From positions 1 through 64,000 of IMG/VR virus record IMGVR_UViG_3300027513_000011: a stretch of 64,000 nt of DNA, one strand, 5' to 3'. How positions within the stretch are numbered: position 1 is the first letter of the stretch; each line of letters starts with the position of its first letter. Below are positions 1 through 64,000 of the stretch, piece by piece. The notes beneath the pieces are model-generated. The model was not told where the DNA came from. It ran no database searches and was given only the letters and a program-made list of their open reading frames with translations. This DNA is from a virus. Its lineage: Duplodnaviria > Heunggongvirae > Uroviricota > Caudoviricetes. The position numbers were made by a program, and so were the translations under genes.

Positions 1-254
1 TGACCCGCCCATGACTCTACGGTGGTGTTAACGATCTCCGCCACGAGTCCGCTGGCCGATTCCCGCACCGCGTCCCGCCCCTGGTCCGCCACCGTCGCGA
101 ACTCTAGGCGTCGCTCATTGTTCACAATGCCGGCACCGTAGAGCGCGAGCCCGAGCTCTGCCAGGTTATCTATGGCCACTATCGCCGCATCCCGCACAGT
201 GTCGGCAACGAGATCCGCCGTTTCGCTGGCACTAGTTAGATCAACTGTCCGCAT
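1..254 (-). CDS. hypothetical protein, partial (runs off window start)
   Basis: minus-strand ATG near 254 preceded by AAGGAGGG RBS; open frame to window edge; missing from ORF track because no stop lies in window. Confidence 0.4.
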   Translation of the reverse strand, partial: MRTVDLTSASETADLVADTVRDAAIVAIDNLAELGLALYGAGIVNNERRLEFATVADQGRDAVRESASGLVAEIVNTTVESWAG

Positions 255-336
255 TGCCCGCCCTCCTTCGTAACGTACAGTTTCCATTGTACCATAGAAT
301 CCGGCCGGCGCCTAGGGGAACCTCCCGCACAGTGAG

Positions 337-384
337 CCCTAGCGCGGGAACGTCCCGCGGGTACCTTGCTCCCCGCGGGACGTT
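337..384 (-). terminator. GC-rich hairpin (14-bp stem GGGAACGTCCCGCGGG / CCCGCGGGACGTTC), putative terminator ending leftward operon
   Basis: perfect inverted repeat directly downstream of stop of minus gene 417..626; a TACAAT -10-like box follows on minus strand before the next gene. Confidence 0.4.
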
Positions 385-416
385 CGGCCGGCGCCGTTGT
401 CAAGTAATAGCGGGCA

Positions 417-626
417 TCAGTGCCGCCACGCCGAGTAGTACCAGCGGGCACGAAGGTGGGTGCGGAGGTTGCGTAGGGTGAATCGGCACTCGTCGGGCCA
501 GTGTGGACCGATCCACTTCGCCTGCCAGCAACCACCAGGGCAGGGCCAGGTGATCTCGGGCAGTCGTGCTGATTGCTCCGTCTCCCGGATCGCCCTTGCG
601 ATTTCTTCGTAGTGCTTCCTGCTCAT
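417..626 (-). CDS. hypothetical protein (70 aa)
   Basis: internal ATG with GGAGGA RBS; abuts upstream gene stop at 629. Confidence 0.4.
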   Translation of the reverse strand: MSRKHYEEIARAIRETEQSARLPEITWPCPGGCWQAKWIGPHWPDECRFTLRNLRTHLRARWYYSAWRH

Positions 627-628
627 TG

Positions 629-841
629 TCACGCGATCCTCCTCACCGCCAAGTAGCCTTGGCGCCTGATCGTAGCCTTCAGCCCTGCCATGAGCTCTAC
701 CGCGTCTCCCGGTAGCACGTCTCCGATGGGTTCGCCGGCATCCTGCCAGTCTGCCCACGGGTCGCTCGCCGTGTCGAATACCTTGTCGCGGTTCCTCCTC
801 TGTACCCTCAGGTCTAGGTCAGTCTGCCGATTGTCGAGCAT
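629..841 (-). CDS. hypothetical protein (70 aa)
   Basis: ORF track; end-to-end packing in leftward operon. Confidence 0.4.
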   Translation of the reverse strand: MLDNRQTDLDLRVQRRNRDKVFDTASDPWADWQDAGEPIGDVLPGDAVELMAGLKATIRRQGYLAVRRIA

Positions 842-1161
842 TACTCCATCCTCTCTGTGATGTATTCCCTAGCCGCCGTTACCATCTCTGCGATGGTCGA
901 CCAGTAGCTATCTTCGTAGGCGTCTGCGAGCTCTTCCCTCTCTAGGTCAATCCCTAGCTGGGACGAGATCTCGGGGATACTCTCCCCCGCCCATTCTCCC
1001 GACAACGGGTCGCGGAGATCCGTTGTGTCGATCTCGGCAACCTCCGATGTGGTCAGGTAGGCGAGCTCGCCGGCAGCCTTGTCCCTACCTGCCTCTTGTG
1101 CGATGCTCTTGTGCGTCCGTGCCATTCTCTCCTCCTCCTCTGTCCAGTGCCTAGGTGACAC
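841..1161 (-). CDS. hypothetical acidic protein (106 aa)
   Basis: ORF track; protein-like composition; 1-nt overlap with downstream gene. Confidence 0.45.
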   Translation of the reverse strand: MSPRHWTEEEERMARTHKSIAQEAGRDKAAGELAYLTTSEVAEIDTTDLRDPLSGEWAGESIPEISSQLGIDLEREELADAYEDSYWSTIAEMVTAAREYITERME

Positions 1162-1207
1162 TGTGGACGGTACCTACCCTGTGAGCTGGTACCGTCCCCA
1201 CTATCGC

Positions 1208-1432
1208 CTAGAAGTCAATGTCAATACATGCCCGACCGATGCCGGTGACCTTGACCCATTGACCCCCGTAGTGGTCACAGTCGGCCTCGTTGATGCCCAA
1301 CATCACCACCGTATCCCCTGCTGAAGCCTCGAAGCCTTGGCCCTCCCGGGTGATGATGAGGTTACCGTCACACCCCGTTAGTGTGGCGGCCAGTAGTGCG
1401 GCTGCGATCGTTGCCTTGAGCGTGCGCCTCAT
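1208..1432 (-). CDS. putative lipoprotein (signal peptide MRRTLKATIAAALLAATLTGC, lipobox LTGC)
   Basis: internal ATG preceded by AAAGGGG; classic lipoprotein signal with positive n-region, hydrophobic core and L-T-G-C lipobox. Confidence 0.5.
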   Translation of the reverse strand: MRRTLKATIAAALLAATLTGCDGNLIITREGQGFEASAGDTVVMLGINEADCDHYGGQWVKVTGIGRACIDIDF

Positions 1433-1559
1433 GTTGGCCCCTTTGCTAGGTAGCGTCTTGAGTGAGGGGAGCGGTTCTAGTCCGTCTGTGCCCTCGGTGC
1501 TGTTCTCCATGCCGCCAACCTATCACCCTATCCTCATTCTGTCAAGCTTTATCTTTGCA

Positions 1560-1890
1560 TGGCGGGGGATATGGGTCGCCCGACCTATGGGCCACACTTA
1601 GGGACGATGTTTAACGATACCTAACGTTAGGTGTGGTGTGGTACCGGGTGATGGTGGGAGAGTGACACCTAACCTCTACCTGGCGAGCTCGCCTACTCTC
1701 TCCCCTTACCCGTGGCCTACCCTTACCCTCAACAGCTAGGGCCGGCGTGAGGCGACACCCCTACCCTTCCCTACCCTTGGCGAAATCGGGCGTGATGGGC
1801 CGATAGCTTCAACGACTACGCGGTGGGGCGTGGGGAGACATGGGCTTAGCCCCACACTACGTCTCTACTACCGATTGAGGGTGTACTACA
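1560..1890. promoter_or_regulatory. 330-bp noncoding region with 14-bp perfect palindrome ACCTAACGTTAGGT (~1619..1632), ACCTAAC half-site (~1668), three copies of CCTACCCTT (~1716, 1760, 1770) and palindrome GGGCTTAGCCC
   Basis: no plausible ORF; repeats and palindromes read directly; lies between two minus-strand genes. Confidence 0.35.
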
Positions 1891-2158
1891 CTTGCTCATC
1901 ATCTTCGAGGCTGTGAGTCGCCGTTCCTGGCGTGCTTGGCCAGATTCCTTGCATCATGCGCTGGGATGAGTCGACCTCACTGGGAAACTCGAAATCAGGC
2001 GTGAGGGTGCCCTCCACTACCAGTAGCGTGTCGGAGATGGTGGTGCCGATGATCGAGTCCAAATCCCACCCACCGGGCATGTTCTCCCACTTGGCAAGCA
2101 GGGCGGCATGGAGGCGTGTTATCTCTGCCCAAGTCAGGCCGGCAGTTCCGTCACTCAT
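1886..2158 (-). CDS. hypothetical protein (90 aa)
   Basis: internal ATG (MSDGTAGL..) 5 nt before stop of upstream gene; coupled. Confidence 0.4.
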   Translation of the reverse strand: MSDGTAGLTWAEITRLHAALLAKWENMPGGWDLDSIIGTTISDTLLVVEGTLTPDFEFPSEVDSSQRMMQGIWPSTPGTATHSLEDDEQV

Positions 2159-2384
2159 CCAACTCACCCAACCCTGCAAGTCGTTCCGATTCGGCAAGCA
2201 GCGTATCACCAACGTCGCACCTGTGACCTTGCGAGGAGCACGGTTCGTCGCAATAGGAGCAATGCCAACCGATGCAATCACCGAACGTCCCGTCAGTGCG
2301 GAAAAACCGACGAGTGCAGATCATGGACGTGCAGCCACGCTTGCCCTGGTAGGCGAGGGGGCCAATCACGGTAAACTCATCCAT
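2151..2384 (-). CDS. hypothetical Cys-rich protein (77 aa)
   Basis: ORF track; start shares 1 nt with stop of upstream gene. Confidence 0.35.
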   Translation of the reverse strand: MDEFTVIGPLAYQGKRGCTSMICTRRFFRTDGTFGDCIGWHCSYCDEPCSSQGHRCDVGDTLLAESERLAGLGELDE

Positions 2385-2608
2385 CAGCGAGGTTTTGCGC
2401 TGGCCTGCCGCCTACGATCAAGCTCAGCGACCAACTCATCTTCCGTCATGTGCTCATACCTGTGCTTGTAGCACTTGCAGTCGGCGCACAACGCACCGAA
2501 CCCGCACGACTCGCAGCGACCTTTTGACAACATAAACCCTCCGGGACAGACGTCCATGTGGCCTGGGCCTTCAAGACGGTCCAAACATTCGCGGCATGTG
2601 AAGGCCAT
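2384..2608 (-). CDS. zinc-ribbon-like Cys-rich protein (74 aa; CxxC..CxxC..CxxC)
   Basis: paired CxxC motifs; coupled to neighbours. Confidence 0.4.
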   Translation of the reverse strand: MAFTCRECLDRLEGPGHMDVCPGGFMLSKGRCESCGFGALCADCKCYKHRYEHMTEDELVAELDRRRQASAKPR

Positions 2609-2943
2609 CAGGCCCCATCCTCCAATTCCCTTCTTCGCACCCAGTCAGGGACATCTCCATCAGCGAAGGCCGGCGACGAGCTGCGGTCCTCTATTGGAAC
2701 GATGCGGATATCAAATCGGTAACCGAGGCCCCAAGCAAGGTCAGATAGATCCCTGAGCGTGAGACTCCGCCGACCTGAGAGAAGAAGGCTGACGTGACTG
2801 GCGGTGTCACCGATGCGCTTGGCGAGTTCCTTGTGGGTAATGCCCGTGCTCGCCAAAATCCCCTCGATGTCCGTGGTGACCTGGCTTACGATTAACTCGC
2901 GCTCTAGCTCTCTGTTGTAGTACATCATGGGGATCCCTGTCAC
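2608..2943 (-). CDS. helix-turn-helix DNA-binding protein (XRE-like)
   Basis: HTH-like segment ITHKELAKRIGDTASHVSLLLSGRRSLTLRDL. Confidence 0.5.
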   Translation of the reverse strand: MTGIPMMYYNRELERELIVSQVTTDIEGILASTGITHKELAKRIGDTASHVSLLLSGRRSLTLRDLSDLAWGLGYRFDIRIVPIEDRSSSPAFADGDVPDWVRRRELEDGA

Positions 2944-3117
2944 CTTACCATGTCGCCCGGTGCTGGATATGGCGAACCAACGCGGCTTGGCGGCGCTTCA
3001 GGGTCCAGCGGTACATGGCGGGATCCTCTCGCCAGCGGTAAAGGTATTCGTGGTGGCGGGCGACCGATGACTGCTCGATGCGGGCTCGGAGCTGGATCTG
3101 GCGCAGGGTGCCGGCCT

Positions 3118-3486
3118 TCACGGTTTCACGCCCACCCAGTCCGGCGCGTCAGCCTCGATCTTGACCTCCCGAGGCCCCTTGCTCCACCCAGAGGAGTCGT
3201 CTGGGAATGGGGTGAGAACGGTGCGTGTCTCTGGGGGCGGAAGGCTCTTCTCGGCCTCGTACCTTGCTAGTGACGCGGCCTCCATCTCCAGTTCCAATTC
3301 GCGGAGGCGAGCCCACTCTCCGCAATGAACGAAGGATCCGTCGCTGAACTGGACACCGACCGGGCTGCCCCATCCGTTCTCGCTCATGCTCAAGGCGGTG
3401 CGGGCAGCCTCGTACTCATCATCGCAGAGCTCGAAAATGATGCTGTAATAGTGGTAGTACCAGACGGCGCAGGTGGGTTCAGTCAT
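3118..3486 (-). CDS. hypothetical protein (122 aa)
   Basis: internal ATG (MTEPTCAVWYYHYY) giving ATGA overlap with upstream gene. Confidence 0.4.
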   Translation of the reverse strand: MTEPTCAVWYYHYYSIIFELCDDEYEAARTALSMSENGWGSPVGVQFSDGSFVHCGEWARLRELELEMEAASLARYEAEKSLPPPETRTVLTPFPDDSSGWSKGPREVKIEADAPDWVGVKP

Positions 3487-3719
3487 CACTCCTCCTCGTC
3501 TACGATCTCGACAGGCTCCCCAATCTGGGAGGACATGAATTCGGGCATGGAGCATTCTTCTGGCGTGTAGTCTGGGCCATGATCGCACCTTGCCTCCAGG
3601 GCCTCCCACTGGTTCTCGACCAACTCTGCGACGAACTCGCGGGCCTCCTCAGCGGTGGCGAACGGACCCATCGCCCAGGACACCGAGATGTCCCAATACC
3701 TCTCATTCATGCCCGTCAT
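3486..3719 (-). CDS. hypothetical acidic protein (~77 aa)
   Basis: ORF track start is TTG at 3746; first ATG at 3719 chosen; start uncertain. Confidence 0.4.
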   Translation of the reverse strand: MTGMNERYWDISVSWAMGPFATAEEAREFVAELVENQWEALEARCDHGPDYTPEECSMPEFMSSQIGEPVEIVDEEE

Positions 3720-3738
3720 CGTACTACAGTTCAACCCC

Positions 3739-3771
3739 TTGCACAAGTGTATTACGCCTGCTATACTGGCC
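3739..3771 (+). promoter_or_regulatory. sigma-70-like promoter TTGCAC-N17-TATACT
   Basis: hexamers read directly upstream of AAAGGAA RBS and ATG ~3791. Confidence 0.3.
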
Positions 3772-3790
3772 TCCGACAGAAAGGAACCTC

Positions 3791-3901
3791 ATGGAAGCCA
3801 TCATTGTGTCCGCCCTCGTGGGTGCTGCCGTGTTCGCCGCCGCTGTGGCGGGATATGTGGTAGCTGAAAAGGAATGTCAGAACCGGACGGAGGCAGGATG
3901 A
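3791..3901 (+). CDS. small membrane peptide (36 aa, one TM helix)
   Basis: ATG with AAAGGAA RBS; hydrophobic helix; stop overlaps ATG of next gene (ATGA); below 60-aa ORF-track cutoff. Confidence 0.3.
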   Translation: MEAIIVSALVGAAVFAAAVAGYVVAEKECQNRTEAG

Positions 3902-4215
3902 ACTCGATTCGCCGTTTTCTCAACAAGAGCCCTGACGGGCAGTTTGGGACGGCTACTGCGGCCGTTTACGTTTCCCACGACGATGATGACGGGACCGTCG
4001 ATATTGTTGAACTGGCCATCACTAACAATGGCGAGAAGGTCAGCTTCAGTCTCTGGAAGGGCTACTCCAACGGTGTTGCGTATATCGCCAAGGAGGGCGG
4101 TTCCATTGACGACTCCCCTCTTAGCGAGGCTCAAGTCGATGCGATGGAGATGATTACCAATCTGCGCGGGATCCTACAGGCGTTTGAGATCGCGGTGGGG
4201 GAACTGACCCCCTAG
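3898..4215 (+). CDS. hypothetical protein (105 aa)
   Basis: ORF track 3874..4215; internal ATG at 3898 coupled to upstream small ORF; plus-strand islet inside leftward operon. Confidence 0.45.
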   Translation: MNSIRRFLNKSPDGQFGTATAAVYVSHDDDDGTVDIVELAITNNGEKVSFSLWKGYSNGVAYIAKEGGSIDDSPLSEAQVDAMEMITNLRGILQAFEIAVGELTP

Positions 4216-5495
4216 CGGGACCAGGAAAGGTGCTTAACCGGCCCTTGGGGGTCGAACTGTGCCCCTATTTCCCCCACATACAGGGCTGCGGTCCTTCTGG
4301 ACCCCCTACCTGCGACCAAACTGGGTGTTCTGCGGTGCTGAACCAGGCTGGGGATCGGGTACCATGTCAGGATCTTCTTAGACTGGAAGTAGCGCGATAT
4401 CCGTAGGTCGTAGTTGTCCTCACGGCGCTTGTCCCCGAACGCGACCATCTCCTCGATGTGGGCGGTGGGGACGACAATGCCGACACCCCAGTTCACCCCC
4501 GGCATCGTGAACCAGGAAGGCAGTGCGCCCCCCCTCAACTTCCGCGACAGGGCACGGCCGGCGTAGAGGCACAATGGGGAGTCGGGGGGCGGGATCTGGA
4601 TGGCCTCTTTGACGAGCTCGATGAAGTTGGGCGGGATAACGGCGTCGTCCTGGAGAACGAGATGGTGGGTGGAGAACTCGTCGTAGGCGAGCATGGAGCG
4701 CCGGCCCGTATCCCAGCGGTTGTTGATCTGATCCCACACGATCGGGCCAACGATGTCCTGGCGGGCCAGCTCATCCACCAGATCTGACACCATCTCCTCG
4801 CGCTTTGGGTGCGCCATGATGCTGATGGATAGAGTCGCCGGCTTCGCCACCGAGTAGCACCATGTATCGGTCTTGCCGAACCTGCCCCGGAGCTCGTAAC
4901 CGTAGGGGGCGAGGAAGTCGTCTACGCGGGTACGGGCCTCGGCGGTGGACGCCTCGATGTAGAGCAGCGGTTGGTACATCTCCAGAATCCGCCGCGCCCC
5001 GGTGAGGACAGGGATCTCGCCGCCCTCAACGTCGATCTTGACGAGAGTGATAGGTTCCCGATAGTCGATCAGGTCATCTATGGCGTACTGGCTGATGTCG
5101 CCTCCTGGCTCGCAGTACGCCATCCCCGAGTTGGTGGGGTTGGGTGAGATCACCTTGACGCTACCGGGTCCGGCCCCCGCCGCGTATGGGAGCGGTATCA
5201 CCCGCGTAGCTAGTTTCACGTTGAACCCAAGGTTCATGTTCAACTGCTTGAAGGATTCCTCACTCGGTTCGAGGGCAACCACCTTGTAGCCCAGCGCCGC
5301 CAGCCAGAGGGTGTGGTTGCCGATGTGCGCTCCCACATCAATCGCCGTCCCCACCACGCCCCGCTTCTCAATATCGGACAGCAGGTCGAACTCGTACCAG
5401 TTGCGATTCTTGATGATGACCCGAGAGATGTGGTCTTGCGGGTTGCTCAGGTTGAAAGTGACCAGACCCGAGGGTGAGTTGAGGGCAACCTTCAC
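4212..5495 (-). CDS. FkbM-family SAM methyltransferase fused to a GT-A-like glycosyltransferase-like domain
   Basis: N-terminal IDVGAHIGNHTLWLAALGY...LVKIDVEGGE resembles FkbM (Methyltransf_21); C-terminal half has LVLQDD DxD-like motif; GTGA-coupled GTG start at ~5495. Confidence 0.55.
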   Translation of the reverse strand: MKVALNSPSGLVTFNLSNPQDHISRVIIKNRNWYEFDLLSDIEKRGVVGTAIDVGAHIGNHTLWLAALGYKVVALEPSEESFKQLNMNLGFNVKLATRVIPLPYAAGAGPGSVKVISPNPTNSGMAYCEPGGDISQYAIDDLIDYREPITLVKIDVEGGEIPVLTGARRILEMYQPLLYIEASTAEARTRVDDFLAPYGYELRGRFGKTDTWCYSVAKPATLSISIMAHPKREEMVSDLVDELARQDIVGPIVWDQINNRWDTGRRSMLAYDEFSTHHLVLQDDAVIPPNFIELVKEAIQIPPPDSPLCLYAGRALSRKLRGGALPSWFTMPGVNWGVGIVVPTAHIEEMVAFGDKRREDNYDLRISRYFQSKKILTWYPIPSLVQHRRTPSLVAGRGSRRTAALYVGEIGAQFDPQGPVKHLSWSR

Positions 5496-5713
5496 TTGTC
5501 GTCCTCGGGGGAGTAGAAGGCCACCCAATCGCTGAACTCTGGAGGAATAACCTTCGGGGCATCCTCCAGACCCTTCTCGATGTTCTTGCGCATCTGTCTC
5601 CTGCCGAATCGCGAACCGACCCAGAACCAGAAGATGGTGAAAATGAGGTCGTGGACGACATGTGACCACGGCCCCATCGTGTTGAAGTCAAACAAGCCGT
5701 TCATTTCGTTCAT
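5492..5713 (-). CDS. small membrane protein (73 aa)
   Basis: hydrophobic helix LIFTIFWFWVG; coupled to neighbours. Confidence 0.4.
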   Translation of the reverse strand: MNEMNGLFDFNTMGPWSHVVHDLIFTIFWFWVGSRFGRRQMRKNIEKGLEDAPKVIPPEFSDWVAFYSPEDDK

Positions 5714-6306
5714 GGGTCAAGATAGAATACTGCTAGGCGATCTGCAAGCACTCCGTACGGTAGCCCGCTCTGTGCAGAGAACTTGTCAACGACCCGCCGT
5801 ACCCCAGGGTTACGCGGGGTGTCGAAGTCGTCAAAAGCTACCACCCCCGTATCCGCCATGTGGGGGAGCCAAGCATCAAGATCAGCTTGGACCGACTGCT
5901 GGGAGTGGTCACCGTCAATGAACAGCATCCCCACAGGATACCCGTACATGTCGGGCCAGCGTTTACCGACCTCAGCTCCGAACCCCTGAATCGCCGTGAT
6001 CTGGAACCTGACCCCCGCCATGTTGATCTGCCTGTAGAACGCCTGCTTCACCTTCGGGTCGGTGAACCCGTGCTTGCCGGACACATTGCCTGGTGCATCC
6101 CAAGGCTCCACGGCGAACACATGGGCGCCTAGCCCGTACTTGGCCCCGTTGGCGAGGTAGCTGGTGGACTTACCCTTGTACGACCCGATCTCAACGATAG
6201 GGGTGGTTGGGGGGATCGTGGCGGCGAGGCGCGCCAGTTCCCGGCCCTCGTCCTCGGGGATTAGGCCGGAGAGGCCGGCTAGGAGGATCCAGTCAGGCTC
6301 GGTCAT
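5710..6306 (-). CDS. class I SAM-dependent O-methyltransferase (TylF/CmcI/macrocin O-MT-like)
   Basis: IVEIGSYKGKSTSYLA SAM-binding and LFIDGDH motifs typical of TylF/CmcI family. Confidence 0.65.
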   Translation of the reverse strand: MTEPDWILLAGLSGLIPEDEGRELARLAATIPPTTPIVEIGSYKGKSTSYLANGAKYGLGAHVFAVEPWDAPGNVSGKHGFTDPKVKQAFYRQINMAGVRFQITAIQGFGAEVGKRWPDMYGYPVGMLFIDGDHSQQSVQADLDAWLPHMADTGVVAFDDFDTPRNPGVRRVVDKFSAQSGLPYGVLADRLAVFYLDP

Positions 6307-6607
6307 TGGGGTTCGTGTCAGAGAAATTGGAAGCCTCTACAATCCCGGTGCCCAATCCGTAGCACCAGCCGCCACCATCTGCAAAGTCGCAGATCAGGTA
6401 ACGGGAAACCGGATTCCAGCCCCATCTGGCCGAAGCGATCAGGAACCAACTGGGAGTACGACCATAGTTGTGAACCCGACCCCATTTACCTACAACGGAT
6501 TCGGCGTCCTCAATGGTTAGCCCATCGGCTTGCTTCACCTGTAGGCGCGGGTGTGATCCAGATAGATATTGATATACGCCCTTCCATAGATTAATCAGTG
6601 CCTCCAT
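6293..6607 (-). CDS. hypothetical protein (104 aa)
   Basis: ORF track; operon packing. Confidence 0.4.
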   Translation of the reverse strand: MEALINLWKGVYQYLSGSHPRLQVKQADGLTIEDAESVVGKWGRVHNYGRTPSWFLIASARWGWNPVSRYLICDFADGGGWCYGLGTGIVEASNFSDTNPNDRA

Positions 6608-6610
6608 GGC

Positions 6611-6817
6611 TCAGTCACCTATCACTTCAATTGTCGGCTCGAAGTTCCACTCCCAAACCAAGTCGCGGACCCCGACACTTTCAAGAAGCTCCTGCACTTC
6701 CTTAACGGTAAGGGACTCGGGATCCCTCGGCGTGGGGAACCAACCAGCGACCTCCCGTGCGGGAAATGACTCCTCAAAGATGAGTGAGATGAGGAATGAA
6801 TCAGCCATCAACGGCAC
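6611..6817 (-). CDS. hypothetical protein (68 aa)
   Basis: ORF track. Confidence 0.35.
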   Translation of the reverse strand: MPLMADSFLISLIFEESFPAREVAGWFPTPRDPESLTVKEVQELLESVGVRDLVWEWNFEPTIEVIGD

Positions 6818-7058
6818 CCCTTACTCCTAGATACACGGCTATTTCCTTTGGCGTCCATAGCTTCTCTCCTCGGAAGTACCAGCCGCACCCGCGCCAGATG
6901 TGGCCGTAATCCCAGTGAACGTGAACGGGGTCAGCCGTTGGATCCTCCTTCGGGCTGCAAGGGTGGATAGGCCATACCTTCCCGTCACCATCTTCCATTC
7001 CGGGGTGGTGACATTCCCATGACGCGAATGCTTCCCTTTTCTCTGGGTATTCATCCAC
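6801..7058 (-). CDS. hypothetical His/Trp-rich protein (85 aa)
   Basis: ORF track. Confidence 0.35.
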   Translation of the reverse strand: MDEYPEKREAFASWECHHPGMEDGDGKVWPIHPCSPKEDPTADPVHVHWDYGHIWRGCGWYFRGEKLWTPKEIAVYLGVRGAVDG

Positions 7059-7239
7059 GGCGGTTCTTCCTTTCGATCCAAGGGGGGTGCAACACGTAGT
7101 AGGGCCAAATAAGAACGCTGATAATGGTACTCCTCACGTCGGTCGCCACCCACGCGGCGACGACCCCGCCCATGACAAGATAGGCCCACAGGCCCCAGAT
7201 GACCGATCCCATCATTTCCGTTTCCTCCTGTTGTTCCAT
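7051..7239 (-). CDS. small membrane protein (62 aa)
   Basis: hydrophobic helices WGLWAYLVMGGVVAAWV. Confidence 0.35.
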   Translation of the reverse strand: MEQQEETEMMGSVIWGLWAYLVMGGVVAAWVATDVRSTIISVLIWPYYVLHPPWIERKNRRG

Positions 7240-7829
7240 AGATGCACGGCGTATGCGTTCGGGTGCTTGTCGCCTTCCCGCTCCAGCTCATTCCACAGGT
7301 ACGGGAAGAAGTACTGCTTGGGCCACAGCATGAACCTATCGGCACCCAACAGGAACGGTGTTATGTACTGTGGACCGGACTTCACGGTGTTCGAGCCCGG
7401 CATCATCGACCTCTCCCCCAGACCCATGATGATGTCCCGCATCACGCCGTAACCTAGCCGGGAGGCGAGGATGGCATTGCTAGCCCACTTCCCCGGTACC
7501 TCCCACGCCGCCCAGCCGTCCGCGTCGACCATCAACGGGTCGATCGGCTTCTGAGGCTTGAAATCCATGTCCACCCACACGCCGCCGTACTGGTGCAGGA
7601 TCTCGTAGCGGGCGATGTCAGAGCGGTATTGATGGGGTTCCTTGGGGTTGATCTCCTCGGCGTTCGCCCAAAGGTGCCAGTTGTTGAGCCCCATGCGCTC
7701 AATGCTTCGCTCGTCCCACCACATGTACTCCCAGTTCGGGTGCAGGGTTTTCCACGCCGCCCGGTAGCCGAGGTATTCGATAGGGATTTCCGACCCTATC
7801 CACATCTGATGGATGATCTTGGGTATCAC
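7212..7829 (-). CDS. glycosyltransferase, GT32-like (Och1-type DXD sugar-binding region)
   Basis: PKIIHQMWIG N-terminal motif and RSDIARYEILHQYGGVWVDMD DXD region characteristic of Gly_transf_sug/GT32. Confidence 0.65.
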   Translation of the reverse strand: MIPKIIHQMWIGSEIPIEYLGYRAAWKTLHPNWEYMWWDERSIERMGLNNWHLWANAEEINPKEPHQYRSDIARYEILHQYGGVWVDMDFKPQKPIDPLMVDADGWAAWEVPGKWASNAILASRLGYGVMRDIIMGLGERSMMPGSNTVKSGPQYITPFLLGADRFMLWPKQYFFPYLWNELEREGDKHPNAYAVHLWNNRRKRK

Positions 7830-8191
7830 GGCAACTGCTCCGGGAATCCTTGCAACGCTGACACAGCGTTGAACTTCCTAGCCACGGCCAACGCCAAGTC
7901 GATGCCGTAATACGTCGCCAGAAGGTCTAGGTAGCAGAGAGTGTCAGCTATCTCGTTGGCGAGGTCGTCCAGCAGCTTCGTTCTGTCGGGGTCGAGGGGA
8001 CCGACCAGGTTCACGTCGGCGCGTCGGATCTTCTTGACCACGTTGCAGGTTTCCCCGGCTTCGCCGGCCATCGCGTTCGACCAGTCGGCACCGGACCAGC
8101 CGGACGGACCGGGTTCGGGGAACCCAGGGTGCCATCGCTCGCATCGGGAGCGATTCACTTCGGAGAAGTGAGCGAATGTGAGATCGGTCAT
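7826..8191 (-). CDS. MazG-like nucleoside triphosphate pyrophosphohydrolase
   Basis: EVNRSRCERW...AMAGEAGETCNVVKK matches MazG EExxE/AGExGE pattern; internal ATG gives ATGA overlap with upstream gene. Confidence 0.5.
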   Translation of the reverse strand: MTDLTFAHFSEVNRSRCERWHPGFPEPGPSGWSGADWSNAMAGEAGETCNVVKKIRRADVNLVGPLDPDRTKLLDDLANEIADTLCYLDLLATYYGIDLALAVARKFNAVSALQGFPEQLP

Positions 8192-8415
8192 CGGTGTGCC
8201 TTCCATGCAGCCAGTGATTTCGAGAGATTGACCAACGATCTGTCCAAGTCCCATGACAGCTTCCATCTGGCTTCGGAACACGGGTTCTTTTCCGGCTCGC
8301 ACAACCTCGGAGCGCCGCGGACGCCGTGGTTAGGGCAAGTCCATAGATAGGCGGGAGATTCGCTGTCGAGCCATTCACGGGCCTCAGCGGTGGTGACTTG
8401 GTTGGGGTGGGACAT
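8188..8415 (-). CDS. hypothetical protein (75 aa)
   Basis: ORF track; coupled. Confidence 0.35.
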   Translation of the reverse strand: MSHPNQVTTAEAREWLDSESPAYLWTCPNHGVRGAPRLCEPEKNPCSEARWKLSWDLDRSLVNLSKSLAAWKAHR

Positions 8416-8621
8416 TATGGGCAGACCACCGTAAGGTTCTCCGAGTAGCCGGTGCGAATGGTATGGAGACGTGCCCCATGATCCTCACAGACGATGACGA
8501 TGGGGGGCGGGGTGTCGTGGGGTTCCTCTGTGACCCCCATCCAATATCCGAACGAGAACACGGCGATGGCTATGACGAGACGGACAACGAAGATAAAAAG
8601 GCCGTTCAATGTGTCGCTCAT
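8415..8621 (-). CDS. small membrane protein (68 aa)
   Basis: TM helix LFIFVVRLVIAIAVFSFGYW. Confidence 0.35.
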   Translation of the reverse strand: MSDTLNGLFIFVVRLVIAIAVFSFGYWMGVTEEPHDTPPPIVIVCEDHGARLHTIRTGYSENLTVVCP

Positions 8622-8848
8622 AGTTCCTCCACTATCTGCGTGTGTCCGGCATGGAACTCCTCAGCGACCTCCTGCATCCACGATCCGCTCTGCGTCCACT
8701 TGGATCCACAGGAGCAGAACACAACCGACTCGTCACCCCTGGTGGCATCAACCGCATCCTGCTCCTCGGCGCGAACCTCTAGGTAGTGCGCGTAGCAGAG
8801 GCCACGGTTGAGAACGGGTTTGTCGCAACTCTCTGCGGTGCAGCTCAT
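8618..8848 (-). CDS. hypothetical Cys-rich protein (76 aa)
   Basis: internal ATG (MSCTAESCDKP) with ATGA overlap to SPFH gene stop. Confidence 0.35.
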   Translation of the reverse strand: MSCTAESCDKPVLNRGLCYAHYLEVRAEEQDAVDATRGDESVVFCSCGSKWTQSGSWMQEVAEEFHAGHTQIVEEL

Positions 8849-9906
8849 CCCTGCCCATCCTCCTCTGACCCTATGCTGTAGGGATCGCTGTCCGGTTCTT
8901 CCTCGGGCATCACGGGTGGGTTCTCGTCCGGCAACTGCACGATCACGTCTAGCGGCTCCCCGTCGCCCAGCAGCGTAGAGGGCAGCCTGCCGTCCCACTG
9001 GGTCAACCGCATGTAAGTCAGAATGTCGATGGTCAGCGACTCCTGAATCAACCTGTTCGCTTCGGCCACACCTTGGCCCTCCAGGATCGCAGCCTGCCGT
9101 AGACCCTCAGCCTCTTTGATGGCCTGCTCGGCCTCGAACTGAGCCTGCTCGACCCGCCTCTTGGCCTCGGCCACGTTCTGCTCAGCGATAACCTTGTCCC
9201 TGACCGACTGCATGAACTCCTTGTCGAACACGGCGTCAGCGACGTTGGCGTAGTCCACGATGATGCCGTACTCGGCCAACTGGCCTGCCACCGCCTCAAC
9301 AATGGACACGGCGAGCTCGTCCCTGTTCTGCGGGAAGTCCTCGGCTGTCACCTGCCCGATCGCAGCCTTGGCGTGCTGGTCGATGGCGGGCTTGATGACC
9401 GTATCGCCGTAGTTCATGCCGACCTCTTGGTAGATCTCGGCTGCGCGCTTGGGGTCGATGTGGACGTTCACCGCGATGGGAACCACGATCTCCTGGAGGT
9501 CACTGCTTTGGGCGTAGAACTTGTCGTAGGTGTAGACCTGTGTGCGCACGTTTACGGGGGTGACGTGCTGGAGCCACGGGATAACGATGGACAGACCTTC
9601 GGGGCGCTCGTCGGGGGATACGCCACCGCTGAGGCTGTACACGACGCCGCGGTGACCCGCAGGGACGAAGGCGAGGGCCGGGGAGACGAGGAGCATGAAG
9701 GCGAGGGCGTAGAGGGCGATACGGAAAGACTGAGCGCCACTAGCCGGCCTCATGTACTCTGTCAGGGGCCGTTGTTCCCCATCCTCGATGACTGGCAGTG
9801 GCTTGTTGAACGCCCTGCGCCGCCTCATCCCCTGCAGGGTGAAAACGAGCGTGATGGCAAGCGGTACTAGCCAGATCGCAGGCCCCACTATGGTTTGGTA
9901 ATTCAT
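8845..9906 (-). CDS. SPFH/band-7 (prohibitin/HflK/C-like) membrane protein
   Basis: two N-terminal TM helices, SPFH-like core then long EA-rich coiled coil (AEQNVAEAKRRVEQAQFEAEQAIKEAE), acidic C-tail. Confidence 0.65.
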   Translation of the reverse strand: MNYQTIVGPAIWLVPLAITLVFTLQGMRRRRAFNKPLPVIEDGEQRPLTEYMRPASGAQSFRIALYALAFMLLVSPALAFVPAGHRGVVYSLSGGVSPDERPEGLSIVIPWLQHVTPVNVRTQVYTYDKFYAQSSDLQEIVVPIAVNVHIDPKRAAEIYQEVGMNYGDTVIKPAIDQHAKAAIGQVTAEDFPQNRDELAVSIVEAVAGQLAEYGIIVDYANVADAVFDKEFMQSVRDKVIAEQNVAEAKRRVEQAQFEAEQAIKEAEGLRQAAILEGQGVAEANRLIQESLTIDILTYMRLTQWDGRLPSTLLGDGEPLDVIVQLPDENPPVMPEEEPDSDPYSIGSEEDGQG

Positions 9907-9955
9907 CGTTCCTCGGTTTCCTTATTGTCGTAGAATTGGCTCGTGATCGGTGCAG

Positions 9956-10330
9956 TCACGGCGCCACGTTCCAGTCTTCCAACGGATCAGAGAAGCAGCG
10001 CCGACACGGGGCGAGCCCACCCCGGATTGCCTCACCAGCGGTGAGCGTGGAGTCTGCGTATCGCCCGCACCTTGTGACCTTGTGCGACCACCGGACGCCC
10101 TGATGGAACACACGCCCTTTACCCACACGGACAACACCAATATCCTCGTCTTCGTAGGTCATGGCAATGGACGGGAACACCGGCAATACTCCCAAACACT
10201 GGGAGTCCGGCGAGTGACCCAGGCGTGGCCAAACATCAAGCACATCGGACGCTTCAACCACGGCATCATGGAGTTCTTTCTCATCGTTCCTGCTCTCCGT
10301 CCTCTCGCTCGATCGTATCTCTCTCCCCAA
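9956..10330 (-). CDS. hypothetical protein (start uncertain)
   Basis: ORF track; overlaps next gene by 50 nt, real start may be internal ATG near 10162. Confidence 0.3.
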   Translation of the reverse strand: MGREIRSSERTESRNDEKELHDAVVEASDVLDVWPRLGHSPDSQCLGVLPVFPSIAMTYEDEDIGVVRVGKGRVFHQGVRWSHKVTRCGRYADSTLTAGEAIRGGLAPCRRCFSDPLEDWNVAP

Positions 10331-10784
10331 CTCTATCGTCAGGCGGCTGTCGGGTCAATGACTTGTCGCCAGGGTAAGGAAAAGTCTCGTTCCAGTCTGT
10401 CGTGAACCCGCCGTCGTACAGCGGCCAGATCTTGTTGTTCGCCACGATGCTGCGGCACTCCTCCACCGTCATTCCCATCCCCTCGCTGATGGCGGCGCAG
10501 AACCCGGTGATAGCGGATTCGATATCAAGCTCGGGGTCATGGGAGGCTGCGTTCTCAGCCCGACACGATGCTGCCATGCCGGGGTTGCGGGTGCGTTGGC
10601 CGGTCGAGGTCACCACCACCCCGGCGCAGTAGCCCTCAAGGTCGGATTCGGCTAGTCGCCAGCGATTGGCGTCGAAAGGCGGAATGTGGCCCTGGGGTTG
10701 GAACAGGTAGGCGAAGGCGGCGAGCACCGCGAGGCCGGAGATGATGACGAAGAAGTGGGTTCGGTAGCGCCTAAACCACTTCAT
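10281..10784 (-). CDS. membrane-anchored hypothetical protein (167 aa, N-terminal TM)
   Basis: TM helix FFVIISGLAVLAAFAYLF; acidic C-terminus. Confidence 0.45.
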   Translation of the reverse strand: MKWFRRYRTHFFVIISGLAVLAAFAYLFQPQGHIPPFDANRWRLAESDLEGYCAGVVVTSTGQRTRNPGMAASCRAENAASHDPELDIESAITGFCAAISEGMGMTVEECRSIVANNKIWPLYDGGFTTDWNETFPYPGDKSLTRQPPDDRVGERDTIEREDGEQER

Positions 10785-11007
10785 CGAAGATCACCTTATC
10801 TGGTCTGTAGCCCCTTACTCTGTCTATCAAGACCCACCTACATTGAACGGGAATACGATGAGTTGGCCCATCTGAGTAAACATCTATCGACAGTAACACC
10901 TTGTCTGGGTGGGGATTGAGGCTGGTACAAGGTTCACCGATGCCGGGAACATTGTAGTACCAAAAGTATTTCTTCTGTCGGGCGCACACCCATTCATACT
11001 CGGTCAT
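10771..11007 (-). CDS. hypothetical protein (78 aa)
   Basis: ORF track; coupled to FtsH-like gene. Confidence 0.35.
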   Translation of the reverse strand: MTEYEWVCARQKKYFWYYNVPGIGEPCTSLNPHPDKVLLSIDVYSDGPTHRIPVQCRWVLIDRVRGYRPDKVIFDEVV

Positions 11008-13028
11008 GCGCTCAGCACTCCATCCATCTCGTCAAGCAGCTCGTGGATCTCCGTGCCCCTGACCTCGCCCTTGTCCGCGATGAGCCTAGCCACTGCCTCG
11101 ACCTGTGGCACCTTGCTCGTCAACAGAAGCCCCACCTTTTCCAACGCCTCCTCAAGTATCGCCTCGGTCGCCAGCCCTAGCGCAACCTCGTCCTTGTCGT
11201 AACTACCGATCTGTCCACCATGACCGAGGGTGACCATGTGCATTGCCCTCTTTGTTGCTGCCGGGCCGTCTCCGCCGTGACCGTTGGACGCCTGGCCCAG
11301 AATCAACTTCTCGGCCACGCGGGAAGCCAACGAGATCTGCACGTCAGCCAACAGATCCTCCCTGGTCAGCAGCCAGTCATCCCATTTCGAGGTCGGGGCC
11401 ACGAAACCACCCTTGCTCCCTCGTGGCAGAATACTCGCCGTCCAGATGTCCTGGCGGTGTCTGTTCAGGTAGTGGAAGGCAACGGCGTGTCCGGCCTCAT
11501 GCACGGACACGCCCCACACGGCCTCCTGGCGTTCCCACATGTCGCCCGGCTCCCCGAACTTGATGATTGACATGGCCTTGGTCACATCGTCAAAGGTCAC
11601 CACACCCGGCGTGTCCCGACCATCCCTGAACGTCAGCAGCACGGCCTCGTTCACCACGTCCTTGATGGAGGCGCCGGAACCCTGATGGTCGTGGCGAGCG
11701 ATCCAGGCGATGTTGTCCTCGGTGAGTGTGTGGCTGGCGATCTTCCCCAGATACCCCTCATAGGTCCGCTGCCGGCCGTCAGCCCTCGGGTAGTCCACCT
11801 GCACCTTGCGTCCGAACCGCCCAGCCCTGAGCAGCGCCGGGTCCAGCACTTCCAGCCTGTTCGTGGCGCCCAGCATCATGTAGCGGTAATGCGGTGGCGG
11901 GATCGGCTTGAACCCGAGCATCTTCAGCATCTTGTTCAGGAAGCCGCGAGGTTCCTCCATGCCGTCCATCGCGGCAAGGAAGGTGGTGAGCGCCTGGGAG
12001 GACTGGTTGGAGATGAAGATGGGGGCGGGCTCGTCGGGGTCGTAGGGGACACAGCCCTCATAAACCGGAGTTGAGGTAGCGGAGCCGTTGATAAAGCGTT
12101 GGTACGATTCCTTTACCGCCGAGAAGTTCATGCCCAACCTGTCCAGCGTCTCCCCTATCACCCCGCCGCGGCTCCCCATGACATCAATCTCGTCGTAGAA
12201 CACGATGACGCCACCATGTCTACGAGCTTGTTTACGGATCTCCCTGAACAGCATGAAGATCTTGAGCTCGGCTATCCCCATGAAGGTCGAGGCTGTGGCT
12301 CCCGGTGGGTACAGGATCAGAGGCTTGGAGCTCGCGTTGGCCGCAGCCTTAGCTAGATAGGTCTTACCGACTCCGGGCGGGCCATACAGAATGACACCCT
12401 TCGGTAGATACCCACCAGCCTCCTCTACCGCTGTGGCATCGTTAAGTATCCTTACCTGCTCCATGATCGCCTCACGGGCCTTGTCTTGCCCCCACACATC
12501 GTCAAATGTCGTCTGGATGGTGCCGGGCTGGATCACCTTGTACGTTCCCATCCTCACCATCGAGTAGAAGAAGAACACCATGTTGAGCATCGAGAACATG
12601 ACGCTGATGGCGATGGCGATGAAGGTGGGGACGTTCTCGTAGGCGATGGGGATGGTGCGGATCACGCAACTGACAGCTCCCTCGCACTTGTCGGTCAGTG
12701 TGGAGAGGATCGACCCGTAGATGTAGAGGAACACGAACCATGTGAAGAGGCGCTGGAGCCGGATCCAAGCCTCGGGGGGCACGCGCTTCTTGTACCTGCC
12801 CAGGTACTCGGCTGCCCCCTCGTGCCACTTCGCCACGGTGCTGCTGGTGACCAGCAGTGTCTCGTAGACGGACCTCGCCACGAAGAAGGCGAAGGTGAGG
12901 ACAAGGAAGCGTGCCAAGAGGGAGGTCTGGGCCGGCATCGGGTCGGCCCACTCGTTCGCCACCAGCCATAGGGCGATGACCGCCGGTACCTTCAGCTTCT
13001 CGACCAGCGGTTTCTCAACCCGCTTCAC
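11004..13028 (-). CDS. FtsH-like ATP-dependent zinc metalloprotease (AAA+ plus M41 peptidase, 2 TM)
   Basis: Walker A GPPGVGKT, Walker B VIVFYDEID, SRH ATNRLEVLDPALLRAGRFGR, zinc site HEAGHAV, two N-terminal TM helices; start set to GTG ~13028 with GGAAGGG RBS (ORF track extends to 13229). Confidence 0.75.
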   Translation of the reverse strand: MKRVEKPLVEKLKVPAVIALWLVANEWADPMPAQTSLLARFLVLTFAFFVARSVYETLLVTSSTVAKWHEGAAEYLGRYKKRVPPEAWIRLQRLFTWFVFLYIYGSILSTLTDKCEGAVSCVIRTIPIAYENVPTFIAIAISVMFSMLNMVFFFYSMVRMGTYKVIQPGTIQTTFDDVWGQDKAREAIMEQVRILNDATAVEEAGGYLPKGVILYGPPGVGKTYLAKAAANASSKPLILYPPGATASTFMGIAELKIFMLFREIRKQARRHGGVIVFYDEIDVMGSRGGVIGETLDRLGMNFSAVKESYQRFINGSATSTPVYEGCVPYDPDEPAPIFISNQSSQALTTFLAAMDGMEEPRGFLNKMLKMLGFKPIPPPHYRYMMLGATNRLEVLDPALLRAGRFGRKVQVDYPRADGRQRTYEGYLGKIASHTLTEDNIAWIARHDHQGSGASIKDVVNEAVLLTFRDGRDTPGVVTFDDVTKAMSIIKFGEPGDMWERQEAVWGVSVHEAGHAVAFHYLNRHRQDIWTASILPRGSKGGFVAPTSKWDDWLLTREDLLADVQISLASRVAEKLILGQASNGHGGDGPAATKRAMHMVTLGHGGQIGSYDKDEVALGLATEAILEEALEKVGLLLTSKVPQVEAVARLIADKGEVRGTEIHELLDEMDGVLSA

Positions 13029-13082
13029 GATAGTTGTCGCCCTTCCTGTCGTACCCTCCACTGTAACACACCCTAGAGGGTC

Positions 13083-13112
13083 TTGACAACCCACCATTCC
13101 GTGCTGTAAGTT
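13083..13112 (+). promoter_or_regulatory. sigma-70-like promoter TTGACA-N18-TAAGTT; start codon at predicted TSS (leaderless)
   Basis: hexamers read directly; GTG of 13119 gene ~7 nt after -10; divergent intergenic region. Confidence 0.4.
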
Positions 13113-13118
13113 GGATGG

Positions 13119-13409
13119 GTGCAGGAGAACGCGAAAGCCGCCCTTCCTACCCCCGCTGACCTTCTCAGGGCTATCCACGCGGACGGGAACAGGAAGGAGT
13201 GCGCGTTCGTCGCTTGGGCGCGCGATCACGATGACGAGTACCTAGCCCCACTGCGCGAAATCATCTTCGGTGACTCGGTGTCATGGATGAGGGCTGCCGA
13301 ACTGATACAATCACTGGGCATTGACCGCAGCCACACCACCATCGGCAACCATCGGCGCCGGAAGTGTAAGCAGTGCAATGAGTTCTTCCAGCTAGAGGCA
13401 GGCACATGA
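13119..13409 (+). CDS. hypothetical protein, possible HTH DNA-binding (96 aa)
   Basis: first gene of rightward operon; ATGA-coupled to next. Confidence 0.45.
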   Translation: MQENAKAALPTPADLLRAIHADGNRKECAFVAWARDHDDEYLAPLREIIFGDSVSWMRAAELIQSLGIDRSHTTIGNHRRRKCKQCNEFFQLEAGT

Positions 13410-13843
13410 CAACTTTCAGTGATCCGGCCTACACTGTCTTGGACGAGAACGATACCTCAGGGATTGAGGCCCTGCTGCTGGGTCGGCGTATCGTCGCTGC
13501 CGAGAAAGGTGAGTACGCTCGACCTGACACCACTTGGGGTTGTGATGCCACCGGCCGACTGACCCTAGACAATGGAACTCATGTCCTTGTTGCCCCCAAC
13601 CAGGGCGACTGTGCCTGTTCCGCTGGCGACTACTACCTGACCGAACTTGCAGGGGTGGACAACATCATCACGTCGGTCAGGGTGGTCACTGACGAGAGTC
13701 AAGGGGAGTGGCAGTCTGCGACTGTCTATCGGATCTATGTTGTGGCCGATAGCGTCGAGATCAATGCCATGACGATCGAAGGCGACGATGGGAATGGGTA
13801 CTACGGCACCGGATACGAGTTGATAGTGCTGCCCCCAGCATGA
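13406..13843 (+). CDS. hypothetical protein (145 aa)
   Basis: ORF track; ATGA coupling both sides. Confidence 0.45.
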   Translation: MTTFSDPAYTVLDENDTSGIEALLLGRRIVAAEKGEYARPDTTWGCDATGRLTLDNGTHVLVAPNQGDCACSAGDYYLTELAGVDNIITSVRVVTDESQGEWQSATVYRIYVVADSVEINAMTIEGDDGNGYYGTGYELIVLPPA

Positions 13844-15063
13844 CCAAGCCCACGCCCGACCAGCTCCGTGCCAACCTCGATGAAGCTGCCGACAACAAGG
13901 GCCTCCCCGCCGCCCCCACTCGTGGCCGGCGCAAGCACCCGGAAGGCTGGGAGCCCGGCGTGGTGTGGAACGGGACCGAAGGCAACCTCACTGTCCGAAC
14001 CACCACCCGTGACCCCCAATGGGATGACCTTCTCAACGAGTGGGGGTTCCCTGCCGACAAGTTCGAGGTCATCGAGCCTGTCCAGTTCCGTACCTGGGAC
14101 ATGAATATGGGTGAAGCCGGGGTCGAGCGAGCTGTCTACTACAAGGCCGTCATACGTTCCCGTGCCGACAGTCGCCAAGATCTCGAAGTGCTCATTAACG
14201 ATATCAAACGATACAAGAAGCTCAAGAAGGAACCCCTTGCCGGTGACGCCTCCCTCATAGCCACCTGGGCTGACTGGCAGATGGGGGCCGACGACTACGG
14301 GGGACCGGAAGCCACCAAGACCCGGTTCCTCGACTCGATCGGCAAGGTTCAGGACAGGTACCGCGATCTCCGTAAATCTGGCGTGCCCCTCGGTCAACTC
14401 ATAGTTCCTAGCCTGGGGGACTTGGGCGAGGGGTGCGCCGGTTTCTATCCCCAGCAGACCTATAGGGTAACGTTAAACAACAGGGAACAACGTCGCCTGG
14501 TCCGCTCGATGGCCCTCACCGCCCTCCGCGAGTGGTCGAACCTCGCTCCCCGCATCATCGTGCCTGTGGTCGGCGGCAACCACGGCGAGGAGCGCAACGA
14601 AACCAACAACTCCTTCACCGACTTCTCGGACAACAAGGACGTGGCGATGATCGAGGATGCCGCCCTCGTCCTGGCCGAGAATCCTGACCGCTTCGGTCAC
14701 ATCTCGTTCATCCTCCCCAACCACGAGCTCGAAGTAACCATCGACGCCCACGGCCAGATCCTCGGGTTCGTCCACGGGCACCAGATCCAGAAGGCCACCG
14801 GGGCCAGTGTCCACATGAAGGCTGAGAACTGGTGGAAGGATCAGATGAAGGCCCGTAGACCCATCGGGGAGGCCGATATCCTTTTCGGGGGCCACTTCCA
14901 CCAGTTCTTCATGCGGTCGGTGGGGCCGCGCACCTACGTCGGCTCGCCGGCCCTGCACGGCGGATCCCAGTGGTGGGAGTCTGTGAAAGGTGGTGGCGAT
15001 GCTCCTGGTCAACTCACTCTGGTTGTTGACTCCGAGGGCTGGTCTAACCTCACAGTCCTGTGA
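13840..15063 (+). CDS. calcineurin-like metallophosphoesterase (Mre11/SbcD-like motifs)
   Basis: GDLGEG, GGNHGE, GFVHGH, GGHFHQ motifs in canonical order. Confidence 0.55.
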   Translation: MTKPTPDQLRANLDEAADNKGLPAAPTRGRRKHPEGWEPGVVWNGTEGNLTVRTTTRDPQWDDLLNEWGFPADKFEVIEPVQFRTWDMNMGEAGVERAVYYKAVIRSRADSRQDLEVLINDIKRYKKLKKEPLAGDASLIATWADWQMGADDYGGPEATKTRFLDSIGKVQDRYRDLRKSGVPLGQLIVPSLGDLGEGCAGFYPQQTYRVTLNNREQRRLVRSMALTALREWSNLAPRIIVPVVGGNHGEERNETNNSFTDFSDNKDVAMIEDAALVLAENPDRFGHISFILPNHELEVTIDAHGQILGFVHGHQIQKATGASVHMKAENWWKDQMKARRPIGEADILFGGHFHQFFMRSVGPRTYVGSPALHGGSQWWESVKGGGDAPGQLTLVVDSEGWSNLTVL

Positions 15064-15332
15064 CTGCCCCCTACGAACCCGACGCTGATATCGGGGAAAC
15101 GCTTGCCCTCCTCCATCTCAACGAGAACGGCAAAACCAAGCACGCGTTCTGGCGGGTGCTGGAGCGCCCCAAGAATCTCCGGTGGCGCGGCCTGTTCAAG
15201 TCTGGTACAATAGTCACCACGAGATCAGATACCTTCGAGTACGACGAGGCAGGCAACTTCGACCACGAGGGCCTAGCGGAGTATCTGGACGCTGATAGAG
15301 CACTGTTCGTGATCGAGGGAGGGAGAGAGTGA
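15060..15332 (+). CDS. hypothetical protein (90 aa)
   Basis: ORF track; coupled. Confidence 0.4.
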   Translation: MTAPYEPDADIGETLALLHLNENGKTKHAFWRVLERPKNLRWRGLFKSGTIVTTRSDTFEYDEAGNFDHEGLAEYLDADRALFVIEGGRE

Positions 15333-15541
15333 TGGATAGAGACGAGCTAATGGACGGGATCACTGTCCATGTTCTGCCAGACGACGAGTTCATTGGTGAT
15401 GCTCCGCTATTGGTGTTGGTAGCCGACACGAACGGGATCACACTTGCTCGGGGGACAAATGCCCGCTGGTCTGTGAAGATGACCAACGATGCCAATGGAC
15501 CCATGCTCGTCATCAACATCGAAGCTGAGGCGACCCTGTGA
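15329..15541 (+). CDS. hypothetical protein (70 aa)
   Basis: ORF track; coupled. Confidence 0.4.
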   Translation: MMDRDELMDGITVHVLPDDEFIGDAPLLVLVADTNGITLARGTNARWSVKMTNDANGPMLVINIEAEATL

Positions 15542-15993
15542 AGTACGACAGCAAACCAGAGACAGAGGCCCACGCTTGGCGGGTGTTCGATCTGATGGCC
15601 GTAATACTCGAAGAGCTTGGCGAGCGGGCGCGATGGCACGACATGTCCAAGACCGAGCCTCCCGAGTTGGCGATCTTTGACGAGTTCACCCCGAAGCTCA
15701 AGGGCACCACCTACGGCTCCGACGAGTACAAGAGTTACCTGGCGGCGATGGGTGAAGGGCTCGCCCACCACTACGCCCACAACCGCCACCACCCCGAGCA
15801 CTTCCCCAATGGGATCAACGACATGACCCTGATGGACTTGGTAGAGATGTTGGCCGATTGGAAAGCGGCTACCGAACGTCACGAGGATGGGTCATTGCTT
15901 CGCAGTCTCGATATCCAGGCAGAACGGTTCGGCATTAGTCAACAACTGGCTGGCATCCTGCACAACACCGCTATTCACTTAGAATGGATCTGA
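15538..15993 (+). CDS. putative HD-domain phosphohydrolase-like protein
   Basis: RWHDMSK (H-D) and HHYAHNRHHPEH His cluster; weak assignment. Confidence 0.4.
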   Translation: MKYDSKPETEAHAWRVFDLMAVILEELGERARWHDMSKTEPPELAIFDEFTPKLKGTTYGSDEYKSYLAAMGEGLAHHYAHNRHHPEHFPNGINDMTLMDLVEMLADWKAATERHEDGSLLRSLDIQAERFGISQQLAGILHNTAIHLEWI

Positions 15994-15996
15994 TCT

Positions 15997-16503
15997 GTGA
16001 AGTTCCGATCCAGCCACGAAGTCGTCCTCACTGCCTTCAACGAGCTCAACGCTTCCTTCCGTGCCTGGATCGAGGGTCCGATCCACGCCTTCCAGGACGA
16101 GATCTCCGAGGCCCACGGCTCCCCCCTCCTGGTCACCGACGTTCGCCAGTACGAGGACGGGCTGGACACCATTCGCATCATCGGGACACCTGACGATCCC
16201 GGCGACGACAAGGCTTGGCGGCTCGGCCACAAGCTCGACTCCCCGGTCATGGCGGATTACAAGATCTGGGTGCCGAACAAGGGGAACCGCGTGGGCCGAA
16301 CCTTGGAACGCAAGATGTCGGGTTTGTACTGGCGGGTGCCGGTGATCCCAGGAATGCCGGAACGCTGGGTTGACCCTGTTGAGATGAAGATGTACCGACC
16401 CACCTACCAGGAGGGTGAGGACGAGGTTGTGGCCGTGTGGGGAGATGGAGTGGTAGGCATGATCGTGAACGAGGTTTACTGGGATGCCGAGGAGGATGAA
16501 TGA
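15997..16503 (+). CDS. hypothetical protein (168 aa)
   Basis: ORF track. Confidence 0.45.
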   Translation: MKFRSSHEVVLTAFNELNASFRAWIEGPIHAFQDEISEAHGSPLLVTDVRQYEDGLDTIRIIGTPDDPGDDKAWRLGHKLDSPVMADYKIWVPNKGNRVGRTLERKMSGLYWRVPVIPGMPERWVDPVEMKMYRPTYQEGEDEVVAVWGDGVVGMIVNEVYWDAEEDE

Positions 16504-16799
16504 AAAACGTTATACCTGATGATGGCTACGACTGGGAATGGGGCACGTTGGAGTTCCCGATCCTGCGAGCCATCGGGGTACGAGATGAGGGCGTGTCGGC
16601 TACCCTTGCTGCTGTCCGGGCTGTGCCGGCAGCCTCTACCTATGTCATTTACCGGAGTATTCGTCGCCTCATTGATGCCGGATACATTGATGGTGACTAC
16701 TTCCCAGACACCAAGTACGGTGACGAAAATCCATCGTACATGTTTGGCATCATCCGTGACTTGACCACCTTGGGCTTGCAGGTGGCGAAGATCTGGTGA
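16500..16799 (+). CDS. hypothetical protein, possible winged-helix (99 aa)
   Basis: ORF track; ATGA coupling. Confidence 0.4.
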   Translation: MKNVIPDDGYDWEWGTLEFPILRAIGVRDEGVSATLAAVRAVPAASTYVIYRSIRRLIDAGYIDGDYFPDTKYGDENPSYMFGIIRDLTTLGLQVAKIW

Positions 16800-17074
16800 A
16801 TCCCTTTGACCTTCTCGTGAAACGTGGCACCCGCGGCTGGATCATCCTCGCCGCCTACGTTGTGGTCTGGGACAACCTCGCCCACGCCCGCAAAGGCCAA
16901 ACCCTGTCCGACGCCTTTTGGTGTGGACTCACGTCGGTCAAGCTCTGGCGCCGGCTCCTCGTGTTCGGGTGCTGGGCCGTGGTGACCTCGCATCTGCTGT
17001 TCAGGACGCCGCTGCCTGTGATCCTGCCGCGCATGTTCCCCGAGCTGAAGGAACTGGTCAATGAGGGTGCGTGA
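16796..17074 (+). CDS. membrane protein (92 aa, 2 TM)
   Basis: hydrophobic segments WIILAAYVVVW and LLVFGCWAVVTSHLLF. Confidence 0.4.
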   Translation: MNPFDLLVKRGTRGWIILAAYVVVWDNLAHARKGQTLSDAFWCGLTSVKLWRRLLVFGCWAVVTSHLLFRTPLPVILPRMFPELKELVNEGA

Positions 17075-17101
17075 CGGTTACGACCTTGTTTATATCTGGT
17101 C

Positions 17102-17437
17102 TTGTTGTATGGCGAGTTACGAGATCGCTTGCCTTCCGCATGCTCCCCATCGTTTCAACCACTTCAAGGGCGAACTGGCTACCTGTTATTGGCGGTTGCG
17201 CCAGACAGCGTGGGACGAAAATTGAGCACTCCCGACTACCACTTCGATCTCAAGTACCTCGACTACGGGTTCAAGTGGGGGCCAGCCGAGATCACCCGCA
17301 TGATCTCCCATCCCCGTCATGGAGTGCTCATCGGGCTTGAAACCGACTCCCACCAAGTTCAGATCTCCGTGTCACCAGGAGGTCGGTCTATTCGCTTCTG
17401 GGTCGATGGGGTGCCTTACGTCAAGCTGGGAACATGA
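17102..17437 (+). CDS. hypothetical protein (start uncertain; possible TTG ~17224)
   Basis: ORF track; 12-nt identity TGAGCACTCCCG shared with start of next gene at 17434. Confidence 0.3.
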   Translation: MLYGELRDRLPSACSPSFQPLQGRTGYLLLAVAPDSVGRKLSTPDYHFDLKYLDYGFKWGPAEITRMISHPRHGVLIGLETDSHQVQISVSPGGRSIRFWVDGVPYVKLGT

Positions 17438-18216
17438 GCACTCCCGCCCCTCGTTTCTACCATGACATAGATCCCGGCCCTGTGGACATGGGGAGGTTTC
17501 TCTCCCAACCTCGACCCTACGCCAATGGGCCGGTCCTGGCGGGCCACGTCGATCGCAATGCCGCCCTTATTGCCGACGTGGCCCGTCTCTACATTCCTGT
17601 CGGCGCCAAGGTGCTCGACATGACGTTCGGCAAGGGGCGCTTCTGGTCCGATATTGAGTCAGTCATGTGGAACGACTGGTTCACCCTGTATGACAACGAT
17701 AACGACCTGAAGCTCGACACTTCATTCCAAGACGACTTCCGTCACACCCATTTTCAGCCGGAAACCTTCGACATCGTTGTGCTCGATCCGCCATACAAGT
17801 CAGGTGGCGCTCATTCCCCCGGCCCGATGGTGAATGACTACGGGCTCGACGCCATCAAGTCCACCACGCCCTCGGGCCACGGGAACGCCAAGGTGGTGTG
17901 GGAGCTCTACGAATCCGGTTTCCACGAGGCTTACCGGATCCTGAAGCCCAACGGTCTGCTCTGGTTCAAGTGCCAGGACTTTGTTGAGTCAGGCAAGCAA
18001 CACTGGTTCCACATTGAGTTGTTCAAGCTGGCCCAGATGTTCGGGTTCTTCCCCAAGGATCTGTTCGCCTTGGTGGGGACCAAGAAGCCGATGATGCGGC
18101 ACAAGACCCAGCACCATGCGCGCAAGAACCTGTCGTACCTGTGGGTGATGCAGAAGTCAGATCGGGGCTGGGAGACTAAAGGCGAGCTGGAGAAGCTGGC
18201 TCAAGTCCAGTCGTAG
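17434..18216 (+). CDS. DNA methyltransferase (N6-adenine/N4-cytosine type, DPPY motif)
   Basis: motif I-like TFGKGRFW then motif IV VVLDPPY. Confidence 0.6.
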   Translation: MSTPAPRFYHDIDPGPVDMGRFLSQPRPYANGPVLAGHVDRNAALIADVARLYIPVGAKVLDMTFGKGRFWSDIESVMWNDWFTLYDNDNDLKLDTSFQDDFRHTHFQPETFDIVVLDPPYKSGGAHSPGPMVNDYGLDAIKSTTPSGHGNAKVVWELYESGFHEAYRILKPNGLLWFKCQDFVESGKQHWFHIELFKLAQMFGFFPKDLFALVGTKKPMMRHKTQHHARKNLSYLWVMQKSDRGWETKGELEKLAQVQS

Positions 18217-18737
18217 ACGTAGAGATCTGACGGTGACCACGGACCAGCCTGGAAGAACACCCTCTCCCACCGCTTCGGCACTTCCTTCGACCAGTTACGG
18301 TGCCTGACGTGCGGGGCGTAGTCCTCGGGGTCAGAGTCGAAGTCAGATGAGTAGATGATGACTCGCCTATTGGCCGAGAACAGCAACCTCATGTGCTCGT
18401 AGAAGTCGTGGTCGTCAACAAGGTGGTAGATCACGTCGATGGACATGTGGGTGGCGCGAGGCTTGATCGAATCTCCGTCACGGAGAACCGCGAACTCCCA
18501 GTTGGGCCGGTCGATGAGATCCGCTGCTGCCATGATGGCTGAAGCTGAAGGGTCAATTCCCTTGTAGTCCCGGATCCCGTACAGGTTCGCCTGCTCGCCG
18601 TCACCGCAGCCGATGTCCAGCGTGTCGTAGAGCGCCCAGGTGTTGACCCGCTTCGCCTTCCACTCCGCTGCCTCGCCCTGCGAGCCCAGGCCGGAGTTGC
18701 CCCCCTTGCGATAGCGTTCCTCCCAGTACTGCGTCAA
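18201..18737 (-). CDS. class I SAM-dependent methyltransferase
   Basis: DIGCGDG SAM-binding motif; convergent with DNA MTase gene. Confidence 0.5.
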   Translation of the reverse strand: MTQYWEERYRKGGNSGLGSQGEAAEWKAKRVNTWALYDTLDIGCGDGEQANLYGIRDYKGIDPSASAIMAAADLIDRPNWEFAVLRDGDSIKPRATHMSIDVIYHLVDDHDFYEHMRLLFSANRRVIIYSSDFDSDPEDYAPHVRHRNWSKEVPKRWERVFFQAGPWSPSDLYVYDWT

Positions 18738-18922
18738 TGGTTATGCCTTCGCAGGTTGTCCAGGTGGCCCTTCAGGACATAACCAAGATTTCCCTCAATC
18801 CGTTCCAGGACTCCTTGGTATGCGCTCAAAACTCGTGAAAGGTTGGCATTAGCCTCCTCGTATGAGTTGCCCTCTGCGAATATGCCAGTGGCCATGTGTG
18901 TGATGGTTACCTCTACGGCCAT
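18734..18922 (-). CDS. hypothetical protein (62 aa)
   Basis: ORF track; ATGA-coupled upstream of MTase. Confidence 0.3.
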   Translation of the reverse strand: MAVEVTITHMATGIFAEGNSYEEANANLSRVLSAYQGVLERIEGNLGYVLKGHLDNLRRHNH

Positions 18923-19090
18923 GTTGCCCCTCTCTCTCGGCCTGATCGTACTGTACCGGAAATCCCCGTGTTCCGCAACCAGTGGAACAGCCCCTTTACC
19001 GGGAGCACCTACGACTCTCCCGAATCAAACAAGTCGTAGGTATTCCCGCGCAACGCCCCAAACCGCTCATTTGTGTTAGCCTTCCCCCAT

Positions 19091-19780
19091 ATGCCTCAAG
19101 TATCGAACACTGACGACATCGCCGCCGCTTTGAGCGTTGTCGAAGAAGGTGGCCTGGTCCCTGCTGACGAGATCCCTGGTGCCCCCGACCCGGTTGTCCG
19201 CAAGCTCGCCTATCTGGACGAGATGGATACCGAAACTCTCCAGCGTCTCAGGGAGGCCCGCATCGGGTCGAACCTGCACGCCATGTACATTGCCTGGCGG
19301 CGACGGTCGGCTATCTCCCTCTCCTCCCAGGGCTTCAAGATCAAAGAGATTGCCGCCCTCCTCGACGTGGCCCCAGGCACCATATCTCAGGACTTGCGGC
19401 GGGTCCGCGAGGAGTACGAGGGCCTGACCACCCGTGAATGGGCTGTCATTGTCGAGGAACGCATCATGGAGCTCGACCAGGACATCTTCACCCTGCGTCG
19501 GCAGTTGGACACCATGCCTCACCGCTACATCGAGAGGCCGGCAGATGACGGCGAGGTTGAACTACTGGACATCGGTCCCGACATCGACCAGCAGCTCAGG
19601 ATCCGCGACCGCATCATGGCCCTCAACGACCGGAGGGACAAGCTGCTCGGGGTGGACAAGGCTGCCGCTGCGCGCCACGTCGAGACTAAGAAGCTGGAAG
19701 TGGTGCTCTCGTTCGACCAGACCTCACAGGTGCGGGAGATCGAACCCACCATGATCGAGGCCGAGATAGTCGATGGCTAG
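19091..19780 (+). CDS. terminase small subunit (HTH)
   Basis: HTH IKEIAALLDVAPGTISQDL; immediately upstream of and overlapping large terminase; first ATG at 19091 (ORF track GTG 19073). Confidence 0.55.
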   Translation: MPQVSNTDDIAAALSVVEEGGLVPADEIPGAPDPVVRKLAYLDEMDTETLQRLREARIGSNLHAMYIAWRRRSAISLSSQGFKIKEIAALLDVAPGTISQDLRRVREEYEGLTTREWAVIVEERIMELDQDIFTLRRQLDTMPHRYIERPADDGEVELLDIGPDIDQQLRIRDRIMALNDRRDKLLGVDKAAAARHVETKKLEVVLSFDQTSQVREIEPTMIEAEIVDG

Positions 19781-21221
19781 CCTCGAAATCAAGCTGCCGG
19801 GCTTCCACTCCAAGCAGCAGCACATCTACGACAACATGCGTCGGTTCACCATCATGCGCGTGGGCCGACAGTTCGGCAAGTCCCTGATGGCTGCTGTGGT
19901 GGCGATCATTCGCGCCCAGATGAAGCCCAATCAGGTCATCATCGTGGTGGCGCCGACCTACAAGCAGACTCAGGCCATCTATGGGCGCATCCGTACCCTC
20001 TTGAAGCCGTTGTTCCGGCAGGACATGGGTGACGGGACACTGTTCGTCACCGAATACAAGGCCGACCTGCGCTTCGATTTCCACAACGGGTCGTCAATCA
20101 TGGCTGCCTCGGCCGACAATCCCGACAAGCTGCGTGGCTACTCGATCAACCTCATCATCATTGACGAGGCGGCGTCGATGGACAAAGGCGAGGAGTTGTG
20201 GTTCGAGGTCGTGCGCCCTGCCCTTGCCGTCACCCACGGGGACGCCATGTTCCTCTCCACCCCGAAAGGTAAGGACAACTGGTTCTACCACCTGTGGAAG
20301 CAGTCTGAGTACGACATCGCGGAGAAGGGTGACAACTCCGAGTGGGCCTTGTTCCACTTCAAGTCCACCGACTCGCCGTACTTCTCCGAGGCCGAATCCG
20401 AGGCCATCCGTGCTGTGGGAGAGAACTACTGGCGACAAGAGATCCTTGCCGAGTTCACCGCTCATGCCGGCACCATCATTGGCCCCGAGGCGTTCAAGTA
20501 CTACACCACCGTCATCCAGGAAAGTAACCTCTACTTCCTGCACGGGGCTGAGATGACGCCCGAGGCGAGCTGCTATCGAGCCATGACGGTTGACCTCGCT
20601 CTCACCAAGGGCACTTCTTCTGACTACACCGCCTTCGCTCTAGGGGACATGACGAGGTACGGCACCTGCTTCGTTCGTGACGTGTACCGTGACAAGATCC
20701 TCGGTCCCGACCTTGCCAATAAAATCATCGGGTATGCAAAACGCAATGCAGTCCAGGCCATCCACATCGAGTCCACCGCCTTCCAGCTTACTGTGGTGCA
20801 GGAACTTGAACGACGCGGGGTTACAGTCGCCAAGTTGCCAGCCAAGGGTGACAAGATTGCCCGTGCCTCCCTTATGGGGATCCGCATGAATGCCAGTCAG
20901 TTTCTCTACCAGCGCGAAGCCCCGTGGTTCTCGATGGTGATTGACGAAGTGACCACCTTTCCTGACGACGGCGCCCATGACGACATGGTTGACGCCCTCG
21001 CCTACCTGTCCCACGTTTCTGCCCAGTACGCCGTAGACGCCTCGCCGGCTGTGTTCGGTGGGGTGTCGCTCGATCAGGTTGCCCAAGCGGCTCGCCACAA
21101 TCCGAACGAAGATCGTGAGGTACTTCATGCTACTCTGCGGGTAGAGAAGATGGAAAGGGACCGTCAACGTGCAATGGAACGCGGCGAGATGGCCCTTAAG
21201 AGGATGAGAGGACCGATGTGA
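19773..21221 (+). CDS. terminase large subunit
   Basis: Walker A VGRQFGKS, IIIDEA Walker B-like, C-terminal nuclease-like acidic residues; position before portal. Confidence 0.8.
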   Translation: MASLEIKLPGFHSKQQHIYDNMRRFTIMRVGRQFGKSLMAAVVAIIRAQMKPNQVIIVVAPTYKQTQAIYGRIRTLLKPLFRQDMGDGTLFVTEYKADLRFDFHNGSSIMAASADNPDKLRGYSINLIIIDEAASMDKGEELWFEVVRPALAVTHGDAMFLSTPKGKDNWFYHLWKQSEYDIAEKGDNSEWALFHFKSTDSPYFSEAESEAIRAVGENYWRQEILAEFTAHAGTIIGPEAFKYYTTVIQESNLYFLHGAEMTPEASCYRAMTVDLALTKGTSSDYTAFALGDMTRYGTCFVRDVYRDKILGPDLANKIIGYAKRNAVQAIHIESTAFQLTVVQELERRGVTVAKLPAKGDKIARASLMGIRMNASQFLYQREAPWFSMVIDEVTTFPDDGAHDDMVDALAYLSHVSAQYAVDASPAVFGGVSLDQVAQAARHNPNEDREVLHATLRVEKMERDRQRAMERGEMALKRMRGPM

Positions 21222-21538
21222 CAGGATTCGACAGGTTCCCGTTTGACTTCTCAGCCCTCCAAGGGGGCGGAAGTCGCAGGTTCTACCGGACCAGATACAC
21301 CCGCGCTCTGTGGGATGGAAGAAGGCTCAAGATCTACGCCGAGGCCAAGGGACGCGTCTCTCTCGTCTACGACAAGGAAGTGACCGCCTTCACCGCCTCA
21401 GACCCGCAGCGTGTCCGTTGGGTGGACCCTGACGCCGGCAAAGAGTTCTCCCTCGTCAAGTCCTCGGGCTGTGGTTGCAAGTACCGGGAGCTCAGCATCA
21501 ATCCGAACAAGACCCCCGACCCCGCGGTGCTCGTATGA
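21218..21538 (+). CDS. hypothetical protein (106 aa)
   Basis: GTG start overlapping terminase stop (ATGTGA). Confidence 0.4.
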   Translation: MTGFDRFPFDFSALQGGGSRRFYRTRYTRALWDGRRLKIYAEAKGRVSLVYDKEVTAFTASDPQRVRWVDPDAGKEFSLVKSSGCGCKYRELSINPNKTPDPAVLV

Positions 21539-21960
21539 GCAATATCCTGATTCTGGTGCTGGCGATGATGGCCACCTATCGCCTCGCCGCCCTCGTCTCC
21601 ACAGACCTGATAGCGGAGCCCTTGCGCGAGTTCTGGCAGCGGCGGTGGCCTACGACAGACTTCTTCTACCCGGCCTCGAAGGTGGAAACAACTGACGCCA
21701 CCATGCTCGTCGGTCTGGCCCGCGCCTGGCCGTTCAAGCGTGAAGTGGCCTACATTGACGGGTTCTGGCGCAACACCAAGGAGTACCGCCTGGGCACCCT
21801 CATCGAATGCTTCTACTGCGTATCGGTGTGGGTTGCTTTCGGCATAACCCTTGCAACATATGAGTCTCTTAGCCTTCCCTACGACTGGCTGTTCGTCCTC
21901 AACTTCTTGGGGATCGCGGGCGGGGCTGAAATCATCAATAACGTGTTCTCGCGGGAGTAG
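21535..21960 (+). CDS. membrane protein (141 aa, multi-TM)
   Basis: internal ATG MSNILILVLAMMATY with ATGA overlap; several hydrophobic helices. Confidence 0.45.
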   Translation: MSNILILVLAMMATYRLAALVSTDLIAEPLREFWQRRWPTTDFFYPASKVETTDATMLVGLARAWPFKREVAYIDGFWRNTKEYRLGTLIECFYCVSVWVAFGITLATYESLSLPYDWLFVLNFLGIAGGAEIINNVFSRE

Positions 21961-21969
21961 CCTTACTCA

Positions 21970-23529
21970 ATGCCCAAGGTTTCTGAAGCCCTTACCGCTG
22001 CGAACATGCCCTCCGCGCGGTCGGGGGTCGCTGCCCTATCAACGGGTTCTCGCAGCAACATGTTCGCTGCCCACGGGATCCAGACTGCCACCCAACAGGA
22101 GATCTCCGAGAAGCAGCGGTTGGTCTGGGATGCTTACGACAACATCCCCGAAGTCCATTTCCTCGGTAACGGGGTCATCGGCGCCTCGGTCGAAACCCTG
22201 TCCTTCTACCCGGCTATGGACGATGTTTCCTCAGCGTTCAACTACGCCCAACCGATCGAGGAATCCGATGAGTACGAACAGGGCGACCTCGATCTGATCC
22301 ACAGCCTCGTCGCCGGCATCAAACCCCCGTGGGGTCAGCAGTCAGACTTCATGCGGGCGCTCGCCATCAACCTGTTCTTCCCCGCCGAGGTCTACCACGC
22401 CGCGACATACGAGCGTGGCAAGGACGTGTACACGCATCAGCTCGTCCCGAAGCAGAACATCATTCTTCCGAAGAAGGCGGCGAACAACAAAGTCATTGAG
22501 TCGTACAAGGATCCCATTTCGGGTCAGAACGTGAAGGTTGGCGATTCGGGAACCCTTCAGCGCATTTGGCGTCCACACCCGGCTAACCCTAACAACGCCG
22601 ACTCCCCGATGTTCGCTGTCCTCGAAGTTTTGGATGAGATGAAGTGGATTCAGCGTCTCATTTCGTCCATGCTGAAGAAGCGCGTTTATGTCTCGAAAAT
22701 GCTGATAATGACTAACAGCATTCTGGGACCGGACTTCGATCCCCAGAGTCAGACCTCATTGGCCGGAGCTGTCAACAAGGTCGAGAAGTCCCTCATCGAC
22801 CAGATGAATCGCAATATCCAGAGCGATTCCGACTCCGCAGTTTTGCCGATGCTCGGGTTCGTGCCCTTTGAGCATGTCAAGGACGGGTTCAACCTGATTG
22901 ACGTGGCCGGCGACCTCCCTGAGATGCTTCTCCAAGTGCTGGAAGCGGCTCAGCGTCGGTTGGCCAACGGTGTCGACGTGCCGGCCGAGTTCCTGCTCGG
23001 AATGGGTGGATCGTCACATTGGAGTGCCTATCTGATCCGCGACCTCCTCTGGCAGCAGCACATCTTCCCGCTGGCCGGACTCATCGCCTCGTCCCTCACC
23101 AGCGTCTTTCTCCGGCCGGCTCTCCGGCGTGCTCAGGATGGTGGCAGATTCAAGGGCGACCCTGAGAAGGTCAAGCTGTGGTTCCGATCCAACCAGCTCC
23201 AAACCCACCCAGAGATCTTCACCTACCTCGTCACCGCCTACGACAAGGGCATCATCGGGAAGGGTCCGATCCTCGCAGCCCTCGGCATTCCGCCAGAGGC
23301 CGCGATCACCGACGCCGAGCTGAAGCTGTGGATCCAGTTGAAGCTGGCCGGTATGGGCACCACCGACGAGGTTGGCGAAGGATCCTCCATTGATGTTGAG
23401 AACGGGACAGTGGTGCTGCCCAACGGCGTGTTCCCGTCTCCCTCGCGGACCCGTAGTGGCGGAACAGTGAGTGGTGATGGCCCGGCCGATAGGAGCCGAG
23501 CCGGCGAGGATGGCCCGTCCCAACGTTGA
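21970..23529 (+). CDS. portal protein
   Basis: 519-aa protein between terminase and prohead protease; synteny-based plus size/composition. Confidence 0.6.
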   Translation: MPKVSEALTAANMPSARSGVAALSTGSRSNMFAAHGIQTATQQEISEKQRLVWDAYDNIPEVHFLGNGVIGASVETLSFYPAMDDVSSAFNYAQPIEESDEYEQGDLDLIHSLVAGIKPPWGQQSDFMRALAINLFFPAEVYHAATYERGKDVYTHQLVPKQNIILPKKAANNKVIESYKDPISGQNVKVGDSGTLQRIWRPHPANPNNADSPMFAVLEVLDEMKWIQRLISSMLKKRVYVSKMLIMTNSILGPDFDPQSQTSLAGAVNKVEKSLIDQMNRNIQSDSDSAVLPMLGFVPFEHVKDGFNLIDVAGDLPEMLLQVLEAAQRRLANGVDVPAEFLLGMGGSSHWSAYLIRDLLWQQHIFPLAGLIASSLTSVFLRPALRRAQDGGRFKGDPEKVKLWFRSNQLQTHPEIFTYLVTAYDKGIIGKGPILAALGIPPEAAITDAELKLWIQLKLAGMGTTDEVGEGSSIDVENGTVVLPNGVFPSPSRTRSGGTVSGDGPADRSRAGEDGPSQR

Positions 23530-23561
23530 GTTGGGCGACGGCGGAAAGGTAAGTTGAGGAC

Positions 23562-24974
23562 ATGGCTGAAGTAGAAACCGTGACCATCCCCGTTCGCATC
23601 GAATGGGTTGGCGGGCTCACCCCTGATAGCTGGACTGCCACCAATGCTTTTGATTACGTCACGTCCGAGTCCTCCCGGCCCTCAACCAAGTCCCAGTTCT
23701 TGCAGCTCACCCCGAAGAAGGGTCGCAAGTTCCGCGCCCTGCTCGTGTCCGAAGGCAAACGGTCCACCGACGGGCGCATGATTACCTACGGTGCCCTATA
23801 CACCCGCGAGCCGCCCCTCCCCCTCATGTGGCTCAACCGGAACACCCAAGCCCATGAGGAAGCCATTTTCGTAGGCAACATTCTCAGCGTGGAGCGAGTC
23901 GGTGCCCAGGTCTGGGCTTACGGCGAGTTCGACACCAGCCCCGATGCTCTGGAAGCGACACGCCTGGTCGATGACAAGAAGCTCCGCGGCATCTCGATGG
24001 ACACCGCAGTTCTCGACTACGAACTCATCGAGGAGGGCGAGAAGGTTCTGTTCGATGTGAAGCGGGCCGAGTTGATGGGGGCCACCATTGTTCCCTTCCC
24101 GGCCTTCGATGACACCTACATCGAACTGCTCGATGAGGATGACGAGAGCGAGATGCTTGTCGCCGCCCTTGACGCCATCTACGACTTCGCTGACCCGGCT
24201 GCCTTCAAGATCCCTGAGCCCGAAGTCCCGACCCCCTGGACCGTGACCGAGGATGGCCGCGTGTTCGGGCATCTCGCCCTGTGGGGTGAATGTCACCAGG
24301 GGATCACGGATACCTGCGCCCTGGCGCCACGCTCCAAGTCTGGCTATGCCCACTTTATGATCGGTCGTATCGGCGATCAGCATCTAGGCACCGTGACCAT
24401 GAACACTGTCCATGTGGGCGGTGGCATGACACGCAATCAGGTGGCCCGCCACTACGCCGATACCGGGACCGTCGCCGCCTATGTCAGTATCGTGGACGGC
24501 AAGTTCGGGCCGTGGGTGTCCGGTGTTATGGAACCCTCTCTGTCGGAGATCGATCAGCGCAGGCTCGCCGCGTGTGGTATCTCAGGTGACTGGCGCGGCA
24601 ACGAGCTCATCGGGATCCTCGCCGTGCCCAAGCCCGGCTTCACGGTTCCGCGCTACGCCGATCCTGATGCCCTGGTTGCCTCCGCTATCGGATCCTTTGA
24701 GTGTGTCGGTTGCGAGGAATCCAAGATCGCTGCGGCCGATGTTGCCGGGCTACTGGTCGAAGCAGAACTTGAGGCCCCCATCGAGGTCGAGTCTGAAACT
24801 ACAGTTTACGTTGAGGATGAACTTGAGGACGACCTCGAACCCACTCCCGAGGAGATCGAGGCAGTGGACGATGAGCTGGCCGGCGACATCGACACCATCC
24901 TCGCTGACGTGCTTCGGGAGATGGAAGAAGCCGAGGCCGCGGCCGCTTTGGAGCGCATTCTCCTAGACGAATAA
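23562..24974 (+). CDS. capsid maturation protease / scaffolding protein
   Basis: position between portal and major capsid; acidic coiled-coil C-terminus (EEIEAVDDELAGD...EEAEAAAALERILLDE). Confidence 0.5.
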   Translation: MAEVETVTIPVRIEWVGGLTPDSWTATNAFDYVTSESSRPSTKSQFLQLTPKKGRKFRALLVSEGKRSTDGRMITYGALYTREPPLPLMWLNRNTQAHEEAIFVGNILSVERVGAQVWAYGEFDTSPDALEATRLVDDKKLRGISMDTAVLDYELIEEGEKVLFDVKRAELMGATIVPFPAFDDTYIELLDEDDESEMLVAALDAIYDFADPAAFKIPEPEVPTPWTVTEDGRVFGHLALWGECHQGITDTCALAPRSKSGYAHFMIGRIGDQHLGTVTMNTVHVGGGMTRNQVARHYADTGTVAAYVSIVDGKFGPWVSGVMEPSLSEIDQRRLAACGISGDWRGNELIGILAVPKPGFTVPRYADPDALVASAIGSFECVGCEESKIAAADVAGLLVEAELEAPIEVESETTVYVEDELEDDLEPTPEEIEAVDDELAGDIDTILADVLREMEEAEAAAALERILLDE

Positions 24975-25039
24975 CGTTCTCGTTCGTTGCTCAACAATCG
25001 GTTCGCGTTGGGGCCGTCTATATGATTCCCGCCGTATAG

Positions 25040-26845
25040 ATGTTTCCTACTCAGGAGATTGGAAGAATGAACGACAAGGAGCTTGCTGAGCTTCTGGAGC
25101 GGTTCGGTTGCACCGATGGGTGTGACGACATGGAACTCGCTGACCTTGACAAGCTCCACACCGAGCTCGCAAGCCGGCGTTCTGCTTTGGAGGATTCCGC
25201 GGACAAGGACAACCTGACCAAGATCGGTCAGTACACCGCCCTTATCGCCAAGGTGGAGAGCAACATTGCGCATCTGCGCGCCGAGTTTGCCGCCGAGGTC
25301 GAGAAGGTCAAGTCTCAGGCTCTTGGCACCTTCAACGCCGAGACTGAGGAAGTGGCCGAAGTGGCCGAGGTTGAGGCTGTTGTGGAAGCGGATGACGCTG
25401 CCATTGATGACAGTCTTGCCAAGTTCACCGCCGCCCGTCCCTCCACCAACGTCGAGGACGAAGGCCCCGGTAAGGCGTTCAGGGGAAAGGTTGTGTACGC
25501 CCCCAACTCGGACGCCGAGGGCAATCCCATCGGTGGCGAGAGGCTGAACACGTCGGTCGATCTGGCACGGGCCATCTCGAACTCCATCGACCAGCTTGGC
25601 AACTTCGCCGGCCGCATGAACGTGATCCACGGCATGTACGAGAACGACGCCGCAATGGTGCAGCTCTCGGCTCCGATGGATCCCGAGCGGACCACTGTGG
25701 AACTGGCCCAGGCTGTCGAGCTCTACAACCAGCGCCAGGAAGAGCACCTGACGGCTGACGGTTCGTTCTGCGCACCGATCACCCCGTTCTACTCCTTCTG
25801 CGATCTGGCGAACGAGGACATTTCGACCACGCAGCAGAGCCTCCCGACCGTGCGTACCATCCGTGGCCGCGTGCAGTACATGGAGACTCCCACGCAGGAT
25901 CAGTTCTTCGATCAGTGGGACGGCATTGACGACGATCTTTTCCAGGGTGTCGGCACCCGGTTTACGGAGGTTGATTCGCAGGCTGTCTCGGCTGCCGATG
26001 AGTCCACCTGGAAGCAGTGCGTCGAGGTCGACTGCCCGGAGCAACAGCCCCCGGCTGAGCTTGAGGCGCATTACACCTGCGTTACCTACAAGCACTTCAC
26101 CTGGAAGGCTTACCCGGAGTACATCGACCTGTACACCCGCAAGGCCCTGCTCGCCCACGACATCAAGGAGAGCCTGAGCCTGCTCCGGCAGATCCAGGGT
26201 GTCGCCCAGACCGGGCTCACCTTCGAGGCGTTCCCCGGCTCGATCGGCGGGTTCTTCCTGGCACTGGACACGCACGCAACTGCCTACCGCGAAGCCTACT
26301 GGCTGCCTCGGACGCAGGTTCTCGACATCGTTCTCCCCGAGTGGGTGCTGAACATGCTGAGGGCTGCCTACGTCCGGCGTGCCGAGGGCACTGAGGAAGC
26401 TGAGGCCCTGCGCGCTTCGGACTCGTTCTACACGAGCCTGTTCGCAAGCGTCAACCTGCGGCCCAACTTCATCACCGGCTGGCAGCGTCTGGCGACGAGC
26501 ACTGATGGGGCCGGCACCTTGCTGGACCCGATTGCGGCTCGCCCCGATGGTGTCGCCGTGTCGAACACCTGGCCCAACTCGTTCCTCGCCCTCCTGTGGG
26601 TGCCCGGCTCTGTGGTTCTCCTGGAGGATCCGAGCTGGAACATCGCACTGGAGCGGCTGCGGGACACCACGCTCCAGCGGCAGAACAAGTACAGCCTGTT
26701 CGTAGAAACCTTCTACGGGCTCGCCTACCCCTGCCCCTACGCCGTTCAGGAAATCCTGTTCAACTTCTGCCCCACCGGGCACGCTGCTGGCAGGGAAACG
26801 CTGAACTGCGCCAACCTGACGAGCGAGAACTCCCCCTCCTCGTAG
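25040..26845 (+). CDS. major capsid protein (HK97-like) with N-terminal coiled-coil delta/scaffold-like domain
   Basis: 601 aa following protease; N-terminal coiled coil then large globular domain; followed by hairpin terminator. Confidence 0.65.
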   Translation: MFPTQEIGRMNDKELAELLERFGCTDGCDDMELADLDKLHTELASRRSALEDSADKDNLTKIGQYTALIAKVESNIAHLRAEFAAEVEKVKSQALGTFNAETEEVAEVAEVEAVVEADDAAIDDSLAKFTAARPSTNVEDEGPGKAFRGKVVYAPNSDAEGNPIGGERLNTSVDLARAISNSIDQLGNFAGRMNVIHGMYENDAAMVQLSAPMDPERTTVELAQAVELYNQRQEEHLTADGSFCAPITPFYSFCDLANEDISTTQQSLPTVRTIRGRVQYMETPTQDQFFDQWDGIDDDLFQGVGTRFTEVDSQAVSAADESTWKQCVEVDCPEQQPPAELEAHYTCVTYKHFTWKAYPEYIDLYTRKALLAHDIKESLSLLRQIQGVAQTGLTFEAFPGSIGGFFLALDTHATAYREAYWLPRTQVLDIVLPEWVLNMLRAAYVRRAEGTEEAEALRASDSFYTSLFASVNLRPNFITGWQRLATSTDGAGTLLDPIAARPDGVAVSNTWPNSFLALLWVPGSVVLLEDPSWNIALERLRDTTLQRQNKYSLFVETFYGLAYPCPYAVQEILFNFCPTGHAAGRETLNCANLTSENSPSS

Positions 26846-26858
26846 TAGCAACAGCCTT

Positions 26859-26892
26859 GAGGGCCACCGGGACTTCGGTTCTGGTGGCCCTC
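26859..26892 (+). terminator. hairpin GAGGGCCACC-loop-GGTGGCCCTC after capsid gene
   Basis: 10-bp perfect stem read directly, 14 nt after capsid stop. Confidence 0.4.
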
Positions 26893-26905
26893 TCGCGTCT
26901 GCCCC

Positions 26906-26935
26906 TTGACACGGGTGTACGACGCGGGGTAGGAT
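26906..26935 (+). promoter_or_regulatory. promoter TTGACA-N18-TAGGAT, leaderless GTG start at 26942
   Basis: hexamers read directly; start codon ~7 nt after -10. Confidence 0.35.
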
Positions 26936-26941
26936 GATTCA

Positions 26942-27604
26942 GTGTTCCGACGCAAGGATCCCAGTATCCCCCACGAGGACATTCAGGGGGAACAGCACGG
27001 GTGGCGCACCTGGCGGATAGGTAAGTGGGCTCCCGACCAGCGCCCCATCCTGATCGGTCAGTACGCAACTTCGTGGCTGTTCCCCACCCTCAAGGCTGTC
27101 CATGTAGGGAGGGGTGAACCACCCCACGACCCTACCGAGGCCCCGTCTAAGGACTGTGCCTGTGGCATATGGGTACAGAAATTGGAAGTGGATTCGACTC
27201 GCTGGCTGGGTTCCTGCATCAATGCTTCCGGCTACGTCAAGATCTGGGGGCGCTACTTTGAGGGCGACCGCGGATGGAGGGTTCAGAACGCCACCATCAC
27301 CGGGCCGCTCACCATCGAAATGCACTGCGCTATGTGGAGCGCGCCCGAGATGCACAGCGGTATGCTCGGGGCCTTCAAGTGCAGCGATGATGTGGTTCGC
27401 ATCCATGACAACGGCAACGGATACACCTGTTTCTGCGCCCGTCACATTCCCTCCACCTACCCTCTCGTTACTCCCTACTATGATGGGCGCGCAGATACAA
27501 CCGTCGTCTACAACGTAAGCGAGTTCGCATCAATGGTGGTGCCGGTCTTGACCAAGCGGTACGGCTGCGATGTGTGGCTTTGGAACGATCTACTGGAGGA
27601 CTAA
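26942..27604 (+). CDS. hypothetical Cys/Trp-rich protein (220 aa)
   Basis: ORF track. Confidence 0.45.
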   Translation: MFRRKDPSIPHEDIQGEQHGWRTWRIGKWAPDQRPILIGQYATSWLFPTLKAVHVGRGEPPHDPTEAPSKDCACGIWVQKLEVDSTRWLGSCINASGYVKIWGRYFEGDRGWRVQNATITGPLTIEMHCAMWSAPEMHSGMLGAFKCSDDVVRIHDNGNGYTCFCARHIPSTYPLVTPYYDGRADTTVVYNVSEFASMVVPVLTKRYGCDVWLWNDLLED

Positions 27605-27796
27605 TGGGTGATATTGGGAAACCACTGCGGGAAGGCGAGATCTTCCCGGTCGAGATACCGAAAGAGGCGCCACCTGTTGAAATGCCGGCGCCAGTGCCCG
27701 CGACACCTGAGCCTGAGCGCGAACTAGTCCCAGCCTGACTTTTATGCATGAGGGATAGATGGTTATTATCCTTCACAATGTAGGAAAGTATCGCGC

Positions 27797-28564
27797 ATGG
27801 ACGTAGCCTATGTGGTGCGCCCTGGTGAGGCCAACCAGGAGCTGCGCTACTCGTTGAGATCACTCATCAACGTCCCCCATGACAGGGTGTTCATCGGTGG
27901 CTACGTCCCGAAGTGGACACGCAATGTGGTGCCGGTACCTCGCCGGCAGACCTCGATGCGGTTCGTCAACTCGTCGCTGAACCTGTACGCCATCTGTCAG
28001 TCGGACATCTCTGAGCAGTTCATCTTCTTCAACGACGACTTCTTCGTGATGAGGAAGCTCACCGAGATAAAGCCCTTGAACCGCGGGCCTCTGGATGAGG
28101 TCATGGAGAGGCACAGGGTCAAGTTTGGTAGGAACTCCTATTACCACGGGATGGCGACCACGCGGGACTGGCTACTGCATCGCTACAAGATCACTGAACC
28201 TCTCTCTTACGGGCTCCATATCCCTATGGTGGTGGACCGAGACTTGATGTGGCGTCTGTTAGAGGAAACCCGGATCGACAAGCCCCAAGGGAGGCCGCAG
28301 TATCACATGCGGACCATATACGGAAACGTGGCAGAGGTCGGCGGCGATGCTGTTGGGGACGTGAAACTGGCGGGGACCAGGAAGGGCGTCGAGAGGTACC
28401 GTTTCCTTTCAACCAGTGAGAAGTCGTTTGCCAGCGGAAACTCGGGCCGGCTGATCCGGGCCACCTTCACCGACCCCTCCCCCTATGAGGCCGCTGTGGT
28501 GCGCCCTACGCCCAAGCAGCGGGTGGACCGCAGGATGGTGAAGCGGCCCGTCATCAACCGCTAA
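27797..28564 (+). CDS. Stealth-family protein (CR1/CR2; putative hexose-1-phosphoryl transferase)
   Basis: N-terminal DVAYVVRPGEANQELRYSLRSL resembles Stealth CR1 (ELRYSLRS); FIFFNDDFFVMRKL resembles CR2. Confidence 0.55.
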   Translation: MDVAYVVRPGEANQELRYSLRSLINVPHDRVFIGGYVPKWTRNVVPVPRRQTSMRFVNSSLNLYAICQSDISEQFIFFNDDFFVMRKLTEIKPLNRGPLDEVMERHRVKFGRNSYYHGMATTRDWLLHRYKITEPLSYGLHIPMVVDRDLMWRLLEETRIDKPQGRPQYHMRTIYGNVAEVGGDAVGDVKLAGTRKGVERYRFLSTSEKSFASGNSGRLIRATFTDPSPYEAAVVRPTPKQRVDRRMVKRPVINR

Positions 28565-28603
28565 CAATCAGGCTGTGTGGGCCGTGGGGGTATTCTGCTC
28601 GCC

Positions 28604-29734
28604 ATGACCGCATGTACCTTCTTTGAGGTAGACCCTCCCTCGCGTACGCCATCGCCCGATAACCTGATCGCAACCTTGGAGCGAGCTGGGCTGGTCACGC
28701 CGGACACCACGAATGGGCACTGGATCGGCGGTATCCAGTTCCGTCCCCGTTCCTGTGGTGGTGGCGGCATCCATGTGGACAACTGCTTCTTCAGCTCCGA
28801 GTCCCCCGACTCGCCAGGCGAGGAGGAGAACTGCTCGCTCAAGGTGTTCAACACCTTCCACGATTCGGTGGCCTGGAAGTCCATGCTCATCTTCTCCTCA
28901 GTCCATTGCTCCACGTTCTCCGACAGTGCCGACGTGAAGGCCGAGGCAGTTTCGCAGTTCGATATCTCCCGCGACGCCATCGCTGCCTTCGAGCTCTACT
29001 ACGGGCAGGCGAACCGGCTGGAAGTGTCCGGCGAAACCTGCGACGACGGTGACCCGGTGCCGGCTAACCCCTTCATCGCTGACGCCCTCGCCAACTCGTT
29101 CCCCACCGCTGTCACGCCGGGCGACTGGACGACCGCGACGACCTTGGATCCTGTCGCCGGCATGGCCCTGATCCTTGACGAGATTGCGGCCACGGCTGCG
29201 GGTGCCCAGGCCGTCATCCACATTCCGCCCGGCCTCGCTGCGGTGTGGCTGGCACTGGAGCTCATCGACCGGGTAGATGGCGTGTTCCGTACCTCCGTTG
29301 GTGGACATCTCGTGATCGCCGCCCCCGGCTACTACGGATCTACCCCTCTCGATGACACCGATCCGGCCAACTTCGACGGCCACTCTCCGGGCTTCGTCAT
29401 TGACGGCGGCTTCTGGGTCTACGTTACGGGCGGCATGGGTGTGTACCTAGATACGGTGGACACCAGCAACACCTTGGAGCACAGACGCAACAACTACTTC
29501 ACGGTGGTCGAGCAGTTCGTTCTCCCCTACTTCGATCCCACCTGCCCTCGGTTCGCCCTACCGATCGGTCGGGATTGCTCCAGCCTCGACCTTGACTGGT
29601 CTGTTACGGGAACTCCCGTTGAGCAGATCTTCAACGACCAGTACATCACCTGCGTTGACCCTGATGGTGGCAACGAGGGCGTACCTATGGACCCCGCCAT
29701 CTTCGTAGGCGTGAACTACCCATCTTCTAGCTAA
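28604..29734 (+). CDS. hypothetical structural protein (376 aa)
   Basis: ORF track 28577..29734; first ATG at 28604; sits in structural block. Confidence 0.45.
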   Translation: MTACTFFEVDPPSRTPSPDNLIATLERAGLVTPDTTNGHWIGGIQFRPRSCGGGGIHVDNCFFSSESPDSPGEEENCSLKVFNTFHDSVAWKSMLIFSSVHCSTFSDSADVKAEAVSQFDISRDAIAAFELYYGQANRLEVSGETCDDGDPVPANPFIADALANSFPTAVTPGDWTTATTLDPVAGMALILDEIAATAAGAQAVIHIPPGLAAVWLALELIDRVDGVFRTSVGGHLVIAAPGYYGSTPLDDTDPANFDGHSPGFVIDGGFWVYVTGGMGVYLDTVDTSNTLEHRRNNYFTVVEQFVLPYFDPTCPRFALPIGRDCSSLDLDWSVTGTPVEQIFNDQYITCVDPDGGNEGVPMDPAIFVGVNYPSSS

Positions 29735-30573
29735 TGCCACCTTCTCTATACCCCCCCGCCGAATGGATCAACGACGGGGACTCGGGTGGAAGCTGGACTG
29801 GTGCTCCGTGGCGAGTGGTTCTACACACCACTGAGACTGAGACAATCCCTGGCTACCTGAACGGAGAGGTTGCCCCTCATCTCACCTATGACCCCGCCAA
29901 TGACCGTTGGGTGCAGCACAACTCGTTCGTAATCGCCGGCCGAGCCCTTTTCAATGGGCCAGGTGGAGGAGAGACAAATCGCCAGAACGCCCTCCAGGTG
30001 GAGATCGTCTGCTACTCGGACAAGGGTATCGCAGACAAGGTGGATGGCATATGGGTGGGGGATCTTGAGATCGACCATATCGCTGCCATCCGCGCCTTCA
30101 TTGACTGGTGTGTGGACAACTACGACGTGAAGTTGAAGTGGCCGGGCAAACAAGCTTTGTCATACGGCGGGGCCAACGCCCCTGGGTTTCGTATGACGAT
30201 GAGTGCATGGGAGGCATTCGACGGGGTGTGCGGGCACCAGCACATACCCGAGAATTACCATTGGGATCCCGGTGCGCTAGATTGGGCTACCCTCATGGCC
30301 GAGGAGGAAGAAGAAGTAGTGACTCCTGAAGATATCTCCAAGATTGCCAGCGCCTCCGCTACGGCTACCTTGAACAAACTGACGAAGCCCGTTGGGGATG
30401 CCCCAGTTGGTCAGGGGGTGTGGCAATACGGCGGGGTCTTTGACAACGATGACCCAACCGACAACGCTCAGAGAACTCTCCAGCGTGTCCTCATTGCGGT
30501 AAACGACCTTGTTGCTCGTGTGGATGAGTTGGATGGTAAGATTAACGACCTACTGGAAACGGAGCCTGAATGA
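29734..30573 (+). CDS. endolysin, N-acetylmuramoyl-L-alanine amidase (Amidase_2/PGRP fold)
   Basis: VVLHTTETE and CGHQHIPENYHWDPG zinc-amidase motifs; ATGA-coupled to holin. Confidence 0.75.
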   Translation: MPPSLYPPAEWINDGDSGGSWTGAPWRVVLHTTETETIPGYLNGEVAPHLTYDPANDRWVQHNSFVIAGRALFNGPGGGETNRQNALQVEIVCYSDKGIADKVDGIWVGDLEIDHIAAIRAFIDWCVDNYDVKLKWPGKQALSYGGANAPGFRMTMSAWEAFDGVCGHQHIPENYHWDPGALDWATLMAEEEEEVVTPEDISKIASASATATLNKLTKPVGDAPVGQGVWQYGGVFDNDDPTDNAQRTLQRVLIAVNDLVARVDELDGKINDLLETEPE

Positions 30574-30821
30574 GTGACCGACTAATCGCATCTATCCGAA
30601 CCCTTGTGGCTGCTGCTGTGGCTGCTGCCGTTCTGTACCTGACCGACAACTTCGGCCTGGAGCTTGACGGTGCTGCCATCGAGATTGCGGCACTCGGCAT
30701 CGTGACTGGTGTGTATAACTGGCTGGTGAACAAGGCAGCCGAAGCCTGGCCGTATTTCGGATATCTGCTCGGGATCCCCAAGACTCCGACATATACGAGT
30801 ACACCGACGATGACACCGTAG
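30570..30821 (+). CDS. holin (83 aa, 2 TM)
   Basis: two hydrophobic helices; overlaps endolysin stop. Confidence 0.55.
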   Translation: MSDRLIASIRTLVAAAVAAAVLYLTDNFGLELDGAAIEIAALGIVTGVYNWLVNKAAEAWPYFGYLLGIPKTPTYTSTPTMTP

Positions 30822-31094
30822 TACTCACCCACTACGGCGCAGCCCCCCAGCGACCTAGATCTGCTGGGGGGTTTTCGCGTTATGATCCCTAAGTGTCTAA
30901 ACCTCGCCCTCGCAATGATGTCGCAATCACCCTTTTCGCCCTCGCCGCAGCCACATACGAGATAATCCTCGGAGGCGGTCGGTTCACTGTGTTTGCGTTC
31001 CTCTCAACCCTACTCGGGGTGCCTGTTATAGCCAGTCTTGAGTCGGCGCGCCGTGAGAGGCGAAACGCGAGGAGCAACTAAGTACCATTGCCTG

Positions 31095-31742
31095 ATGGCT
31101 GACTGCACATGCGCTTGCCCTGGTCCCACCTGCATCACGGGCGACGACACTATCGACGCCACAGATGCCGGAGGTTGCACCACTCTCGACCTGGTGATAT
31201 CGGACTCGAACACCGTTGACCTGACAACTGTAAACAACCGGCTAGAGGCCACGATGATCGTGGACCCGGCCAACAACGTCATACAGGAACCGGGCAATGG
31301 GCTCCATGTACCTCAGTTCGCGGTCGGCGCGTCGAGCAAGGAACAGTCGTGGACTGAAACAAGTATCGGGGAGAATGTGCGTCACACCACCGACCTATTG
31401 GTCCCTACTGGTGACTGGTTTATCGCCGTGTTCTGGAATGCTTGGATGCGGAAAGTGAATCGCAACGTATCTGAGCAGGGAGCCGAAACCTTCTGGTTGC
31501 TGAGTGTGGATGAGTTCAGGGGTCGGCGTAAGCGTCACCGCTGGGGGGCCACTGCTGGGCTGCTTGGTCATGCTCAAACCCAAGTTGCTGTAGGCGACAG
31601 TTACGCGAAACGGATAACTCTTGAGGAAACCACTCTCATCGAGTGCAGCGTGCTAACCGGGATCACGTCGAGTCGCAATGAGGACAACGAGGTTGACTAC
31701 CACTCATCCATCCTGTCCGTTCAGGCGATAAGGGATTTCTGA
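31095..31742 (+). CDS. paralog family protein A (N-terminal CxCxC motif, FWNAW and GLLGH motifs)
   Basis: ORF track 31038; first ATG 31095 puts Cys motif at N-terminus as in paralogs B and C. Confidence 0.45.
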   Translation: MADCTCACPGPTCITGDDTIDATDAGGCTTLDLVISDSNTVDLTTVNNRLEATMIVDPANNVIQEPGNGLHVPQFAVGASSKEQSWTETSIGENVRHTTDLLVPTGDWFIAVFWNAWMRKVNRNVSEQGAETFWLLSVDEFRGRRKRHRWGATAGLLGHAQTQVAVGDSYAKRITLEETTLIECSVLTGITSSRNEDNEVDYHSSILSVQAIRDF

Positions 31743-31743
31743 G

Positions 31744-32400
31744 ATGTCTAATTGCCAGTGCGTTTGCTCCCAGGCAGTGTGCCTAGAAGTTGACCCGCCC
31801 CTGACCTCGGCGTTCACCTGCGGATGCGTTGAGATTGGGGTCGAGACAGCGGATACTGACACTGTGAACCTGGGCCTCGACAGTCAGGGATCCCTGACAG
31901 GGGATGCGATTGTGTCCCCGTCAGATGGCAACCAACTCACCCCGAAGGCCAACGGCCTGTTCGTGCAACAGCCCTGCTACGGGGCCACAAGCACCACCGG
32001 CTCGTGGACGGAGAGCTCCCGCGTGTATGTGGTCCGGCAGTCGGTTTCCCTCACCTTGGATGCCGGACAATGGCTCATCTATGGGTTCTGGAATGCGTGG
32101 ATCACCAAGACCAATGCCACCGCCTCTGAGGAGTTGGCACGGTTCGGTGCAAAGGTTGACATCGACGGCGAGGAAGGCCCGCCGTCCTACTGGCAATGGG
32201 GCGACACCGAGGGCGTATTGGGTCACTTGAACGCTGAAGCGTCATTTGGTGCCCACAACACGAGGCTTATCAACGCTGGCAACGGGGGAACCTTCGACAT
32301 TGATGTGCAAGCCTTCCGCGAACCGGATGGGGCCTCCAACAATGTTGATGTGTCGGCGTCAAGGGTATCAGCCATTGCCATCAAGAGGACGTGGGACTGA
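31744..32400 (+). CDS. paralog family protein B
   Basis: shares CxCxC, W[FL]IYGFWNAW, GVLGH with A and C. Confidence 0.5.
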   Translation: MSNCQCVCSQAVCLEVDPPLTSAFTCGCVEIGVETADTDTVNLGLDSQGSLTGDAIVSPSDGNQLTPKANGLFVQQPCYGATSTTGSWTESSRVYVVRQSVSLTLDAGQWLIYGFWNAWITKTNATASEELARFGAKVDIDGEEGPPSYWQWGDTEGVLGHLNAEASFGAHNTRLINAGNGGTFDIDVQAFREPDGASNNVDVSASRVSAIAIKRTWD

Positions 32401-33041
32401 TGCCCATATGCAACTGCGAACATGACCTGGATCAATGCGTGGCCGGGGTCGCGCCGATTCGTCACGTCCTCGACGGCGGTGGTTGCGTGCAGGTGGGGCT
32501 CGACGCCACCGACTCGAACACTCTGGACTTCGAGACAGCGGGAGGCTTGACCGCCACCGCCATCATCGACCCTGACGCGGCCAACGTCTTTGAGGCCACG
32601 GCATCGGGTCTACGCGTCCTGCGTCAAATCATTCCCAACGCCTCCGGCTACACCAATTTCATCACGAACACGGCTGCATTTGCCATCAAGCAGTCCACTT
32701 CCATCGCCTTGCCATCGGGTGGCAACTGGTTCGTTCAGGCATGGTGGTCGGCGTGGGCCGAGAAGGACACCGATGAGACATCTGCCACCGCTTCGCGCCT
32801 GGAGTGGCGTATCGAGATCGCCGGAACCGATGGCCCCATACGACGGTGGAACTGGGGCGAGCGCGAAGGTTTGCTGGGTCACGCCAACTCCCGCATCGGG
32901 CTACAGGATTACTTCGGCATGGTGGTCGCGGGTAACCAGACCTTCAATGTGAACATTCGGACAGCTCGCAACAACGCGGGTGTTGACAACAATGTGCAGA
33001 TCTCGGCCAGTCGGATCATAGCTATCGCCTACAAGCTGTAG
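32400..33041 (+). CDS. paralog family protein C
   Basis: ATG at 32400 overlapping stop (TGATG); motifs shared with A and B. Confidence 0.5.
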   Translation: MPICNCEHDLDQCVAGVAPIRHVLDGGGCVQVGLDATDSNTLDFETAGGLTATAIIDPDAANVFEATASGLRVLRQIIPNASGYTNFITNTAAFAIKQSTSIALPSGGNWFVQAWWSAWAEKDTDETSATASRLEWRIEIAGTDGPIRRWNWGEREGLLGHANSRIGLQDYFGMVVAGNQTFNVNIRTARNNAGVDNNVQISASRIIAIAYKL

Positions 33042-33114
33042 CAACCAACAATCATCCGCGCCGGACCCCCCTGCCATAATCCCGTGGTAGCAAGTCGCAT
33101 ACGAGAGGTTTATT

Positions 33115-33852
33115 GTGGCGAATGAGACATCTGGACTGACCGGACTCGGCGTAGCCGCATTCCGCGTCAAGCGCCTCAACTGTGACGGCACTCCGGTCGA
33201 TACTGGGGACGACAACTGTGATGTCGCCGGTTACGCCGGATGCAAGATCACTCAGATTACCCGTACCGCTATCGTGGTTGAGGGCGAAACCTTCACCCAG
33301 GCCAACGCTGCGGGGCTTCCCTGCGTGAACGTCACCCTGGAGGACACCACCACCGGGTATACCTACACGTTCCAACAGTGTGATGTGGACTACGAGCTCA
33401 AGGAGATCCTTGGGGTCGTGCCGTCGCTACTCGTGGACGCCGAAGGCGACACAATTGGTGCTCAGCTCGACGGTGGCACACAGTCCTGTGGCTGTTCGGT
33501 TGGTGACGCCGCCTGTCGCGACATCGCCCTGGAGTACTGGCTCAAGGCTTGGCGCTGTAGCGAACAGGTTGGGTTCTTCCGCCATGTCGTTCCTCGCATC
33601 AAGTTCACTTCCGGTACCGAGACTTCCACGTTCGGCAATGAGATCCTGCTCGAAACTTTCACGGGCGACTCGAAGCCGAACTCGAACATGCCGGTCACCG
33701 GACCCTGGGGCGACATTCCTGCCGCCACAGTTGTCGACGGTGGCTCGCCTTCGGAGTTCTTCGAAGCCACTCTGCCTGGAGCCGTTGAAGATGCGGTTCT
33801 GCTCGGCACCTACATTCCGTGCGACTTCACGGGTACGTCACCATCTTCGTAA
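33115..33852 (+). CDS. putative major tail protein (245 aa)
   Basis: Thr/Gly-rich beta-type composition and position; assignment tentative. Confidence 0.4.
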   Translation: MANETSGLTGLGVAAFRVKRLNCDGTPVDTGDDNCDVAGYAGCKITQITRTAIVVEGETFTQANAAGLPCVNVTLEDTTTGYTYTFQQCDVDYELKEILGVVPSLLVDAEGDTIGAQLDGGTQSCGCSVGDAACRDIALEYWLKAWRCSEQVGFFRHVVPRIKFTSGTETSTFGNEILLETFTGDSKPNSNMPVTGPWGDIPAATVVDGGSPSEFFEATLPGAVEDAVLLGTYIPCDFTGTSPSS

Positions 33853-33929
33853 GGTTCGCAATTTGACGGCCCGCCCGCTCAACCCCTCGGGGTTGGGTCG
33901 GCGGGCTGTCCCGGCTTGAGGAAGCTACA

Positions 33930-35009
33930 ATGGGAAATCCGCTGAGGAACAAGAGGGTACAGGGATGGCTTGCCGGTCTAATCAGTGTCGGTGCGCTGGC
34001 CGTGGTGCCGGCGATGGCTCAGGAAGATGTTGCCGAACCACAGGCAGCGGTAGCGGGCGTGTGCTCGTTCGTGGATGCTGTGGGGACGATTTCGACGTGG
34101 CCGTGCGATACGAACACGGATTCGACTGTTCCTCCGACCACGACGGAACCTCCGACGACTACGGAGCCCCCGACGACTACGACGATTCCGCCGACTACGA
34201 CGACGACCGAGCCTCCGACCACCACAACCACAGAGGATCCTGACCCGCCGATTGGCCCCGACCCGACTCCTGTTGGGTCTGGCCCGGATGCGTCATACGA
34301 TATCTACATCATCGGTCGCCTCGGCTCGCCCGACGCGGTGATGATGTGGCGGGCACCGTACTTCCACGCACTGTCCTCGGGTGCCGGATGGGACGACGGC
34401 GACCGCAGCGCGTACCGTTACGCCTACGGGTTCCTCCACCACAACCCGGCCGGCCCGGAGCCGGATGCCCAGGTGTTCCGGTTCTCGTTCGCCGGTGGCT
34501 ACGGCGGCACCATTGCTGTCCAGGTCGGTGACGAGCGGATGAACGAGGCCGAGAGGTTCTACGACTGCACCCGCTACGACGTGGGTTCCAATGGTGCGAA
34601 TGACGCGCATGGTTGTGGGATCGTTGGCGGGCCGGCTGTCTCCGAGCTCCGCGACTCGCCGCGGCCGGCGTGGATTGGTCCCACGGCGCAGCCACCGGAT
34701 CGGCGTCCTGTCCTTAGGGTTGTTCACACCGCAACGGGCCAGGTGGTTGAGGTCAGGTCGTACCTGAACCCGGTGAGTTTGGATCCGGGCACCACGTTCA
34801 GCCCCATCCAGCATCTCACTTCACCGATTCAGGTGTCAGGTGATGCCGTGAACCCGAACAAGCCGGACGCTTACGACTCCGGGCCACACACCGTGTACGA
34901 GCGGTTCGTGGTTGGGGCCTGGCTCGATGGTGACAACGCTGTCGCGGTCTATTACGACATCTTGGATCCCGACTACCATCTCGACATCTCTTACCCGCTA
35001 GAGGACTAA
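33930..35009 (+). CDS. Sec-secreted protein with Thr/Pro-rich linker; C-terminal domain paralogous to N-terminal domain of tail protein 60516..62471
   Basis: signal peptide MGNPLRNKRVQGWLAGLISVGALAVVPAMA-QE; (TTEPPTTT)n linker; shared motifs VxEVRxY, PHTVYxR, YYDI[LI][DH]PDYH. Confidence 0.55.
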   Translation: MGNPLRNKRVQGWLAGLISVGALAVVPAMAQEDVAEPQAAVAGVCSFVDAVGTISTWPCDTNTDSTVPPTTTEPPTTTEPPTTTTIPPTTTTTEPPTTTTTEDPDPPIGPDPTPVGSGPDASYDIYIIGRLGSPDAVMMWRAPYFHALSSGAGWDDGDRSAYRYAYGFLHHNPAGPEPDAQVFRFSFAGGYGGTIAVQVGDERMNEAERFYDCTRYDVGSNGANDAHGCGIVGGPAVSELRDSPRPAWIGPTAQPPDRRPVLRVVHTATGQVVEVRSYLNPVSLDPGTTFSPIQHLTSPIQVSGDAVNPNKPDAYDSGPHTVYERFVVGAWLDGDNAVAVYYDILDPDYHLDISYPLED

Positions 35010-35013
35010 CGAC

Positions 35014-35265
35014 GTGACGCTTCTAGCCAACCGTCCACTTATCTTGGTGCTGGCGTTCCTCCTGCTGGTCATCTTCGCCGCGGGCATGATGGTGATATTG
35101 GACGACTCCAAGGCCGAGGCTCATTCGCCTCCCTGTAAGACCGCTTACCCGTGGATGCGGTACAAAATCACGGTCTATGTCCTCCCTGACTTGTACTGGG
35201 CATGGTTCTACAACGCATCGACGGGGGCAACACACAAGCACGCCTGCTACGCCTGGCAGTTGTAA
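35014..35265 (+). CDS. small membrane protein (83 aa)
   Basis: TM helix LILVLAFLLLVIFAAGMMVIL. Confidence 0.4.
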   Translation: MTLLANRPLILVLAFLLLVIFAAGMMVILDDSKAEAHSPPCKTAYPWMRYKITVYVLPDLYWAWFYNASTGATHKHACYAWQL

Positions 35266-35855
35266 TGGGTGGCGAAACTGGTGAGGTCGAATCTGGTTGG
35301 ACTGTCGACACGCTGCGCCTCCACGCGCAGCAACAGGTCAACGACCTACGGGCCAGCACCGAACGCCAGATTGCCGACATGCGGGCGATGCTCAACGAAC
35401 GGTACGAGACACAGACCCGTGCCGTTGACGCCGCATTCATAGCGCAGTCAACGGCGATGGCCACCGCCCTGACCGCAGCGGAACGTGCCGTGGCCACGGC
35501 CCTGCTGTCAGCGGAGAAAGCGGTGGCTAAAGCGGAGGCCGCCGCGGACAAGAGGTTCGAGTCGGTTAACGAGTTCAGGGGCCAGTTGGCGGATCAGGCG
35601 GCGTCGATGATTACCCGTGCTGAGGCTGAGTCGCGGTTCGCTGCGATCATCGACAAGTTCGACTCGGAGGCGGCCCGCACGGCGCAACGCCTCAACGAGA
35701 TCAACGACCGAATGAATGTCTCCCAGGGTCGTGTCGCGGGTACGGACGCGTCGGTTGCCGCGACACGACTCAACGTGGGGCAACTGATCGCTATCGGTGG
35801 CGTGGTGGTTGCGTTCTTTGGTGTCGTCGCCATCGTCCTCATCGCTGTCCTCTAG
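35265..35855 (+). CDS. coiled-coil protein with C-terminal TM anchor (196 aa)
   Basis: internal ATG overlapping upstream stop (TAATG); Ala-rich coiled coil; C-terminal LIAIGGVVVAFFGVVAIVLIAVL. Confidence 0.5.
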   Translation: MGGETGEVESGWTVDTLRLHAQQQVNDLRASTERQIADMRAMLNERYETQTRAVDAAFIAQSTAMATALTAAERAVATALLSAEKAVAKAEAAADKRFESVNEFRGQLADQAASMITRAEAESRFAAIIDKFDSEAARTAQRLNEINDRMNVSQGRVAGTDASVAATRLNVGQLIAIGGVVVAFFGVVAIVLIAVL

Positions 35856-35914
35856 CCCGGCTAGGCGATAGGGTGACCCTCTACACGGGTGCAGGCGGCG
35901 GATAGGATATCTCC

Positions 35915-36736
35915 ATGCCTACCGCCCCCTGCACCCCGTATATCACACATGCCGAGTTGCTGGAATGCTGCAACCTCGGATCTGACGCTTCCCCAGAGGA
36001 TGAGGACAGTTCCTTCATCTCCCGCGAGGTCGCATCCTCCTACCTGTTTTACGCCACAGGTCAGCAGTTCCCTGGCATCTGCGATGTGTTCGTGCGTCCC
36101 CAGTTCGAGTGTACGCCCTGTCAAAATGGGGCGCTGTGGGAGCCGCGACTTATCGAGGGCCGTTGGCTGAACCTGCGCTGTGGCCAGGAGTGCATCTGCT
36201 CTGATACCCGGTGCGGCATCTCGCTTAGGAACTGGGACGTGCAATCAGTGGTGGACGTGTACATTGACGGCTTCCCTGTCGATCACGGCCAGTGGTTCTT
36301 CAACAACGGCAAGGTGTACCTGCGCGAAGGTTGCTGGCCCGATTGCAACCGCTGGGACAAGCCAGCCTTCCCCGGTTACGACTCGGAGATCTCCACTGTG
36401 GGCGAGGAGAGCGAGTTCGAGGGCACCTTCGGTATCCACATCATGGCTGGGGTGGACACTCCAGCGCTGGTCAAGCAGGCCACCAAGGAACTCGCCTGCC
36501 ACTACCAGAACATGTGCGAATCCGGGTGCAACCATTGTGATGTCGCTATCGGGCTGTCCGACAAGGGCACCATCGACTACGCCTTGAACGAGGTCATCCC
36601 CTGGATCTACACCGGCATCTTCTCGGTGGACGCTGCGGCGCGCATGTACAACCCTCATGGTTCAGTCAAGGTGCAGGCCCGCTTCTGGTCCCCCGAGGCC
36701 GACAGGGCCATAGTCGAGTACCCGGACGGCTTCTAA
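35915..36736 (+). CDS. hypothetical Cys-rich protein (273 aa)
   Basis: ORF track. Confidence 0.45.
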   Translation: MPTAPCTPYITHAELLECCNLGSDASPEDEDSSFISREVASSYLFYATGQQFPGICDVFVRPQFECTPCQNGALWEPRLIEGRWLNLRCGQECICSDTRCGISLRNWDVQSVVDVYIDGFPVDHGQWFFNNGKVYLREGCWPDCNRWDKPAFPGYDSEISTVGEESEFEGTFGIHIMAGVDTPALVKQATKELACHYQNMCESGCNHCDVAIGLSDKGTIDYALNEVIPWIYTGIFSVDAAARMYNPHGSVKVQARFWSPEADRAIVEYPDGF

Positions 36737-37467
36737 TGGCCCTGCGATTCGGATGGCAGGACTTGGACTCCATCATGGAGGGCCTGAAGGGAGCGGCGGT
36801 AGCGTCGGCGGTTGCTGGGGTGTCTGAGATCTACGCTGACGCCAAGGACGAGCTGCGCCAGAACGCTCCGGTGGGTGAGGTCAAGCGGACAGTGCATTTC
36901 GCCAACCCGTCGATAGCTGGCGGGACGGTGAGGCCAGGGGGAAGGACGCGCAGGACCGTCAACTTCGCCTATCCCGATGTGGATATCGTGGGGGCCGGAG
37001 ATGTAGCTCATGTCACCTTCACCGCCGAGGCCCTGATGGCGCCTCAGGGTATTTACCAGAACGACGCCGGCAAGACGAAAACAGTGCGAGCTCGCCCCCC
37101 GTTGAAAAAGCTGGGCTGGATGAACGGTAACGAGGGGGTGTGGCGCTCGTCGTCCACATCGGTAGTCGGAGGCAAGCACCGCGGCTGGATCGAGAGGTCT
37201 ATGTCTAAGCAGTTCAATGCCGGCGCCAGGATGGGCCGGGCCTTCGCCCAGCAGTTCACTGGAGGGGGCCAGATCCGACCTCAGCCGGCGCTGATTCTGA
37301 CCTCCGGGTTCAGGGACATGTCAGGTAAGGGCGACTGGTTCGGATCCCACCAGAAGCGCGCCAAGGTGAAGGATCTGGCGCTGAGGAGCAGGTGGGAGGC
37401 GGCTAGCAGGAGGGCGCTGGGCCAGTGGATCAGGGTTGCGCGACGGGCTGCTACGAGGTTCGGCTAA
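36736..37467 (+). CDS. hypothetical basic protein (243 aa), possible head-tail joining/neck protein
   Basis: ORF track; last gene before terminator. Confidence 0.4.
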   Translation: MALRFGWQDLDSIMEGLKGAAVASAVAGVSEIYADAKDELRQNAPVGEVKRTVHFANPSIAGGTVRPGGRTRRTVNFAYPDVDIVGAGDVAHVTFTAEALMAPQGIYQNDAGKTKTVRARPPLKKLGWMNGNEGVWRSSSTSVVGGKHRGWIERSMSKQFNAGARMGRAFAQQFTGGGQIRPQPALILTSGFRDMSGKGDWFGSHQKRAKVKDLALRSRWEAASRRALGQWIRVARRAATRFG

Positions 37468-37498
37468 GCTGGGTGTGCTTGCGATACCGATGCAACAC

Positions 37499-37545
37499 GA
37501 AGGCCCCCGGACCAGTTTACGGGGGCCTTCGTGGATTTTATGCCG
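37499..37545 (+). terminator. rho-independent terminator GAAGGCCCCCG-loop-CGGGGGCCTTC followed by GTGGATTTTAT
   Basis: 11-bp stem plus T-rich tail read directly. Confidence 0.5.
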
Positions 37546-37629
37546 GGGTCGGAAATCCGGTGGTGAGCAGCTACCTCACGACGTTGATCGGACCCCGGCC
37601 CTTCCAGTATACCACAGGTGGATCTGAAG

Positions 37630-38112
37630 TCAAACGTGCGTCCATGTCCTCCGAGCCACGATTTGACCCACATTGGTTCGGTCTACCCCGTAAAGCCTAC
37701 CAAGGGTTGCTTTCCTTACGCCCATCGAGGCCAATGTTCTTATCCTCATCACATCTTCTCGGGCGAGCTTGCTGCTCCAGATCCGCTCTCCCCTAGCCTT
37801 CGCTCTCACATACCCCTCATCATTGAAGGGCAGTCTGCCCTTGGCGTAGGCATCCTTCATGTTGTCGCTGCGAGTGCCTTGGAACAAGTGCGCCGGGTTA
37901 CAGCAGGGAGGATTGTCGCAGTGATGACAGATCATTAAGTCGCTATCCAACCCACCGATGGCAAGATCGTATGCGATTCTATGGGCCATCTCTGCCTTGC
38001 CGGCAATCTTGAAGCGTCCGTACCCTGTCGGGTCGGCAGCAGCCATCCAAGGCCAACATTCGTCGTCGCCTCGACTGTCTACCTTTGACCAGAACCTATG
38101 TTCGTAGTCCAT
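37630..38112 (-). CDS. HNH homing endonuclease
   Basis: HHCDNPPCCNPAHL...GTRSDNMKD HNH_3-type motif. Confidence 0.65.
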   Translation of the reverse strand: MDYEHRFWSKVDSRGDDECWPWMAAADPTGYGRFKIAGKAEMAHRIAYDLAIGGLDSDLMICHHCDNPPCCNPAHLFQGTRSDNMKDAYAKGRLPFNDEGYVRAKARGERIWSSKLAREDVMRIRTLASMGVRKATLGRLYGVDRTNVGQIVARRTWTHV

Positions 38113-38208
38113 CTATCCATTCTACCACAGGTGGAGCAGTGGGAAATCGAATCCCAGTCCCGAGCCGAGCCTTCCGGTTTACGGTCGGTCGAACGCCATC
38201 CGCTGCCC

Positions 38209-38484
38209 CTAGCGCACCCGCTCCAGTGTACCGCCGTGGTCGTCCTGTAGCCAGATGTCGCCGGAAGTGTAAATAATGTAGGTCCGGTTGGTTCCTACCC
38301 ATCCCGACCCGCGGGGAATGAACTCAACCCAACGATACGGCCCCTTATCCTCCACGTTCCACTCTTCATCCCATTCTTCAACAGTGTTCAGATCATCCCA
38401 TGTCCCATACTCTGGGAAGGTGCCAGGCTCAACCTCGCACAGCTTCGACACCTTGCGATCACTACTGACTAGCTTCACGTTCAT
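38209..38484 (-). CDS. hypothetical protein (~91 aa)
   Basis: ORF track 38209..38556; internal ATG MNVKLVSS. Confidence 0.35.
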   Translation of the reverse strand: MNVKLVSSDRKVSKLCEVEPGTFPEYGTWDDLNTVEEWDEEWNVEDKGPYRWVEFIPRGSGWVGTNRTYIIYTSGDIWLQDDHGGTLERVR

Positions 38485-38493
38485 CGCTCTTCC

Positions 38494-39018
38494 TTGCTGT
38501 TGCCTATCGTTAGGTACTATAGTGGCGGAATGCCCGCATCCACCATCCACACCCATGCCGCCACCCTAGCAGCCGCCATCTGTGAGTGCATCGGACTGCT
38601 CGACCTGGAGGACTGCGACACCTGCTTCACGCGGGAAACCCTGTGTACCGGCAACTGTCCCCCCAGCCTGGGATGGTGCGGTGGGCCGGAATCTGAATGC
38701 ACCGGCATCTTCGTCAACTTCGTGGGCACTGACATTGACCTTGAGAATCGGTGCAATGTGGGCAAGCTCGCCAAGTACGAGGTTGGGTTGGTGATGTGCC
38801 CCCCAGCTCTACGCAGTGTCACCAATCCTGAGTTCGCCGCCCACCAGGAGTTCGCTGAGTGCATCATGTTTCTGGCCGAGAGCGTGTGGGGCTGCCTGGC
38901 GAATGTCATGTGCGACTGTGCCGAGTCGCTTACTGTCGGTGGCCTCGACATCATCGAGGTCGGTGGAATCCAATGCCAAGACGATCGGTTCGTCATCTCC
39001 GTTTCTGTTAGGGTGTAA
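38494..39018 (+). CDS. hypothetical Cys-rich protein (174 aa)
   Basis: more protein-like than overlapping minus ORF 38517..39146. Confidence 0.35.
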   Translation: MLLPIVRYYSGGMPASTIHTHAATLAAAICECIGLLDLEDCDTCFTRETLCTGNCPPSLGWCGGPESECTGIFVNFVGTDIDLENRCNVGKLAKYEVGLVMCPPALRSVTNPEFAAHQEFAECIMFLAESVWGCLANVMCDCAESLTVGGLDIIEVGGIQCQDDRFVISVSVRV

Positions 39019-39163
39019 CACATGAGATACCGATTCAACCTTTCTGTCTCCCCGTGGCGCCAAGGCCAGGTGGTGACAGCGAAAGAACTTGGTGATAGGC
39101 TGGGCGGGCTATTGATCCGCAACTTCATCACCGAGATCGAGGACAAGCAACGAGCGAGGAAGA

Positions 39164-39652
39164 ATGAGACTGAACAAGGACGGGACAGCCACCCTGCTAG
39201 TCAAGGGAGCCGAAGTGTCGCTCCCCGTGCCGACGTGGGGGCAGGTAAAGGGAAGGAAGGAAGCGTTCGAGAAGATGATCGAGTCACTGGCTCTGATCTT
39301 CACGACCGTCTTGGACACGATGACGGAGGACGAGAAGAGGATCTACGACAGGATCCTCCAGGAGAAGTCAAGGCGCACCGCCGCGTCCACGAAGGAGGGT
39401 CTGACGGCTGACGAGGAGTACAACCTGCTCCCCGAAGATGGACAGGAGAGGGTTCTCTCACTGTTCAAGGCCGTTCAGAACCAGATCAACACCGGAAAGG
39501 AACTCGCTGCCCACTGGTGGGTTGACACCGTGAAACTCCTCACTGAAGTAGAGGTCGCATCCGACGACCTGCCCAGCTCCCTCGCCTCAACAGACTCGGT
39601 TTCCACTTACCTCAACCACGTTCAGACCGTCCCTTTCCAATCTGGCCCCTAA
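39164..39652 (+). CDS. hypothetical protein (162 aa)
   Basis: ORF track. Confidence 0.35.
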   Translation: MRLNKDGTATLLVKGAEVSLPVPTWGQVKGRKEAFEKMIESLALIFTTVLDTMTEDEKRIYDRILQEKSRRTAASTKEGLTADEEYNLLPEDGQERVLSLFKAVQNQINTGKELAAHWWVDTVKLLTEVEVASDDLPSSLASTDSVSTYLNHVQTVPFQSGP

Positions 39653-39717
39653 GCGATGAGGGCGACAGCGACCCGCTAGCCCTCGACCTTTCACCACTGG
39701 GACGAGGGGCCGAGGAG

Positions 39718-40014
39718 TTGGCGTTGGAGAGGATCTTTGCCCATCGCTTCAACTGGTCGAGGGATCAGGTGAACGACATGCCTTTGCACTACATCGGTGC
39801 CTTCATGCACGACTTCGAGGCTGACGGAGCTCGGGCCGAGGCACAACGCGAGGGCTACACCCCCGACCCCAACCAGAGGGTCATCTACGACCCGCGGGTG
39901 CCTCTGCGCTGGCGGTCGAGGAACCCGGTGGCGGTGGACGCCAAGATCAGGCAGTGGAACAAGGCGCATCCCGATGAGCCGCCGATTCCGCCCCCCGACA
40001 TCAGGCCAGTCTGA
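39718..40014 (+). CDS. hypothetical protein (98 aa)
   Basis: ORF track; followed by long-loop hairpin ~40050..40090. Confidence 0.35.
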   Translation: MALERIFAHRFNWSRDQVNDMPLHYIGAFMHDFEADGARAEAQREGYTPDPNQRVIYDPRVPLRWRSRNPVAVDAKIRQWNKAHPDEPPIPPPDIRPV

Positions 40015-40141
40015 TGTGGTATACTGGTACCGTCAACGCAGGGGCCTAGGCTCCGAGCAGCGACAGGGGAAGTGGCCCCCCTCACCTTTACGAGCGTTAC
40101 CTCCTTCCGCCCGTACTGGTGAGGGGGGCTTCTGCGTCCGG

Positions 40142-40501
40142 CTACACCTTATCGATAGTCTTGCCGTTGTCGCCCATGATGTACATTTCGCGATCGTTGG
40201 AAGCCACCACCGCGCGCATGTGGCCTGTTTCCTCGTCCCGCCACATGGCGTACTTGAAAACCCACCAAGGCTCCGAGGGGCAAGGCTCCGCGAGGCTACC
40301 GTTAGGGACGCAATCGTAGAATCCGTCAGGGTCGCCGGCCTCGTCAAAGAGGCAGGTGAGATATCCCACACCGCCAACAGGGGTGTCCTGCACGACCTCG
40401 TTTAGCGGGCGATCCGTAACGAAGCGACCATACTTGAGGTCTGCCGACTTGGGAGGGATGAACAGGTCGATAGGGCCATCGGCCATAACCTTCACATACA
40501 T
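40142..40501 (-). CDS. hypothetical protein (119 aa)
   Basis: ORF track. Confidence 0.4.
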   Translation of the reverse strand: MYVKVMADGPIDLFIPPKSADLKYGRFVTDRPLNEVVQDTPVGGVGYLTCLFDEAGDPDGFYDCVPNGSLAEPCPSEPWWVFKYAMWRDEETGHMRAVVASNDREMYIMGDNGKTIDKV

Positions 40502-40689
40502 AGCATTCTTCTTTCGTCTTGTCCCGCGGTGTGCGGGCCTACTGACTGCAAGGGTAGCAGCAAACTACCCGAAACTGGTCCCATGTCACCGGCTAGGCCC
40601 TCACCAAGCAGCGGACAGGGGAAGCAACGGCTACGCTTGCGCTACGCCTAAGACCGTTCCGCTCGCCAGAGGCTCGCTTCACTCTACGG

Positions 40690-40718
40690 TTGACGGGGCG
40701 CTGACAATGTGATAGGAT
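40690..40718 (+). promoter_or_regulatory. promoter TTGACG-N17-TAGGAT
   Basis: hexamers read directly; first of three similar plus-strand promoters within 900 bp. Confidence 0.4.
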
Positions 40719-40724
40719 GGATCT

Positions 40725-40884
40725 GTCCTGCCCCGATGGGGGTGAGGGTGGTGTACACCCCTGAAGCTGGGACACCAGCGAAGGCTTGCGATGGCCGGAG
40801 GACGGAAAGAATCGTCGGTGCCACAACCGGGACACTGTGGACACGAGCCCTCCTAGAAATAGGGGGGTTCGTCGCGTCAGGGTC
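40725..40884 (+). ncRNA. candidate short transcript (could instead encode a 50-aa ORF 40736..40888)
   Basis: downstream of promoter; GGGGTG..CACCCC and CCCTCCTA..TAGGGGGG hairpins; no ORF of 60 aa or more. Confidence 0.25.
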
Positions 40885-40913
40885 TTGACGGAGCTGTTGG
40901 CCTGTAGTACAAT
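40885..40913 (+). promoter_or_regulatory. promoter TTGACG-N17-TACAAT (strongest match to consensus)
   Basis: hexamers read directly. Confidence 0.45.
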
Positions 40914-40919
40914 GGTTGT

Positions 40920-41105
40920 AGCGGGAGACTGCTGCTTGGTGTAAGGGCATACTCCCTAAAGGCGCAGGCGAACGGCAAGCTTTCTGAGCGGGGAAACCCG
41001 TGGAGGACCGTAGCTTGGCGGTAGTTTAAGAACGAGGCGTCGCTACACGCCTACTCCCGCTAGCCGGCGATGTGGCCCCCTCTGTGACGATGGAGGGGGC
41101 CACTC
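40920..41105 (+). ncRNA. candidate ~185-nt noncoding RNA
   Basis: strong promoter, no ORF, multiple local stems (GGGAG..CTCCC, CGGGGAAACCCG, GGCGTCGCTACACGCC), terminal 11-bp hairpin. Confidence 0.35.
41072..41103. terminator. hairpin GTGGCCCCCTC-tgtgacgat-GGAGGGGGCCAC
   Basis: perfect 11 to 12-bp stem; no U-tract (common in actinobacteria); lies between candidate ncRNA end and minus-strand HNH gene end. Confidence 0.4.
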
Positions 41106-41139
41106 AGCGCACTTCTATAGCGCAAACGATATAGTTGTG

Positions 41140-41487
41140 CTAACGCCGTTCGAGCAGTTTGCCGGCCACCCCAAACTCTGCCTGCCAGCCCACCCACTCG
41201 ACCAGGCCCCAGCCCTCTTCGACGCGCCGGTTCAGGATCCTGGTGAGCGCCTGATGAGCCTCCAAACACACGGGGCGCAGGTTGGCGTGGGCATTGCCGC
41301 CACCGAGGGACCGCGGGATGATGTGGTCGATGTTGGCCGAACCGTATGAGCCCTGGTGTGGCAGGTGCTTCAACTCAGGGATGCCGCCACACCAGCCGCG
41401 GGTGGCTAGCTCTCGGAGCAGAACGTGGGTCGGCTGAGTCTCCCCCTGCATTCTCTTAGGTAGCCGGTAGTGGAGCTCGTCAACCAC
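41140..41487 (-). CDS. HNH endonuclease
   Basis: HIIPRSLGGGNAHANLRPVCLEAH HNH motif. Confidence 0.55.
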   Translation of the reverse strand: MVDELHYRLPKRMQGETQPTHVLLRELATRGWCGGIPELKHLPHQGSYGSANIDHIIPRSLGGGNAHANLRPVCLEAHQALTRILNRRVEEGWGLVEWVGWQAEFGVAGKLLERR

Positions 41488-41573
41488 GCGGCCAATCCTA
41501 CCCTTTGTGTGCGAGCGCAGCGAGCCTAGCCGAAGGCTTCTTCCCCTGTCGCTGGTTGGTGATGGGCCTGGCG

Positions 41574-41602
41574 TTGACGACGGGGTGCGCTACTGATATC
41601 AT
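41574..41602 (+). promoter_or_regulatory. promoter TTGACG-N17-TATCAT with ATG at predicted TSS (leaderless)
   Basis: hexamers read directly; ATG 41609 ~7 nt after -10. Confidence 0.35.
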
Positions 41603-41608
41603 GCAGGC

Positions 41609-41905
41609 ATGGAACGTGGAAACGAGATACGTAAGGTCGTCACAGTTGGCCTAGCAGGAAAGACCGCTCTTCTTGCCTTCCAGTGGGAACGACCGCAGAA
41701 TCGCTGGACGTGGCGTATGTGGACGTACAGCACTGGGCCTTGCAGCGTGATACCGGAGCGAGATTACCTGACGCGGATCGGGCCGTGGCTGAACGGTCGA
41801 GCGGTGTCCAAACTCCACGGGGAGAACCTGCTGGTAGAATTACCTACAGAGCTTCTGCACCCGAGCCTGGCCTACAGGAAGAAATCTGACCTTGCTGCTG
41901 CCTAG
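41609..41905 (+). CDS. hypothetical Trp-rich protein (98 aa)
   Basis: ORF track; dedicated leaderless promoter. Confidence 0.35.
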   Translation: MERGNEIRKVVTVGLAGKTALLAFQWERPQNRWTWRMWTYSTGPCSVIPERDYLTRIGPWLNGRAVSKLHGENLLVELPTELLHPSLAYRKKSDLAAA

Positions 41906-42204
41906 CAGCCCAGCGCGTCATCATCCTCAGTAGCGAAGTAGCCTCTGGCCCTCTGCGCCTCTCGCGCCCCTACAATCATGTCGCGGATGCGCTGACTCAC
42001 CATCCACCTGTCGGCCATAGCGGCGTAGGGGCCGTCGCCAGCCCGCAGGTCGGTCACCAGCACCCCGCCCTGGCTCATCCAGCCGGAAGGTACCTCGATG
42101 CGCGGTGGATCGAGGTTGACGGCTGGCCTACTGACCAGCACGCCATCCGCCCATGTTCTTCGTCGGCCGCTCGTGGTAGGGGCATTTGGACGCCGGCCCC
42201 TCAA
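41902..42204 (-). CDS. hypothetical protein (start uncertain)
   Basis: ORF track; competing overlapping frame 42128..42397. Confidence 0.3.
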   Translation of the reverse strand: MRGRRPNAPTTSGRRRTWADGVLVSRPAVNLDPPRIEVPSGWMSQGGVLVTDLRAGDGPYAAMADRWMVSQRIRDMIVGAREAQRARGYFATEDDDALGC

Positions 42205-42242
42205 CCCACCGCTTGCCGCGTGGGTGGCGGTAGCACATGTGC

Positions 42243-42458
42243 CTAATCATCTCGAACCGTGCTTCGGATGACGCCAGCACGGCGATAGTGTGCCTGGGCC
42301 TGGAGCACCAACCCGTTCGACATGGCGGCGTTCCCGAGTCGTTCCTCGTTGCGGGCACGCTCTTCGCGGGGGTCAGCCTCGGTCCAGTATTTGTCATCAG
42401 AGATGTCTGGCAGATCGCCAGCTCCTCCGTAATGATGGGTGCGAACTCTCTCAGTCAT
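42243..42458 (-). CDS. hypothetical protein (71 aa)
   Basis: ORF track. Confidence 0.35.
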   Translation of the reverse strand: MTERVRTHHYGGAGDLPDISDDKYWTEADPREERARNEERLGNAAMSNGLVLQAQAHYRRAGVIRSTVRDD

Positions 42459-42729
42459 CGTGCCTTCCCCCTAGTTGGACCCGTATTCTCGGGTGTTCGT
42501 CATCGGATGGGTAGATAGTCAATGAAGATGTCTCCCCAACGGCCAGCACGTCCTCACCGTTGCTGACCCTGTACCTGTGTCCAGTCACATGATCGTCGGG
42601 GCGCCACGTCATAGCCCCATATTTTACCGGCTGGCCCTCATGGATGATCGTCCATGTCTCAAGATTGAGATGTTCGCCATATCCGAATACGTCGATGTCC
42701 TTGTAAAGAGACCTGGCATAGGTGGTCAT
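42451..42729 (-). CDS. hypothetical protein (92 aa)
   Basis: ORF track; coupled to ERCC4 gene. Confidence 0.4.
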   Translation of the reverse strand: MTTYARSLYKDIDVFGYGEHLNLETWTIIHEGQPVKYGAMTWRPDDHVTGHRYRVSNGEDVLAVGETSSLTIYPSDDEHPRIRVQLGGRHDD

Positions 42730-43439
42730 GTTCCTTCGGTTCCTCCGAATGCTCTCAGGATCGCGTCAGCTATCTTAGGCCCAACCCCCGGTATGGCCAG
42801 CAGTTCGGCCCGAGTGCCCTCCCACTTTATCGGTAGCGTGCCCCCTAAGGCCCCCAGGATCGCCGTAGAGCGTTTCTGGTTTACTCCGGGTACACTTTGT
42901 AGCAGAAAGGCAGAGAAGGCGGGAGAACCCACGTCACCGTACCTGCGGTCAACCCTGGCGGTGAGGCCAGAGGGTTCGCCACGCTGGGTGTACTCGTGCA
43001 GTGTCCTCACCACCCGTGCCGTGTCGTTCTGGCTCTGGGACCACTTCACGGCTATCCCGTGGTTCAGCCACAGCGAGAACTCCAGGTTGGTCAACGCCTG
43101 GAGGTTCATGGATCCGTAGTCGTACATCAGCTCGCCAGTCTCGGTGAAGTATGCCTGACCCTCCAGCACCAGATACCGGATGGCGAGCTCCTGCATCTGG
43201 TCGATCTCTTTACCCAACCTCCCGTCGCGGAGGGAGGCTAGGAGGTCAGCTGGGAAAGCCTTGCGCTGGACCCCGACGAGGCCCATGGGTGACCCCCACA
43301 TGAAGTCAGCACCGTACTCTTCGGGGAGGTTGGTGGATTCGCCCAAGGCGCGGAGGGCGGGGTCACGCTCGGCGCCGGAAACGAAGATGGTCACCGGGTT
43401 TCTCGCCAGATCACAACCAGAGTGCCGAACAGGAAGCAC
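42726..43439 (-). CDS. ERCC4-type (XPF/Mus81/Hef-like) nuclease with C-terminal helix-hairpin-helix
   Basis: nuclease-like N-terminal region and IPGVGPKIADAIL HhH motif. Confidence 0.5.
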   Translation of the reverse strand: MLPVRHSGCDLARNPVTIFVSGAERDPALRALGESTNLPEEYGADFMWGSPMGLVGVQRKAFPADLLASLRDGRLGKEIDQMQELAIRYLVLEGQAYFTETGELMYDYGSMNLQALTNLEFSLWLNHGIAVKWSQSQNDTARVVRTLHEYTQRGEPSGLTARVDRRYGDVGSPAFSAFLLQSVPGVNQKRSTAILGALGGTLPIKWEGTRAELLAIPGVGPKIADAILRAFGGTEGT

Positions 43440-43479
43440 AGCGACCCGGCTGCGTAGAACCAGTAGGGAAGCAACCTCA

Positions 43480-44337
43480 TTAGTCAGCCACCACCGACCA
43501 GTTGCCTCGATCCGCCGCCAGTAGGTAGCTCATACCGAACCCTCCCCCATCCTTGCTCTCACCCACCAACAACTGCGAGGTTGACCGTTCCCCCCGGTCC
43601 TTGATGTAGCTAACCACATGACCCACCCCTGTCCTACGGATCAGCATGATGGTGTGAACCTTGTGATCCAGCGACTTGTGACCATCGGGCCTCAGTCCAA
43701 TCTGCCCGTAGTCCAGCCATGCCGAGTTGTCCGGCTTCGGCTTGCCCTTCGGGTTCTCGTAGTGCTCGAAGATCTGCTTCGGCTCAGCGGTGGCGAACAG
43801 GTGGGCGCCCATCTCGACCGACAGTTTGAGCACAATGTCATGCTCCCACAGCCCGAGGAAGGCGTTGCGAATCATGATCCAGTCGTCGGGCTCGATCAAT
43901 GGACCTTTGCGATCCTTGTAGGCATCAGAGAAAGCCCTCTCGAACTCAAGCTCGTCCCTGGTCATGCCGTACTTCTTGTCGAAGAACATGCGTTGGGCCT
44001 GCTCGTAGCCCGTGGATGCGGTGTCGCACACAACCCAGTCTCCGGGCTTGATGACCTCGCGCAGCCCCCGAGCCCACATCTTATAGAGGCGGAAGTCGGT
44101 GGTCTGGGTGACATGCACGTTCTCAAGGTGACCGTAGGCCGACATGGACCGCTTTACGGCCTGGTCAGTATCCGCGACATAGAACTGCTCGCCGGACCCG
44201 AGCTTCTGAACGAGGTCAGCGATGTCGAGCCAGCACTGGGTCTTGCCGCCACCTGCGGGACCGAAGATGAGGAACCGTTCAGGGTCGTAGCCGACATTGA
44301 CGCCGGCCAAGATGAGGTCGGGTGGTTTCAATGCCAT
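43480..44337 (-). CDS. RecA-fold P-loop ATPase (Sak4-like recombination ATPase)
   Basis: Walker A FGPAGGGKT near N-terminus, ~285 aa, Walker B-like VVCDTAS. Confidence 0.55.
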   Translation of the reverse strand: MALKPPDLILAGVNVGYDPERFLIFGPAGGGKTQCWLDIADLVQKLGSGEQFYVADTDQAVKRSMSAYGHLENVHVTQTTDFRLYKMWARGLREVIKPGDWVVCDTASTGYEQAQRMFFDKKYGMTRDELEFERAFSDAYKDRKGPLIEPDDWIMIRNAFLGLWEHDIVLKLSVEMGAHLFATAEPKQIFEHYENPKGKPKPDNSAWLDYGQIGLRPDGHKSLDHKVHTIMLIRRTGVGHVVSYIKDRGERSTSQLLVGESKDGGGFGMSYLLAADRGNWSVVAD

Positions 44338-44339
44338 AT

Positions 44340-44546
44340 CTATCGGCCCTTGTCTAGTTCGTAGGCGCCTTTGTCGGTCATCACTACAAGAACATCGCCG
44401 TTCCTACTCCCCTGAACGTAAAGCCAGTCGGCTAGGTCGAATGTGATAGGAGAGAATCGCACCCGCGCTTGGTGAATAGCAGCGTTGGCGTAGTCCGTGT
44501 GGTAGAAGTGGGTGAATGCCCAGTAGACGGGATTGTTGTCTGCCAT
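44340..44546 (-). CDS. hypothetical protein (68 aa)
   Basis: ORF track. Confidence 0.35.
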   Translation of the reverse strand: MADNNPVYWAFTHFYHTDYANAAIHQARVRFSPITFDLADWLYVQGSRNGDVLVVMTDKGAYELDKGR

Positions 44547-44692
44547 CAGCGTCCCCCTAGTGCTTTCTCGATCAGGTACTTCACAATGGCCGTGAACTTC
44601 CTGGTCCCCAGATTCCTCTCGCCCCAGTCAGCCAGAGCCGAGTGTGTGTTGTCCGAGATCCTGATGGATCGGACGCGAGTACCTTTACTCAT
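44546..44692 (-). CDS. ribbon-helix-helix (CopG/Arc-like) DNA-binding protein (48 aa)
   Basis: internal ATG with ATGA overlap; RVRSIRISDNTHSALADWGE beta-strand then two helices. Confidence 0.4.
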   Translation of the reverse strand: MSKGTRVRSIRISDNTHSALADWGERNLGTRKFTAIVKYLIEKALGGR

Positions 44693-44883
44693 ACGAGCAC
44701 CTTGTTCTTCCTTGCCCAACGATCCCATTGCTTCAGGGTTCGTTCCTCCCCATCCATATCCCACTCTGGGTGAATCTGGGCTGTACCTGCTACAACTTCA
44801 GCGGCTCGGTACACCCCTAGGCCCCTATCCCATAGTGAGAAGATCAGGTAACGACGGAGCGTAAGCCTAGATGCCTTACTCAT
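44689..44883 (-). CDS. hypothetical protein (64 aa)
   Basis: ATGA overlaps on both sides. Confidence 0.35.
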   Translation of the reverse strand: MSKASRLTLRRYLIFSLWDRGLGVYRAAEVVAGTAQIHPEWDMDGEERTLKQWDRWARKNKVLV

Positions 44884-45890
44884 GCGTATCCTTTCGGCCC
44901 CTTCACGTTCAGCCTCCGGCCCTTGGTCTTGAAGTCCTCAAATCCGACACCGTGATCCTTGAGGAACGCGGCCAGCTTCTCTCGATCCTCTTTGTCATAG
45001 GGTGTAATACTAGCAGTGAATCCCGTCAAGGTCTGCACTTTCCCGGCACCCACCCTGGCCTTGATCTTCTCAGACAGCTCAGCCTTCTGCTTCTTGATGC
45101 GGCCCTCATCATCGAGGAGGCTCCGGTACACCATGAGCCAGCCGTCGAGCTCGTCGTCGTCAACCTCCTCGACACCATCCAGCCCTGGCAGGATGGCGAG
45201 ACAGGAGAGGACATCGCGGTGGCTGCACTGCCACTTGTTCGCATCCGGGTCACAGTACGAATTGTCGTAGAGCACGGTGCGGTCGGCGGCGTACCCACCC
45301 ACGATGCGTGCCACTTGCCCCAACCGATCATGAATAGCCGTTCTGCCATACGGGGCCTCCTTGAGAATGGTGATCGACAGCTCCCCGGTGTTCCGGTTCT
45401 TCACCGTGTACAGGACCGGCAGGCCGTGGCATGACATGTAGTGGGAGATCTGCCAGGCGTGGCCGGGATGCTTCGAGAAGGTGGGTACCCCATTGACCAC
45501 CGACTGCATCCACAGCTTGAACTGCGCTTCGGACTTCGACTTGCACTCCCACCCGAACATCGCATCATTTCCCAAGGCCCAGATGCCCTCGTAGTGGCCC
45601 GTAATACGAAACCTCATGTCGCCCACCTTGTAGTCCTGCTCGCAGGTGCCCTGTGGATTGACGAGATGGAAGCCCGGATACTCCTGTTCGATCTTACGGG
45701 CCACGGCCGGCTCGTGTAGGTGACCTTCCTCGGCCGAGATCATCAGAGCTTCGGAAGCTGGTGGAGCCTTGTGGCCGAGAATGAGGGCGGCAATGGAGCG
45801 CGGGCAGTCGCCTAGGGTCGAGGCGCGTAGGTAGATGATGCCGCTCTGAATCTGGACGGGAGGACGGTCGTTGGACTGGTCGAGGGTCAT
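44880..45890 (-). CDS. PD-(D/E)XK exonuclease (YqaJ/lambda-Exo-like) with C-terminal extension
   Basis: DMRFRITGHYEG ... FGWECKSKS (D...ExK) core; internal ATG with ATGA overlap. Confidence 0.5.
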   Translation of the reverse strand: MTLDQSNDRPPVQIQSGIIYLRASTLGDCPRSIAALILGHKAPPASEALMISAEEGHLHEPAVARKIEQEYPGFHLVNPQGTCEQDYKVGDMRFRITGHYEGIWALGNDAMFGWECKSKSEAQFKLWMQSVVNGVPTFSKHPGHAWQISHYMSCHGLPVLYTVKNRNTGELSITILKEAPYGRTAIHDRLGQVARIVGGYAADRTVLYDNSYCDPDANKWQCSHRDVLSCLAILPGLDGVEEVDDDELDGWLMVYRSLLDDEGRIKKQKAELSEKIKARVGAGKVQTLTGFTASITPYDKEDREKLAAFLKDHGVGFEDFKTKGRRLNVKGPKGYA

Positions 45891-46279
45891 CGGATCTTCC
45901 TCAAGGTCACTGTCGCATGAGAGTTCAGGATCATGTGGTTGCTCAGCACGCCTCCGACCTTGGCCGGGTCTGGACCGTACATGCGTACTCCGCAGGTGTC
46001 GCAGGCAACCTCCCAATCGGCGGTGGAGCGCTTTACTGGGGGCTCGTCAACAAGGCTGGGGTAGCGGACGGGTAGGAGATCCCAGTCAACGAATCTGTCG
46101 ACAATCGACTCGACAAACGCCTGGCACTCCGATGTGCTCCATCCGTCAGGGAGCATCAGTTCGTTGTGGAACCAGAAGTTGTAGTCGGCTTCTCGGGAGG
46201 ACTCTCCGTTCTCGTAACCTGTCTCATAGCAGGCCATACATGGCTTGGGAGGGTTAGTGCAGGTGTGTTCGGGCCTCAT
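45887..46279 (-). CDS. hypothetical Cys-rich protein (130 aa)
   Basis: ORF track. Confidence 0.4.
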   Translation of the reverse strand: MRPEHTCTNPPKPCMACYETGYENGESSREADYNFWFHNELMLPDGWSTSECQAFVESIVDRFVDWDLLPVRYPSLVDEPPVKRSTADWEVACDTCGVRMYGPDPAKVGGVLSNHMILNSHATVTLRKIR

Positions 46280-46734
46280 CAGAAGTCTCCCGAGTATCTA
46301 GCTGGTTGTCTGCTGTTGGTTCGTTCGCGATGGCAGTTGGAGCACACCACTTCACACTTCTCAATCTCTAACAGGATCTTGCTAAACGCCATCTTCCGAC
46401 GACGCATGGTAGATATCGGGTACAACTTTTTGCCTTTCTCGGGTATGTGGTCAAACTCCATGACGTATGGTGGGTACTGAATGCCGCAATCTGAGCAGGG
46501 AACGCCCTTGCGCGAGTTGATGAGATTGTCTAGCCCCCTGCCCCGCTTCCTCGCCAGCTTGAAATACCTTTCCTTGTTCCGTCGATAGTTCTCTCTACCT
46601 ATTTCATTATTGCACGGACGGCAATACCCAGCCCGATGAGCGTATACGGGAGCATCCTCACACCTAGGACATATTCTCTCCACTAAAATGCGCCGTCCGC
46701 GACCTGCAAACACGTCAAGCCCAGCCTGCGCCAC
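46279..46734 (-). CDS. HNH endonuclease with zinc ribbon
   Basis: CPRC..CRPC zinc finger plus EFDHIPEKG...VVCSNCH HNH motif; GTG start. Confidence 0.55.
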   Translation of the reverse strand: MAQAGLDVFAGRGRRILVERICPRCEDAPVYAHRAGYCRPCNNEIGRENYRRNKERYFKLARKRGRGLDNLINSRKGVPCSDCGIQYPPYVMEFDHIPEKGKKLYPISTMRRRKMAFSKILLEIEKCEVVCSNCHRERTNSRQPARYSGDF

Positions 46735-47612
46735 ATGGCTACTACCCTGTCCCTGTCATCAAGCACCCATAGCACGTTGTATCGGTCCCTGATGTGGGTG
46801 TTGAAGATCTCCAGCTTCACCTGATCGTCGGGGCGCTTGTCGTCGGCACGACGCATGAACAAAGCGTCGTAACGTATGCCTTGATTCTTGAGCCATTGCT
46901 CAGTGTCCTCGCGGCATGAATCAGGTCGTCCCGACACGAGCAAGGTGCGAAGGCTTCTTTTCCCCATGCTGCATTCGTTGAAATGAAGATCCAGATAGAT
47001 GATTAGGTCATCTATTGGGGTGTTGAGACTGTCAGTGGAGACAAGGCTGTAGTCATAGGGACTACGGTTGTGTAGCGCCAAGGTACCATCAAGGTCAACG
47101 ATGATGGCCTTGCGTAGTTCCTCGTTGTGGACAACAGGTTCAGGTGTCAGTACCGGGTCAGCCGTCAGGTCAGGTGCAGCCGGCAGTACCCCCGCAGCCT
47201 TGATCCCATACCTTGCCGCCGTGTCCCTGATGAACTTCTCGCCCACGGTAGGGACTCGGCCGATATCTCGGCCCACCAAAACATCAAGGGGCTGCTCGAA
47301 GTCCTCAACCCTCACCGTGGCCCCGTACTTGTGGCCCAGCTTCGCCCACTCGCGAACGTACTTGGACTTCAGGTTCATGGCGTCGGCCACCACTGACCGA
47401 CCCGACTTCAGGGCAGCCTCAGCCATCGCCTTCTCGGCCACGGTGATCGACTTCTCAGCCTCGTAGGTGTAGAAGGGCCGACCATGTAGCGACATGCGGA
47501 GGTCGTCACGGTTGACGCGGATCCTGTGCTCCGGGTCGTCGGCAGCCCAGGACCGTGCCCAGGTGGACTTGCCGGAGGCGGGGAGGCCGCGGGTGATGAT
47601 GAGCTCAAGCAT
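46683..47612 (-). CDS. pnkP: polynucleotide kinase-phosphatase (P-loop kinase plus HAD 3'-phosphatase)
   Basis: P-loop GLPASGKSTWA N-terminal; HAD motif IVDLDGT in C-terminal half. Confidence 0.65.
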   Translation of the reverse strand: MLELIITRGLPASGKSTWARSWAADDPEHRIRVNRDDLRMSLHGRPFYTYEAEKSITVAEKAMAEAALKSGRSVVADAMNLKSKYVREWAKLGHKYGATVRVEDFEQPLDVLVGRDIGRVPTVGEKFIRDTAARYGIKAAGVLPAAPDLTADPVLTPEPVVHNEELRKAIIVDLDGTLALHNRSPYDYSLVSTDSLNTPIDDLIIYLDLHFNECSMGKRSLRTLLVSGRPDSCREDTEQWLKNQGIRYDALFMRRADDKRPDDQVKLEIFNTHIRDRYNVLWVLDDRDRVVAMWRRLGLTCLQVADGAF

Positions 47613-48663
47613 CGGCGCCCCATTTCGGTTTCGCATCTCCGCGCGGTTTCAGATCCTTCAGCGCCAGCATGTAGATGTCGGACAGGCTGGCCCCGTCGTA
47701 GAGCTTGAACAGCAGGTGGCGGCGGGGATGATCCTGCGCGCCGATGGCGAAGGACTTGCGATCAGTGGACATGTACTTGATGCCCTCAAACGCTATCTCG
47801 GCATCAGATACCTGCCTCGACGCCTCAGTATCCAGTTCCAGGGCCACTTGCGTAGCCCATCCGTACAGTTCGTCAGGTAGTTCAGCGGCCTTGGCGTCGA
47901 AGGTGTTGCGATCAGGGTCCATTAGCCACTCCCACACCACCCGCTCGTTGAGCCCGAAGATGATCTTGTGGCGGGCCAGGTAGTCGGCCTGCTTCACCTT
48001 CCACATGTGTTGAGGAGGGCCGCATTCGTAGATGACGTAGCCTTCGGCGTTGGTGCGATCGGGTAGGGCTAAGGCGTCACGCGCCTTCATGTGGATAGGA
48101 TAACTGGGAGATATCCACCCAGTATCTAGGCTCACGCCGGCCAGCAGTTTCAACTCCTCAGTGTCCCCGTAGTCGAGCACGATGCGGTTTTCCGGGTAGA
48201 TGATCTCGAACAGGTAGGTGAGGGCGGGCCGCATGTCCATAGCGGCTCTACCCCAGTGTTCCTTGAAGATCTGCCCCCCTCGCACTGCCTGCTCCGACGT
48301 GAACGATCCCCGTGACGCCATGTGCCACTGGTCCCGGTACCAGAACGCTATCCCGAGGCTCCCGTCGTGCTTGTCGGTCACCCACACGTCCTGATCGGGG
48401 TCGAGCTCAGGCGCGCCGGGTTCGCCCACGTTGAAGAACTTGCGGAAGGGGCGGGCCACAACCTCGCCAGTGTCACGATCAGCTACGAGGCCGCGGCAAG
48501 TCATCGTGGTTTCGTTCCAGTGCCGGGCGTAAACACACTGCTCGGTGTAGTTACAGATGTAGAGGGGTAGGGTTGGATGCTTGGCACATCTAACATTGCC
48601 GGCCTGTACCTCAGCGTCTAGGTCTGGTGCGATATCGAGGACAAACACCATCAGGACTGCCAA
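47605..48663 (-). CDS. RNA ligase (ATP-dependent, nucleotidyltransferase fold)
   Basis: motif I KHDGS, motif IV AEGYVIY, motif V WKVKQ; directly upstream of and overlapping pnkP. Confidence 0.65.
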   Translation of the reverse strand: MAVLMVFVLDIAPDLDAEVQAGNVRCAKHPTLPLYICNYTEQCVYARHWNETTMTCRGLVADRDTGEVVARPFRKFFNVGEPGAPELDPDQDVWVTDKHDGSLGIAFWYRDQWHMASRGSFTSEQAVRGGQIFKEHWGRAAMDMRPALTYLFEIIYPENRIVLDYGDTEELKLLAGVSLDTGWISPSYPIHMKARDALALPDRTNAEGYVIYECGPPQHMWKVKQADYLARHKIIFGLNERVVWEWLMDPDRNTFDAKAAELPDELYGWATQVALELDTEASRQVSDAEIAFEGIKYMSTDRKSFAIGAQDHPRRHLLFKLYDGASLSDIYMLALKDLKPRGDAKPKWGADA

Positions 48664-48826
48664 TCCTTAGCAGCTTCTCGGAGAACGGCAGCCAACATGA
48701 TCGCTGTCACGATGCCAAGGCTGGTACCACCCACGTATAGGTTCTCACCTTCAATGATGTCAGTGATGAAACCGGCCAGTGAGAACCCCCACATACCTCC
48801 GAATATGATTCTCCAGATCAGTCCGC

Positions 48827-49519
48827 TCATCCCATCTCCTCCCTCGTGTCGAACCTTCCGTACTCCTCAGCCTTCTCCACCGACGAGAACACGAACAGCA
48901 CCATCGCGTGCCAGGCCACATGCGAGACATGAGGCAGGCCGCTATCCGGGTCCAGATCCTCGCCTTGAAGGAACGCCGACAGGTGCCGCATCAGGGCCGC
49001 GTAGGACAGCGACCAGTCGTAGCCTCTTCGCCAGTTGTTGTCACCGTAGATGCCGGCGCCGAACCCGCAAACCTCGGCCAGTGCCCATAGGAACCGCTGG
49101 TCGATGAGGTCGAAGCGAGCTGACTTGGTGCCCTTTTTACCCCCGGTGTCGGAGGTAACGATGTCGCGCTTGGCCTTTTCGTAAGCCTCGCGGTACTCGG
49201 GGTTATCGAGGCGTTGATTTAGATACCTCTCTGCCCCTGTTTCCTCACAGGCTTCACCGTATCCACATTCACATTTCCATGTTGCTTCGACCTCGATTGG
49301 GGATACGGGTTCACAGTTGGGTGGATCTGCTAGGCACCCGATTGCCTCACCGGTCCAACTGGTGTGCAGCATCTCCTGAGGCACCATTTCAGTTTCCCCA
49401 TCCAGCGTGTTGATGAACTTGCGGCGAGTCTCGTTACGGGGCTTGCAGTACTGGCACCGACAGTCCATGTTGAAATTGTGTTCCCCCATGACGTGGTGCC
49501 ACCATGCCTCCTCGGTCAC
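48827..49519 (-). CDS. hypothetical protein with conserved phage C-terminal domain (230 aa)
   Basis: N-terminal Cys-rich region; C-terminal RFDLIDQRFLWALAEVCGFGAGIYGDNNWRRG domain. Confidence 0.45.
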   Translation of the reverse strand: MTEEAWWHHVMGEHNFNMDCRCQYCKPRNETRRKFINTLDGETEMVPQEMLHTSWTGEAIGCLADPPNCEPVSPIEVEATWKCECGYGEACEETGAERYLNQRLDNPEYREAYEKAKRDIVTSDTGGKKGTKSARFDLIDQRFLWALAEVCGFGAGIYGDNNWRRGYDWSLSYAALMRHLSAFLQGEDLDPDSGLPHVSHVAWHAMVLFVFSSVEKAEEYGRFDTREEMG

Positions 49520-50097
49520 GGTGCCACCAGCTCAACGAACTCGTCCCATCCGCGCACCACCTGATACCTCTCGTCCCTCTCCATGATCTCGAACGCTCCC
49601 CAGTTATGCGCCTGGCCGAACAGCACCCCGTTTCTATGCTCCCTCACGTTGTCGGGCCTGTCGTCAAGCAACCACAGCCCATCAGTGTTCTTCTTGTCGC
49701 CCTTGCCCTGGAACCAGATCGAGTGGTACGGGATCTTCCATTCCTCCAACCAGGCCGACGTGTTGGCGATGATCTGGGCGTGGAACATGGGCCAGCCCAA
49801 TCGCTGGGTCACGATCCTGATGCGGTAGCCGGCCTCATCGAGCCTGCCCATACCCTCCACGGATCCGTCGATTGGGAACCCTTCGCGGAAGATGTACTCA
49901 GCCGCCAGTCCTTTCTGCACCCAGCCATTGAACTCGGCATCCGACATGTTCCAGTCCACAGTCGGGAAGTTCCAAGTGGTGGCCTGACGCGGGTACCTCT
50001 TGAACGAGTCGTGAAAGATGAAGTCGGACACGACCTCGGAGAACACGGGGTACACCACGCCGTCAAGGTCGATGTCGATAGTGGGTCGGTCAGTCAC
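49516..50097 (-). CDS. HAD-family 5'(3')-deoxyribonucleotidase
   Basis: DIDLDGVV HAD motif I at N-terminus and overall NT5C-like layout; GTG start overlapping upstream stop. Confidence 0.6.
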   Translation of the reverse strand: MTDRPTIDIDLDGVVYPVFSEVVSDFIFHDSFKRYPRQATTWNFPTVDWNMSDAEFNGWVQKGLAAEYIFREGFPIDGSVEGMGRLDEAGYRIRIVTQRLGWPMFHAQIIANTSAWLEEWKIPYHSIWFQGKGDKKNTDGLWLLDDRPDNVREHRNGVLFGQAHNWGAFEIMERDERYQVVRGWDEFVELVAP

Positions 50098-50269
50098 GGA
50101 GCTCCTTCTTGACCTCTACAGAAGCCCACCATGCGCCGGTAGCAGTGTAAACCCTGATATCACCTACAGTCTCCCACCCGAACCACGCGCCACCTAAACT
50201 GTTCCGAAGCCTTCGGATAGCCTCATCCTTTGTGCCGGCGCTGGATTCTGCATTTGCTGTAACCTTCAT
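50090..50269 (-). CDS. small hypothetical protein (59 aa), first gene of leftward island operon
   Basis: ATG with AGGAGAAGGG RBS 6 nt upstream; stop overlaps GTG start of next gene (GTGACTGA); below ORF-track cutoff. Confidence 0.4.
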   Translation of the reverse strand: MKVTANAESSAGTKDEAIRRLRNSLGGAWFGWETVGDIRVYTATGAWWASVEVKKELRD

Positions 50270-50295
50270 GCCCTTCTCCTGTCGCTCGTCACAAC

Positions 50296-50324
50296 AGCGT
50301 ACTACACCGTGGCGGGAGTGTCAA
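50296..50324 (-). promoter_or_regulatory. promoter TTGACA-N17-TACGCT for leftward island operon
   Basis: hexamers read on minus strand ~20 nt upstream of RBS. Confidence 0.4.
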
Positions 50325-50533
50325 GAACGCGACTCACCCCCCGCGCAGATCAAACGGGGGGTGAGTGCGGTGCGGCCGTCTTGCGAGGGCTGCGATATAG
50401 CGGCTCAAGGAGGCGACTGGTCGTTACATGCCTCTGCTAGCGAGGCCCCCAGCCGTCTGAACTTGTTGACCGCTAAGACCACTTTATCACAACCGCTTGC
50501 ATTCTGTCAAGAGGACATGTAACGTTACCTGTC

Positions 50534-51031
50534 GTGATTGAAACTGATACAACAATGCCGGTCAATGTCCAAGACTATTCAACGATAGATACTGATTGCA
50601 CCGGCATCCACGAGGAGCCGGTTACCATCACCCCAGGGTGGCGGAACCGAGCTATCTGCTCTGAGGAAACCTACGACCAGTTCTCGTGGTGTGGGGAGAG
50701 GGCCAAGTCCAGGCCCTACGAGAAGGCTATCTGCTGGGAGGAGTGCCCTGTCCGTAAGGAATGTCTCACCGAGGCGATAGTCCAGATGGAGAAGCACTGC
50801 ATCTACGGGGGTTACAACTTCGGACAGCGGAGACTCATCTGGCGTAGGTGGAAGGATGCCGGCACTCTCCCTGACGTGGAGCGCACCTATGTGAACGCCG
50901 AAGAGATGTGGCGTTTGGCTACCGAGTCCTCGACCTCGCGTTATGCCGAAACAGTCAAGCCCGCCCTTGATTACGAATACGACGAGCCCAGCGAGCGACA
51001 ACTCCGGGCCATAGAGGACGAATCCTCATAA
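50534..51031 (+). CDS. whiB: WhiB-family Fe-S transcription regulator
   Basis: four Cys including CWEECPVRKECL (CxxCxxxxxC) as in WhiB/Wbl. Confidence 0.55.
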   Translation: MIETDTTMPVNVQDYSTIDTDCTGIHEEPVTITPGWRNRAICSEETYDQFSWCGERAKSRPYEKAICWEECPVRKECLTEAIVQMEKHCIYGGYNFGQRRLIWRRWKDAGTLPDVERTYVNAEEMWRLATESSTSRYAETVKPALDYEYDEPSERQLRAIEDESS

Positions 51032-51060
51032 CCGCGGCGCCCACCAACTAGCATCCGATT

Positions 51061-54000
51061 ATGGCGAATCAGAACTTCCGCGTCGGGGTGTCCGCCGACG
51101 TTACTGCTGCGCGCACTGCCCTCCGTCGCCTTGAAGCAGATTTCAAGGACATCAAGATCGACTTCAACTCGGGCACCGTCGCCGTCGAGTTGCAGAAGGT
51201 AGAGCGGGCCATCAATGGGGTGGACAAGTCCTTCGGCACCCTGAACTCGAAGCTCACCAACCTCGCTGAGCGTTTCCGCACCTTGGACCGTGCCGCCGAT
51301 CCGGTTAACACCAAGCTGCGTGATATCAAATCAGTTATCAATGACTTCGATACCGACGCTGACCGTGCCGCCGACAACATGCAGCAGTTGGCTCGTGCCA
51401 TTGTCGCCGTTGACCGTGCCCTCAACAAACTAGAGCCGCAACGCAGGGAGGAGCAGTTCGAGTCATTTGCCCGCGGGGTGGAGCGCCTGCGCCGGGCCTT
51501 CGCTACCACTGACGACGATGCTGCCAAGTTGTCCCGCGAGATCCGCGACCTGGCCGACGCTGCCCGTACCGCTGACCGCGCTACCGACAACCTCGGACGC
51601 TCGGTTCGCCGTGTCCGAACCACCGCTATCGGGCCGGCCGGACTCGCTTCTCGCTCTGGTGGTTCCCCGTTTGGGTTCATCGGTGCCTCCGGTCCCCTCG
51701 GGTTCCTCGGCATCGGTGGTGTGGGTGCTGGCGCTGCCATCGGGGCCGGCGTCATCGCAGGTATCTCGGCCCTCGCCTTCGGGATAGCGACGGCAACAGG
51801 GGCCACGGTTAGGTTCGTCGCTGCTACCTCTCAACTCTCCGCGGAGTTCGACCGCCTGATCCGTACCGCCAACGTGCTCGCGGGTGGTGACGCTCTCGGG
51901 GTGTTCTCCGAGGCGGCTCTCCGCGAAGGTGCCCGTACCATCTTCACCGCCTCTGAGGCTGCCGAAGCCCTCGGTGAACTGGCCCGAGCCGGCTTCGATG
52001 TCGAGGAAGCCATCGGTGCCCTGCCCGGTGTCCTCGACCTGGCGGCTATCGAACAGACAGACCTCGCGGCCACATCTCTCATCGTGGCACGGACTCTCCG
52101 TGCCTTCCAACTTGACGCCTCGGCTGCCGGTGTGGTCGCTGACGTGCTCGCGGAAACCTCCGCCGCGTCCGCTACCTCAGTCACCGAGCTCTCCAACGGA
52201 CTCAAGTTCGTGGCCCCGATCGCCTCTCAGCTCAATATCCCTCTGCAGGAGGTCGCCGCCGCTATGGGTGTCCTCGGGGACAACGGCATTGTCGCCACCA
52301 TCGCGGGTACCAACCTGCGCTTCGCTCTCAACTCTCTCCTGGCGCCCACCGCTCCCGCCGCTGCCGCTATGGAGGAGCTGGCCCTGGTCACCACTGACGC
52401 GGCGGGCAACTTCGTCGGCCTCGAAGCCATCATCAACCAGCTTGCTGATGCCCAAGAGCGGATCGGGAACACCGCCCGCTTCAACGCCCTGATAGTCGAG
52501 GCGTTCGGTACCCGTGCCGCTGGCGCCATCCTCACTCTGGTCGAGAACTCGGAACTTCTGAACACCCGCATCGGTGAGAACTTCCGGGCCTTCGGGCGCG
52601 CCGCAGAGATTGCTCAGGAGCAGTTGGCGGGCCTCGAAGGTGCCTTGGAGAGGTTGCGCGGTGAGTTCGAGGCGCAGCAGATCACATCGTTCCGGCTCAC
52701 CGGGCTACAGGATTCGCTCACCGCTGCCGTGGCTGCCGCCGAGGATGCGTTGCCCGCCCTGTTCGAGTCCATCGTGGATCCCATATTCAACGAGATCGCC
52801 ATTGGGGTGAGCCTGCTGCGAACCGAAGTGTTCCCCAGCATCCTCGACGCGGCCCCCGAGTTCGGCGAGATCTTCGGGGACACGATTGCCTCAGTGTTCA
52901 ACTTCATCACCACCAACGACGACTTCGTTATCGAGTCCCTTCTCGCTGTGGCTAACGCGGCGCAGGGGATCGTGGACATTTTCATTGGCATCGGGGTAGT
53001 GGCCGAAACGGTGCTCAACCCACTCATCACCCTGTTCAACAACCTCAACGACACTATCCAGGGTGCCGTGGTGGGCGGTGGACTGGGTGCCGGCATCGGT
53101 ACCTTCATCGGTGGGGTCATCGGGCTGGCCGGTGGGCCGATCGGTGCAGGCATTGGAGCGGCCATCGGCGGGAGTGCCGGTGCTCTTCTGGGTAGCCTCG
53201 GTGCTGCCCTCGGTGAGTCCAGTGTTCAGCGCGAGGCCGCTGAGTTCGGTGTGGAGCTCGGTACCAGCATCAATACGGGAATCGCTGACGGGCTCGACAT
53301 TGGTGAAGCCATCGAGCAGGCCCTCCAGACCGTCGAGTTCGGTGTCGATGTCGAAGGGTTTGCCGATGTAGTCAATCTGCAAGCCGACCTTCAGGAGCGT
53401 ATGGATGAGCTTCGTGAGGTCACTTCGGCGGCGACCACATCTATAGGTACCGGCGACCTAGAAACCGCCAAGCGCCTGTTCGACAGCATCGGCATCTCGC
53501 TTGATACGGTGGCTACAAGGTCGGGGGCGATACCGGGGATCACTGACGCCTTCCGCGAAGTGAACACCGAGATGACTCGACTGGCTACCGACGCGGAGGC
53601 CAACGCTGCTCGTATCGCCGCGGTGTTGACTGACCCTGCTGTTGCCAACATCGTTGACCAGGAGATCGCCCGCGCCAACGAGATCGTCGCCAACTTCCAG
53701 TCTCAGGGTGTCAACAACTTCCTGGTTGACTCCGACCGCGCCGCCATCCTTGAGCGCATCATCGAAGGCCATCCGCTCGCCGGGCTGGTCGAAGCCAGGG
53801 GTAGATTTGAGGAGTTTGGTGAAGTGTCGGCCGAGGATGCTGACAGGATCCTGCGCGACTACGCCGATAGTGTCATCAAGTCGGCAGGTAGCCAGGCACA
53901 GCGCATCGCATCGGAGATTGGTCCCCAGATCCTTCAGACCGTGGAGACTCTAGAAGGGTTCGGTGCCGCCATCGCCAAGGTTCTCGCGTCTCTTGGCACC

Positions 54001-55404
54001 ACGTTCATCCCGTCCACCTTCGCCATCCCTGATCCTCTGGAGTTCCTGTCTGGGGACTTCACTGATGTGTTCACACCGCCGTCAGCCGCGGCCGCAGAGC
54101 AGTTGGCCGAGGAGGCGGCTACCGAGGCCGAGCAGTTCATCGAACCCACCATCAGGTCGGCACGGTCGGCCCTTATCGCCAAGCTGGCTGAACTCCCCGA
54201 GGGTATCCGCGAGCGCGCCACTAACCAGATCAGGCGTATCTTCGAGCAGGATGGGGTTTCCCTGTTCGAGCAGTCCATTGCCGGCGCCTTCGTGGTTGAC
54301 CAGGCCACCCTGGAGGAACAGGCCCGTATCGCTGCCGACCAACTGACCACCATCTTCGATCGCATCCAAGAGTTGACATCAGAGGCCGGGGTCAGCGACA
54401 GGCTGGAGGGACTTGTCCCGGCGCTCCCTGACGAGGACGCTCAGGGACTTCAAGACTTCCTCGCCGGGCAGGAAAGTCGCACCCAGGCTCTTCGCGATCA
54501 GGCTGCCGTTCTTGCCGAGCTCGCCGCGTCCGGTCAGACAGTGCTAGGCAACGTGCTAGCAACAAACGATAGCGTCCTCACCGGGATCACTAACTCCCTG
54601 ACCCGCGTGGATGACATTCGCGCCGAGATTCAGGCTGTTGCCGATGAGACAGATGTTGAAATCGGGATCCTCCTGTCGGACCAGTCTGTGATCGACGCCC
54701 AGAACGCCATGACCGAGCTCGGGACCACGCTGGCTACCGATGGGGCCACGGTGGGTGGCGAGGCCGGGGCGGCTATCAGTGGTGGGCTGGAGGAGGCGGT
54801 GGCGGGGATCCCTGAGATTATCTCTGCTCCCTTCTCCACTGCCATTACCTCAGTTCGAGAAGTCCTTGTCGCGAAATCACCTTCCGAAGTTTTCAAGGGC
54901 ATCGGCGGTGATATGGCTGAGGGCCTACAGATCGGGTGGGACTCCGGGTTCGGCGCCTTCCGCCTCAGCGTGCTCACCGACTTCTCCCAGCTTCTCGTCA
55001 CCCTTCGCTCTATGGCTGCCAGCTTCGTGATCCCGCCCATTGGTGGCAGTGGTATGGGGGTGCCGGACAACGTGCTCCACGGTGGCGGATTCGTCGGTGG
55101 GGCCGGTGAGTCCATTGCCCGTGTCATGGCCGGCGAGTTCATGCTGCGCCGGTCGGCCGTGGCCTCACTCCAGACAATGGGCGTGTCCCTCGATCTGTTG
55201 AACCGTAACCCGCGGACCTACTTCCCGGCCCCGGTGACTCAGCACAGCGCCTCGTCCACCACTTACGACAACTCCCAGCATCCGGTCCAGAACGTGACCC
55301 ACAACTGGGAGGTCAACACCGGGGGCGCTATCCTCAACGAGAAGAAGTTGATGCGCGAGGCAGAGAAGCGGCTGGTCAGATCGGTGAGGGGCAGGATTCG
55401 ATGA
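51061..55404 (+). CDS. tail tape measure protein
   Basis: 1447 aa; N-terminal coiled coil, Gly/Ala-rich TM-like segments, TP901-type core (ATSVTELSNGLKFVAPIASQLNIPLQEVAAAMGVLGDNGI). Confidence 0.8.
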   Translation: MANQNFRVGVSADVTAARTALRRLEADFKDIKIDFNSGTVAVELQKVERAINGVDKSFGTLNSKLTNLAERFRTLDRAADPVNTKLRDIKSVINDFDTDADRAADNMQQLARAIVAVDRALNKLEPQRREEQFESFARGVERLRRAFATTDDDAAKLSREIRDLADAARTADRATDNLGRSVRRVRTTAIGPAGLASRSGGSPFGFIGASGPLGFLGIGGVGAGAAIGAGVIAGISALAFGIATATGATVRFVAATSQLSAEFDRLIRTANVLAGGDALGVFSEAALREGARTIFTASEAAEALGELARAGFDVEEAIGALPGVLDLAAIEQTDLAATSLIVARTLRAFQLDASAAGVVADVLAETSAASATSVTELSNGLKFVAPIASQLNIPLQEVAAAMGVLGDNGIVATIAGTNLRFALNSLLAPTAPAAAAMEELALVTTDAAGNFVGLEAIINQLADAQERIGNTARFNALIVEAFGTRAAGAILTLVENSELLNTRIGENFRAFGRAAEIAQEQLAGLEGALERLRGEFEAQQITSFRLTGLQDSLTAAVAAAEDALPALFESIVDPIFNEIAIGVSLLRTEVFPSILDAAPEFGEIFGDTIASVFNFITTNDDFVIESLLAVANAAQGIVDIFIGIGVVAETVLNPLITLFNNLNDTIQGAVVGGGLGAGIGTFIGGVIGLAGGPIGAGIGAAIGGSAGALLGSLGAALGESSVQREAAEFGVELGTSINTGIADGLDIGEAIEQALQTVEFGVDVEGFADVVNLQADLQERMDELREVTSAATTSIGTGDLETAKRLFDSIGISLDTVATRSGAIPGITDAFREVNTEMTRLATDAEANAARIAAVLTDPAVANIVDQEIARANEIVANFQSQGVNNFLVDSDRAAILERIIEGHPLAGLVEARGRFEEFGEVSAEDADRILRDYADSVIKSAGSQAQRIASEIGPQILQTVETLEGFGAAIAKVLASLGTTFIPSTFAIPDPLEFLSGDFTDVFTPPSAAAAEQLAEEAATEAEQFIEPTIRSARSALIAKLAELPEGIRERATNQIRRIFEQDGVSLFEQSIAGAFVVDQATLEEQARIAADQLTTIFDRIQELTSEAGVSDRLEGLVPALPDEDAQGLQDFLAGQESRTQALRDQAAVLAELAASGQTVLGNVLATNDSVLTGITNSLTRVDDIRAEIQAVADETDVEIGILLSDQSVIDAQNAMTELGTTLATDGATVGGEAGAAISGGLEEAVAGIPEIISAPFSTAITSVREVLVAKSPSEVFKGIGGDMAEGLQIGWDSGFGAFRLSVLTDFSQLLVTLRSMAASFVIPPIGGSGMGVPDNVLHGGGFVGGAGESIARVMAGEFMLRRSAVASLQTMGVSLDLLNRNPRTYFPAPVTQHSASSTTYDNSQHPVQNVTHNWEVNTGGAILNEKKLMREAEKRLVRSVRGRIR

Positions 55405-56492
55405 GTTGTCTACTGCGAGACGGGTTCGCCTGCTTCGATGGTACCGAGATATGGAACGTCTGCCGGACCTTCTACTACGTCGACACCCTCTACCCTTTGA
55501 CCGGATTCGACATAACTATTCAGAAGGACAGTGATGGGACATTCTGCTGCGGGTGTTGTCATAGCGTCTATGTCGATCCTGCCACCGATGAGGCCCCGTG
55601 GTACAGCCCGAACCATAGCCAGTCCGAGGACTTCTACGGGTTCTTCCCCACCGAGATCGTAGGACTCACCGCCAACCCGACCACACGGACGGTAGGGGGC
55701 ACGCGTAACGGGGCCAGGCTCTCAGCGCGCAACGATCCCGGCCGCAGCATAGAAGTGACCCTCCTTGCGGTGGGGGCCACCTGCGAGGCTGTCGAGTGGG
55801 GCTTGGCGTGGCTCAACCATGTCCTTGAGTCCACCGGAGGTCTGGCGTGGGAGAATTGCTGCACCGCGCCCGAGTCCCCGAGCGAGTCCCCCGACGGTTC
55901 GGAGATCTTCGCGCTGGGTCGCAACATTCCATGTGTCACCATGACGGAGGGAATCGAGGCCGAGTCCTTCCGGCCCGACGCGCTCGGCGGTACCGTCTGG
56001 GAGGTCACGTTCACGCTCACCGCAGAGCAGAGCTGGATCTACGACGCCCCGGTTACCTTGCTCAACGAGGTTGTCAGTGGCTCGTCCTGCGTCGATTACA
56101 CGCCGGACTGCATTGACGGCGCCGCCATCGAGATCTATGTGGGGCGCGCAACCAATACGCAACCCGGCGAGGTCACTGTCCGCTCCAACCCTGCCGCCCA
56201 TCTACCTGACGGCTTCGTGCTCGACAACTACAACGGGCGCTACGGTGTGGTCGTGGGCGTGCAGCGAGGCGAATCTGTTCTGGTGGATCCGCGGTGCCTC
56301 GGCGTCCAGGTGGTCGGCCCTACAGGTACCCCCCTCGGTGCTGCCCCCGATGCCAGCATGACGAACACCGCTCTCGGCCTCTATGCAACCCCTTCCTATG
56401 GACAGAAGTGGCGTACCTGTGTTAGCGTGCCTGACAACGGGGGAGGCAACGTAACGGCATGTATCCGGGCATGGCCCCGGAGGAGGATCTGA
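55401..56492 (+). CDS. minor tail protein (distal tail protein-like)
   Basis: ATGA-coupled to TMP; position. Confidence 0.5.
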   Translation: MSCLLRDGFACFDGTEIWNVCRTFYYVDTLYPLTGFDITIQKDSDGTFCCGCCHSVYVDPATDEAPWYSPNHSQSEDFYGFFPTEIVGLTANPTTRTVGGTRNGARLSARNDPGRSIEVTLLAVGATCEAVEWGLAWLNHVLESTGGLAWENCCTAPESPSESPDGSEIFALGRNIPCVTMTEGIEAESFRPDALGGTVWEVTFTLTAEQSWIYDAPVTLLNEVVSGSSCVDYTPDCIDGAAIEIYVGRATNTQPGEVTVRSNPAAHLPDGFVLDNYNGRYGVVVGVQRGESVLVDPRCLGVQVVGPTGTPLGAAPDASMTNTALGLYATPSYGQKWRTCVSVPDNGGGNVTACIRAWPRRRI

Positions 56493-56770
56493 TGGCAGGT
56501 ATGGACATCATTGTGGGGAAGTCCCGTTTCCGCATCTATGACGACGATGGTAAGTGGGCTATCAAGCTCCCTCCCAACGGGGACGGTACGCAGCGGGTCG
56601 TGGTTGTGGACAAGCAGACGGGTGCCATCGTCGGTGGACCCAGGCCATCCACCCCATACACCAAGCACCCTGCTCCCCGTGCTTTGACCAACAAGCAGTG
56701 GTTCAGTTTGGCCCCTTCGACAGCGCCTGATCTCCTCGCCGTGGTCGACGTGAAGGCCCCCGCCTTCTAA
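56492..56770 (+). CDS. hypothetical protein (92 aa)
   Basis: ATG overlapping upstream stop (TGATG). Confidence 0.4.
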   Translation: MAGMDIIVGKSRFRIYDDDGKWAIKLPPNGDGTQRVVVVDKQTGAIVGGPRPSTPYTKHPAPRALTNKQWFSLAPSTAPDLLAVVDVKAPAF

Positions 56771-56886
56771 CAAACGATTCAGCTAACTCCCCTTCGTACA
56801 ATCTCTCTCAGCTCATAAGAGAGGTTGTCATAGCTGACGTAGTTTTCAATATCGCCAAGGGGCGGGTCAACGAGCTCCACGATCGC

Positions 56887-57306
56887 GTGGACACCAACGA
56901 CCCGGCCAACTCGGCACTTATCCAGGTGCTTCTCCAGGTTACTGAGGCCGATGCCACTCTGATCGACCGTGACGACCTGGCAGCCGTTCTCGCTGGTGGC
57001 AACACAGAAGCCACCTTCACCAACTATGCCCGTAAGACCCTATCCGATGCCGCTGTCACCGCCACTGCTGTCGATGACACCAACAACCGGCGCACTGCTT
57101 CGATTGACGACTGGGTTATTGCCTCGGCTGGTGGCGCGACCAACAACACTCTGGTCAGGCTGCTCATCTGCTACGACTCTGACACCACGGGTGGCACAGA
57201 TGCCAACATTGTCCCACTGACTGCCCATGACCTGACTGAAACGACGAACGGTCAGCAGCTCACAGTTGCTCCAACCACCGTTCAGGAATACTTCAGGGCT
57301 AGCTAA
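56887..57306 (+). CDS. hypothetical Thr/Ala-rich protein (139 aa)
   Basis: ORF track. Confidence 0.4.
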   Translation: MDTNDPANSALIQVLLQVTEADATLIDRDDLAAVLAGGNTEATFTNYARKTLSDAAVTATAVDDTNNRRTASIDDWVIASAGGATNNTLVRLLICYDSDTTGGTDANIVPLTAHDLTETTNGQQLTVAPTTVQEYFRAS

Positions 57307-57372
57307 CCGCTACGACCCCGACTTTTAGGGGGTCGGCATGAGACAGACACATAGGGCTGGGGCGGTGTCCTG

Positions 57373-60300
57373 ATGGCACTCGGCTTCTCGCTGCTCGCCT
57401 CACACGCCGACACTGCCAACCAGCTCTCGTACTCTGACGTAGAATCTACGCAGCCGGCAGCCAACTCGGCGCTGCTGCTGTTCGTTCGTACCGGCAAGGC
57501 TGGCGGCGGTGTAGTCCCGGCGTCGGTCACGGGATATGGCGCCACCTGGACCCTAGAAGGCTCAGCTATTCAGGGAACTGGCGCCCGGCTGTGTGTCTAC
57601 TCAGCGTATGCCGGGGCATCACCGTCAGCATCCAACTTCAACGTCACCGCTCCGTCCGGTGGCTACACCGGATGCATCTTCGCTGTCATCCAGATCACCG
57701 GGGCCGACTCAACCGACTTCCTGATTCAGTCGGTGTTCGCCAACAACACTGGGCAGACAAGCTCCTCGGTGACCCTGGCCGCGTTCGGTGACGCCACCAA
57801 CAACGGTGCTGTCGGCGCGACGATCATCCATGTCAACTCGGCCATCACCGCTGACGCGACCGCCACCTGGACGAACCGTGTCGATATAGGGCACAACTCA
57901 CCGATCGCCCGAATGATGGTGCAGACCCGTACCGGCCAGGACACCACAGTTACGTCGTCGTGGACCGGCAACGAGGACTGGGTGGCGTGGGCTGGCGAGA
58001 TCAAGATGGCGTCCACCACTGTTCTCGATGAGTACGCCTTCGCTTCCGAAACCGACACCGCTCAGCCGTTCTTCGCGGATAGCGACAAGCTGGATGACTA
58101 CGGGTTCGCCAGCGAGACAGACACGGCGCAACCCTTCTTTGCTGATTCCAATGTCTTTGATGAGTATGCCTTTGCGACAGAGACAGACGCGGCGATGCCC
58201 TTCGACGCATCCTCCAACGTGCAGGATGACTACGGGTTCGCCAGTGAATCTGACTCTGCCATGCCATTCGACGCGTCCTCGAATGTTCTCGATGAGTTTG
58301 GCGCGGCTGACGAAGCCGACTCTGCCATGCCCTTCTCGGCCGACACCGATCTCACCGACGAGTACGGGTTTGCTTCCGAGACTGACGAGGCGATGCCTTT
58401 CAATGCTGACTCGGACGTACTGGACGAGTTCGGTGCTGCCGATGAGGCTGATACCGCCATGCCGTTCGACGCCTCCTCCGATGTGTTTGACGAGTACGGG
58501 CTGGCGTCGGAAACCGATGAGGCAATGCCCTTCGACACCAGTGTCGACCTTGCTGACGAATACGGCTTCGCTGAGGAAACCGACGCGGCGATGCCGTTCA
58601 CGGCGACCGTTCTGGTGCTCGATGAGTTTGGGCTGGCATCCGAAACCGACGAAGCGATGCCGTTCGCGGCCGACGCCGAGGTTGTAGACGAGTTCGACTT
58701 TGCCTCTGAAACCGATGCCGCTATGCCTTTCACGGCATCAGCAACCTCTACTGACATCGAGTGGGATGCGAGCTCCGAGGGGACGGCCACCACTGGCGCC
58801 CTGTCCTTCACCCACACTCCGGTAGGGGATCCGGCCGGCATCGAGGTCGATGTCGTGGTCAACGCGTCTATCGCTGACGAGATCACTGGGGTCACCTACG
58901 GTGGCGTGGCACTGGCGAAGAAGGCGGATGCCAACGAGGCGACAGGTGAGCCCGGCCGCGTGCAGGTGTGGTTCCTCGGTACAGGGATCCCGACCGGCCC
59001 GCAGACTGTTGTGGTTTCCCACACCGGCTCGGCCAATGCGAAGTGGGCTACCTGTAAGTCGTGGATTGCGCCCGAGGATCTGGTCATTGTCGGTGCTGGC
59101 AACATCTCCGACTACGGTGCCGCCGTCTCTGACGCCACTATCCCGATGTGGTCACTTGGCAATGCGGTACGTTCCGGTGCGTTGTTTACCGGCCTTCTAG
59201 ATGTATCGAACCCTGTCCCAATTGCCGGGATGACCGCCGACCAGAACCACGACTTCGGTTCCACGGTCGCCCAGTCCATCTATGAGACTGCCCAGTCCTC
59301 GGGCTCCACCGACTTCGGCTGGGGCGACATCGCGGACGAGGCTGCTGTCGCCGCCATCACCATCACCGTTGCCTCTGCTGTTCCAGTGGGGACGCTGGAC
59401 GTGGAAGCCATCTCGACCTACATGGGTCAGCCGCAGGGTGTTGCCGACATCATCTTCACGCACCCGTCACCAGGCACAGCGGGTGGTGTCCTTATCTTCA
59501 CCGCCAACCTCGTCTCCTCCGCGTGGATCACCGACATCGACTACGGCGGGGAGGCGGCGAGCTTCGTCGTCACCGCGGACGACACCGACACTGAGCTGTG
59601 GCGTGTCGATGAGTACAACCTGCTGGCCTCGGTGCCAACCGGGGATCAGATCGTCACGGTCAACACCGCCAACTCGCCGGCCAACGCGGCTGAGCAGTTC
59701 CGTACCGTTACGGTCATCACCTTCGCTACTCCGGTGGAGCGGATCACTGGAGCCATTGATGAGGAGAACCAGGCCAACCCGCAGGCTGCTCTCGACACTC
59801 TCTCGGCCCCTGCTCTGCGCTTCGGCCACATAGGTTCCGGTCATTCCGCTCCAACCGACCTCGCTGCGGTCAACCTGCCCGAGCGGATCATGGGCAACGA
59901 GGCTGGAGCTCAGACAGTTGTTACCGACTTCGACCCCACGCCTGCCTCCGGGTCTGTCACGGTCGGGTGGACAGCCACCACAGAGGACGTGGCTGCCATC
60001 TATGCCGCGTATGGCGAGCCGCAGGACATTCTGGATGAGTTTGACCTTGCCTCAGAAACCGATGAGGCAATGCCATTCGAGGCGGCGACAGACCAGACGG
60101 TGCTGTTCGGTCTTGCAGATGAAACCGATGAAGCGATGCCCTTCGACGCTGCTTCCGATGTGCTCGATGAGTATGGCCTCGCTGATGAAACAGACGAGGC
60201 GATGCCCTTTGAGACAGAGGTTGGGGCCACCCCCATTGAGGACTTGTTCGGGTTTGCGGAGGAAACCGACACGGCTATGCCCTTCTTCGCCTTCGCTGAG

Positions 60301-60516
60301 GAGGAGAGCCCTGGATCCCCGGAGAGTCCCGGTGACGACAGCCCAGATGTGGGTTCGCCCACGTCCCCGGAGGAATCTCCGGTGGATTCGCCTATCATCG
60401 ACTCACCCGATGTTGATTCACCTGATGAGCCGCCGTTCAGTCCACCTGACGAACCAGATGACACCTTCTGCCCGCCGCACTTCATGGCGCGCCGTGGCCG
60501 AGGGCGGTGCTGCTAA
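57373..60516 (+). CDS. minor tail protein with acidic tandem-repeat arrays and C-terminal Ser/Pro/Asp linker ending CPPHFMA
   Basis: 1047 aa; 11 x 22-aa repeats (consensus VLDEYGFASETDEAMPFDASSD) plus 4 more near C-terminus; three related beta-rich domains. Confidence 0.6.
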   Translation: MALGFSLLASHADTANQLSYSDVESTQPAANSALLLFVRTGKAGGGVVPASVTGYGATWTLEGSAIQGTGARLCVYSAYAGASPSASNFNVTAPSGGYTGCIFAVIQITGADSTDFLIQSVFANNTGQTSSSVTLAAFGDATNNGAVGATIIHVNSAITADATATWTNRVDIGHNSPIARMMVQTRTGQDTTVTSSWTGNEDWVAWAGEIKMASTTVLDEYAFASETDTAQPFFADSDKLDDYGFASETDTAQPFFADSNVFDEYAFATETDAAMPFDASSNVQDDYGFASESDSAMPFDASSNVLDEFGAADEADSAMPFSADTDLTDEYGFASETDEAMPFNADSDVLDEFGAADEADTAMPFDASSDVFDEYGLASETDEAMPFDTSVDLADEYGFAEETDAAMPFTATVLVLDEFGLASETDEAMPFAADAEVVDEFDFASETDAAMPFTASATSTDIEWDASSEGTATTGALSFTHTPVGDPAGIEVDVVVNASIADEITGVTYGGVALAKKADANEATGEPGRVQVWFLGTGIPTGPQTVVVSHTGSANAKWATCKSWIAPEDLVIVGAGNISDYGAAVSDATIPMWSLGNAVRSGALFTGLLDVSNPVPIAGMTADQNHDFGSTVAQSIYETAQSSGSTDFGWGDIADEAAVAAITITVASAVPVGTLDVEAISTYMGQPQGVADIIFTHPSPGTAGGVLIFTANLVSSAWITDIDYGGEAASFVVTADDTDTELWRVDEYNLLASVPTGDQIVTVNTANSPANAAEQFRTVTVITFATPVERITGAIDEENQANPQAALDTLSAPALRFGHIGSGHSAPTDLAAVNLPERIMGNEAGAQTVVTDFDPTPASGSVTVGWTATTEDVAAIYAAYGEPQDILDEFDLASETDEAMPFEAATDQTVLFGLADETDEAMPFDAASDVLDEYGLADETDEAMPFETEVGATPIEDLFGFAEETDTAMPFFAFAEEESPGSPESPGDDSPDVGSPTSPEESPVDSPIIDSPDVDSPDEPPFSPPDEPDDTFCPPHFMARRGRGRCC
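58021..58746 (+). repeat. 11 tandem 66-bp coding repeats
   Basis: repeats read from translation and DNA. Confidence 0.6.
60031..60300 (+). repeat. 4 further copies of the same repeat family
   Basis: ILDEFDLASETDEAMPFEAATD ... LFGFAEETDTAMPFFAF. Confidence 0.5.
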
Positions 60517-62471
60517 TGGCTGACCCTCCAGCCCCAACAGGAGAGTTCTGGACAACGATCCTCCGTTGCGACCCAGACCCGGACGTGCCCGGCGTCATCG
60601 GCATGTGGAATGCGGTGTACTTCCTTGAACTCAACTCGACCCCAACCACAGGCTGGGTGAGTGCAGACAGGGACGGGTATCGCGCGGCCTACATGTTCCT
60701 GGAGCACCCCACTGATGGGTTTATTGCGCGCATCACTTTCGTCGGTGGGTACTCCAGCGACCCTGCTATCTCGGTCGATACGGTGGTGTTCGACCAGGGA
60801 GGCAGTGACTTCACCCTGTTCCTCTACGACGGTACACCCTGGGATCCTCTCGCTGACGGGACTGAAGCCAACGACGCCCCGGCAGACTTCGACCTCCCGC
60901 CACACCCGCAGGAGCGAACCGACGAGCGGCCCGTTATCCGCATCGTGGAGACGGCCGGCGACAACGTTCTTGAGGTCCGCGACTACACCACCACTGTCGC
61001 TGACCCTGGGGTAGCGTTCAACCAGATCGAGCACATCACCACACCGTTCAGCGTTGTTGGCCGGCGTCCTGACTCGACCCCTCACACGGTCTATGACCGT
61101 ATCCATGTCCAGTCCTACTACGAGGGCAGGGTTGCGATCGGGGTCTACTACGACATCATCCACCCTGACTACCACCAGACCTCGACCCTGGCGGATGAAG
61201 GCTCACCATTCGTTCCCCCCGAGGAGTCGCCAGGAGATTCGCCCGTAGAGGAATCCCCCGAGGACGCTTCGCCGTCGCCACCAGACACGGGCAGTCCCAC
61301 CGATCCCGAGGATCCCCCAACCGATTCACCCATCTTCGACCCGCCAGATGTTGACTCACCTGACGAACCGCCCTTCGACTCCCCCGGAGCCGGCGATGAG
61401 TTCTGTCCGCCTACCTTCATGGCGTGGCCCAGTGACGAGCCTCTGGAGTGGACTGTCCACCATGCCGACCGCTTCGGCAACGAGCGCCGCATCATGGAGG
61501 GCTCTCCGCTGCGCCTGATCGACGGGGTATCGAGCCTGTCGGTGGACTTCGATGACGACCCCGAGCTTCTTCACGAGATCATCCCGTGGGCCAGCGAGCT
61601 CCAGCTTCGTCACGGTGGGGAGTTGGCTTGGGCGGGGCCGGTCACTGGGATCACCTATGACCACACGCCGAACAATGCCTCACCCATCTCCATCCAGGCG
61701 TCGGACCTGTTGCACTGGTTGTCGGTACGCATCCTGAAGCCCAACAACCCTATCCCGCCAGGCGAGGTAGCGACCCAGGTTTACGAGATCATTCGTCGCG
61801 CCATGCAGGGTGACGACATCGGCCTTGGCATCAATCCACAGTTCGTATCAGTGATTGGCGACGAGATACTGACCGAGATCACTGACGCTGGCACCGAGAT
61901 GGATTCCTTCGCCCCCCTCCTCGACTGGACGATGATGGGAAGGGAGTTGCTGATCGGTAAGGAGGAGGCCCCGTTCGCCACCGCTCCGAACCTGATCCTC
62001 CCCACTCATGCCAAGTCATTCACTGCCTCCTACCTCGGAGATGAGGTCGCTTCCCAGATCCTTGTCCGTGGGGGCGACAACCATACCCTTGAGAAGCGGA
62101 TCAATGCCGAGTACCCCACCAGTGCCGACCGTGTTGACCCAATCATCGGCAGGGTGCAACGCCTGTTCCGTAACGAGCGCATCAAGAATGACCAGCAGGC
62201 TTTCAAGATGGCGAAGTCGATCCATGCCTACGCCCAGCACCCGCTGTGGGCGCTCGACGTTGATCTCGACCTGGGCCGTTCCCCTTACACAATGAGCCAC
62301 CTGATTGCTGGCGCCCGCGTCAACGTCTACTATCCGCCCCTGCTGCGGGACCAGCAAGCGTACCGGATCAAGACCGTGGGGTTGAGCGTGGACAGTGATG
62401 GCGAGTCGGTGACCTTGGAATTGATACCTCTCGGGATCCTCAACAACCAGCTCGCCGCGGAGGTCATCTGA
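60516..62471 (+). CDS. minor tail protein (N-terminal domain paralogous to secreted protein 33930..35009; internal SP-rich linker with CPPTFMA)
   Basis: ATG at 60516 overlapping upstream stop (TAATG); motif sharing described in findings. Confidence 0.55.
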   Translation: MADPPAPTGEFWTTILRCDPDPDVPGVIGMWNAVYFLELNSTPTTGWVSADRDGYRAAYMFLEHPTDGFIARITFVGGYSSDPAISVDTVVFDQGGSDFTLFLYDGTPWDPLADGTEANDAPADFDLPPHPQERTDERPVIRIVETAGDNVLEVRDYTTTVADPGVAFNQIEHITTPFSVVGRRPDSTPHTVYDRIHVQSYYEGRVAIGVYYDIIHPDYHQTSTLADEGSPFVPPEESPGDSPVEESPEDASPSPPDTGSPTDPEDPPTDSPIFDPPDVDSPDEPPFDSPGAGDEFCPPTFMAWPSDEPLEWTVHHADRFGNERRIMEGSPLRLIDGVSSLSVDFDDDPELLHEIIPWASELQLRHGGELAWAGPVTGITYDHTPNNASPISIQASDLLHWLSVRILKPNNPIPPGEVATQVYEIIRRAMQGDDIGLGINPQFVSVIGDEILTEITDAGTEMDSFAPLLDWTMMGRELLIGKEEAPFATAPNLILPTHAKSFTASYLGDEVASQILVRGGDNHTLEKRINAEYPTSADRVDPIIGRVQRLFRNERIKNDQQAFKMAKSIHAYAQHPLWALDVDLDLGRSPYTMSHLIAGARVNVYYPPLLRDQQAYRIKTVGLSVDSDGESVTLELIPLGILNNQLAAEVI

Positions 62472-63754
62472 TGGGACACCGCGGCAAGGGCAACGACCCG
62501 GCCGACCTGTTCGGTAGGCTCCAGACTCAGATCGACGGACTACACCAACGCGCCACCGATCTCACCGACTTCGTTTGGGAGAACCTGCCCGTCGAGCTCC
62601 CCGAGGTAGTGCTGGGCGAGGACGCCGAGTTCCTTCCCTTGGTGGTCATCGCCGCTGTCAACGCTCCCGTCCCTTGGATCGACTACGCCACCGCTTCGCC
62701 TTACGGGTTCGTGTGCGACGGGATAGATGATGAGGTTCAGTTCCTAGAGGCCGAAGATGTCCTCTCTCAACTACTCGTTGTCAGTGACTCGATCATCTGG
62801 TTGTCGCCAGGTGACTTCACTTTCAACGCTGGGTTCAATGACCTTGCTGGAGAACCTTGGGGCATCCTCTCCAACAGGTACAAGGGTCACAACATTGGTG
62901 TGCTCGGTTTCGACTTCACCACAATCAATGTCACTACCGGGTGGGACATCATACCGGAACAGGATCCTGTCAACTTCCCCGGAGTCTTGACCAACCCTTT
63001 GCAGTTGGTTGGTGATTTCGAGGACATCACCATCAACCTCATTCCCAACGGTCTGACAGATGGTGACATACCTATCGCGGTCAGTGCAACGGGGAAGATC
63101 GCCAACGTGGTGTTCAACATCGGTTCAGTGTCCCCCGTTACCTTCCCGGTTGCGTGCGATGTTGCCCTCAGCCTGATCGGGGGCGAGAACTGCACCGCCA
63201 CCGTGTATCGCCAAGGCATCGTCCCATCCGATGCTTACTGCGCGCTGGATGATGTGATCGGTTTCACCCTGACCGGAGCATTTGATGCGGCCGTACCCGA
63301 TCCTCTCCCCCCACTCGTCAAGGTGAGAAACATGTGTCGAGACATCACGATCACCATGAACAACGACTATGCGTTCGCCTCGGGGGCAAGTGCCTTTCAG
63401 ATAGAAGGTGACTCCGAGTTGTCCAATGTCAGGATCTTCGGTAGCTTCGACTGGACAGGGGTTGACGGCATCGTGGTGATCGACCCCTCTTACATCAACA
63501 GCGACAACCCGATCATGGTCGATGTCTCCACCTTCCTTGTGGATTCACCCGACCACCCGGTTATCTTCTACCGCGACCCGACCTTCACCGACATTGTGAA
63601 TCTGGGATCTCGCGTTCTCTCTGGGCTGACAACTCAGCGACCCGACCCAACCATGTGTATCGGTACCCTCTACGTCAATATCGACAACCCGGCTGCTCCG
63701 GTGCTCGAATGGAGCGACGGAGTTCAGTGGTGGGCCAGCGCGGCGATGACCTAG
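62471..63754 (+). CDS. minor tail protein, possible beta-helix tailspike-like
   Basis: TGATG coupling; periodic hydrophobic short strands (ITIN, VRIFGSFD, VVID). Confidence 0.45.
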   Translation: MGHRGKGNDPADLFGRLQTQIDGLHQRATDLTDFVWENLPVELPEVVLGEDAEFLPLVVIAAVNAPVPWIDYATASPYGFVCDGIDDEVQFLEAEDVLSQLLVVSDSIIWLSPGDFTFNAGFNDLAGEPWGILSNRYKGHNIGVLGFDFTTINVTTGWDIIPEQDPVNFPGVLTNPLQLVGDFEDITINLIPNGLTDGDIPIAVSATGKIANVVFNIGSVSPVTFPVACDVALSLIGGENCTATVYRQGIVPSDAYCALDDVIGFTLTGAFDAAVPDPLPPLVKVRNMCRDITITMNNDYAFASGASAFQIEGDSELSNVRIFGSFDWTGVDGIVVIDPSYINSDNPIMVDVSTFLVDSPDHPVIFYRDPTFTDIVNLGSRVLSGLTTQRPDPTMCIGTLYVNIDNPAAPVLEWSDGVQWWASAAMT

Positions 63755-63858
63755 GGAATCCCCCTGCCGACTCGTTAGCATCGGTGCATGTTTTCTAAGT
63801 TCGATCGGTGCCGGTGCTGCAACCGCGGGGGTTCGGGCGCGTCCGAGGGGTCGTCGTA

Positions 63859-64000
63859 ATGGTTGACTACATACTCAAAGACCTACAAATCGGCACCCTA
63901 ACGTCGGGAATATCGTCAGGGTCCACCACGCTCGCGTCGGCCAGCTTCGCCGCCATCCCGGTCATCTCTGCTCCGGCTTTCATGTGGATGAGCCTTGACC
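63859..64000 (+). CDS. hypothetical protein, partial (runs off window end)
   Basis: ATG at 63859 open to window end. Confidence 0.3.
   Translation, partial: MVDYILKDLQIGTLTSGISSGSTTLASASFAAIPVISAPAFMWMSLD

Follow-up and report, generated by a model that had tools for sequence, protein, structure and literature searches.

A predicted system for O-glycosylation and sugar methylation of virion proteins in an uncultured actinobacterial-type phage

The leftward operon of an uncultured, actinobacterial-type phage (studied here over a window of 64,000 nucleotides, the whole stretch analysed) carries a closely spaced set of glycosyltransferase and methyltransferase genes, which raises the question of what these enzymes modify. 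The initial annotation proposed virion glycosylation combined with O-methylation. That proposal retains its homology to a characterised system, through a GT-A domain of the gp110/gp38 type and a Methyltransf_24 enzyme, but not its membrane proteins, its TylF label or its acceptors. Given the homology, synteny and tail motifs described below, we consider it about 65% probable that the phage encodes a system for O-glycosylating proteins of the virion and adding methyl groups to the sugars so attached. The most likely form is that of methylated sugar chains on the C-terminal serines of the proteins that make up capsid and tail tube. The enzyme mix differs from that of known mycobacteriophage virion glycosylation.

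Table 1. Predicted enzymes and candidate acceptors in the window
Feature	Position	Strand	Details
GT-A domain, Che8 gp110/Corndog gp38 family	4212..4853	-	residues ~215-427 of the fusion, plus stop codon
FkbM-type methyltransferase domain	4854..5495	-	residues ~1-214 of the fusion
Five small ORFs among the enzymes	5492..7239	-	5492-5713, 6293-6607, 6611-6817, 6801-7058, 7051-7239; the span also holds 5710-6306
Methyltransf_24 class-I SAM methyltransferase	5710..6306	-	198 aa; PF13578
GT32-family glycosyltransferase	7212..7829	-	205 aa; PF04488; PKIIHQMW and DMD (DXD) motifs
Possible further class-I methyltransferase	18201..18737	-	178 aa; sub-threshold methyltransferase Pfam matches only, E ~1e-3
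Major capsid protein	25040..26845	+	candidate acceptor; tail ...CANLTSENSPSS; tail codons 26831-26842
Minimal Stealth-like protein	27797..28564	+	255 aa; between the capsid gene and 28577-29734
Capsid-module protein	28577..29734	+	possible third acceptor; tail ...VNYPSSS; phrog_779 at 1e-23
Major-tail-protein-like subunit	33115..33852	+	candidate acceptor; tail ...CDFTGTSPSS; tail codons 33838-33849

The three enzyme ORFs reported in the initial annotation were recovered on the minus strand, with the motifs MIPKIIHQMW, YGGVWVDMD and HHLVLQDD. Neighbouring genes of the leftward cassette overlap by 4–28 nt or sit 3 nt apart (6607/6611), and no terminator-like site was found on the minus strand. 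The small ORFs among the enzymes, previously described as four membrane proteins, number five and gave no Pfam or PHROG matches. A hydrophobic segment of transmembrane grade is present in 7051–7239 only (KD19 of 1.85, with the remaining small ORFs at 1.12 or below). Every enzyme lacks such a segment by KD19 hydrophobicity, and the enzymes are inferred to be cytoplasmic. The cassette lies outside the structural operon, on the strand opposite to the terminase gene and 11–15 kb from it, and FtsH-like, SPFH and MazG-like genes lie upstream of it; the MazG-like pyrophosphatase gene directly adjoins the GT32 gene.

Family and fold were assigned for four catalytic domains. The GT32 assignment of 7212–7829 was borne out by a match to PF04488 (Gly_transf_sug; E = 5.4e-12, 46.7 bits with a cut-off of 23), and the protein is a candidate glycan-elongating enzyme. 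Its homologues in related phage contigs adjoin FkbM, Methyltransf_24 or Stealth genes. The enzyme 5710–6306, labelled as TylF/CmcI-type, is a SAM methyltransferase of the Methyltransf_24 family (E = 6e-21, 75.7 bits), but TylF was matched below threshold (E = 0.021, 14.5 bits versus 23) and CmcI was unmatched. Corndog gp35 belongs to this Pfam family, as does Che8 gp108 in its C-terminal half; both bear Methyltransf_24/TylF domains. The nearest solved relatives are 6g7d (E = 5.8e-10), entitled ‘Methyltransferase domain protein’ by its depositors, and the TDP-rhamnose 3′-O-methyltransferase CalS11 (E = 0.024); we take the substrate of the 6g7d protein to be a soluble methylmannose oligosaccharide precursor. 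We regard 5710–6306 as a putative sugar O-methyltransferase.

The other two domains are joined in the fusion protein 4212–5495, whose two halves had been correctly recognised. The FkbM-type N-terminus was matched by PF05050 (E = 1.5e-13, residues 53–201) and TIGR01444 (1.1e-20). The C-terminal GT-A-like domain is related to the glycosyltransferases Che8 gp110 (hhalign probability of 98.9%, E = 1.7e-17) and Corndog gp38 (blastp, 2e-8), and is proposed here as the initiating protein O-glycosyltransferase. Identity to Che8 gp110 is just 24%, a level at which substrate specificity can differ. Other proteins join the gp110-like domain to GT32 (P0076, P0081), Methyltransf_24 (P0099) or FkbM (∼45 proteins). 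Fusion to an Lsr2 DNA-binding domain was also seen, hinting that part of the gp110-like family may act in another context.

Similar gene sets were found in relatives of the phage, in some cases within the capsid operon. In L015, whose capsid protein is 47% identical, the GT32, Methyltransf_24, FkbM and gp110-like genes are contiguous and follow the capsid gene at a distance of three genes. A matching triad of these genes is carried by L003, where a thymidylate-synthase-like gene lies ∼5 kb from the cassette. In L004, a GT32–gp110 fusion lies downstream of the portal gene in a stretch of unannotated ORFs and immediately precedes the SU10-type adaptor gene. A genomic contig of Streptomyces sp. 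NRRL B-1347 carries both GT32 and the fusion gene amid large ORFs of phage-structural appearance; these have no Pfam matches, and one, of 1453 aa, is the size of a tape measure protein. Recurrence of the combination in divergent phages, together with the pairwise domain fusions, argues for a single pathway. It is uncertain whether 18201–18737 belongs to the system; its C-terminal residues, compared without alignment, resemble those of 1498–2028 in L014, a weak methyltransferase in the FkbM–GT32–sulfotransferase operon of a related phage.

A further enzyme, 27797–28564, is encoded beside the capsid gene, and its Stealth identity depends on how it is searched. As a lone sequence it fell under the gathering score of Stealth_CR2 (23.5 versus 39.4 bits, E = 6.7e-5), but a six-sequence profile matched the catalytic domain of GlcNAc-1-phosphotransferase (GNPTAB; E = 5.9e-9) and Mycobacterium tuberculosis CpsY (1.2e-6). 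Stealth_CR2 was matched by five of the six family members; CR1, CR3 and CR4 were not detected individually with Pfam. In five relatives (L013, L014, L015, L016 and L017) the orthologue lies just 3′ of the capsid gene, either adjoining it or separated from it by one or a few ORFs, and in L007 the Stealth gene adjoins GT32. The suggestion that this gene is tied to the system is supported by profile homology and by its kept position, and we consider the product a putative hexose-1-phosphate transferase.

The acceptors first suggested were S/T/P-rich linkers. These are present but are probably not the main acceptors: the (TTEPPTTT)n protein is unlikely to be one because its Sec-type signal peptide would export it away from enzymes inferred to be cytoplasmic. 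Judged from sequence, the (S)PSS tails of the capsid protein, the 28577–29734 protein and the major tail protein are likely to be better candidates. PSS/PSSS endings occur in 3 of 70 putative window genes, namely these three, and the codons used differ among them. The capsid protein matches phrog_777 at 2e-51 and is ∼23–25% identical to the capsids of cluster-B mycobacteriophages (‘major capsid hexamer’), Tsukamurella phage TPA2 and others; its homologues end in PSS, SSS, AAS, TAS, PSA or ASV, the DSPSS tail of L016 being recovered behind a frameshift. The major tail protein matches phrog_792 at 3e-8 in a Rosebush-like gene order, and its orthologues end in ASPSS (L016), AASS (L013) or APSV (L014). 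Capsid and tail-protein endings agree within each relative: SS/SS in L013, SV/SV in L014 and SPSS/SPSS in L016. Serine is the final residue in 45 of 77 representatives of the tail-protein family (P ∼ 1e-33), where it could have another purpose. For 28577–29734, the L013 orthologue ends in AESS and those of L014, L015 and L017 have no Ser tail, making this protein the weaker acceptor. In Che8 and Corndog, the final two residues of the proteins forming capsid and tail tube are GS or DS. Their glycans are reportedly attached C-terminally, with which the (S)PSS candidates agree.

In the proposed mechanism, the GT-A domain of the fusion protein would begin the glycan at a serine that forms or adjoins the C-terminus of the capsid protein and major tail subunit, and might also act on the 28577–29734 protein. 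The GT32 enzyme would then lengthen the chain, the capsid-adjacent Stealth-like enzyme may add a sugar-1-phosphate, and the Methyltransf_24 enzyme and FkbM domain would use SAM to O-methylate two different sugar positions, with all steps presumably in the cytoplasm. The host would supply the nucleotide-sugar donors, since the window ORFs scanned yielded no genes for sugar-nucleotide synthesis.

The enzymes could instead remodel a glycan of the host cell envelope (a cell-wall polysaccharide, teichoic-acid-like polymer or glycolipid) and, like the glycosyltransferases of lysogenic conversion, stop superinfection or help release. We consider this unlikely, though it survives best among the alternatives. 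Bacterial GT32, GT25-like, FkbM and Stealth enzymes do work on capsule, LPS and exopolysaccharide, CpsY is among the Stealth matches, and the Pfam neighbours include Caps_synth and Glyco_transf_25. The non-structural operon, with its membrane-associated SPFH protein and FtsH-like protease, and the one small transmembrane protein of the cassette would also fit. However, the enzymes themselves have no transmembrane-grade segment, and neither a flippase nor GtrA/GtrB-like or polyprenol-linked components were found among the scanned ORFs. The nearest characterised homologues work on capsid proteins, the relatives' genes adjoin capsid, portal or adaptor genes, and the Stealth gene is capsid-linked in five relatives.

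Somewhat less probable still is modification of the phage DNA against restriction, for instance by glycosylated and methylated hypermodified bases. The MazG-like gene abutting GT32, the thymidylate-synthase-like gene of L003 and the Lsr2 domain on certain gp110-like proteins point this way. Methyltransf_24 relatives are also annotated as ‘DNA methyltransferase’ in databases, but these labels are transfers of a family name, and the best solved relatives of 5710–6306 are 6g7d and the sugar O-methyltransferase CalS11. Base hydroxymethylase and DNA-kinase genes were not found among the window ORFs scanned, the gp110/gp38 homologues are linked to capsid glycosylation, and DNA modification gives no role to the tail motif common to capsid and tail proteins. 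Least credible is a chance grouping of unrelated accessory genes that act on separate substrates, or on small molecules such as soluble methylated oligosaccharides: natural-product methyltransferases do occur in the FkbM and Methyltransf_24 families, and the presumed substrate of 6g7d is soluble, but the combination recurs in divergent phages with its domains fused pairwise.

Virion O-glycosylation with sugar methylation, the reading we prefer, has several points of comparison. The Stealth-like protein shares ELRYSLRS, F-x-NDD, H-x-P and a near-C-terminal FP-x-PS-x-E with the Stealth family (GNPTAB, M. tuberculosis CpsY and meningococcal capsule polymerases), but at 255 aa is much smaller than GNPTAB and differs from known Stealth enzymes in being phage-encoded and capsid-gene-linked. 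Chlorovirus PBCV-1 A064R is a multidomain glycosyltransferase and methyltransferase for capsid glycans; that virus is a giant virus of eukaryotes, differing in that its glycans are N-linked and in its rhamnosyltransferase domains, and has no sequence-level homology to the window. Closer is pas33–pas35 of Actinoplanes phage phiAsp2, in which the Methyltransf_24 protein Pas34 (38% identity between 5710–6306 and part of it) is followed by the translationally coupled, gp110-like Pas35 (29%), among Rosebush-type structural genes and with a tail protein, Pas16, ending in ...CGCQALSS. It differs in having a GT2 enzyme (Pas33) and no GT32 or FkbM domain, in its methyltransferase being part of a 596-aa protein and in the position of its cassette directly 3′ of the tail genes; its role is likewise predicted.

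The characterised systems are the Che8 gp108–110 and Corndog gp35–38 cassettes (Freeman et al. 2023, as cited in PMC12363180 and PMC11600133). PMC12363180 (2025) describes Che8 gp110 and Corndog gp38 as the two glycosyltransferases that are essential if mycobacteriophage capsids are to be glycosylated; according to PMC11600133, capsid and tail tube are modified by the Corndog-type O-methyltransferase along with three glycosyltransferases. The window shares with both the gp110/gp38-type GT-A glycosyltransferase, the Methyltransf_24/TylF-family methyltransferase and the Ser-final capsid and tail-tube proteins. A methyltransferase–glycosyltransferase polypeptide is also common to Che8 (gp108, GT2 plus methyltransferase) and the window (FkbM plus gp110-like), and the cassette adjoins capsid genes in Corndog and in the relatives of the window phage. 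In contrast, the window has GT32 and an FkbM-type second methyltransferase but no GT2-type enzyme, adds a Stealth-like sugar-phosphate transferase beside the capsid gene, keeps its cassette in a distant leftward operon and has, in place of GS/DS, (S)PSS tails that have a Cys upstream. Its glycosylation is predicted, and its lineage is uncultured, with a capsid ∼23–25% identical to those of the nearest isolated relatives. If the reading is correct, the head and tail tube of this phage would bear a coat of methylated glycans, as in Che8 and Corndog.

The window belongs to a large phage genome with a G+C content of ∼60%. Its genes include those for terminase, portal, MuF-like, capsid, tail-subunit, adaptor, tape-measure and minor-tail proteins, in an order similar to that of Rosebush-type (cluster B) actinophages and the Actinoplanes phage phiAsp2. 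The capsid protein is only ∼23–25% identical to those of isolated phages, and the phage is known from metagenome assemblies alone (the same genome is found in ENA ERZ27267613 and Logan SRR5468956). No nucleotide match to the 3.6-kb enzyme region was found among 50,697 phage records by megablast, tblastn gave no match in phages for the capsid-module and major-tail-like proteins, and the capsid protein likewise had no match in viral_contigs.

The three enzyme ORFs picked out in the initial annotation are all on the minus strand, and the motifs quoted for them can be read in their translations. They lie in an array that is unbroken from at least 8302 to 4212, where neighbouring genes overlap by 4–28 nt or are separated by a 3 nt gap and where no terminator-like site was detected on the minus strand. 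Between the enzyme genes lie five small ORFs rather than the four small membrane proteins first described, and only one of them encodes a transmembrane-grade hydrophobic segment; such segments are absent from all of the cassette enzymes. The same leftward array contains, further upstream, a gene pair encoding SPFH/Band_7 and FtsH-like proteins, which is also found in the related contig L015. A tRNA-repair gene pair and a tRNA gene lie in a ∼13-kb block between the head/adaptor genes and the tape-measure gene.

Coordinates of the features discussed in the text
Feature	Position	Strand	C-terminal ending	Remark
FkbM + gp110-like fusion protein	4212-5495	-		cassette enzyme
Methyltransf_24 protein	5710-6306	-		cassette enzyme
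Small ORF	7051-7239			transmembrane-grade segment
GT32 enzyme	7212-7829	-		cassette enzyme
SPFH/Band_7 protein	8845-9906	-		
FtsH-like AAA + peptidase M41 protein	11004-13229	-		
178-aa ORF	18201-18737	-		
Capsid	25040-26845	+	...NSPSS	candidate acceptor
Cys/His-rich 220-aa ORF	26942-27604	+		
Stealth-like protein	27797-28564	+		
Capsid-module protein	28577-29734	+	...YPSSS	candidate acceptor
Three tandem paralogous genes	31038-33041	+		234, 218 and 216 aa
Major-tail-like protein	33115-33852	+	...TSPSS	candidate acceptor
Protein with (TTEPP)n mucin-like linker	33930-35009	+		Sec-type signal peptide
tRNA-Ser(CGA)	38130-38224	-		
Polynucleotide kinase + RNA ligase	46683-48663	-		tRNA-repair pair

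The strongest single link between the cassette and virion glycosylation is the homology of the fusion protein's C-terminal half to gp110 of Che8 and gp38 of Corndog, two mycobacteriophages with virion glycosylation cassettes. The domain protein matched gp110 at 9e-6 and gp38 at 2e-8 by blastp, and hhalign of a profile of 41 homologues against Che8 gp110 gave a probability of 98.9% (E 1.7e-17) over 187 columns. The domain also matched phrog_854 (2.4e-24). It has no Pfam match, with nothing at E 0.1 or better for Glyco_transf_25 (PF01755); gp110 and gp38 barely pass the cut-off of 24 for this family (32.3 and 24.5 bits, respectively). Since the gp110-like profile gave no real match to PDB sequences, a fold comparison was needed. 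The AlphaFold models are confident (pLDDT 93.7 for the full-length protein and 93.9 for the isolated domain). The domain has a GT-A fold in which strand 4 is followed by an acidic motif of the DXD type, and the Q-D-D of ‘HHLVLQDD’ is invariant across the gp110-like family, which bears out the GT-A-like domain with an LVLQDD motif that had been read from the sequence. The top structural matches in BFVD include gp87 of the cluster-F phage Ardmore and many giant-virus GT25 proteins. Outside the window, four metagenomic proteins combine the gp110-like domain with an Lsr2 DNA-binding domain (P0068, by PF23359 at E 2.5e-12; P0074, P0094 and P0114, by precomputed annotation), an unusual pairing for a capsid glycosyltransferase.

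The GT32 assignment held, with a score of 46.7 bits against PF04488 (Gly_transf_sug; curated cut-off 23, E 5.4e-12) and both expected motifs in the translation, the N-terminal MIPKIIHQMW (P-K-I-I-H-Q-x-W) and YGGVWVDMD (DXD metal/nucleotide-sugar motif). The same was true of the FkbM-type N-terminus of the fusion protein: residues 1–214 adopt a class-I methyltransferase fold, residues 53–201 match FkbM (PF05050) and TIGR01444 is also above cut-off, with no further assignment from NCBIfam. The separate methyltransferase had been described as TylF/CmcI-type. It is a methyltransferase of the Methyltransf_24 family (PF13578; 75.7 bits, cut-off 26.3), but TylF (PF05711) falls below its cut-off (14.5 bits versus 23, E 0.021) and matches the C-terminal 70 residues only; Corndog gp35 and Che8 gp108 pass this cut-off. 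The translation contains VEIGSYKGKST and LFIDGDHS, which, by analogy with cation-dependent O-methyltransferases, would be the SAM-binding glycine-rich motif and the acidic D-x-D-H metal site. Among proteins of known structure, its best relatives are 6g7d (E 5.8e-10), presumably the mannoside 1-O-methyltransferase MeT1 of M. hassiacum (a literature search gave no confirmation), and CalS11, a TDP-rhamnose 3′-O-methyltransferase. The database label ‘DNA methyltransferase’ attached to Methyltransf_24 relatives looks like name transfer. Elsewhere in the window, the 178-aa ORF has sub-threshold class-I methyltransferase matches, and its C-terminal residues are similar to those encoded by a weak methyltransferase gene beside FkbM, GT32 and sulfotransferase genes in the related contig L014; the system may thus include this ORF as a third methyltransferase.

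For the gene at 27797, which had been called Stealth, the single sequence scores 23.5 bits against Pfam Stealth_CR2 and is thus under the gathering score of 39.4. A profile of six orthologues, however, matched the solved catalytic domains of GNPTAB (GlcNAc-1-phosphotransferase; 5.9e-9 and 2.5e-8) and M. tuberculosis CpsY (1.2e-6), over a region that spans ELRYSLRS, F-x-NDD, H-x-P and, near the C-terminus, FP-x-PS-x-E. Conserved region CR2 was detected in five of the six family members and CR4 in one (0.007), and the alignments show a CR3-like H-x-P and a CR4-like FP-PS-YE. An orthologue lies shortly downstream of the capsid gene, with between zero and a few intervening ORFs, in each of the five related contigs examined, and in contig L007 a Stealth gene adjoins GT32 and two GT7C-like genes. 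It is plausible that the Stealth-like protein decorates a capsid glycan with sugar-1-phosphate. The Cys/His-rich ORF between the capsid and Stealth-like genes has no family match and is kept in L014 (30% identity) and in a second relative, L016 (74% identity).

Both fusions and gene neighbourhoods speak for the enzymes working together. Fusion partners of the gp110-like domain are FkbM (∼45 metagenomic proteins and Streptomyces sp. NRRL B-1347), GT32 (P0076 and P0081) and Methyltransf_24 (P0099). GT32, Methyltransf_24 and gp110-like/FkbM fusion genes all lie within 5.6 kb on an 87-kb contig (L003). On the Streptomyces genomic contig (L006), the GT32 and fusion genes overlap by 4 nt, surrounded by large ORFs that resemble phage structural genes and lack Pfam matches, one of them tape-measure-sized (1453 aa). 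In L004, a phage contig whose portal and adaptor are of the SU10 type, a GT32–gp110 fusion lies directly upstream of the adaptor gene and downstream of the portal gene, in the company of unannotated ORFs. In L015, where the capsid is 47% identical to that of the window, there is a contiguous set of GT32, Methyltransf_24, FkbM and stand-alone gp110-like genes (the last 38% identical), placed three genes downstream of the capsid. In L014 (capsid 55% identical), FkbM, GT32, sulfotransferase and weak methyltransferase genes form an operon that diverges from the terminase genes; the sulfotransferase (2025-2588 of that contig, minus strand; Sulfotransfer_4, 26.8 bits, cut-off 22.8) hints at sulfated glycans. 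The common core is a gp110-like glycosyltransferase with a Methyltransf_24 methyltransferase, and the elongating enzymes vary.

The placing of these genes beside virion genes in relatives weakens the possibility that the enzymes modify the host envelope, as does the lack of transmembrane-grade segments in the enzymes; nor did the ORFs scanned include any flippase or component of a polyprenol pathway. Modification of the phage DNA is suggested only by the MazG-like gene adjacent to the cassette, loose database names and the Lsr2-domain fusions of some gp110-like proteins; the ORFs scanned yielded no gene for a base-hydroxymethylase or the like. Unrelated functions for the cassette genes would contradict both their recurrent co-occurrence and the domain fusions.

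As acceptors, the initial annotation pointed to Ser/Thr/Pro-rich linkers, which do exist, but the (TTEPPTTT)n protein starts with a typical Sec signal peptide and would therefore be exported away from the enzymes, which are probably cytoplasmic. In actinobacteria such linkers are more usually modified by host membrane mannosyltransferases. The gene for this protein is inside the virion block, between the major tail and head–tail adaptor genes, and is kept in L016.

Better candidates are C-terminal tails. Only three of 70 putative window genes encode an ending in PSS or PSSS, those for the capsid, the capsid-module protein and the major-tail-like protein (candidate tail peptides CANLTSENSPSS and CDFTGTSPSS). 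A DNA repeat was rejected as the origin of these tails because the codons differ among the three genes. Freeman et al. (2023) reportedly place the Che8 and Corndog glycans at the C-terminus of the capsid and tail-tube subunits. The capsid and tail-tube sequences of these phages end in GS or DS (...KTGS, ...SDGS, ...LVGS and ...KGDS), consistent with such attachment. At the sequence level, the capsid and tail-tube subunits of the window offer a C-terminal serine as candidate acceptor, and matched endings occur in three relatives: TSSS (capsid), AASS (tail protein) and AESS (capsid-module orthologue) in L013; AASV (capsid) and APSV (tail protein) in L014; and SPSS in both capsid and tail protein of L016, after reading through a frameshift. 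L016 (ENA ERZ25039494 contig_644) is an 82%-identical relative in a frameshift-ridden assembly, with split or truncated MuF-like, Stealth-like, capsid-module-like and TTEPP-protein genes; its apparently tail-less capsid was rejected as a counter-example, as the next frame gives ...DSPSS. The capsid-module protein is less certain as an acceptor because the tail is not conserved in its orthologues in L014, L015 and L017. Blastp gave no match between this protein and the Rosebush-type ‘major capsid pentamer protein’. The three tandem paralogous genes (groups ∼28–34% identical, from cross-matches to their L016 counterparts) lie between the amidase-like and major tail genes and are replaced by a single, longer gene in L013 and L014.

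The capsid and major-tail tails (window 26807-26842 and 33820-33849; protein sets P0169-P0176 and P0178-P0254) have a cysteine in common in addition to the terminal serine. Among 77 tail-protein representatives with at most 50% mutual identity, 45 (58%) end in serine (AS 18, GS 14, SS 7; composition-based P ∼1e-33), 45 have a cysteine 8–15 residues from the end and 35 have both. All of the capsid homologue tails have a cysteine 9–13 residues before the C-terminus.

We tentatively propose, at a probability of about 0.3, that Rosebush-like actinophages, a broad and mostly uncultured lineage, tag their capsid and tail-tube subunits with a C-terminal Cys-x(9-12)-Ser-COOH that is decorated by a modular enzyme kit. 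The core would be a gp110-type initiating glycosyltransferase; the variable parts would be elongating glycosyltransferases, up to three methyltransferases, the Stealth sugar-1-phosphate transferase linked to the capsid and a sulfotransferase that only some relatives have. The resulting glycans would be phosphodiester-linked, methylated or sulfated, of a sort so far unreported on phage particles, and virion glycosylation would be far commoner in actinophages than the 2023 report implied, given that 58% of the tail-protein representatives end in serine. Matched C-terminal serine tails on the two subunits would also make a simple sequence-level predictor of acceptors which, if verified, would make it possible to survey genomes for glycosylated phages and would guide glycan-coat engineering. 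Phage virion glycosylation was reported only in 2023, for no more than a few mycobacteriophage clusters, where it reportedly protects the particles against antibodies, a point of importance for phage therapy.

The earlier observation was largely correct as a whole, and its interpretation as virion glycosylation is supported in outline by the gp110/gp38 homology, the modular conservation, the capsid-linked Stealth gene and the C-terminal serine tags, which also refine it in detail. The Methyltransf_24 protein of the window belongs to the same Pfam family as Che8 gp108, where a GT2 domain is fused to a Methyltransf_24/TylF domain, and as Corndog gp35, a TylF/Methyltransf_24 protein encoded directly upstream of three glycosyltransferase genes. 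The Corndog-type set of methyltransferase and glycosyltransferases modifies capsid and tail-tube proteins (PMC11600133). In phiAsp2, GT2, Methyltransf_24 and gp110-like genes come directly after the tail genes. The core enzyme type of mycobacteriophage glycosylation is present here in a distant uncultured lineage, and the locus is best regarded as a putative variant of the recently described actinophage systems rather than a new kind of system: it shares with the mycobacteriophages the gp110-like glycosyltransferase and Methyltransf_24 core, whereas GT32, FkbM and the Stealth-like sugar-phosphate transferase are new partners.

Follow-up and report, generated by a model that had tools for sequence, protein, structure and literature searches.

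A conserved phage gene trio encoding an FtsH-like membrane protease, a cysteine-rich membrane protein and a prohibitin-like SPFH protein

FtsH-type proteases have SPFH partners in both bacteria and mitochondria, and HflK contacts the periplasmic domain of FtsH through its residue R191 (PMC12048511). The phage cassette described here resembles E. coli FtsH–HflK/HflC in that a membrane AAA+/M41 protease is encoded together with an SPFH protein, the catalytic motifs are kept, the catalytic domains are cytoplasmic and the SPFH domain lies on the outer face (predicted in the phage). It resembles the mitochondrial prohibitins PHB1/PHB2 and the m-AAA protease (AFG3L2/paraplegin; Yta10/Yta12) in combining a prohibitin-type SPFH protein with an FtsH-type protease, but the phage version is viral, is encoded in a single operon and has one prohibitin-like gene with two transmembrane (TM) helices, identity being only approximately 25-30%. 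In phages, FtsH homologues of unknown function were reported in 2019 in PA5oct and MIJ3 (Wroclawvirus, jumbo Pseudomonas phages) (PMC6892783), and the Kayvirus SPFH protein MbpS, encoded inside the lysis region, was proposed to act in secretion or lysis (PMC7150955). Phage FtsH and SPFH genes have thus each been annotated already. A sequence-only reading of the present locus was not aware of a characterized phage FtsH–SPFH pair, and indeed no paper describing such a pair, or the trio reported below, was found.

The window, a 64-kb stretch of a metagenomic contig, belongs to a tailed phage with terminase, portal, major capsid and tape measure genes. Its capsid protein matched 696 GenBank phage records, the majority from phages of Actinobacteria, including Mycobacterium, Microbacterium, Gordonia and Streptomyces phages; the window phage is assigned to the actinophage type and is uncultured. 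It also encodes PNKP and RNA ligase, which are genes of counter-defence type. The cassette is flanked by phage genes on both sides, and its features are as follows.

13060..13089, minus strand: sigma-70-like promoter candidate (TTGTCA, 18 nt, TG-n-TACAGT; consensus scan match)
11004..13028, minus strand: FtsH-like membrane AAA+ zinc metalloprotease, 674 aa (Pfam AAA and Peptidase_M41), first gene of the leftward operon
12552..13007, minus strand: N-terminal membrane domain of the protease (hydropathy of 31 homologues, AF2 secondary structure)
12360..12383, minus strand: Walker A motif GPPGVGKT, invariant in homologues
12276..12284, minus strand: pore-1 loop F-M-G (F249 invariant, G251 near-invariant)
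12183..12209, minus strand: Walker B motif VIVFYDEID, invariant in homologues
11943..12158, minus strand: family-specific extra sequence of the AAA module, residues 291-362, unaligned to solved FtsH
11808..11867, minus strand: sensor-1 and second region of homology ATNRLEVLDPALLRAGRFGR (invariant N390, R401, R404)
11487..11501, minus strand: HEAGH zinc site (H510, E511 and H514 invariant)
10771..11007, minus strand: 78-aa ORF between the protease and middle genes, no family match, lineage-specific
10281..10784, minus strand: middle subunit, 167 aa, single TM helix and four invariant cysteines
9956..10162, minus strand: 68-aa cysteine-containing ORF between the middle and SPFH genes (longest reading 9956-10330), lineage-specific
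8845..9906, minus strand: prohibitin-like SPFH/Band_7 protein, 353 aa (Band_7 and phrog_200 matches)
8618..8848, minus strand: 76-aa zinc-finger/HNH-like ORF (weak HNH PHROG matches, Zf_WRKY19)

Comparison of related loci indicated that the conserved unit is the FtsH-like gene, then the 167-aa gene, then the SPFH gene, in fixed order. The trio was present in every informative related locus, from 98% down to approximately 41% identity and with unrelated flanks, and no further gene was common to the distant loci. All six distinct contig types found via the protease had the middle and Band_7 genes downstream. Among 24 loci found via the middle protein, the SPFH gene was present in 16 of the 16 having downstream room, and the protease in all of those having upstream room, the protease of L129 and L137 being C-terminal remnants by inserted genes that were spotted by eye only. 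The sequence-only reading would have been refuted by FtsH-like and SPFH genes that never co-occur in related phages; because they co-occurred in every informative related locus, they are a real pair and not a chance neighbourhood. In contrast, no SPFH gene was found within approximately 8 kb of 39 other viral FtsH-homologue loci and PA5oct. The PA5oct ftsH gene likewise adjoins a membrane partner gene, annotated 'FtsH-interacting integral membrane protein', but it forms part of a ClpX/ClpS/ClpP proteostasis island in a genome of 287 kb and has no SPFH or middle-protein homologue within 6 kb, and the PA5oct/MIJ3 FtsH is approximately 27% identical to the window protease.

The three proteins co-vary, with Mantel correlations of their divergence of 0.71-0.90 (p ≤ 0.009), and purifying selection acts on all of them: comparison with the close relative L126 gave a dN/dS of 0.05-0.11 for each gene. 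The genes overlap or stand 11-19 nt apart in most loci and are usually translationally coupled; a 4-nt overlap junction was found in 11 of 19 loci, and in 10 of 19 loci the middle and SPFH genes are separated by 11-19 nt, most of the remaining loci showing an overlap there. Genes were inserted between trio members in the window and a few relatives, indicating that tight translational coupling is not required. Of the same-operon layout first described, the order of the trio stood, but two lineage-specific small ORFs (10771-11007; within 9956-10330) are interleaved. The 10771-11007 ORF was missing from all other loci; even in L126, a relative with 98% identity, its place is taken by an HNH endonuclease and a 205-aa ORF. 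No match to Pfam, PHROG or PADLOC was found for the 9956-10162 ORF, and the 8618-8848 ORF, which starts at an ATG overlapping the stop codon of the SPFH gene, was shared with L126 only. These three ORFs are placed outside the conserved cassette.

The same data bear on the reading that the genes have no phage role and stem from a host ftsH region, recently acquired or in decay, or from a chimeric assembly. The metagenomic source and the ftsH gene of the GenBank 'phage' MaAM05, which looks like bacterial DNA, would fit such an origin. However, the cassette recurs in many independent assemblies, phage genes lie on both sides, identity to cellular FtsH is at most 37%, dN/dS is approximately 0.1 and the catalytic residues are invariant; as judged by family separation, these residues, linkage and dN/dS, the reading is effectively refuted. 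It was also considered that the genes simply adjoin one another and have separate jobs: the protease would act in regulatory proteolysis in the cytoplasm, comparable to that of lambda CII by host FtsH, and the SPFH and middle proteins would independently stabilize or organize the membrane, like flotillin or PspA. SPFH genes apparently stand alone in hundreds of phages (SPFH matches in 559 GenBank phage records), PA5oct-like phages carry FtsH without SPFH, and insertions between the trio genes are tolerated. Separate jobs nevertheless seem unlikely, since throughout the family the genes strictly co-occur, keep their order and diverge together, and unrelated functions would hardly account for the 4-nt overlaps usually seen; the middle gene, discussed below, points the same way.

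The domain assignments first made by eye, FtsH-like and SPFH, were borne out by HMM searches, which recovered PF00004, PF01434 and PF01145. The 11004-13028(-) protein matched AAA (PF00004) with an E-value of 1.5e-20 and Peptidase_M41 (PF01434) with an E-value of 6.2e-16 (59.3 bits, cut-off 29.9), and its top PDB sequence match was FtsH (E 5e-47). FtsH was the top match by fold as well: the AF2 model (pLDDT 82) gave Foldseek TM-scores of approximately 0.76 to FtsH, AFG3L2 and YME1 structures, and superposition on AFG3L2 gave 0.76-0.77. The motifs quoted earlier (GPPGVGKT, VIVFYDEID, ATNRLEVLDPALLRAGRFGR and HEAGH) were all reproduced at their positions. In 31 homologues (39-88% identity), Walker A and B, N390, R401, R404, R407, F249, H510-E511-H514 and D587 were invariant; D587 (11268-11270), the third zinc ligand, corresponded in alignment to the 'END'-motif Asp of T. 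thermophilus FtsH. Judged from its sequence, the protease (674 aa) looks like an active AAA+ zinc enzyme of the FtsH type, all its catalytic motifs being intact. In one homologue (L140), an intein was observed at the pore-1 loop site.

The claim of a complete FtsH layout with two TM helices held for the catalytic motifs but not for the rest. Four TM helices are predicted (residues 8-28, 37-61, 85-111 and 133-159), with a cytoplasmic helix at 63-82; topology was assigned for all cassette proteins by combining AlphaFold helices with hydropathy and the positive-inside rule. No Pfam match to the FtsH_ext periplasmic domain (PF06480) was found in the protease, and its short outer loop contains an invariant C115-x5-C121 (12663-12686). 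The ATPase and protease domains are thus predicted to be cytoplasmic, with almost nothing outside. The AAA module of the family has two inserts. After Walker B, a poorly ordered stretch of approximately 50 aa replaces the short pore-2 loop (pLDDT <50 at 291-340); a conserved PRG..N...P.PPP element (invariant P360, R361, G362, N365 and P375) comes next, before the sensor-1 strand. The protein scored 216 bits against a cut-off of 600 in the TIGR01241 FtsH equivalog model. It therefore differs from E. coli FtsH in its four TM helices, lack of a periplasmic domain, extra AAA inserts and sub-equivalog score, and from m-AAA subunits in having no intermembrane-space domain. The family comprises approximately 100 clusters; no member was found in cultured phages, and GenBank phages reached at most approximately 33% identity.

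The 8845-9906(-) protein matched Band_7 (PF01145) with an E-value of 3e-30 (106 bits, cut-off 23.6). Its two N-terminal hydrophobic TM helices and Arg-rich cytoplasmic loop were kept in 19 homologues, a pattern that is predicted to put the SPFH domain, the coiled coil and the acidic tail on the outer side of the membrane. The two-TM Band_7 assignment made earlier was therefore upheld, but the likeness to HflK/HflC was not: the best solved relatives were prohibitins (E 1e-21 to 1e-18), with alignments covering both the SPFH domain and the C-terminal helical region, no HflK/HflC chain passed E 1e-3 among the solved relatives, and the NCBIfam hflK model gave 27 bits against a cut-off of 159. The coiled coil is read as the region aligned to the prohibitin C-terminal helical region. 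In contrast to the HflK/HflC pair, the phage has a single SPFH gene, prohibitin-like and failing the hflK model. Stand-alone phage SPFH proteins (Kayvirus MbpS, Faecalibacterium phage FP_Toutatis, Bruynoghevirus) share Band_7, the N-terminal membrane anchor and phrog_200 with the window protein, to which they are at most 33% identical.

The cassette further differs from E. coli FtsH–HflK/HflC by adding an obligate, unrelated gene for a four-cysteine single-pass protein. This 167-aa protein has a positively charged N-terminus, a TM helix at approximately residues 10-28, a predicted helical extracytoplasmic domain of approximately 115 aa and a disordered tail; the charge distribution of the N-terminal anchor predicts that its bulk lies outside the membrane. 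The four invariant cysteines (C53, C74, C96 and C110) fit the expectation for an exported domain, and the motifs GHIPPxDAN, WPxYDG and WN..YP were also found. No structural relatives were found despite a confident model, making it an orphan family. One match to its profile, P0321, was inspected and judged unrelated. An exhaustive profile search returned no fusion proteins of the family, and the gene lay within the cassette at every locus examined, both of which speak against separate jobs for the trio. What had been described only as a membrane protein between the two genes is indeed a membrane protein but not a mere bystander; on this conservation it is assigned as an invariant, core third component.

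Taken together, we consider it reasonably probable that the products of the trio work as a single phage-encoded proteolytic complex in the host cytoplasmic membrane, which would make the cassette a self-contained counterpart of the cellular FtsH–SPFH machine. The analogy of FtsH with an SPFH cage is a reasonable one for the phage pair. Upon infection, the cassette, as the leading genes of an operon that looks early, would be expressed and its three proteins would assemble in the host cytoplasmic membrane. The SPFH protein may ring or cage protease hexamers, as HflK/C do around FtsH and prohibitins with m-AAA, and the cysteine-rich middle protein may provide, in trans, the outer-face contact made by the periplasmic domain of cellular FtsH. 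Such a contact mode would be new, because the prohibitin/m-AAA and HflKC/FtsH proteases have an outer domain. The machine could then extract and degrade host or phage membrane or membrane-proximal proteins without need of host FtsH.

The same machine might instead serve as an exclusion or defence module against competing phages, degrading a receptor, an injection channel or incoming membrane proteins, and not the phage's own lytic programme. All three are membrane proteins, the flanks differ in every contig type as in mobile accessory cassettes, one carrier (L151) is clearly temperate (integrase and HTH repressor), and the window phage has the PNKP and RNA ligase genes. Lysogen-expressed genes usually adjoin repressor and integrase, but the L151 cassette is not beside these; it is part of the early block running rightward, together with Dam, WhiB and methylase genes. 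Moreover, the scans of window ORFs detected no integrase, PADLOC yielded no more than generic AAA similarity, with no match to the SPFH or middle proteins, and one bacterial-genome scan returned no bacterial copy, which is weak evidence since that scan was saturated by cellular FtsH. An exclusion role is thus quite unlikely.

Expression of the proposed machine early in infection is suggested by gene position and a promoter consensus match: the cassette heads a divergent, early-looking operon with MazG-like, glycosyltransferase and methyltransferase genes next downstream. This position bears on control of lysis timing, a reading in which a holin, antiholin or another lysis factor in the membrane would be the substrate of the protease, with access controlled by the SPFH ring. 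FtsH-type proteases degrade small membrane proteins, and in L001 the gene immediately upstream of the cassette is Peptidase_M15_4-like. Kayvirus MbpS is encoded within the lysis region (PMC7150955). However, neither an endolysin nor a holin family was detected across the 64-kb window, and no lysis gene was conserved adjoining the cassette in other loci. The holin-timing and lysis/lysogeny roles first suggested are therefore without positional support, since no lysis gene was found in the window and the cassette heads an early-looking operon, and we regard lysis timing as very improbable.

The promoter candidate sits in the 90-bp divergent region just 5' of the protease gene and is followed by a GGAAGG ribosome-binding site upstream of GTG 13028. 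The start at this GTG is supported by the GGAAGG, the sigma-70-like site (13089-13060(-)) and the N-terminus of an 87%-identical homologue (P0002), which begins MKRVEKPL.

The cassette consists of three genes on the minus strand of the window, read from the protease to the SPFH gene:

11004-13028 (-), FtsH-like AAA+/M41 protease, 674 aa
10281-10784 (-), middle protein, 167 aa
8845-9906 (-), SPFH (Band_7) protein, 353 aa

The protease was found to match Pfam AAA (PF00004, E 1.5e-20) and Peptidase_M41 (PF01434, E 6.2e-16, 59.3 bits against a cut-off of 29.9), and the motifs by which a sequence-only reading of this DNA had recognized an FtsH-like protease were reproduced at the following positions:

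12360-12383 (-), GPPGVGKT (Walker A)
12183-12209 (-), VIVFYDEID (Walker B)
11808-11867 (-), SRH
11487-11501 (-), HEAGH

A classic-clade AAA module is present, with Walker A and B, the pore-1 aromatic-hydrophobic-Gly, the sensor-1 Asn and the SRH arginines, together with a C-terminal M41 domain containing HEXXH and a third Asp zinc ligand. The best sequence matches among solved structures were FtsH proteins (E ~5e-47), D587 being aligned to the third zinc ligand Asp of T. thermophilus FtsH, and the AlphaFold monomer model (pLDDT 82) superposed on FtsH, AFG3L2 and YME1 at a TM-score of ~0.76. Walker A/B, N390 (sensor-1), R401, R404, R407, F249 (pore-1), H510-E511-H514 and D587 are invariant in 31 homologues, which argues for a probably active ATP-dependent protease. 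The GTG start at 13028 was preferred over longer readings because homologue P0002 (87% identical) begins with MKRVEKPL and because upstream of the GTG lie a ribosome-binding site (GGAAGG) and, at 13089-13060, a sigma-70-like site, in a 90-bp divergent region on whose other side the rightward operon starts at 13119.

The complete FtsH layout with two N-terminal TM helices that had been read from the sequence held for the catalytic motifs and failed for the membrane part. Four TM helices are predicted from family hydropathy and the AlphaFold model (residues 8-28, 37-61, 85-111 and 133-159); the stretch linking the second to the third contains a cytoplasmic helix, and the outer loops are short, of ~8 and ~20 residues, the latter bearing an invariant C115-x5-C121. 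The two-TM anchor flanking a folded extracytoplasmic domain is lacking, FtsH_ext (PF06480) gave no match at E <=0.01, and the scores on the FtsH equivalog models were 216.4 bits against 600 (TIGR01241) and 146 against 1008 (NF008004, PRK10733). In addition, an extra ~70 aa (residues 291-362) interrupts the AAA module, with ~50 poorly ordered aa at the pore-2 loop position followed by a conserved PRG..N...P.PPP element. On these grounds, the protease does not count as a standard FtsH.

A search of 5.8 billion proteins returned ~100 clusters of ~650-aa relatives at 38-87% identity, all metagenomic, and next after them cellular-type FtsH at <=37% identity; the protease defines a family of its own. 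The exact sequence was present in one record only, on a 75-kb JGI metagenome contig, and no close relative was found in GenBank phages. A single-sequence scan of IMG/VR gave zero matches. All that profile scans of IMG/VR and GTDB with the protease alignment recovered was FtsH of cellular or giant-virus type, with identities no higher than 31% (33% on two short fragments); these scans picked generic motifs (GPPGTGKT, HEAGHA) and therefore say little on prophage copies in bacterial genomes. Inteins were observed in some homologues at two distinct conserved sites: on contig L140 (2990-5995) a ~340-aa insert lies within the pore-1 loop F-x-G, and the M41 domain of homologue P0032 is interrupted behind 'RIWFA' by a LAGLIDADG-containing insert ending VVTHN|S.

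The SPFH gene was borne out by the Band_7 match (PF01145, E 3e-30, 106 bits against 23.6, residues 81-254) and by phrog_200. Its product has two N-terminal hydrophobic helices with an Arg/Lys-rich loop between them (one homologue has a single helix), and the SPFH domain, coiled coil and acidic tail are therefore predicted outside the membrane; the part aligning to the prohibitin C-terminal helical region was read as the coiled coil. The top solved relatives in PDB sequence matches were prohibitins (E 1.2e-21 and 4e-19, range 1e-21 to 1e-18) at ~25-30% identity. QmcA was marginal (2e-4), and no HflK or HflC chain was among the matches at E <=1e-3. The hflK model (NCBIfam TIGR01933) scored 27.1 bits against a cut-off of 159.4, the hflC model gave no match, and every locus contained one SPFH gene only, paired HflK and HflC genes being absent. 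The HflK/C architecture assigned to this protein at first sight was thus not sustained, prohibitins being the better match among solved structures.

The middle protein has a positively charged N-terminus, one TM helix and then a helical domain in which four cysteines are invariant and which bears the motifs GHIPPxDAN, WPxYDG and WN..YP. As predicted by a confident model (pLDDT 90.4), it represents a new fold without known relative. Searched exhaustively with a profile, 1.84 billion representatives yielded only 85 family members, of which the full-length ones measure ~150-190 aa and the shorter matches resemble fragments, and no fusion to another domain; P0321, the single long match, was rejected as a fusion, being an unrelated repeat protein.

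The conserved unit is three genes rather than two. In six contig types of 12-146 kb, proteases 41-52% identical to that of the window are followed by a 156-185-aa gene without Pfam match, to which the window 10281-10784 protein is homologous, and then by a Band_7 gene, and the genes around the cassette are wholly different between the six. Searching with the middle protein added 24 further loci; the SPFH gene was downstream in 16/16 with enough contig, and the protease was upstream wherever there was room, counting contigs L129 and L137. Classing these two as protease-less was rejected, as the protease C-terminus was seen, by eye only, beside an inserted methyltransferase or HNH gene. No other neighbour gene was conserved over the distant cassette loci. 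The protease stop and middle start overlap by 4 nt in 11/19 loci, and the gap between the middle and SPFH genes is 11-19 nt in 10/19, with an overlap in most others. Divergences of the three proteins correlate pairwise (Mantel r 0.71-0.90, p <= 0.009), and dN/dS against the close relative L126 was 0.10, 0.05 and 0.11 for SPFH, middle and protease C-terminus, respectively.

These findings show that the linkage of the three genes is strict and that their products co-evolve under purifying selection. The co-occurrence of protease and SPFH genes, on which the sequence-only reading had staked its pairing, clearly recurs in related loci, while a SPFH gene within ~8 kb was absent at 39 other viral FtsH-homologue loci (IMG/VR) and in the ftsH region of phage PA5oct. 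That the three are merely neighbours with independent functions is hard to square with these linkage data, and a host-derived passenger or an assembly artefact is excluded by the recurrence, conservation and context of the cassette.

Both cassette gene junctions are insertion hot spots containing small ORFs, HNH endonucleases and DNA methyltransferases that vary between lineages:

window 10771-11007, junction insert
window 9956-10330, junction insert
L126 328-1256, junction insert
L129 47-853, junction insert
L137 1-420, junction insert
L151 8977-9612, junction insert

In L126 and L137, the end of the HNH ORF copies the last protease residues (..DEMDGVLAT, ..GDEIHAMLERAA), which suggests insertion of a homing endonuclease at the 3' end of the protease gene. 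A reading of the 9956-10330 ORF as an Ada-type zinc protein was unsupported by family searches. Right after the SPFH gene comes a 76-aa zinc-finger/HNH-like ORF (8618-8848, -), whose ATG overlaps the SPFH stop, followed by an ORF of 68 aa that has a single hydrophobic helix (8415-8621, -); both are common to the window and L126 and not to distant loci.

The 64-kb window is a fragment of a tailed-phage genome, as follows:

19773-21221, large terminase
21970-23529, portal
25040-26845, major capsid protein
51061-55404, tape measure protein

The capsid protein matched 696 GenBank phage records, mostly phages of Actinobacteria (Mycobacterium, Microbacterium, Gordonia, Streptomyces). These capsid relatives, together with WhiB genes on related cassette-bearing contigs, point to an actinobacterial host; a motif search of the window itself found no WhiB gene. 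At the DNA level, the 4.9-kb cassette region had no match among GenBank phages.

The protease looks active and membrane-anchored, with its catalytic domains in the cytoplasm, and the middle and SPFH proteins are predicted on the outer face, the topology of all three being a prediction from hydropathy, charge and AlphaFold helices. We infer that the three proteins may assemble as an FtsH–SPFH-type supercomplex. E. coli HflK contacts the periplasmic domain of FtsH (PMC12048511), and because this domain is absent from the present protease, the cysteine-rich, single-pass middle protein is proposed as the outer link. It would connect in trans the membrane domain of the protease, perhaps its CX5C loop, with the prohibitin-like ring. 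Candidate substrates would be membrane proteins of the host or of the phage.

In the window the cassette is at the head of a divergent operon, and on the temperate contig L151 it lies downstream of the integrase/repressor switch, in a rightward early block that also contains Dam, WhiB and methylase genes. These positions suggest expression in lytic development. The cassette might instead be a phage-carried exclusion or defence module, a possibility with which its variable flanks and its one temperate carrier agree; however, its position in L151 is unlike that of a typical lysogen-expressed gene, and PADLOC-DB v2 gave only generic AAA similarity (IetA, TRIP13) for the protease and no match for the SPFH and middle proteins. 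By analogy with the Kayvirus SPFH protein MbpS, which is encoded in the lysis region (PMC7150955), the cassette could set lysis timing, but the window yielded no lysis gene and none is conserved beside the cassette. As for a supercomplex acting in lytic development, it is conceivable, if somewhat doubtful, that the cassette is a minimal, self-sufficient machine of three subunits for degradation at the membrane, which arose in an uncultured actinophage-type lineage and serves in early infection to clear particular host membrane proteins, for example membrane-embedded defence effectors, receptors or transporters. This would amount to a viral take-over or counter-defence strategy not recognised before. 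The machine would comprise an FtsH-type protease with four TM helices and no outer domain, a disulfide-bonded single-pass subunit of new fold that takes the place of this domain, and one prohibitin-like protein as the cage.

An FtsH-type protease with a SPFH partner is a known kind of system; the different membrane domain, the added orphan subunit and the viral origin are new. Phage FtsH of MIJ3 and PA5oct was reported in 2019 with function unknown (PMC6892783) and is ~27% identical to the window protease. In contrast to the cassette, PA5oct ftsH lies amid ClpX, ClpS and ClpP genes with no SPFH gene nearby. In the PA5oct record (L150, MK797984.1, 169433-182884), ftsH lies next to a gene annotated 'FtsH-interacting integral membrane protein' and is grouped with it and with ClpX, ClpS, ClpP, a heat-shock protein and ribosomal protein S21, a phage proteostasis island pairing FtsH with another membrane partner. 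The 'ftsH' of Microcystis phage MaAM05 was set aside in this comparison, since it is surrounded by housekeeping genes of bacterial type; the region (L156, MW495066.1, 195542-208615) has ftsH amid purB, glgX, proS and lepA and resembles a bacterial chromosome, not a phage, and the record may be contaminated or chimeric. SPFH-like matches were obtained in 559 GenBank phage records. No paper on a phage FtsH–SPFH pair or on the middle protein was found in a literature coverage that was incomplete, so that this absence is no proof.

Control of FtsH-type proteases by SPFH cages (HflK/C, prohibitins) is debated, between a closed inhibitory cage and an open portal admitting membrane substrates (PMC12048511). 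The cassette is a compact virus-encoded version, in which one SPFH gene goes with a protease devoid of its outer domain and with a third subunit that is small and dedicated to the unit. Since the three proteins co-evolve, the question of which contacts and components are essential can be put to a simpler natural system. If the reading as an early-infection machine is true, no known FtsH–SPFH system would be simpler for mechanistic work. For phage biology, the cassette would show that some phages bring their own regulated membrane proteolysis where others would depend on host FtsH or inhibit it, which raises the question of which membrane proteins a virus must destroy.

Downstream of the cassette, the same leftward operon contains four genes that could be a sugar-modification set (4212-8302):

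7826-8302 (-), MazG-like protein
7212-7829 (-), DXD-motif glycosyltransferase
5710-6306 (-), Methyltransf_24 protein
4212-5669 (-), 485-aa FkbM methyltransferase with glucosyltransferase-like region

A glycosyltransferase is also found downstream of the cassette on the related contig L005. Elsewhere in the window, the head block (~19.8-37.5 kb, +) and the tail block (51-63.7 kb, +) are split by a ~12-kb, mostly opposite-strand block, a layout unusual in siphovirus-type genomes:

37630-50100, mostly (-), intervening block of nucleic-acid metabolism (HNH, ERCC4 nuclease, Cas4/RecE-like exonuclease, PNKP, RNA ligase)
46683-47636 (-), polynucleotide kinase-phosphatase (PNKP)
47605-48663 (-), T4-type RNA ligase
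48827-49519 (-), dATP/dGTP diphosphohydrolase N-terminal domain protein (PF18909)
49516-50097 (-), NT5C nucleotidase

The PNKP and T4-type RNA ligase, within the stretch 46683-50097 (-), form a tRNA-repair pair, and L005 likewise has RtcB, RNA ligase and PF18909 genes close to its cassette.

Follow-up and report, generated by a model that had tools for sequence, protein, structure and literature searches.

A widespread phage RNA family downstream of one of three promoter-like sites in a 64-kb tailed-virus DNA stretch

Three promoter-like sites lie close together on one strand of a Caudoviricetes genome (IMG/VR record IMGVR_UViG_3300027513_000011), and the question raised by this locus is what they transcribe. 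Throughout, the window is the whole 64,000-nt (64-kb) stretch of DNA that was analysed. The pattern TTGACG-N17-TANNAT has three exact matches in the window, all on the plus strand and within 900 bp. Shuffled sequences contain 0.03 matches on average and never reach three, an excess over chance of ∼100-fold, and the three promoters with identical -35 hexamers and 17-nt spacing named in the original prediction are real in this sense. A generic promoter scan returned the same three sites (9–10 of 12 consensus matches each), and all of them have the geometry of sigma-70/sigma-A promoters: a -35 close to TTGACA, a spacer of 17 ± 1 nt and a TANNNT -10. Transcription is inferred to start from these sites, here named promoters P1, P2 and P3 (Table 1). 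The flanking genes had been described as all lying on the minus strand, which is incorrect, as the ORFs 39164–39652, 39718–40014 and 41609–41905 are on the plus strand. Nor do the data point to a single functional array; they fit three small units, each transcribed on its own, within a mosaic part of this actinobacterial phage genome. Our main reading, with a probability of roughly 0.6, is that the three sites head independent small transcription units, and that the P2 unit is an RNA of a phage family acting in tRNA metabolism or RNA repair.

Table 1. Positions of the features discussed in the text (window coordinates).
Feature	Position	Strand	Basis
Upstream element, third copy, inverted; TTGACG 40036–40031, poor -10 CAGACT	40008–40075	-	alignments
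Upstream element, second copy	40590–40625, within 40562–40625	-	read from sequence; alignments
Promoter-like site P1: TTGACG, 17 nt, TAGGAT; TG before -10	40690–40718	+	sequence match only
Putative P1 transcript, hairpin-rich orphan RNA; overlaps 50-aa ORF 40736–40888	40725–40884	+	fold
Promoter-like site P2: TTGACG, 17 nt, TACAAT	40885–40913	+	sequence match
144-nt structured RNA, member of the phage RNA family	40919–41062	+	covariance model, fold, covariation
Helix P1 (closing) of the RNA	40919–40927 / 41054–41062	+	
Helix P2 of the RNA	40929–40933 / 41020–41024	+	
Helix P3 of the RNA	40934–40940 / 40962–40969	+	
Small helix GUA/UAC of the RNA; invariant loop AGGGCA 40944–40949	40941–40943 / 40950–40952	+	
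Near-invariant 3' module: UUAAGAACG junction, hairpin AGGCGU-CGCUAC-ACGCCU, then A + CUCC	41026–41057	+	
GC-rich hairpin between the convergent RNA and HNH genes	41072–41103	.	fold
HNH endonuclease gene, convergent with the RNA	41140–41487	-	Pfam HNH 26 bits (above cut-off), PHROGs HNH families
Shared upstream element CTTCCCCTGTCGCTG...GGCC...GCG, directly before promoter P3	41535–41573	+	alignments
Promoter-like site P3: TTGACG, 17 nt, TATCAT	41574–41602	+	sequence match
98-aa ORF, conserved gene, leaderless arrangement	41609–41905	+	homologue P0001

The structured noncoding RNA predicted behind promoter P2 turned out to be a real RNA gene, 144 nt long and part of a strongly compensated family. 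The covariance model R1 matches this copy over its full length (model positions 1–149) with 113.6 bits and E = 2.7e-22, and finds no second copy in the window. R1 was built from 15 seeds, the window sequence among them; the membership of the window copy rests also on an independent 32-nt identity and on compensated helices. The region 40920–41110 folds better than its shuffles (z = −3.95), and the single-sequence MFE structure agrees with the family consensus, with a central domain that forms a hairpin capped by GAAA. The closing helix begins 5–6 nt past the -10 of promoter P2. As had been noted, there is no ORF here: none of at least 30 aa lies on the plus strand between 40945 and 41136. The terminal hairpin is likewise real, with 14 bp in the fold, and is probably a two-way terminator. 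It is strong but has no U-tract behind it, and a terminator scan omits it because there is no T run; actinobacterial terminators often lack a U-tract. Promoter P2 would drive an RNA gene ending at a strong hairpin.

The 3' 32 nt of the window RNA are 100% identical to a sequence of Rhodococcus phage ReT1v-1, and the same 32 nt are common to many loci without other DNA similarity. Starting from the identity to ReT1v-1, we reached 9, 5, 5 and then 104 further loci. The 84 distinct copies recovered come from phage isolates, viral and soil metagenome contigs and five bacterial genomes. The isolates are phages of Arthrobacter, Microbacterium, Rhodococcus and Stenotrophomonas, and the cultivable carriers include Arthrobacter phage CapnMurica, Microbacterium phage DizzyRudy and ReT1v-1 itself; both of the two bacterial copies that were inspected, among the five genomes, are prophages. 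Because an invariant 24-mer served as the bait for most members, part of its invariance follows from the search itself; yet it recurs, with 0–3 changes, in members that came from another probe or from blastn queries with a complete member. A scan of all family loci gave one model match per locus. Neither the window nor the members match Rfam 15 on the right strand, at the gathering thresholds or at E ≤ 10, and at the element ARAGORN calls neither tRNA nor tmRNA, whether in the window or in the family loci. A literature search on the RNA sequence, and on rtcB-, tRNA-array- or phage-associated RNAs, found no description of the family. The RNA is therefore a member of a widespread phage RNA family for which we found no description in Rfam 15 or the literature.

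Compensatory base changes support six helices of the RNA family. In an alignment made with MAFFT only, they occur in 18 of 33 pairs. Across the 84 distinct sequences, 94% of the paired cells are indeed paired, compared with 77% in shuffles, and the covariation score is 0.475, compared with 0.17 after shuffling and at most 0.09 when the partners are slid. One helix outside the model surfaced from mutual information, and all three of its three pairs covary. The transcribed strand is fixed by a pair that is U-G in every sequence with letters there, and by another that is often G-U. The layout comprises a closing helix with an inner GGAG/CUCC, two further helices within it, a hairpin with the AGGGCA loop, a variable central domain, and then a nearly invariant 3' junction and hairpin. 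The columns of this 3' module are invariant in the alignments A1 and A2. Helices drift with compensation while unpaired nucleotides stay fixed. A GNRA loop was rejected as a family feature of the central domain, whose commonest loop is GGCA, not GNRA. The check proposed at the outset, folding and covariance across homologous phages, thus recovered a family with compensatory covariation. RNA–RNA duplex scans of the putative P1 RNA and the 3' module against the window gave nothing informative. By eye, short likenesses to the 3' end of 16S rRNA, to 5S rRNA, to the GTPase centre of 23S rRNA and to Y RNA stems appear in subsets of the sequences.

The genomic contexts of the family fall on tRNA arrays, on rtcB and on stand-alone positions. 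Same-strand tRNAs lie within 1.5 kb of the RNA in 32 of 83 loci (about 40%), and an opposite-strand tRNA in one. In 19 loci a tRNA ends at most 10 nt upstream, and the array copies abut their neighbours. Stand-alone copies make up about 60% of the family; a TANNNT ends 3–14 nt upstream of the RNA in 26 of 61 of them, compared with 1 of 61 for a control interval, which supports their being independent units. The window copy also stands alone with its own promoter-like site, neither in a tRNA array nor beside rtcB. The only tRNA in the window (Ser, 38130–38224) is on the opposite strand 2.7 kb away and no rtcB was found there; the window does encode PNKP and an Rnl1-type ligase, 5.6–7.6 kb from the RNA. 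In five other loci (L051, L063, L064, L070 and L084) rtcB lies within 100 nt of the RNA. Two more copies are found inside related phage rtcB genes (156 nt in L036/P0003 and about 105 nt in L130/P0004), and both insertions are in frame and stop-free. The element is absent from chromosomal rtcB orthologues, and taking out the 156 nt restores a collinear length. When we searched the 83 loci for further in-ORF copies by removing the element, a credible spanning ORF emerged only for rtcB, in one gene lineage. HNH genes often neighbour family members, and no protein partner is conserved across the family loci. Since tRNA arrays and rtcB are known to sit together (PMC8421152), the tRNA and rtcB links of the RNA could simply mirror that co-location. 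The copies within rtcB ORFs point to mobility over a host-directed function.

The other two sites were followed in the same region. The hairpin-rich character claimed for the stretch behind promoter P1 was borne out: it folds better than shuffles (z = −3.38), and the putative transcript ends in a 13-bp hairpin (about 40843–40872). It overlaps a 50-aa ORF that starts at ATG 40736 and, as first described, stops within the -35 of promoter P2 (TGA 40886–40888). The profile of GC at third codon positions has no coding signal across 40502–41139. The 50-aa ORF was rejected as a conserved gene, its sole match among 1.84 billion representative proteins being a compositional one to an adhesin with 26 repeats. 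No DNA homologue of the putative P1 transcript was found in phages or the fetched family loci, and the covariance model and blastn rejected it as a paralogue of the 144-nt RNA. The flanking proteins have no close relatives in viral contigs. Promoter P1 would drive an orphan hairpin-rich RNA.

Behind promoter P3, the ATG at 41609 follows about 6–7 nt past the -10, in agreement with the leaderless ORF described there. The homologue of the 98-aa protein (P0001 on ENA contig L127) is 87% identical, and its gene carries a ribosome-binding site, AGGAG, but lacks a promoter like P3. In the window, the gene is apparently read from a leaderless mRNA, and P3 would drive this mRNA for a conserved 98-aa protein. 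The second copy of the upstream element that precedes P3 lies beside a leftward promoter-like site (GTGACA 40589–40584, 16 nt, TAGTTT 40567–40562) which faces gene 40142–40501. The CAGCGACAGGGGAAG repeat was considered as a ribosome-binding site or mini-ORF signal and rejected because there is no start codon at a workable distance; its position is upstream of -35 hexamers. At the HNH gene, a TAGGAT lies 7 nt before the GTG start.

The locus was originally taken for an antisense or sRNA hub, or a replication origin, whose transcripts act in cis on the minus-strand neighbours. The clustering of three similar promoters favours this reading, as does the convergence of the RNA and HNH genes, where a transcript continuing beyond 41103 would run antisense to the HNH mRNA. 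However, promoter P1 sits to the right of gene 40142–40501 and points away from it, which rules out an antisense overlap of its transcript with that gene. Between the RNA and the HNH gene stands the 14-bp hairpin, leaving 37 nt to the 3' end of that gene, and an overlap would take read-through. Moreover, dozens of genomes conserve the RNA amid unrelated neighbours, and an adjacent gene therefore cannot be its target. Iterons, tandem repeats and AT-rich stretches were all absent, and we regard the hub or origin reading as very unlikely. Still less probable is that the stretches behind P1 and P2 encode small proteins. The 50-aa ORF speaks for it, as do the hypothetical proteins that gene callers annotated across the RNA in Jojan60 and ReT1v-1, but that ORF has no true homologue, the GC3 signal and a plus-strand ORF behind P2 are missing, and conservation tracks base pairs, not codons. 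An equally slim chance attaches to the 3' part being an attachment-site core, in which integrating phages would carry the copied 3' end of a small-RNA gene of the host. An integrase gene does adjoin the RNA in L084 and L070, and the 3' 32 nt are shared by otherwise unrelated phages. On the other hand, a search of 185,579 species genomes gave the 24-mer in just 5, and the two copies inspected are prophages (HNH and large-terminase genes lie beside the Microbacterium copy, and the Brevibacterium copy has a twin in a viral contig), which leaves no host gene as attachment target. In addition, the members are complete RNAs with compensated 5' halves, not 3' fragments, and several carriers are lytic-type isolates or tRNA arrays.

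A selfish mobile element, intron-like or palindromic and perhaps aided by HNH proteins, is a more serious alternative, though an unlikely one. Its structure would be kept for mobility or excision, and the promoter would be incidental or part of the cassette. The copies inside rtcB and the frequent HNH neighbours, the window included, are what such an element would leave, and the window copy lies between two inverted copies of the upstream element, as if inserted into a divergent promoter region. Against it, no genome or locus carries more than one copy, which also rejects a MITE-like or palindromic element with many near-identical copies. Compensated drift of helices around fixed unpaired nucleotides is typical of functional RNA, the array copies occupy a tRNA-like slot on the tRNA strand, and only one gene lineage is affected among the 83 loci. 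The insertions in rtcB are in frame and lack stops, neither of which self-splicing would demand of an intron, and no Rfam intron family matches. Our best guess remains that the RNA is stable, acts in trans and is linked to tRNA metabolism or RNA repair. In arrays it would be cut from the transcripts along with the tRNAs, and the invariant module would bind a conserved partner in these processes, for instance serving as decoy or cofactor when the host attacks tRNA. A further proposal, which we regard as tentative and rather doubtful, is a new structured-RNA class with functional links to the breaking and mending of RNA (rtcB, PNKP/Rnl1) and to tRNA arrays, working as a decoy or cofactor or as a self-processing, intron-like in-ORF element, with the invariant module as its active or binding site.

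Current views take phage tRNA arrays and RNA-repair enzymes to be weapons against host defences that cleave tRNA. A strongly conserved, unannotated RNA travelling with both would add a so far overlooked player to this conflict and, being present in cultivable SEA-PHAGES isolates, is directly testable. The result also corrects annotation, as several deposited genomes leave the RNA region blank or call a hypothetical protein there. The family suits structural work, being compact, with six covarying helices and an invariant core of about 30 nt. In the window, a vague 'regulatory hub' becomes three defined units, one of them a real RNA gene.

Several known systems resemble the present RNA in part. 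The RNAC and RNAD genes of phage T4 sit in its tRNA gene region. Both RNAs are ∼100–150 nt long and are made together with the phage tRNAs, and their function is still unknown (PMC9697503). They are thus phage-encoded small RNAs associated with phage tRNAs, likened here by description alone; T4 has an Escherichia coli host, whereas the present family comes mostly from actinobacterial phages, often with a promoter of its own. GOLLD and ROOL are several-fold larger, at hundreds of nt. These structured RNAs, also of unknown function, often occur near tRNAs and in prophages (PMC5737381), but in different phyla, and neither Rfam family matches any member. YrlA, encoded in rsr-yrlA-rtcB operons, is a noncoding RNA beside rtcB whose 5' and 3' ends form a stem, and some YrlA RNAs are processed by tRNA enzymes (PMC4201824). 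The position beside rtcB and the terminal stem are shared with our family. YrlA is further marked by the motif GNCGAAN0-1G in a Ro-binding stem, by D and T arms like those of tRNA and by a TROVE gene next to it; our consensus has neither that motif nor a T-loop, no Rfam match supports a Y RNA, and the loci share no neighbour protein of ∼500 aa besides the large terminase. An assignment as Y RNA or YrlA was therefore rejected.

Some actinobacteriophages also carry tmRNA, which the family resembles in its acceptor-like closing helix, long second helix and a hairpin inserted where the 3' strand of that closing helix is about to begin. The loop of this hairpin, however, has 6 nt and is not a T-loop, and there is no tag reading frame; with no ARAGORN call in the window or loci and no Rfam tmRNA match, this class was rejected. 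So was tRNA, which ARAGORN and Rfam call in the neighbours and never at the element itself. The lengths of 105–156 nt are below the known sizes of group I and group II introns, and both were rejected given the lack of an Rfam intron match at E ≤ 10 and the in-frame, stop-free copies in genes. The in-gene copies recall the Rickettsia palindromic elements, which are selfish in-frame insertions in genes. The two share a length of ∼100–150 nt, pairing ends and a location in frame within a protein gene (here rtcB) as well as between genes, but the present RNA is single-copy per genome, covaries deeply and has another host range.

A conserved structured RNA gene occupies positions 40919–41062 on the plus strand of the window, a reading to which we give a probability of about 0.9. 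Megablast of the region returned a single 32-nt perfect match (41026–41057), to an unannotated spot in Rhodococcus phage ReT1v-1, where a similar RNA carries a compensated closing helix (GGGUGGAG/CUCCACCC versus AGCGGGAG/CUCCCGCU in the window). An exact-word scan with a 24-mer from this match recovered nine IMG/VR contigs, and another probe, placed in the 5′ half of the RNA (GGTACAAGGGCATGTCCC), added five further viral contigs. With one degenerate base, the 24-mer occurred in only five of 185,579 species genomes (two Microbacterium, Brevibacterium, Leucobacter and a Solirubrobacterales MAG). A degenerate version of the 24-mer hit 104 metagenome stretches, 80 of which were returned as loci. 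Two genome copies were inspected: the one in Microbacterium hydrocarbonoxydans is adjoined by HNH and large-terminase genes, and the one in Brevibacterium is identical to a viral-contig copy. The Leucobacter version (locus L020, 1874–2096) is 223 nt long; its central variable domain carries a large additional insertion. Isolated phages were searched by blastn with one whole family member. The carriers were 26 Arthrobacter phage records, Microbacterium phages DizzyRudy and Damascus, ReT1v-1/2 and Stenotrophomonas virus Jojan60, the sole proteobacterial phage found with the family. Phages of the CapnMurica group carry the RNA, unannotated, at genome positions 325–476. In Jojan60 four tRNAs immediately precede the RNA; the hypothetical protein deposited there overlaps it (locus L021, 3074–3214) and is probably a mis-annotation. 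Immediately 5′ of the RNA of ReT1v-1 is a tRNA whose anticodon loop has 8 nt and whose anticodon has four bases (CGGA; locus L001, 2297–2375; record positions 39565–39643), and an annotated opposite-strand CDS overlaps both.

Covariance across homologous phages, proposed in the original prediction as a check, was found. RNAalifold on a MAFFT alignment of 15 members gave 33 pairs, of which 18 show compensatory changes, and the covariance model R1 built from this alignment finds exactly one copy in the window (40919–41062, 113.6 bits). Across 84 distinct sequences, aligned by fitting to R1, standard pairs fill 94% of pair cells versus 77% in column shuffles, and the covariation score is 0.47–0.48, versus 0.17 when shuffled and at most 0.09 with partners slid by 1–3 columns. 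Double changes occur in 23 of the 33 pairs, or 26 of 36 with an extra three-pair helix included. This helix, which lies outside the model, emerged from a mutual-information scan; all three of its pairs covary (mostly ACA/UGU, GUA/UAC in the window), and it is capped by an invariant loop, AGGGCA. One U-G pair is present in all 83 sequences with letters there and one G-U pair in 52, which fixes the transcribed strand and shows that the constrained molecule is RNA rather than duplex DNA. Two features are nearly invariant, the unpaired junction UUAAGAACG and the hairpin AGGCGN-CGCYAC-NCGCCU. The invariance of the 3′ module is partly due to how members were collected; members found by the other probe or by blastn keep this module with 0–3 changes. 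Folded alone, the window RNA adopts the consensus structure. Across the family, column 18 of the 84-sequence alignment can pair equally well with column 61 or 222 (extending the P2 helix of the RNA or the base of its P3 helix), which may point to a base triple or to alternative conformations.

The motif TTGACG-N17-TANNAT occurs exactly three times in the 64 kb, always on the plus strand (promoter-like sites P1, P2 and P3 at 40690, 40885 and 41574), against a shuffle mean of 0.03. This bears out the three promoters of the original prediction, and a generic promoter scan finds 9–10 of 12 consensus positions at each. Its further details hold as well: the 50-aa ORF after P1 stops within the next −35, P2 is followed by about 185 nt without an ORF, and the hairpin at 41072–41103 exists. 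Third-codon-position GC signal is absent across 40502–41139 and present in every flanking gene, and the folding of the putative transcripts beats shuffles (z = −3.95 and −3.38). The closing helix of the RNA starts 6 nt past the TACAAT of P2, the expected start-site distance. A TANNNT hexamer ends 3–14 nt 5′ of the RNA in 26 of 61 stand-alone relatives, versus 1 in a control window, and in one relative (L002) TTGACG-N17-TATGTT stands in front of the RNA. A strong GC-rich hairpin follows within about 20 nt in a subset including the window and CapnMurica. The −10 enrichment and the downstream hairpins suggest, at the level of sequence, that the stand-alone form would be a separate transcription unit; that P2 drives the RNA is probable.

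The interpretation placed on these sites, an sRNA/antisense or origin hub, is supported in part. The sRNA reading stands for P2, with its structured RNA. After P1 come 150–160 nt of hairpins, the last with a 13-bp stem; this candidate RNA gives no match to R1, and no true homologue of its DNA or of the 50-aa ORF was found. Antisense transcription into the neighbouring genes is excluded by geometry at P1, which points away from gene 40142–40501, and at P2 the transcript would have to read through a 14-bp hairpin. As for an origin, no repeats, iterons or AT-rich stretch were found in the region.

A 98-aa ORF has its ATG 7 nt after the −10 of P3, as predicted. A homologue with 87% identity on an ENA contig (L127) indicates that this gene is real; the homologue is preceded by an AGGAG ribosome-binding site and its upstream region differs, so the leaderless promoter appears particular to the window phage. 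The minus-strand HNH gene shows the same leaderless-type geometry, with TAGGAT 7 nt before its GTG start (41488–41500). A 35–45-nt element (CTTCCCCTGTCGCTG...GGCC...GCG) abuts the −35 of P3 on its upstream side (41535–41573, plus strand); it is absent at P1 and P2 and may be a regulator binding site. The element recurs, inverted, directly upstream of the −35 of two leftward promoter-like sites (table). Both RNA units and the HNH gene are thus bracketed by two copies in opposite orientation and look as if they had been inserted into a divergent promoter region. At 40017–40129 (plus strand) one CTTCCCCTGTCGCTG repeat copy and a 22-bp hairpin (40075–40129) come after an extended −10-like TGGTATACT; the stretch might represent another RNA, about 100 nt long, or be no more than the terminator between convergent genes.

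Coordinates of upstream-element copies and phage genes in the window
Feature	Position	Strand or orientation	Remark
Upstream element, copy 2	40590–40625	inverted	promoter-like site GTGACA-N16-TAGTTT facing gene 40142–40501
Upstream element, copy 3	40037–40075	inverted	weak leftward site at 40036
Large terminase	19773–21221
Portal	21970–23529		26% identity to Gordonia and Mycobacterium phage portals
WhiB	50534–51031
Tape measure	51061–55404
PNKP kinase-phosphatase	46683–47636	minus	PNKP and ligase pair 5.6–7.6 kb from the RNA
Rnl1-type RNA ligase	47605–48663	minus	overlaps the PNKP gene

Same-strand tRNAs lie within 1.5 kb of the RNA at 32 of 83 loci, an opposite-strand tRNA at only one. A tRNA ends at most 10 nt upstream at 19 loci, often 0–2 nt away, and starts at most 15 nt downstream at 12. 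The RNA thus fills a tRNA-like slot in arrays, a position that suggests co-transcription with tRNAs and release by tRNA-processing enzymes. The RNA-repair gene rtcB is found within 100 nt upstream in L051, L063, L064 and L084 and downstream in L070. Because rtcB is known to cluster with tRNA arrays (PMC8421152), its link to the RNA may be indirect. HNH endonucleases and the large terminase are frequent neighbours, and no protein is common to most family loci. A role in tRNA metabolism or RNA repair can be proposed only tentatively.

In one locus (L036, 903–1058, minus strand of the locus) the RNA element, here 156 nt long, lies within an rtcB ORF, in frame and stop-free. A full-length 508-aa protein with 98% identity (P0003) is encoded on a 10-kb contig that also carries a large terminase gene, 1.6 kb further downstream, which marks the element-bearing rtcB as a phage gene. 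A second gene (P0004; L130, 524–630; 78% identity) carries, at the same site, a copy of only about 105 nt that retains the closing helix and the 3′ module and is also in frame and stop-free. The insertion is absent from chromosomal rtcB orthologues of Conexibacter, Paraconexibacter and Patulibacter, and deleting the 156 nt restores exact collinearity with orthologues. These copies point to mobility of the element; no further credible in-gene copies were found among the 83 loci. A self-splicing intron would not need to be in frame and stop-free, as both versions are, and no intron model matches.

Judged by its terminase, portal, tape-measure and WhiB genes, the window represents a phage of an actinobacterial host; comparison with 50,697 phage records turned up no close relative at the DNA level. 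Two further public assemblies (ENA ERZ27267613 and Logan SRR5468956) match the whole region at 100% identity, so this phage has been sampled on at least two other occasions. A mostly minus-strand island (37600–50100) lies between the head genes and WhiB with the tape measure, splitting the structural module; it contains an HNH-AP2 gene, tRNA-Ser(cga), an ERCC4 nuclease, PNKP, RNA ligase, a dATP/dGTP diphosphohydrolase and an NT5C nucleotidase. The window contains no rtcB; its RNA-repair route is instead the T4-type pair of PNKP and an Rnl1-family ligase. Unusually for a phage, a 741-aa FtsH-like protein with AAA and Peptidase_M41 domains is encoded at 11004–13229 (minus strand), close to an SPFH/Band 7 protein (8845–9906) and an FkbM methyltransferase (4212–5669).

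By context, the nearest known RNAs include RNAC and RNAD of T4, whose function is still unknown (PMC9697503), and GOLLD and ROOL, which are located near tRNAs and in prophages (PMC5737381). Also near is YrlA, a tRNA-mimicking non-coding RNA of rsr-rtcB operons (PMC4201824), but the present family lacks its defining Ro-binding motif, its D and T arms and its TROVE neighbour. The topology loosely resembles that of tmRNA, whose defining features are lacking here. The window copy and two other members, compared with Rfam 15 (E ≤ 10, transcribed strand), match none of its families, the conserved sequences appear in no paper of the searchable literature, and topic searches found no description of the family. 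Within these searchable sources, we therefore class it as a new family within a known general type of RNA, the phage stable RNAs that travel with tRNAs.
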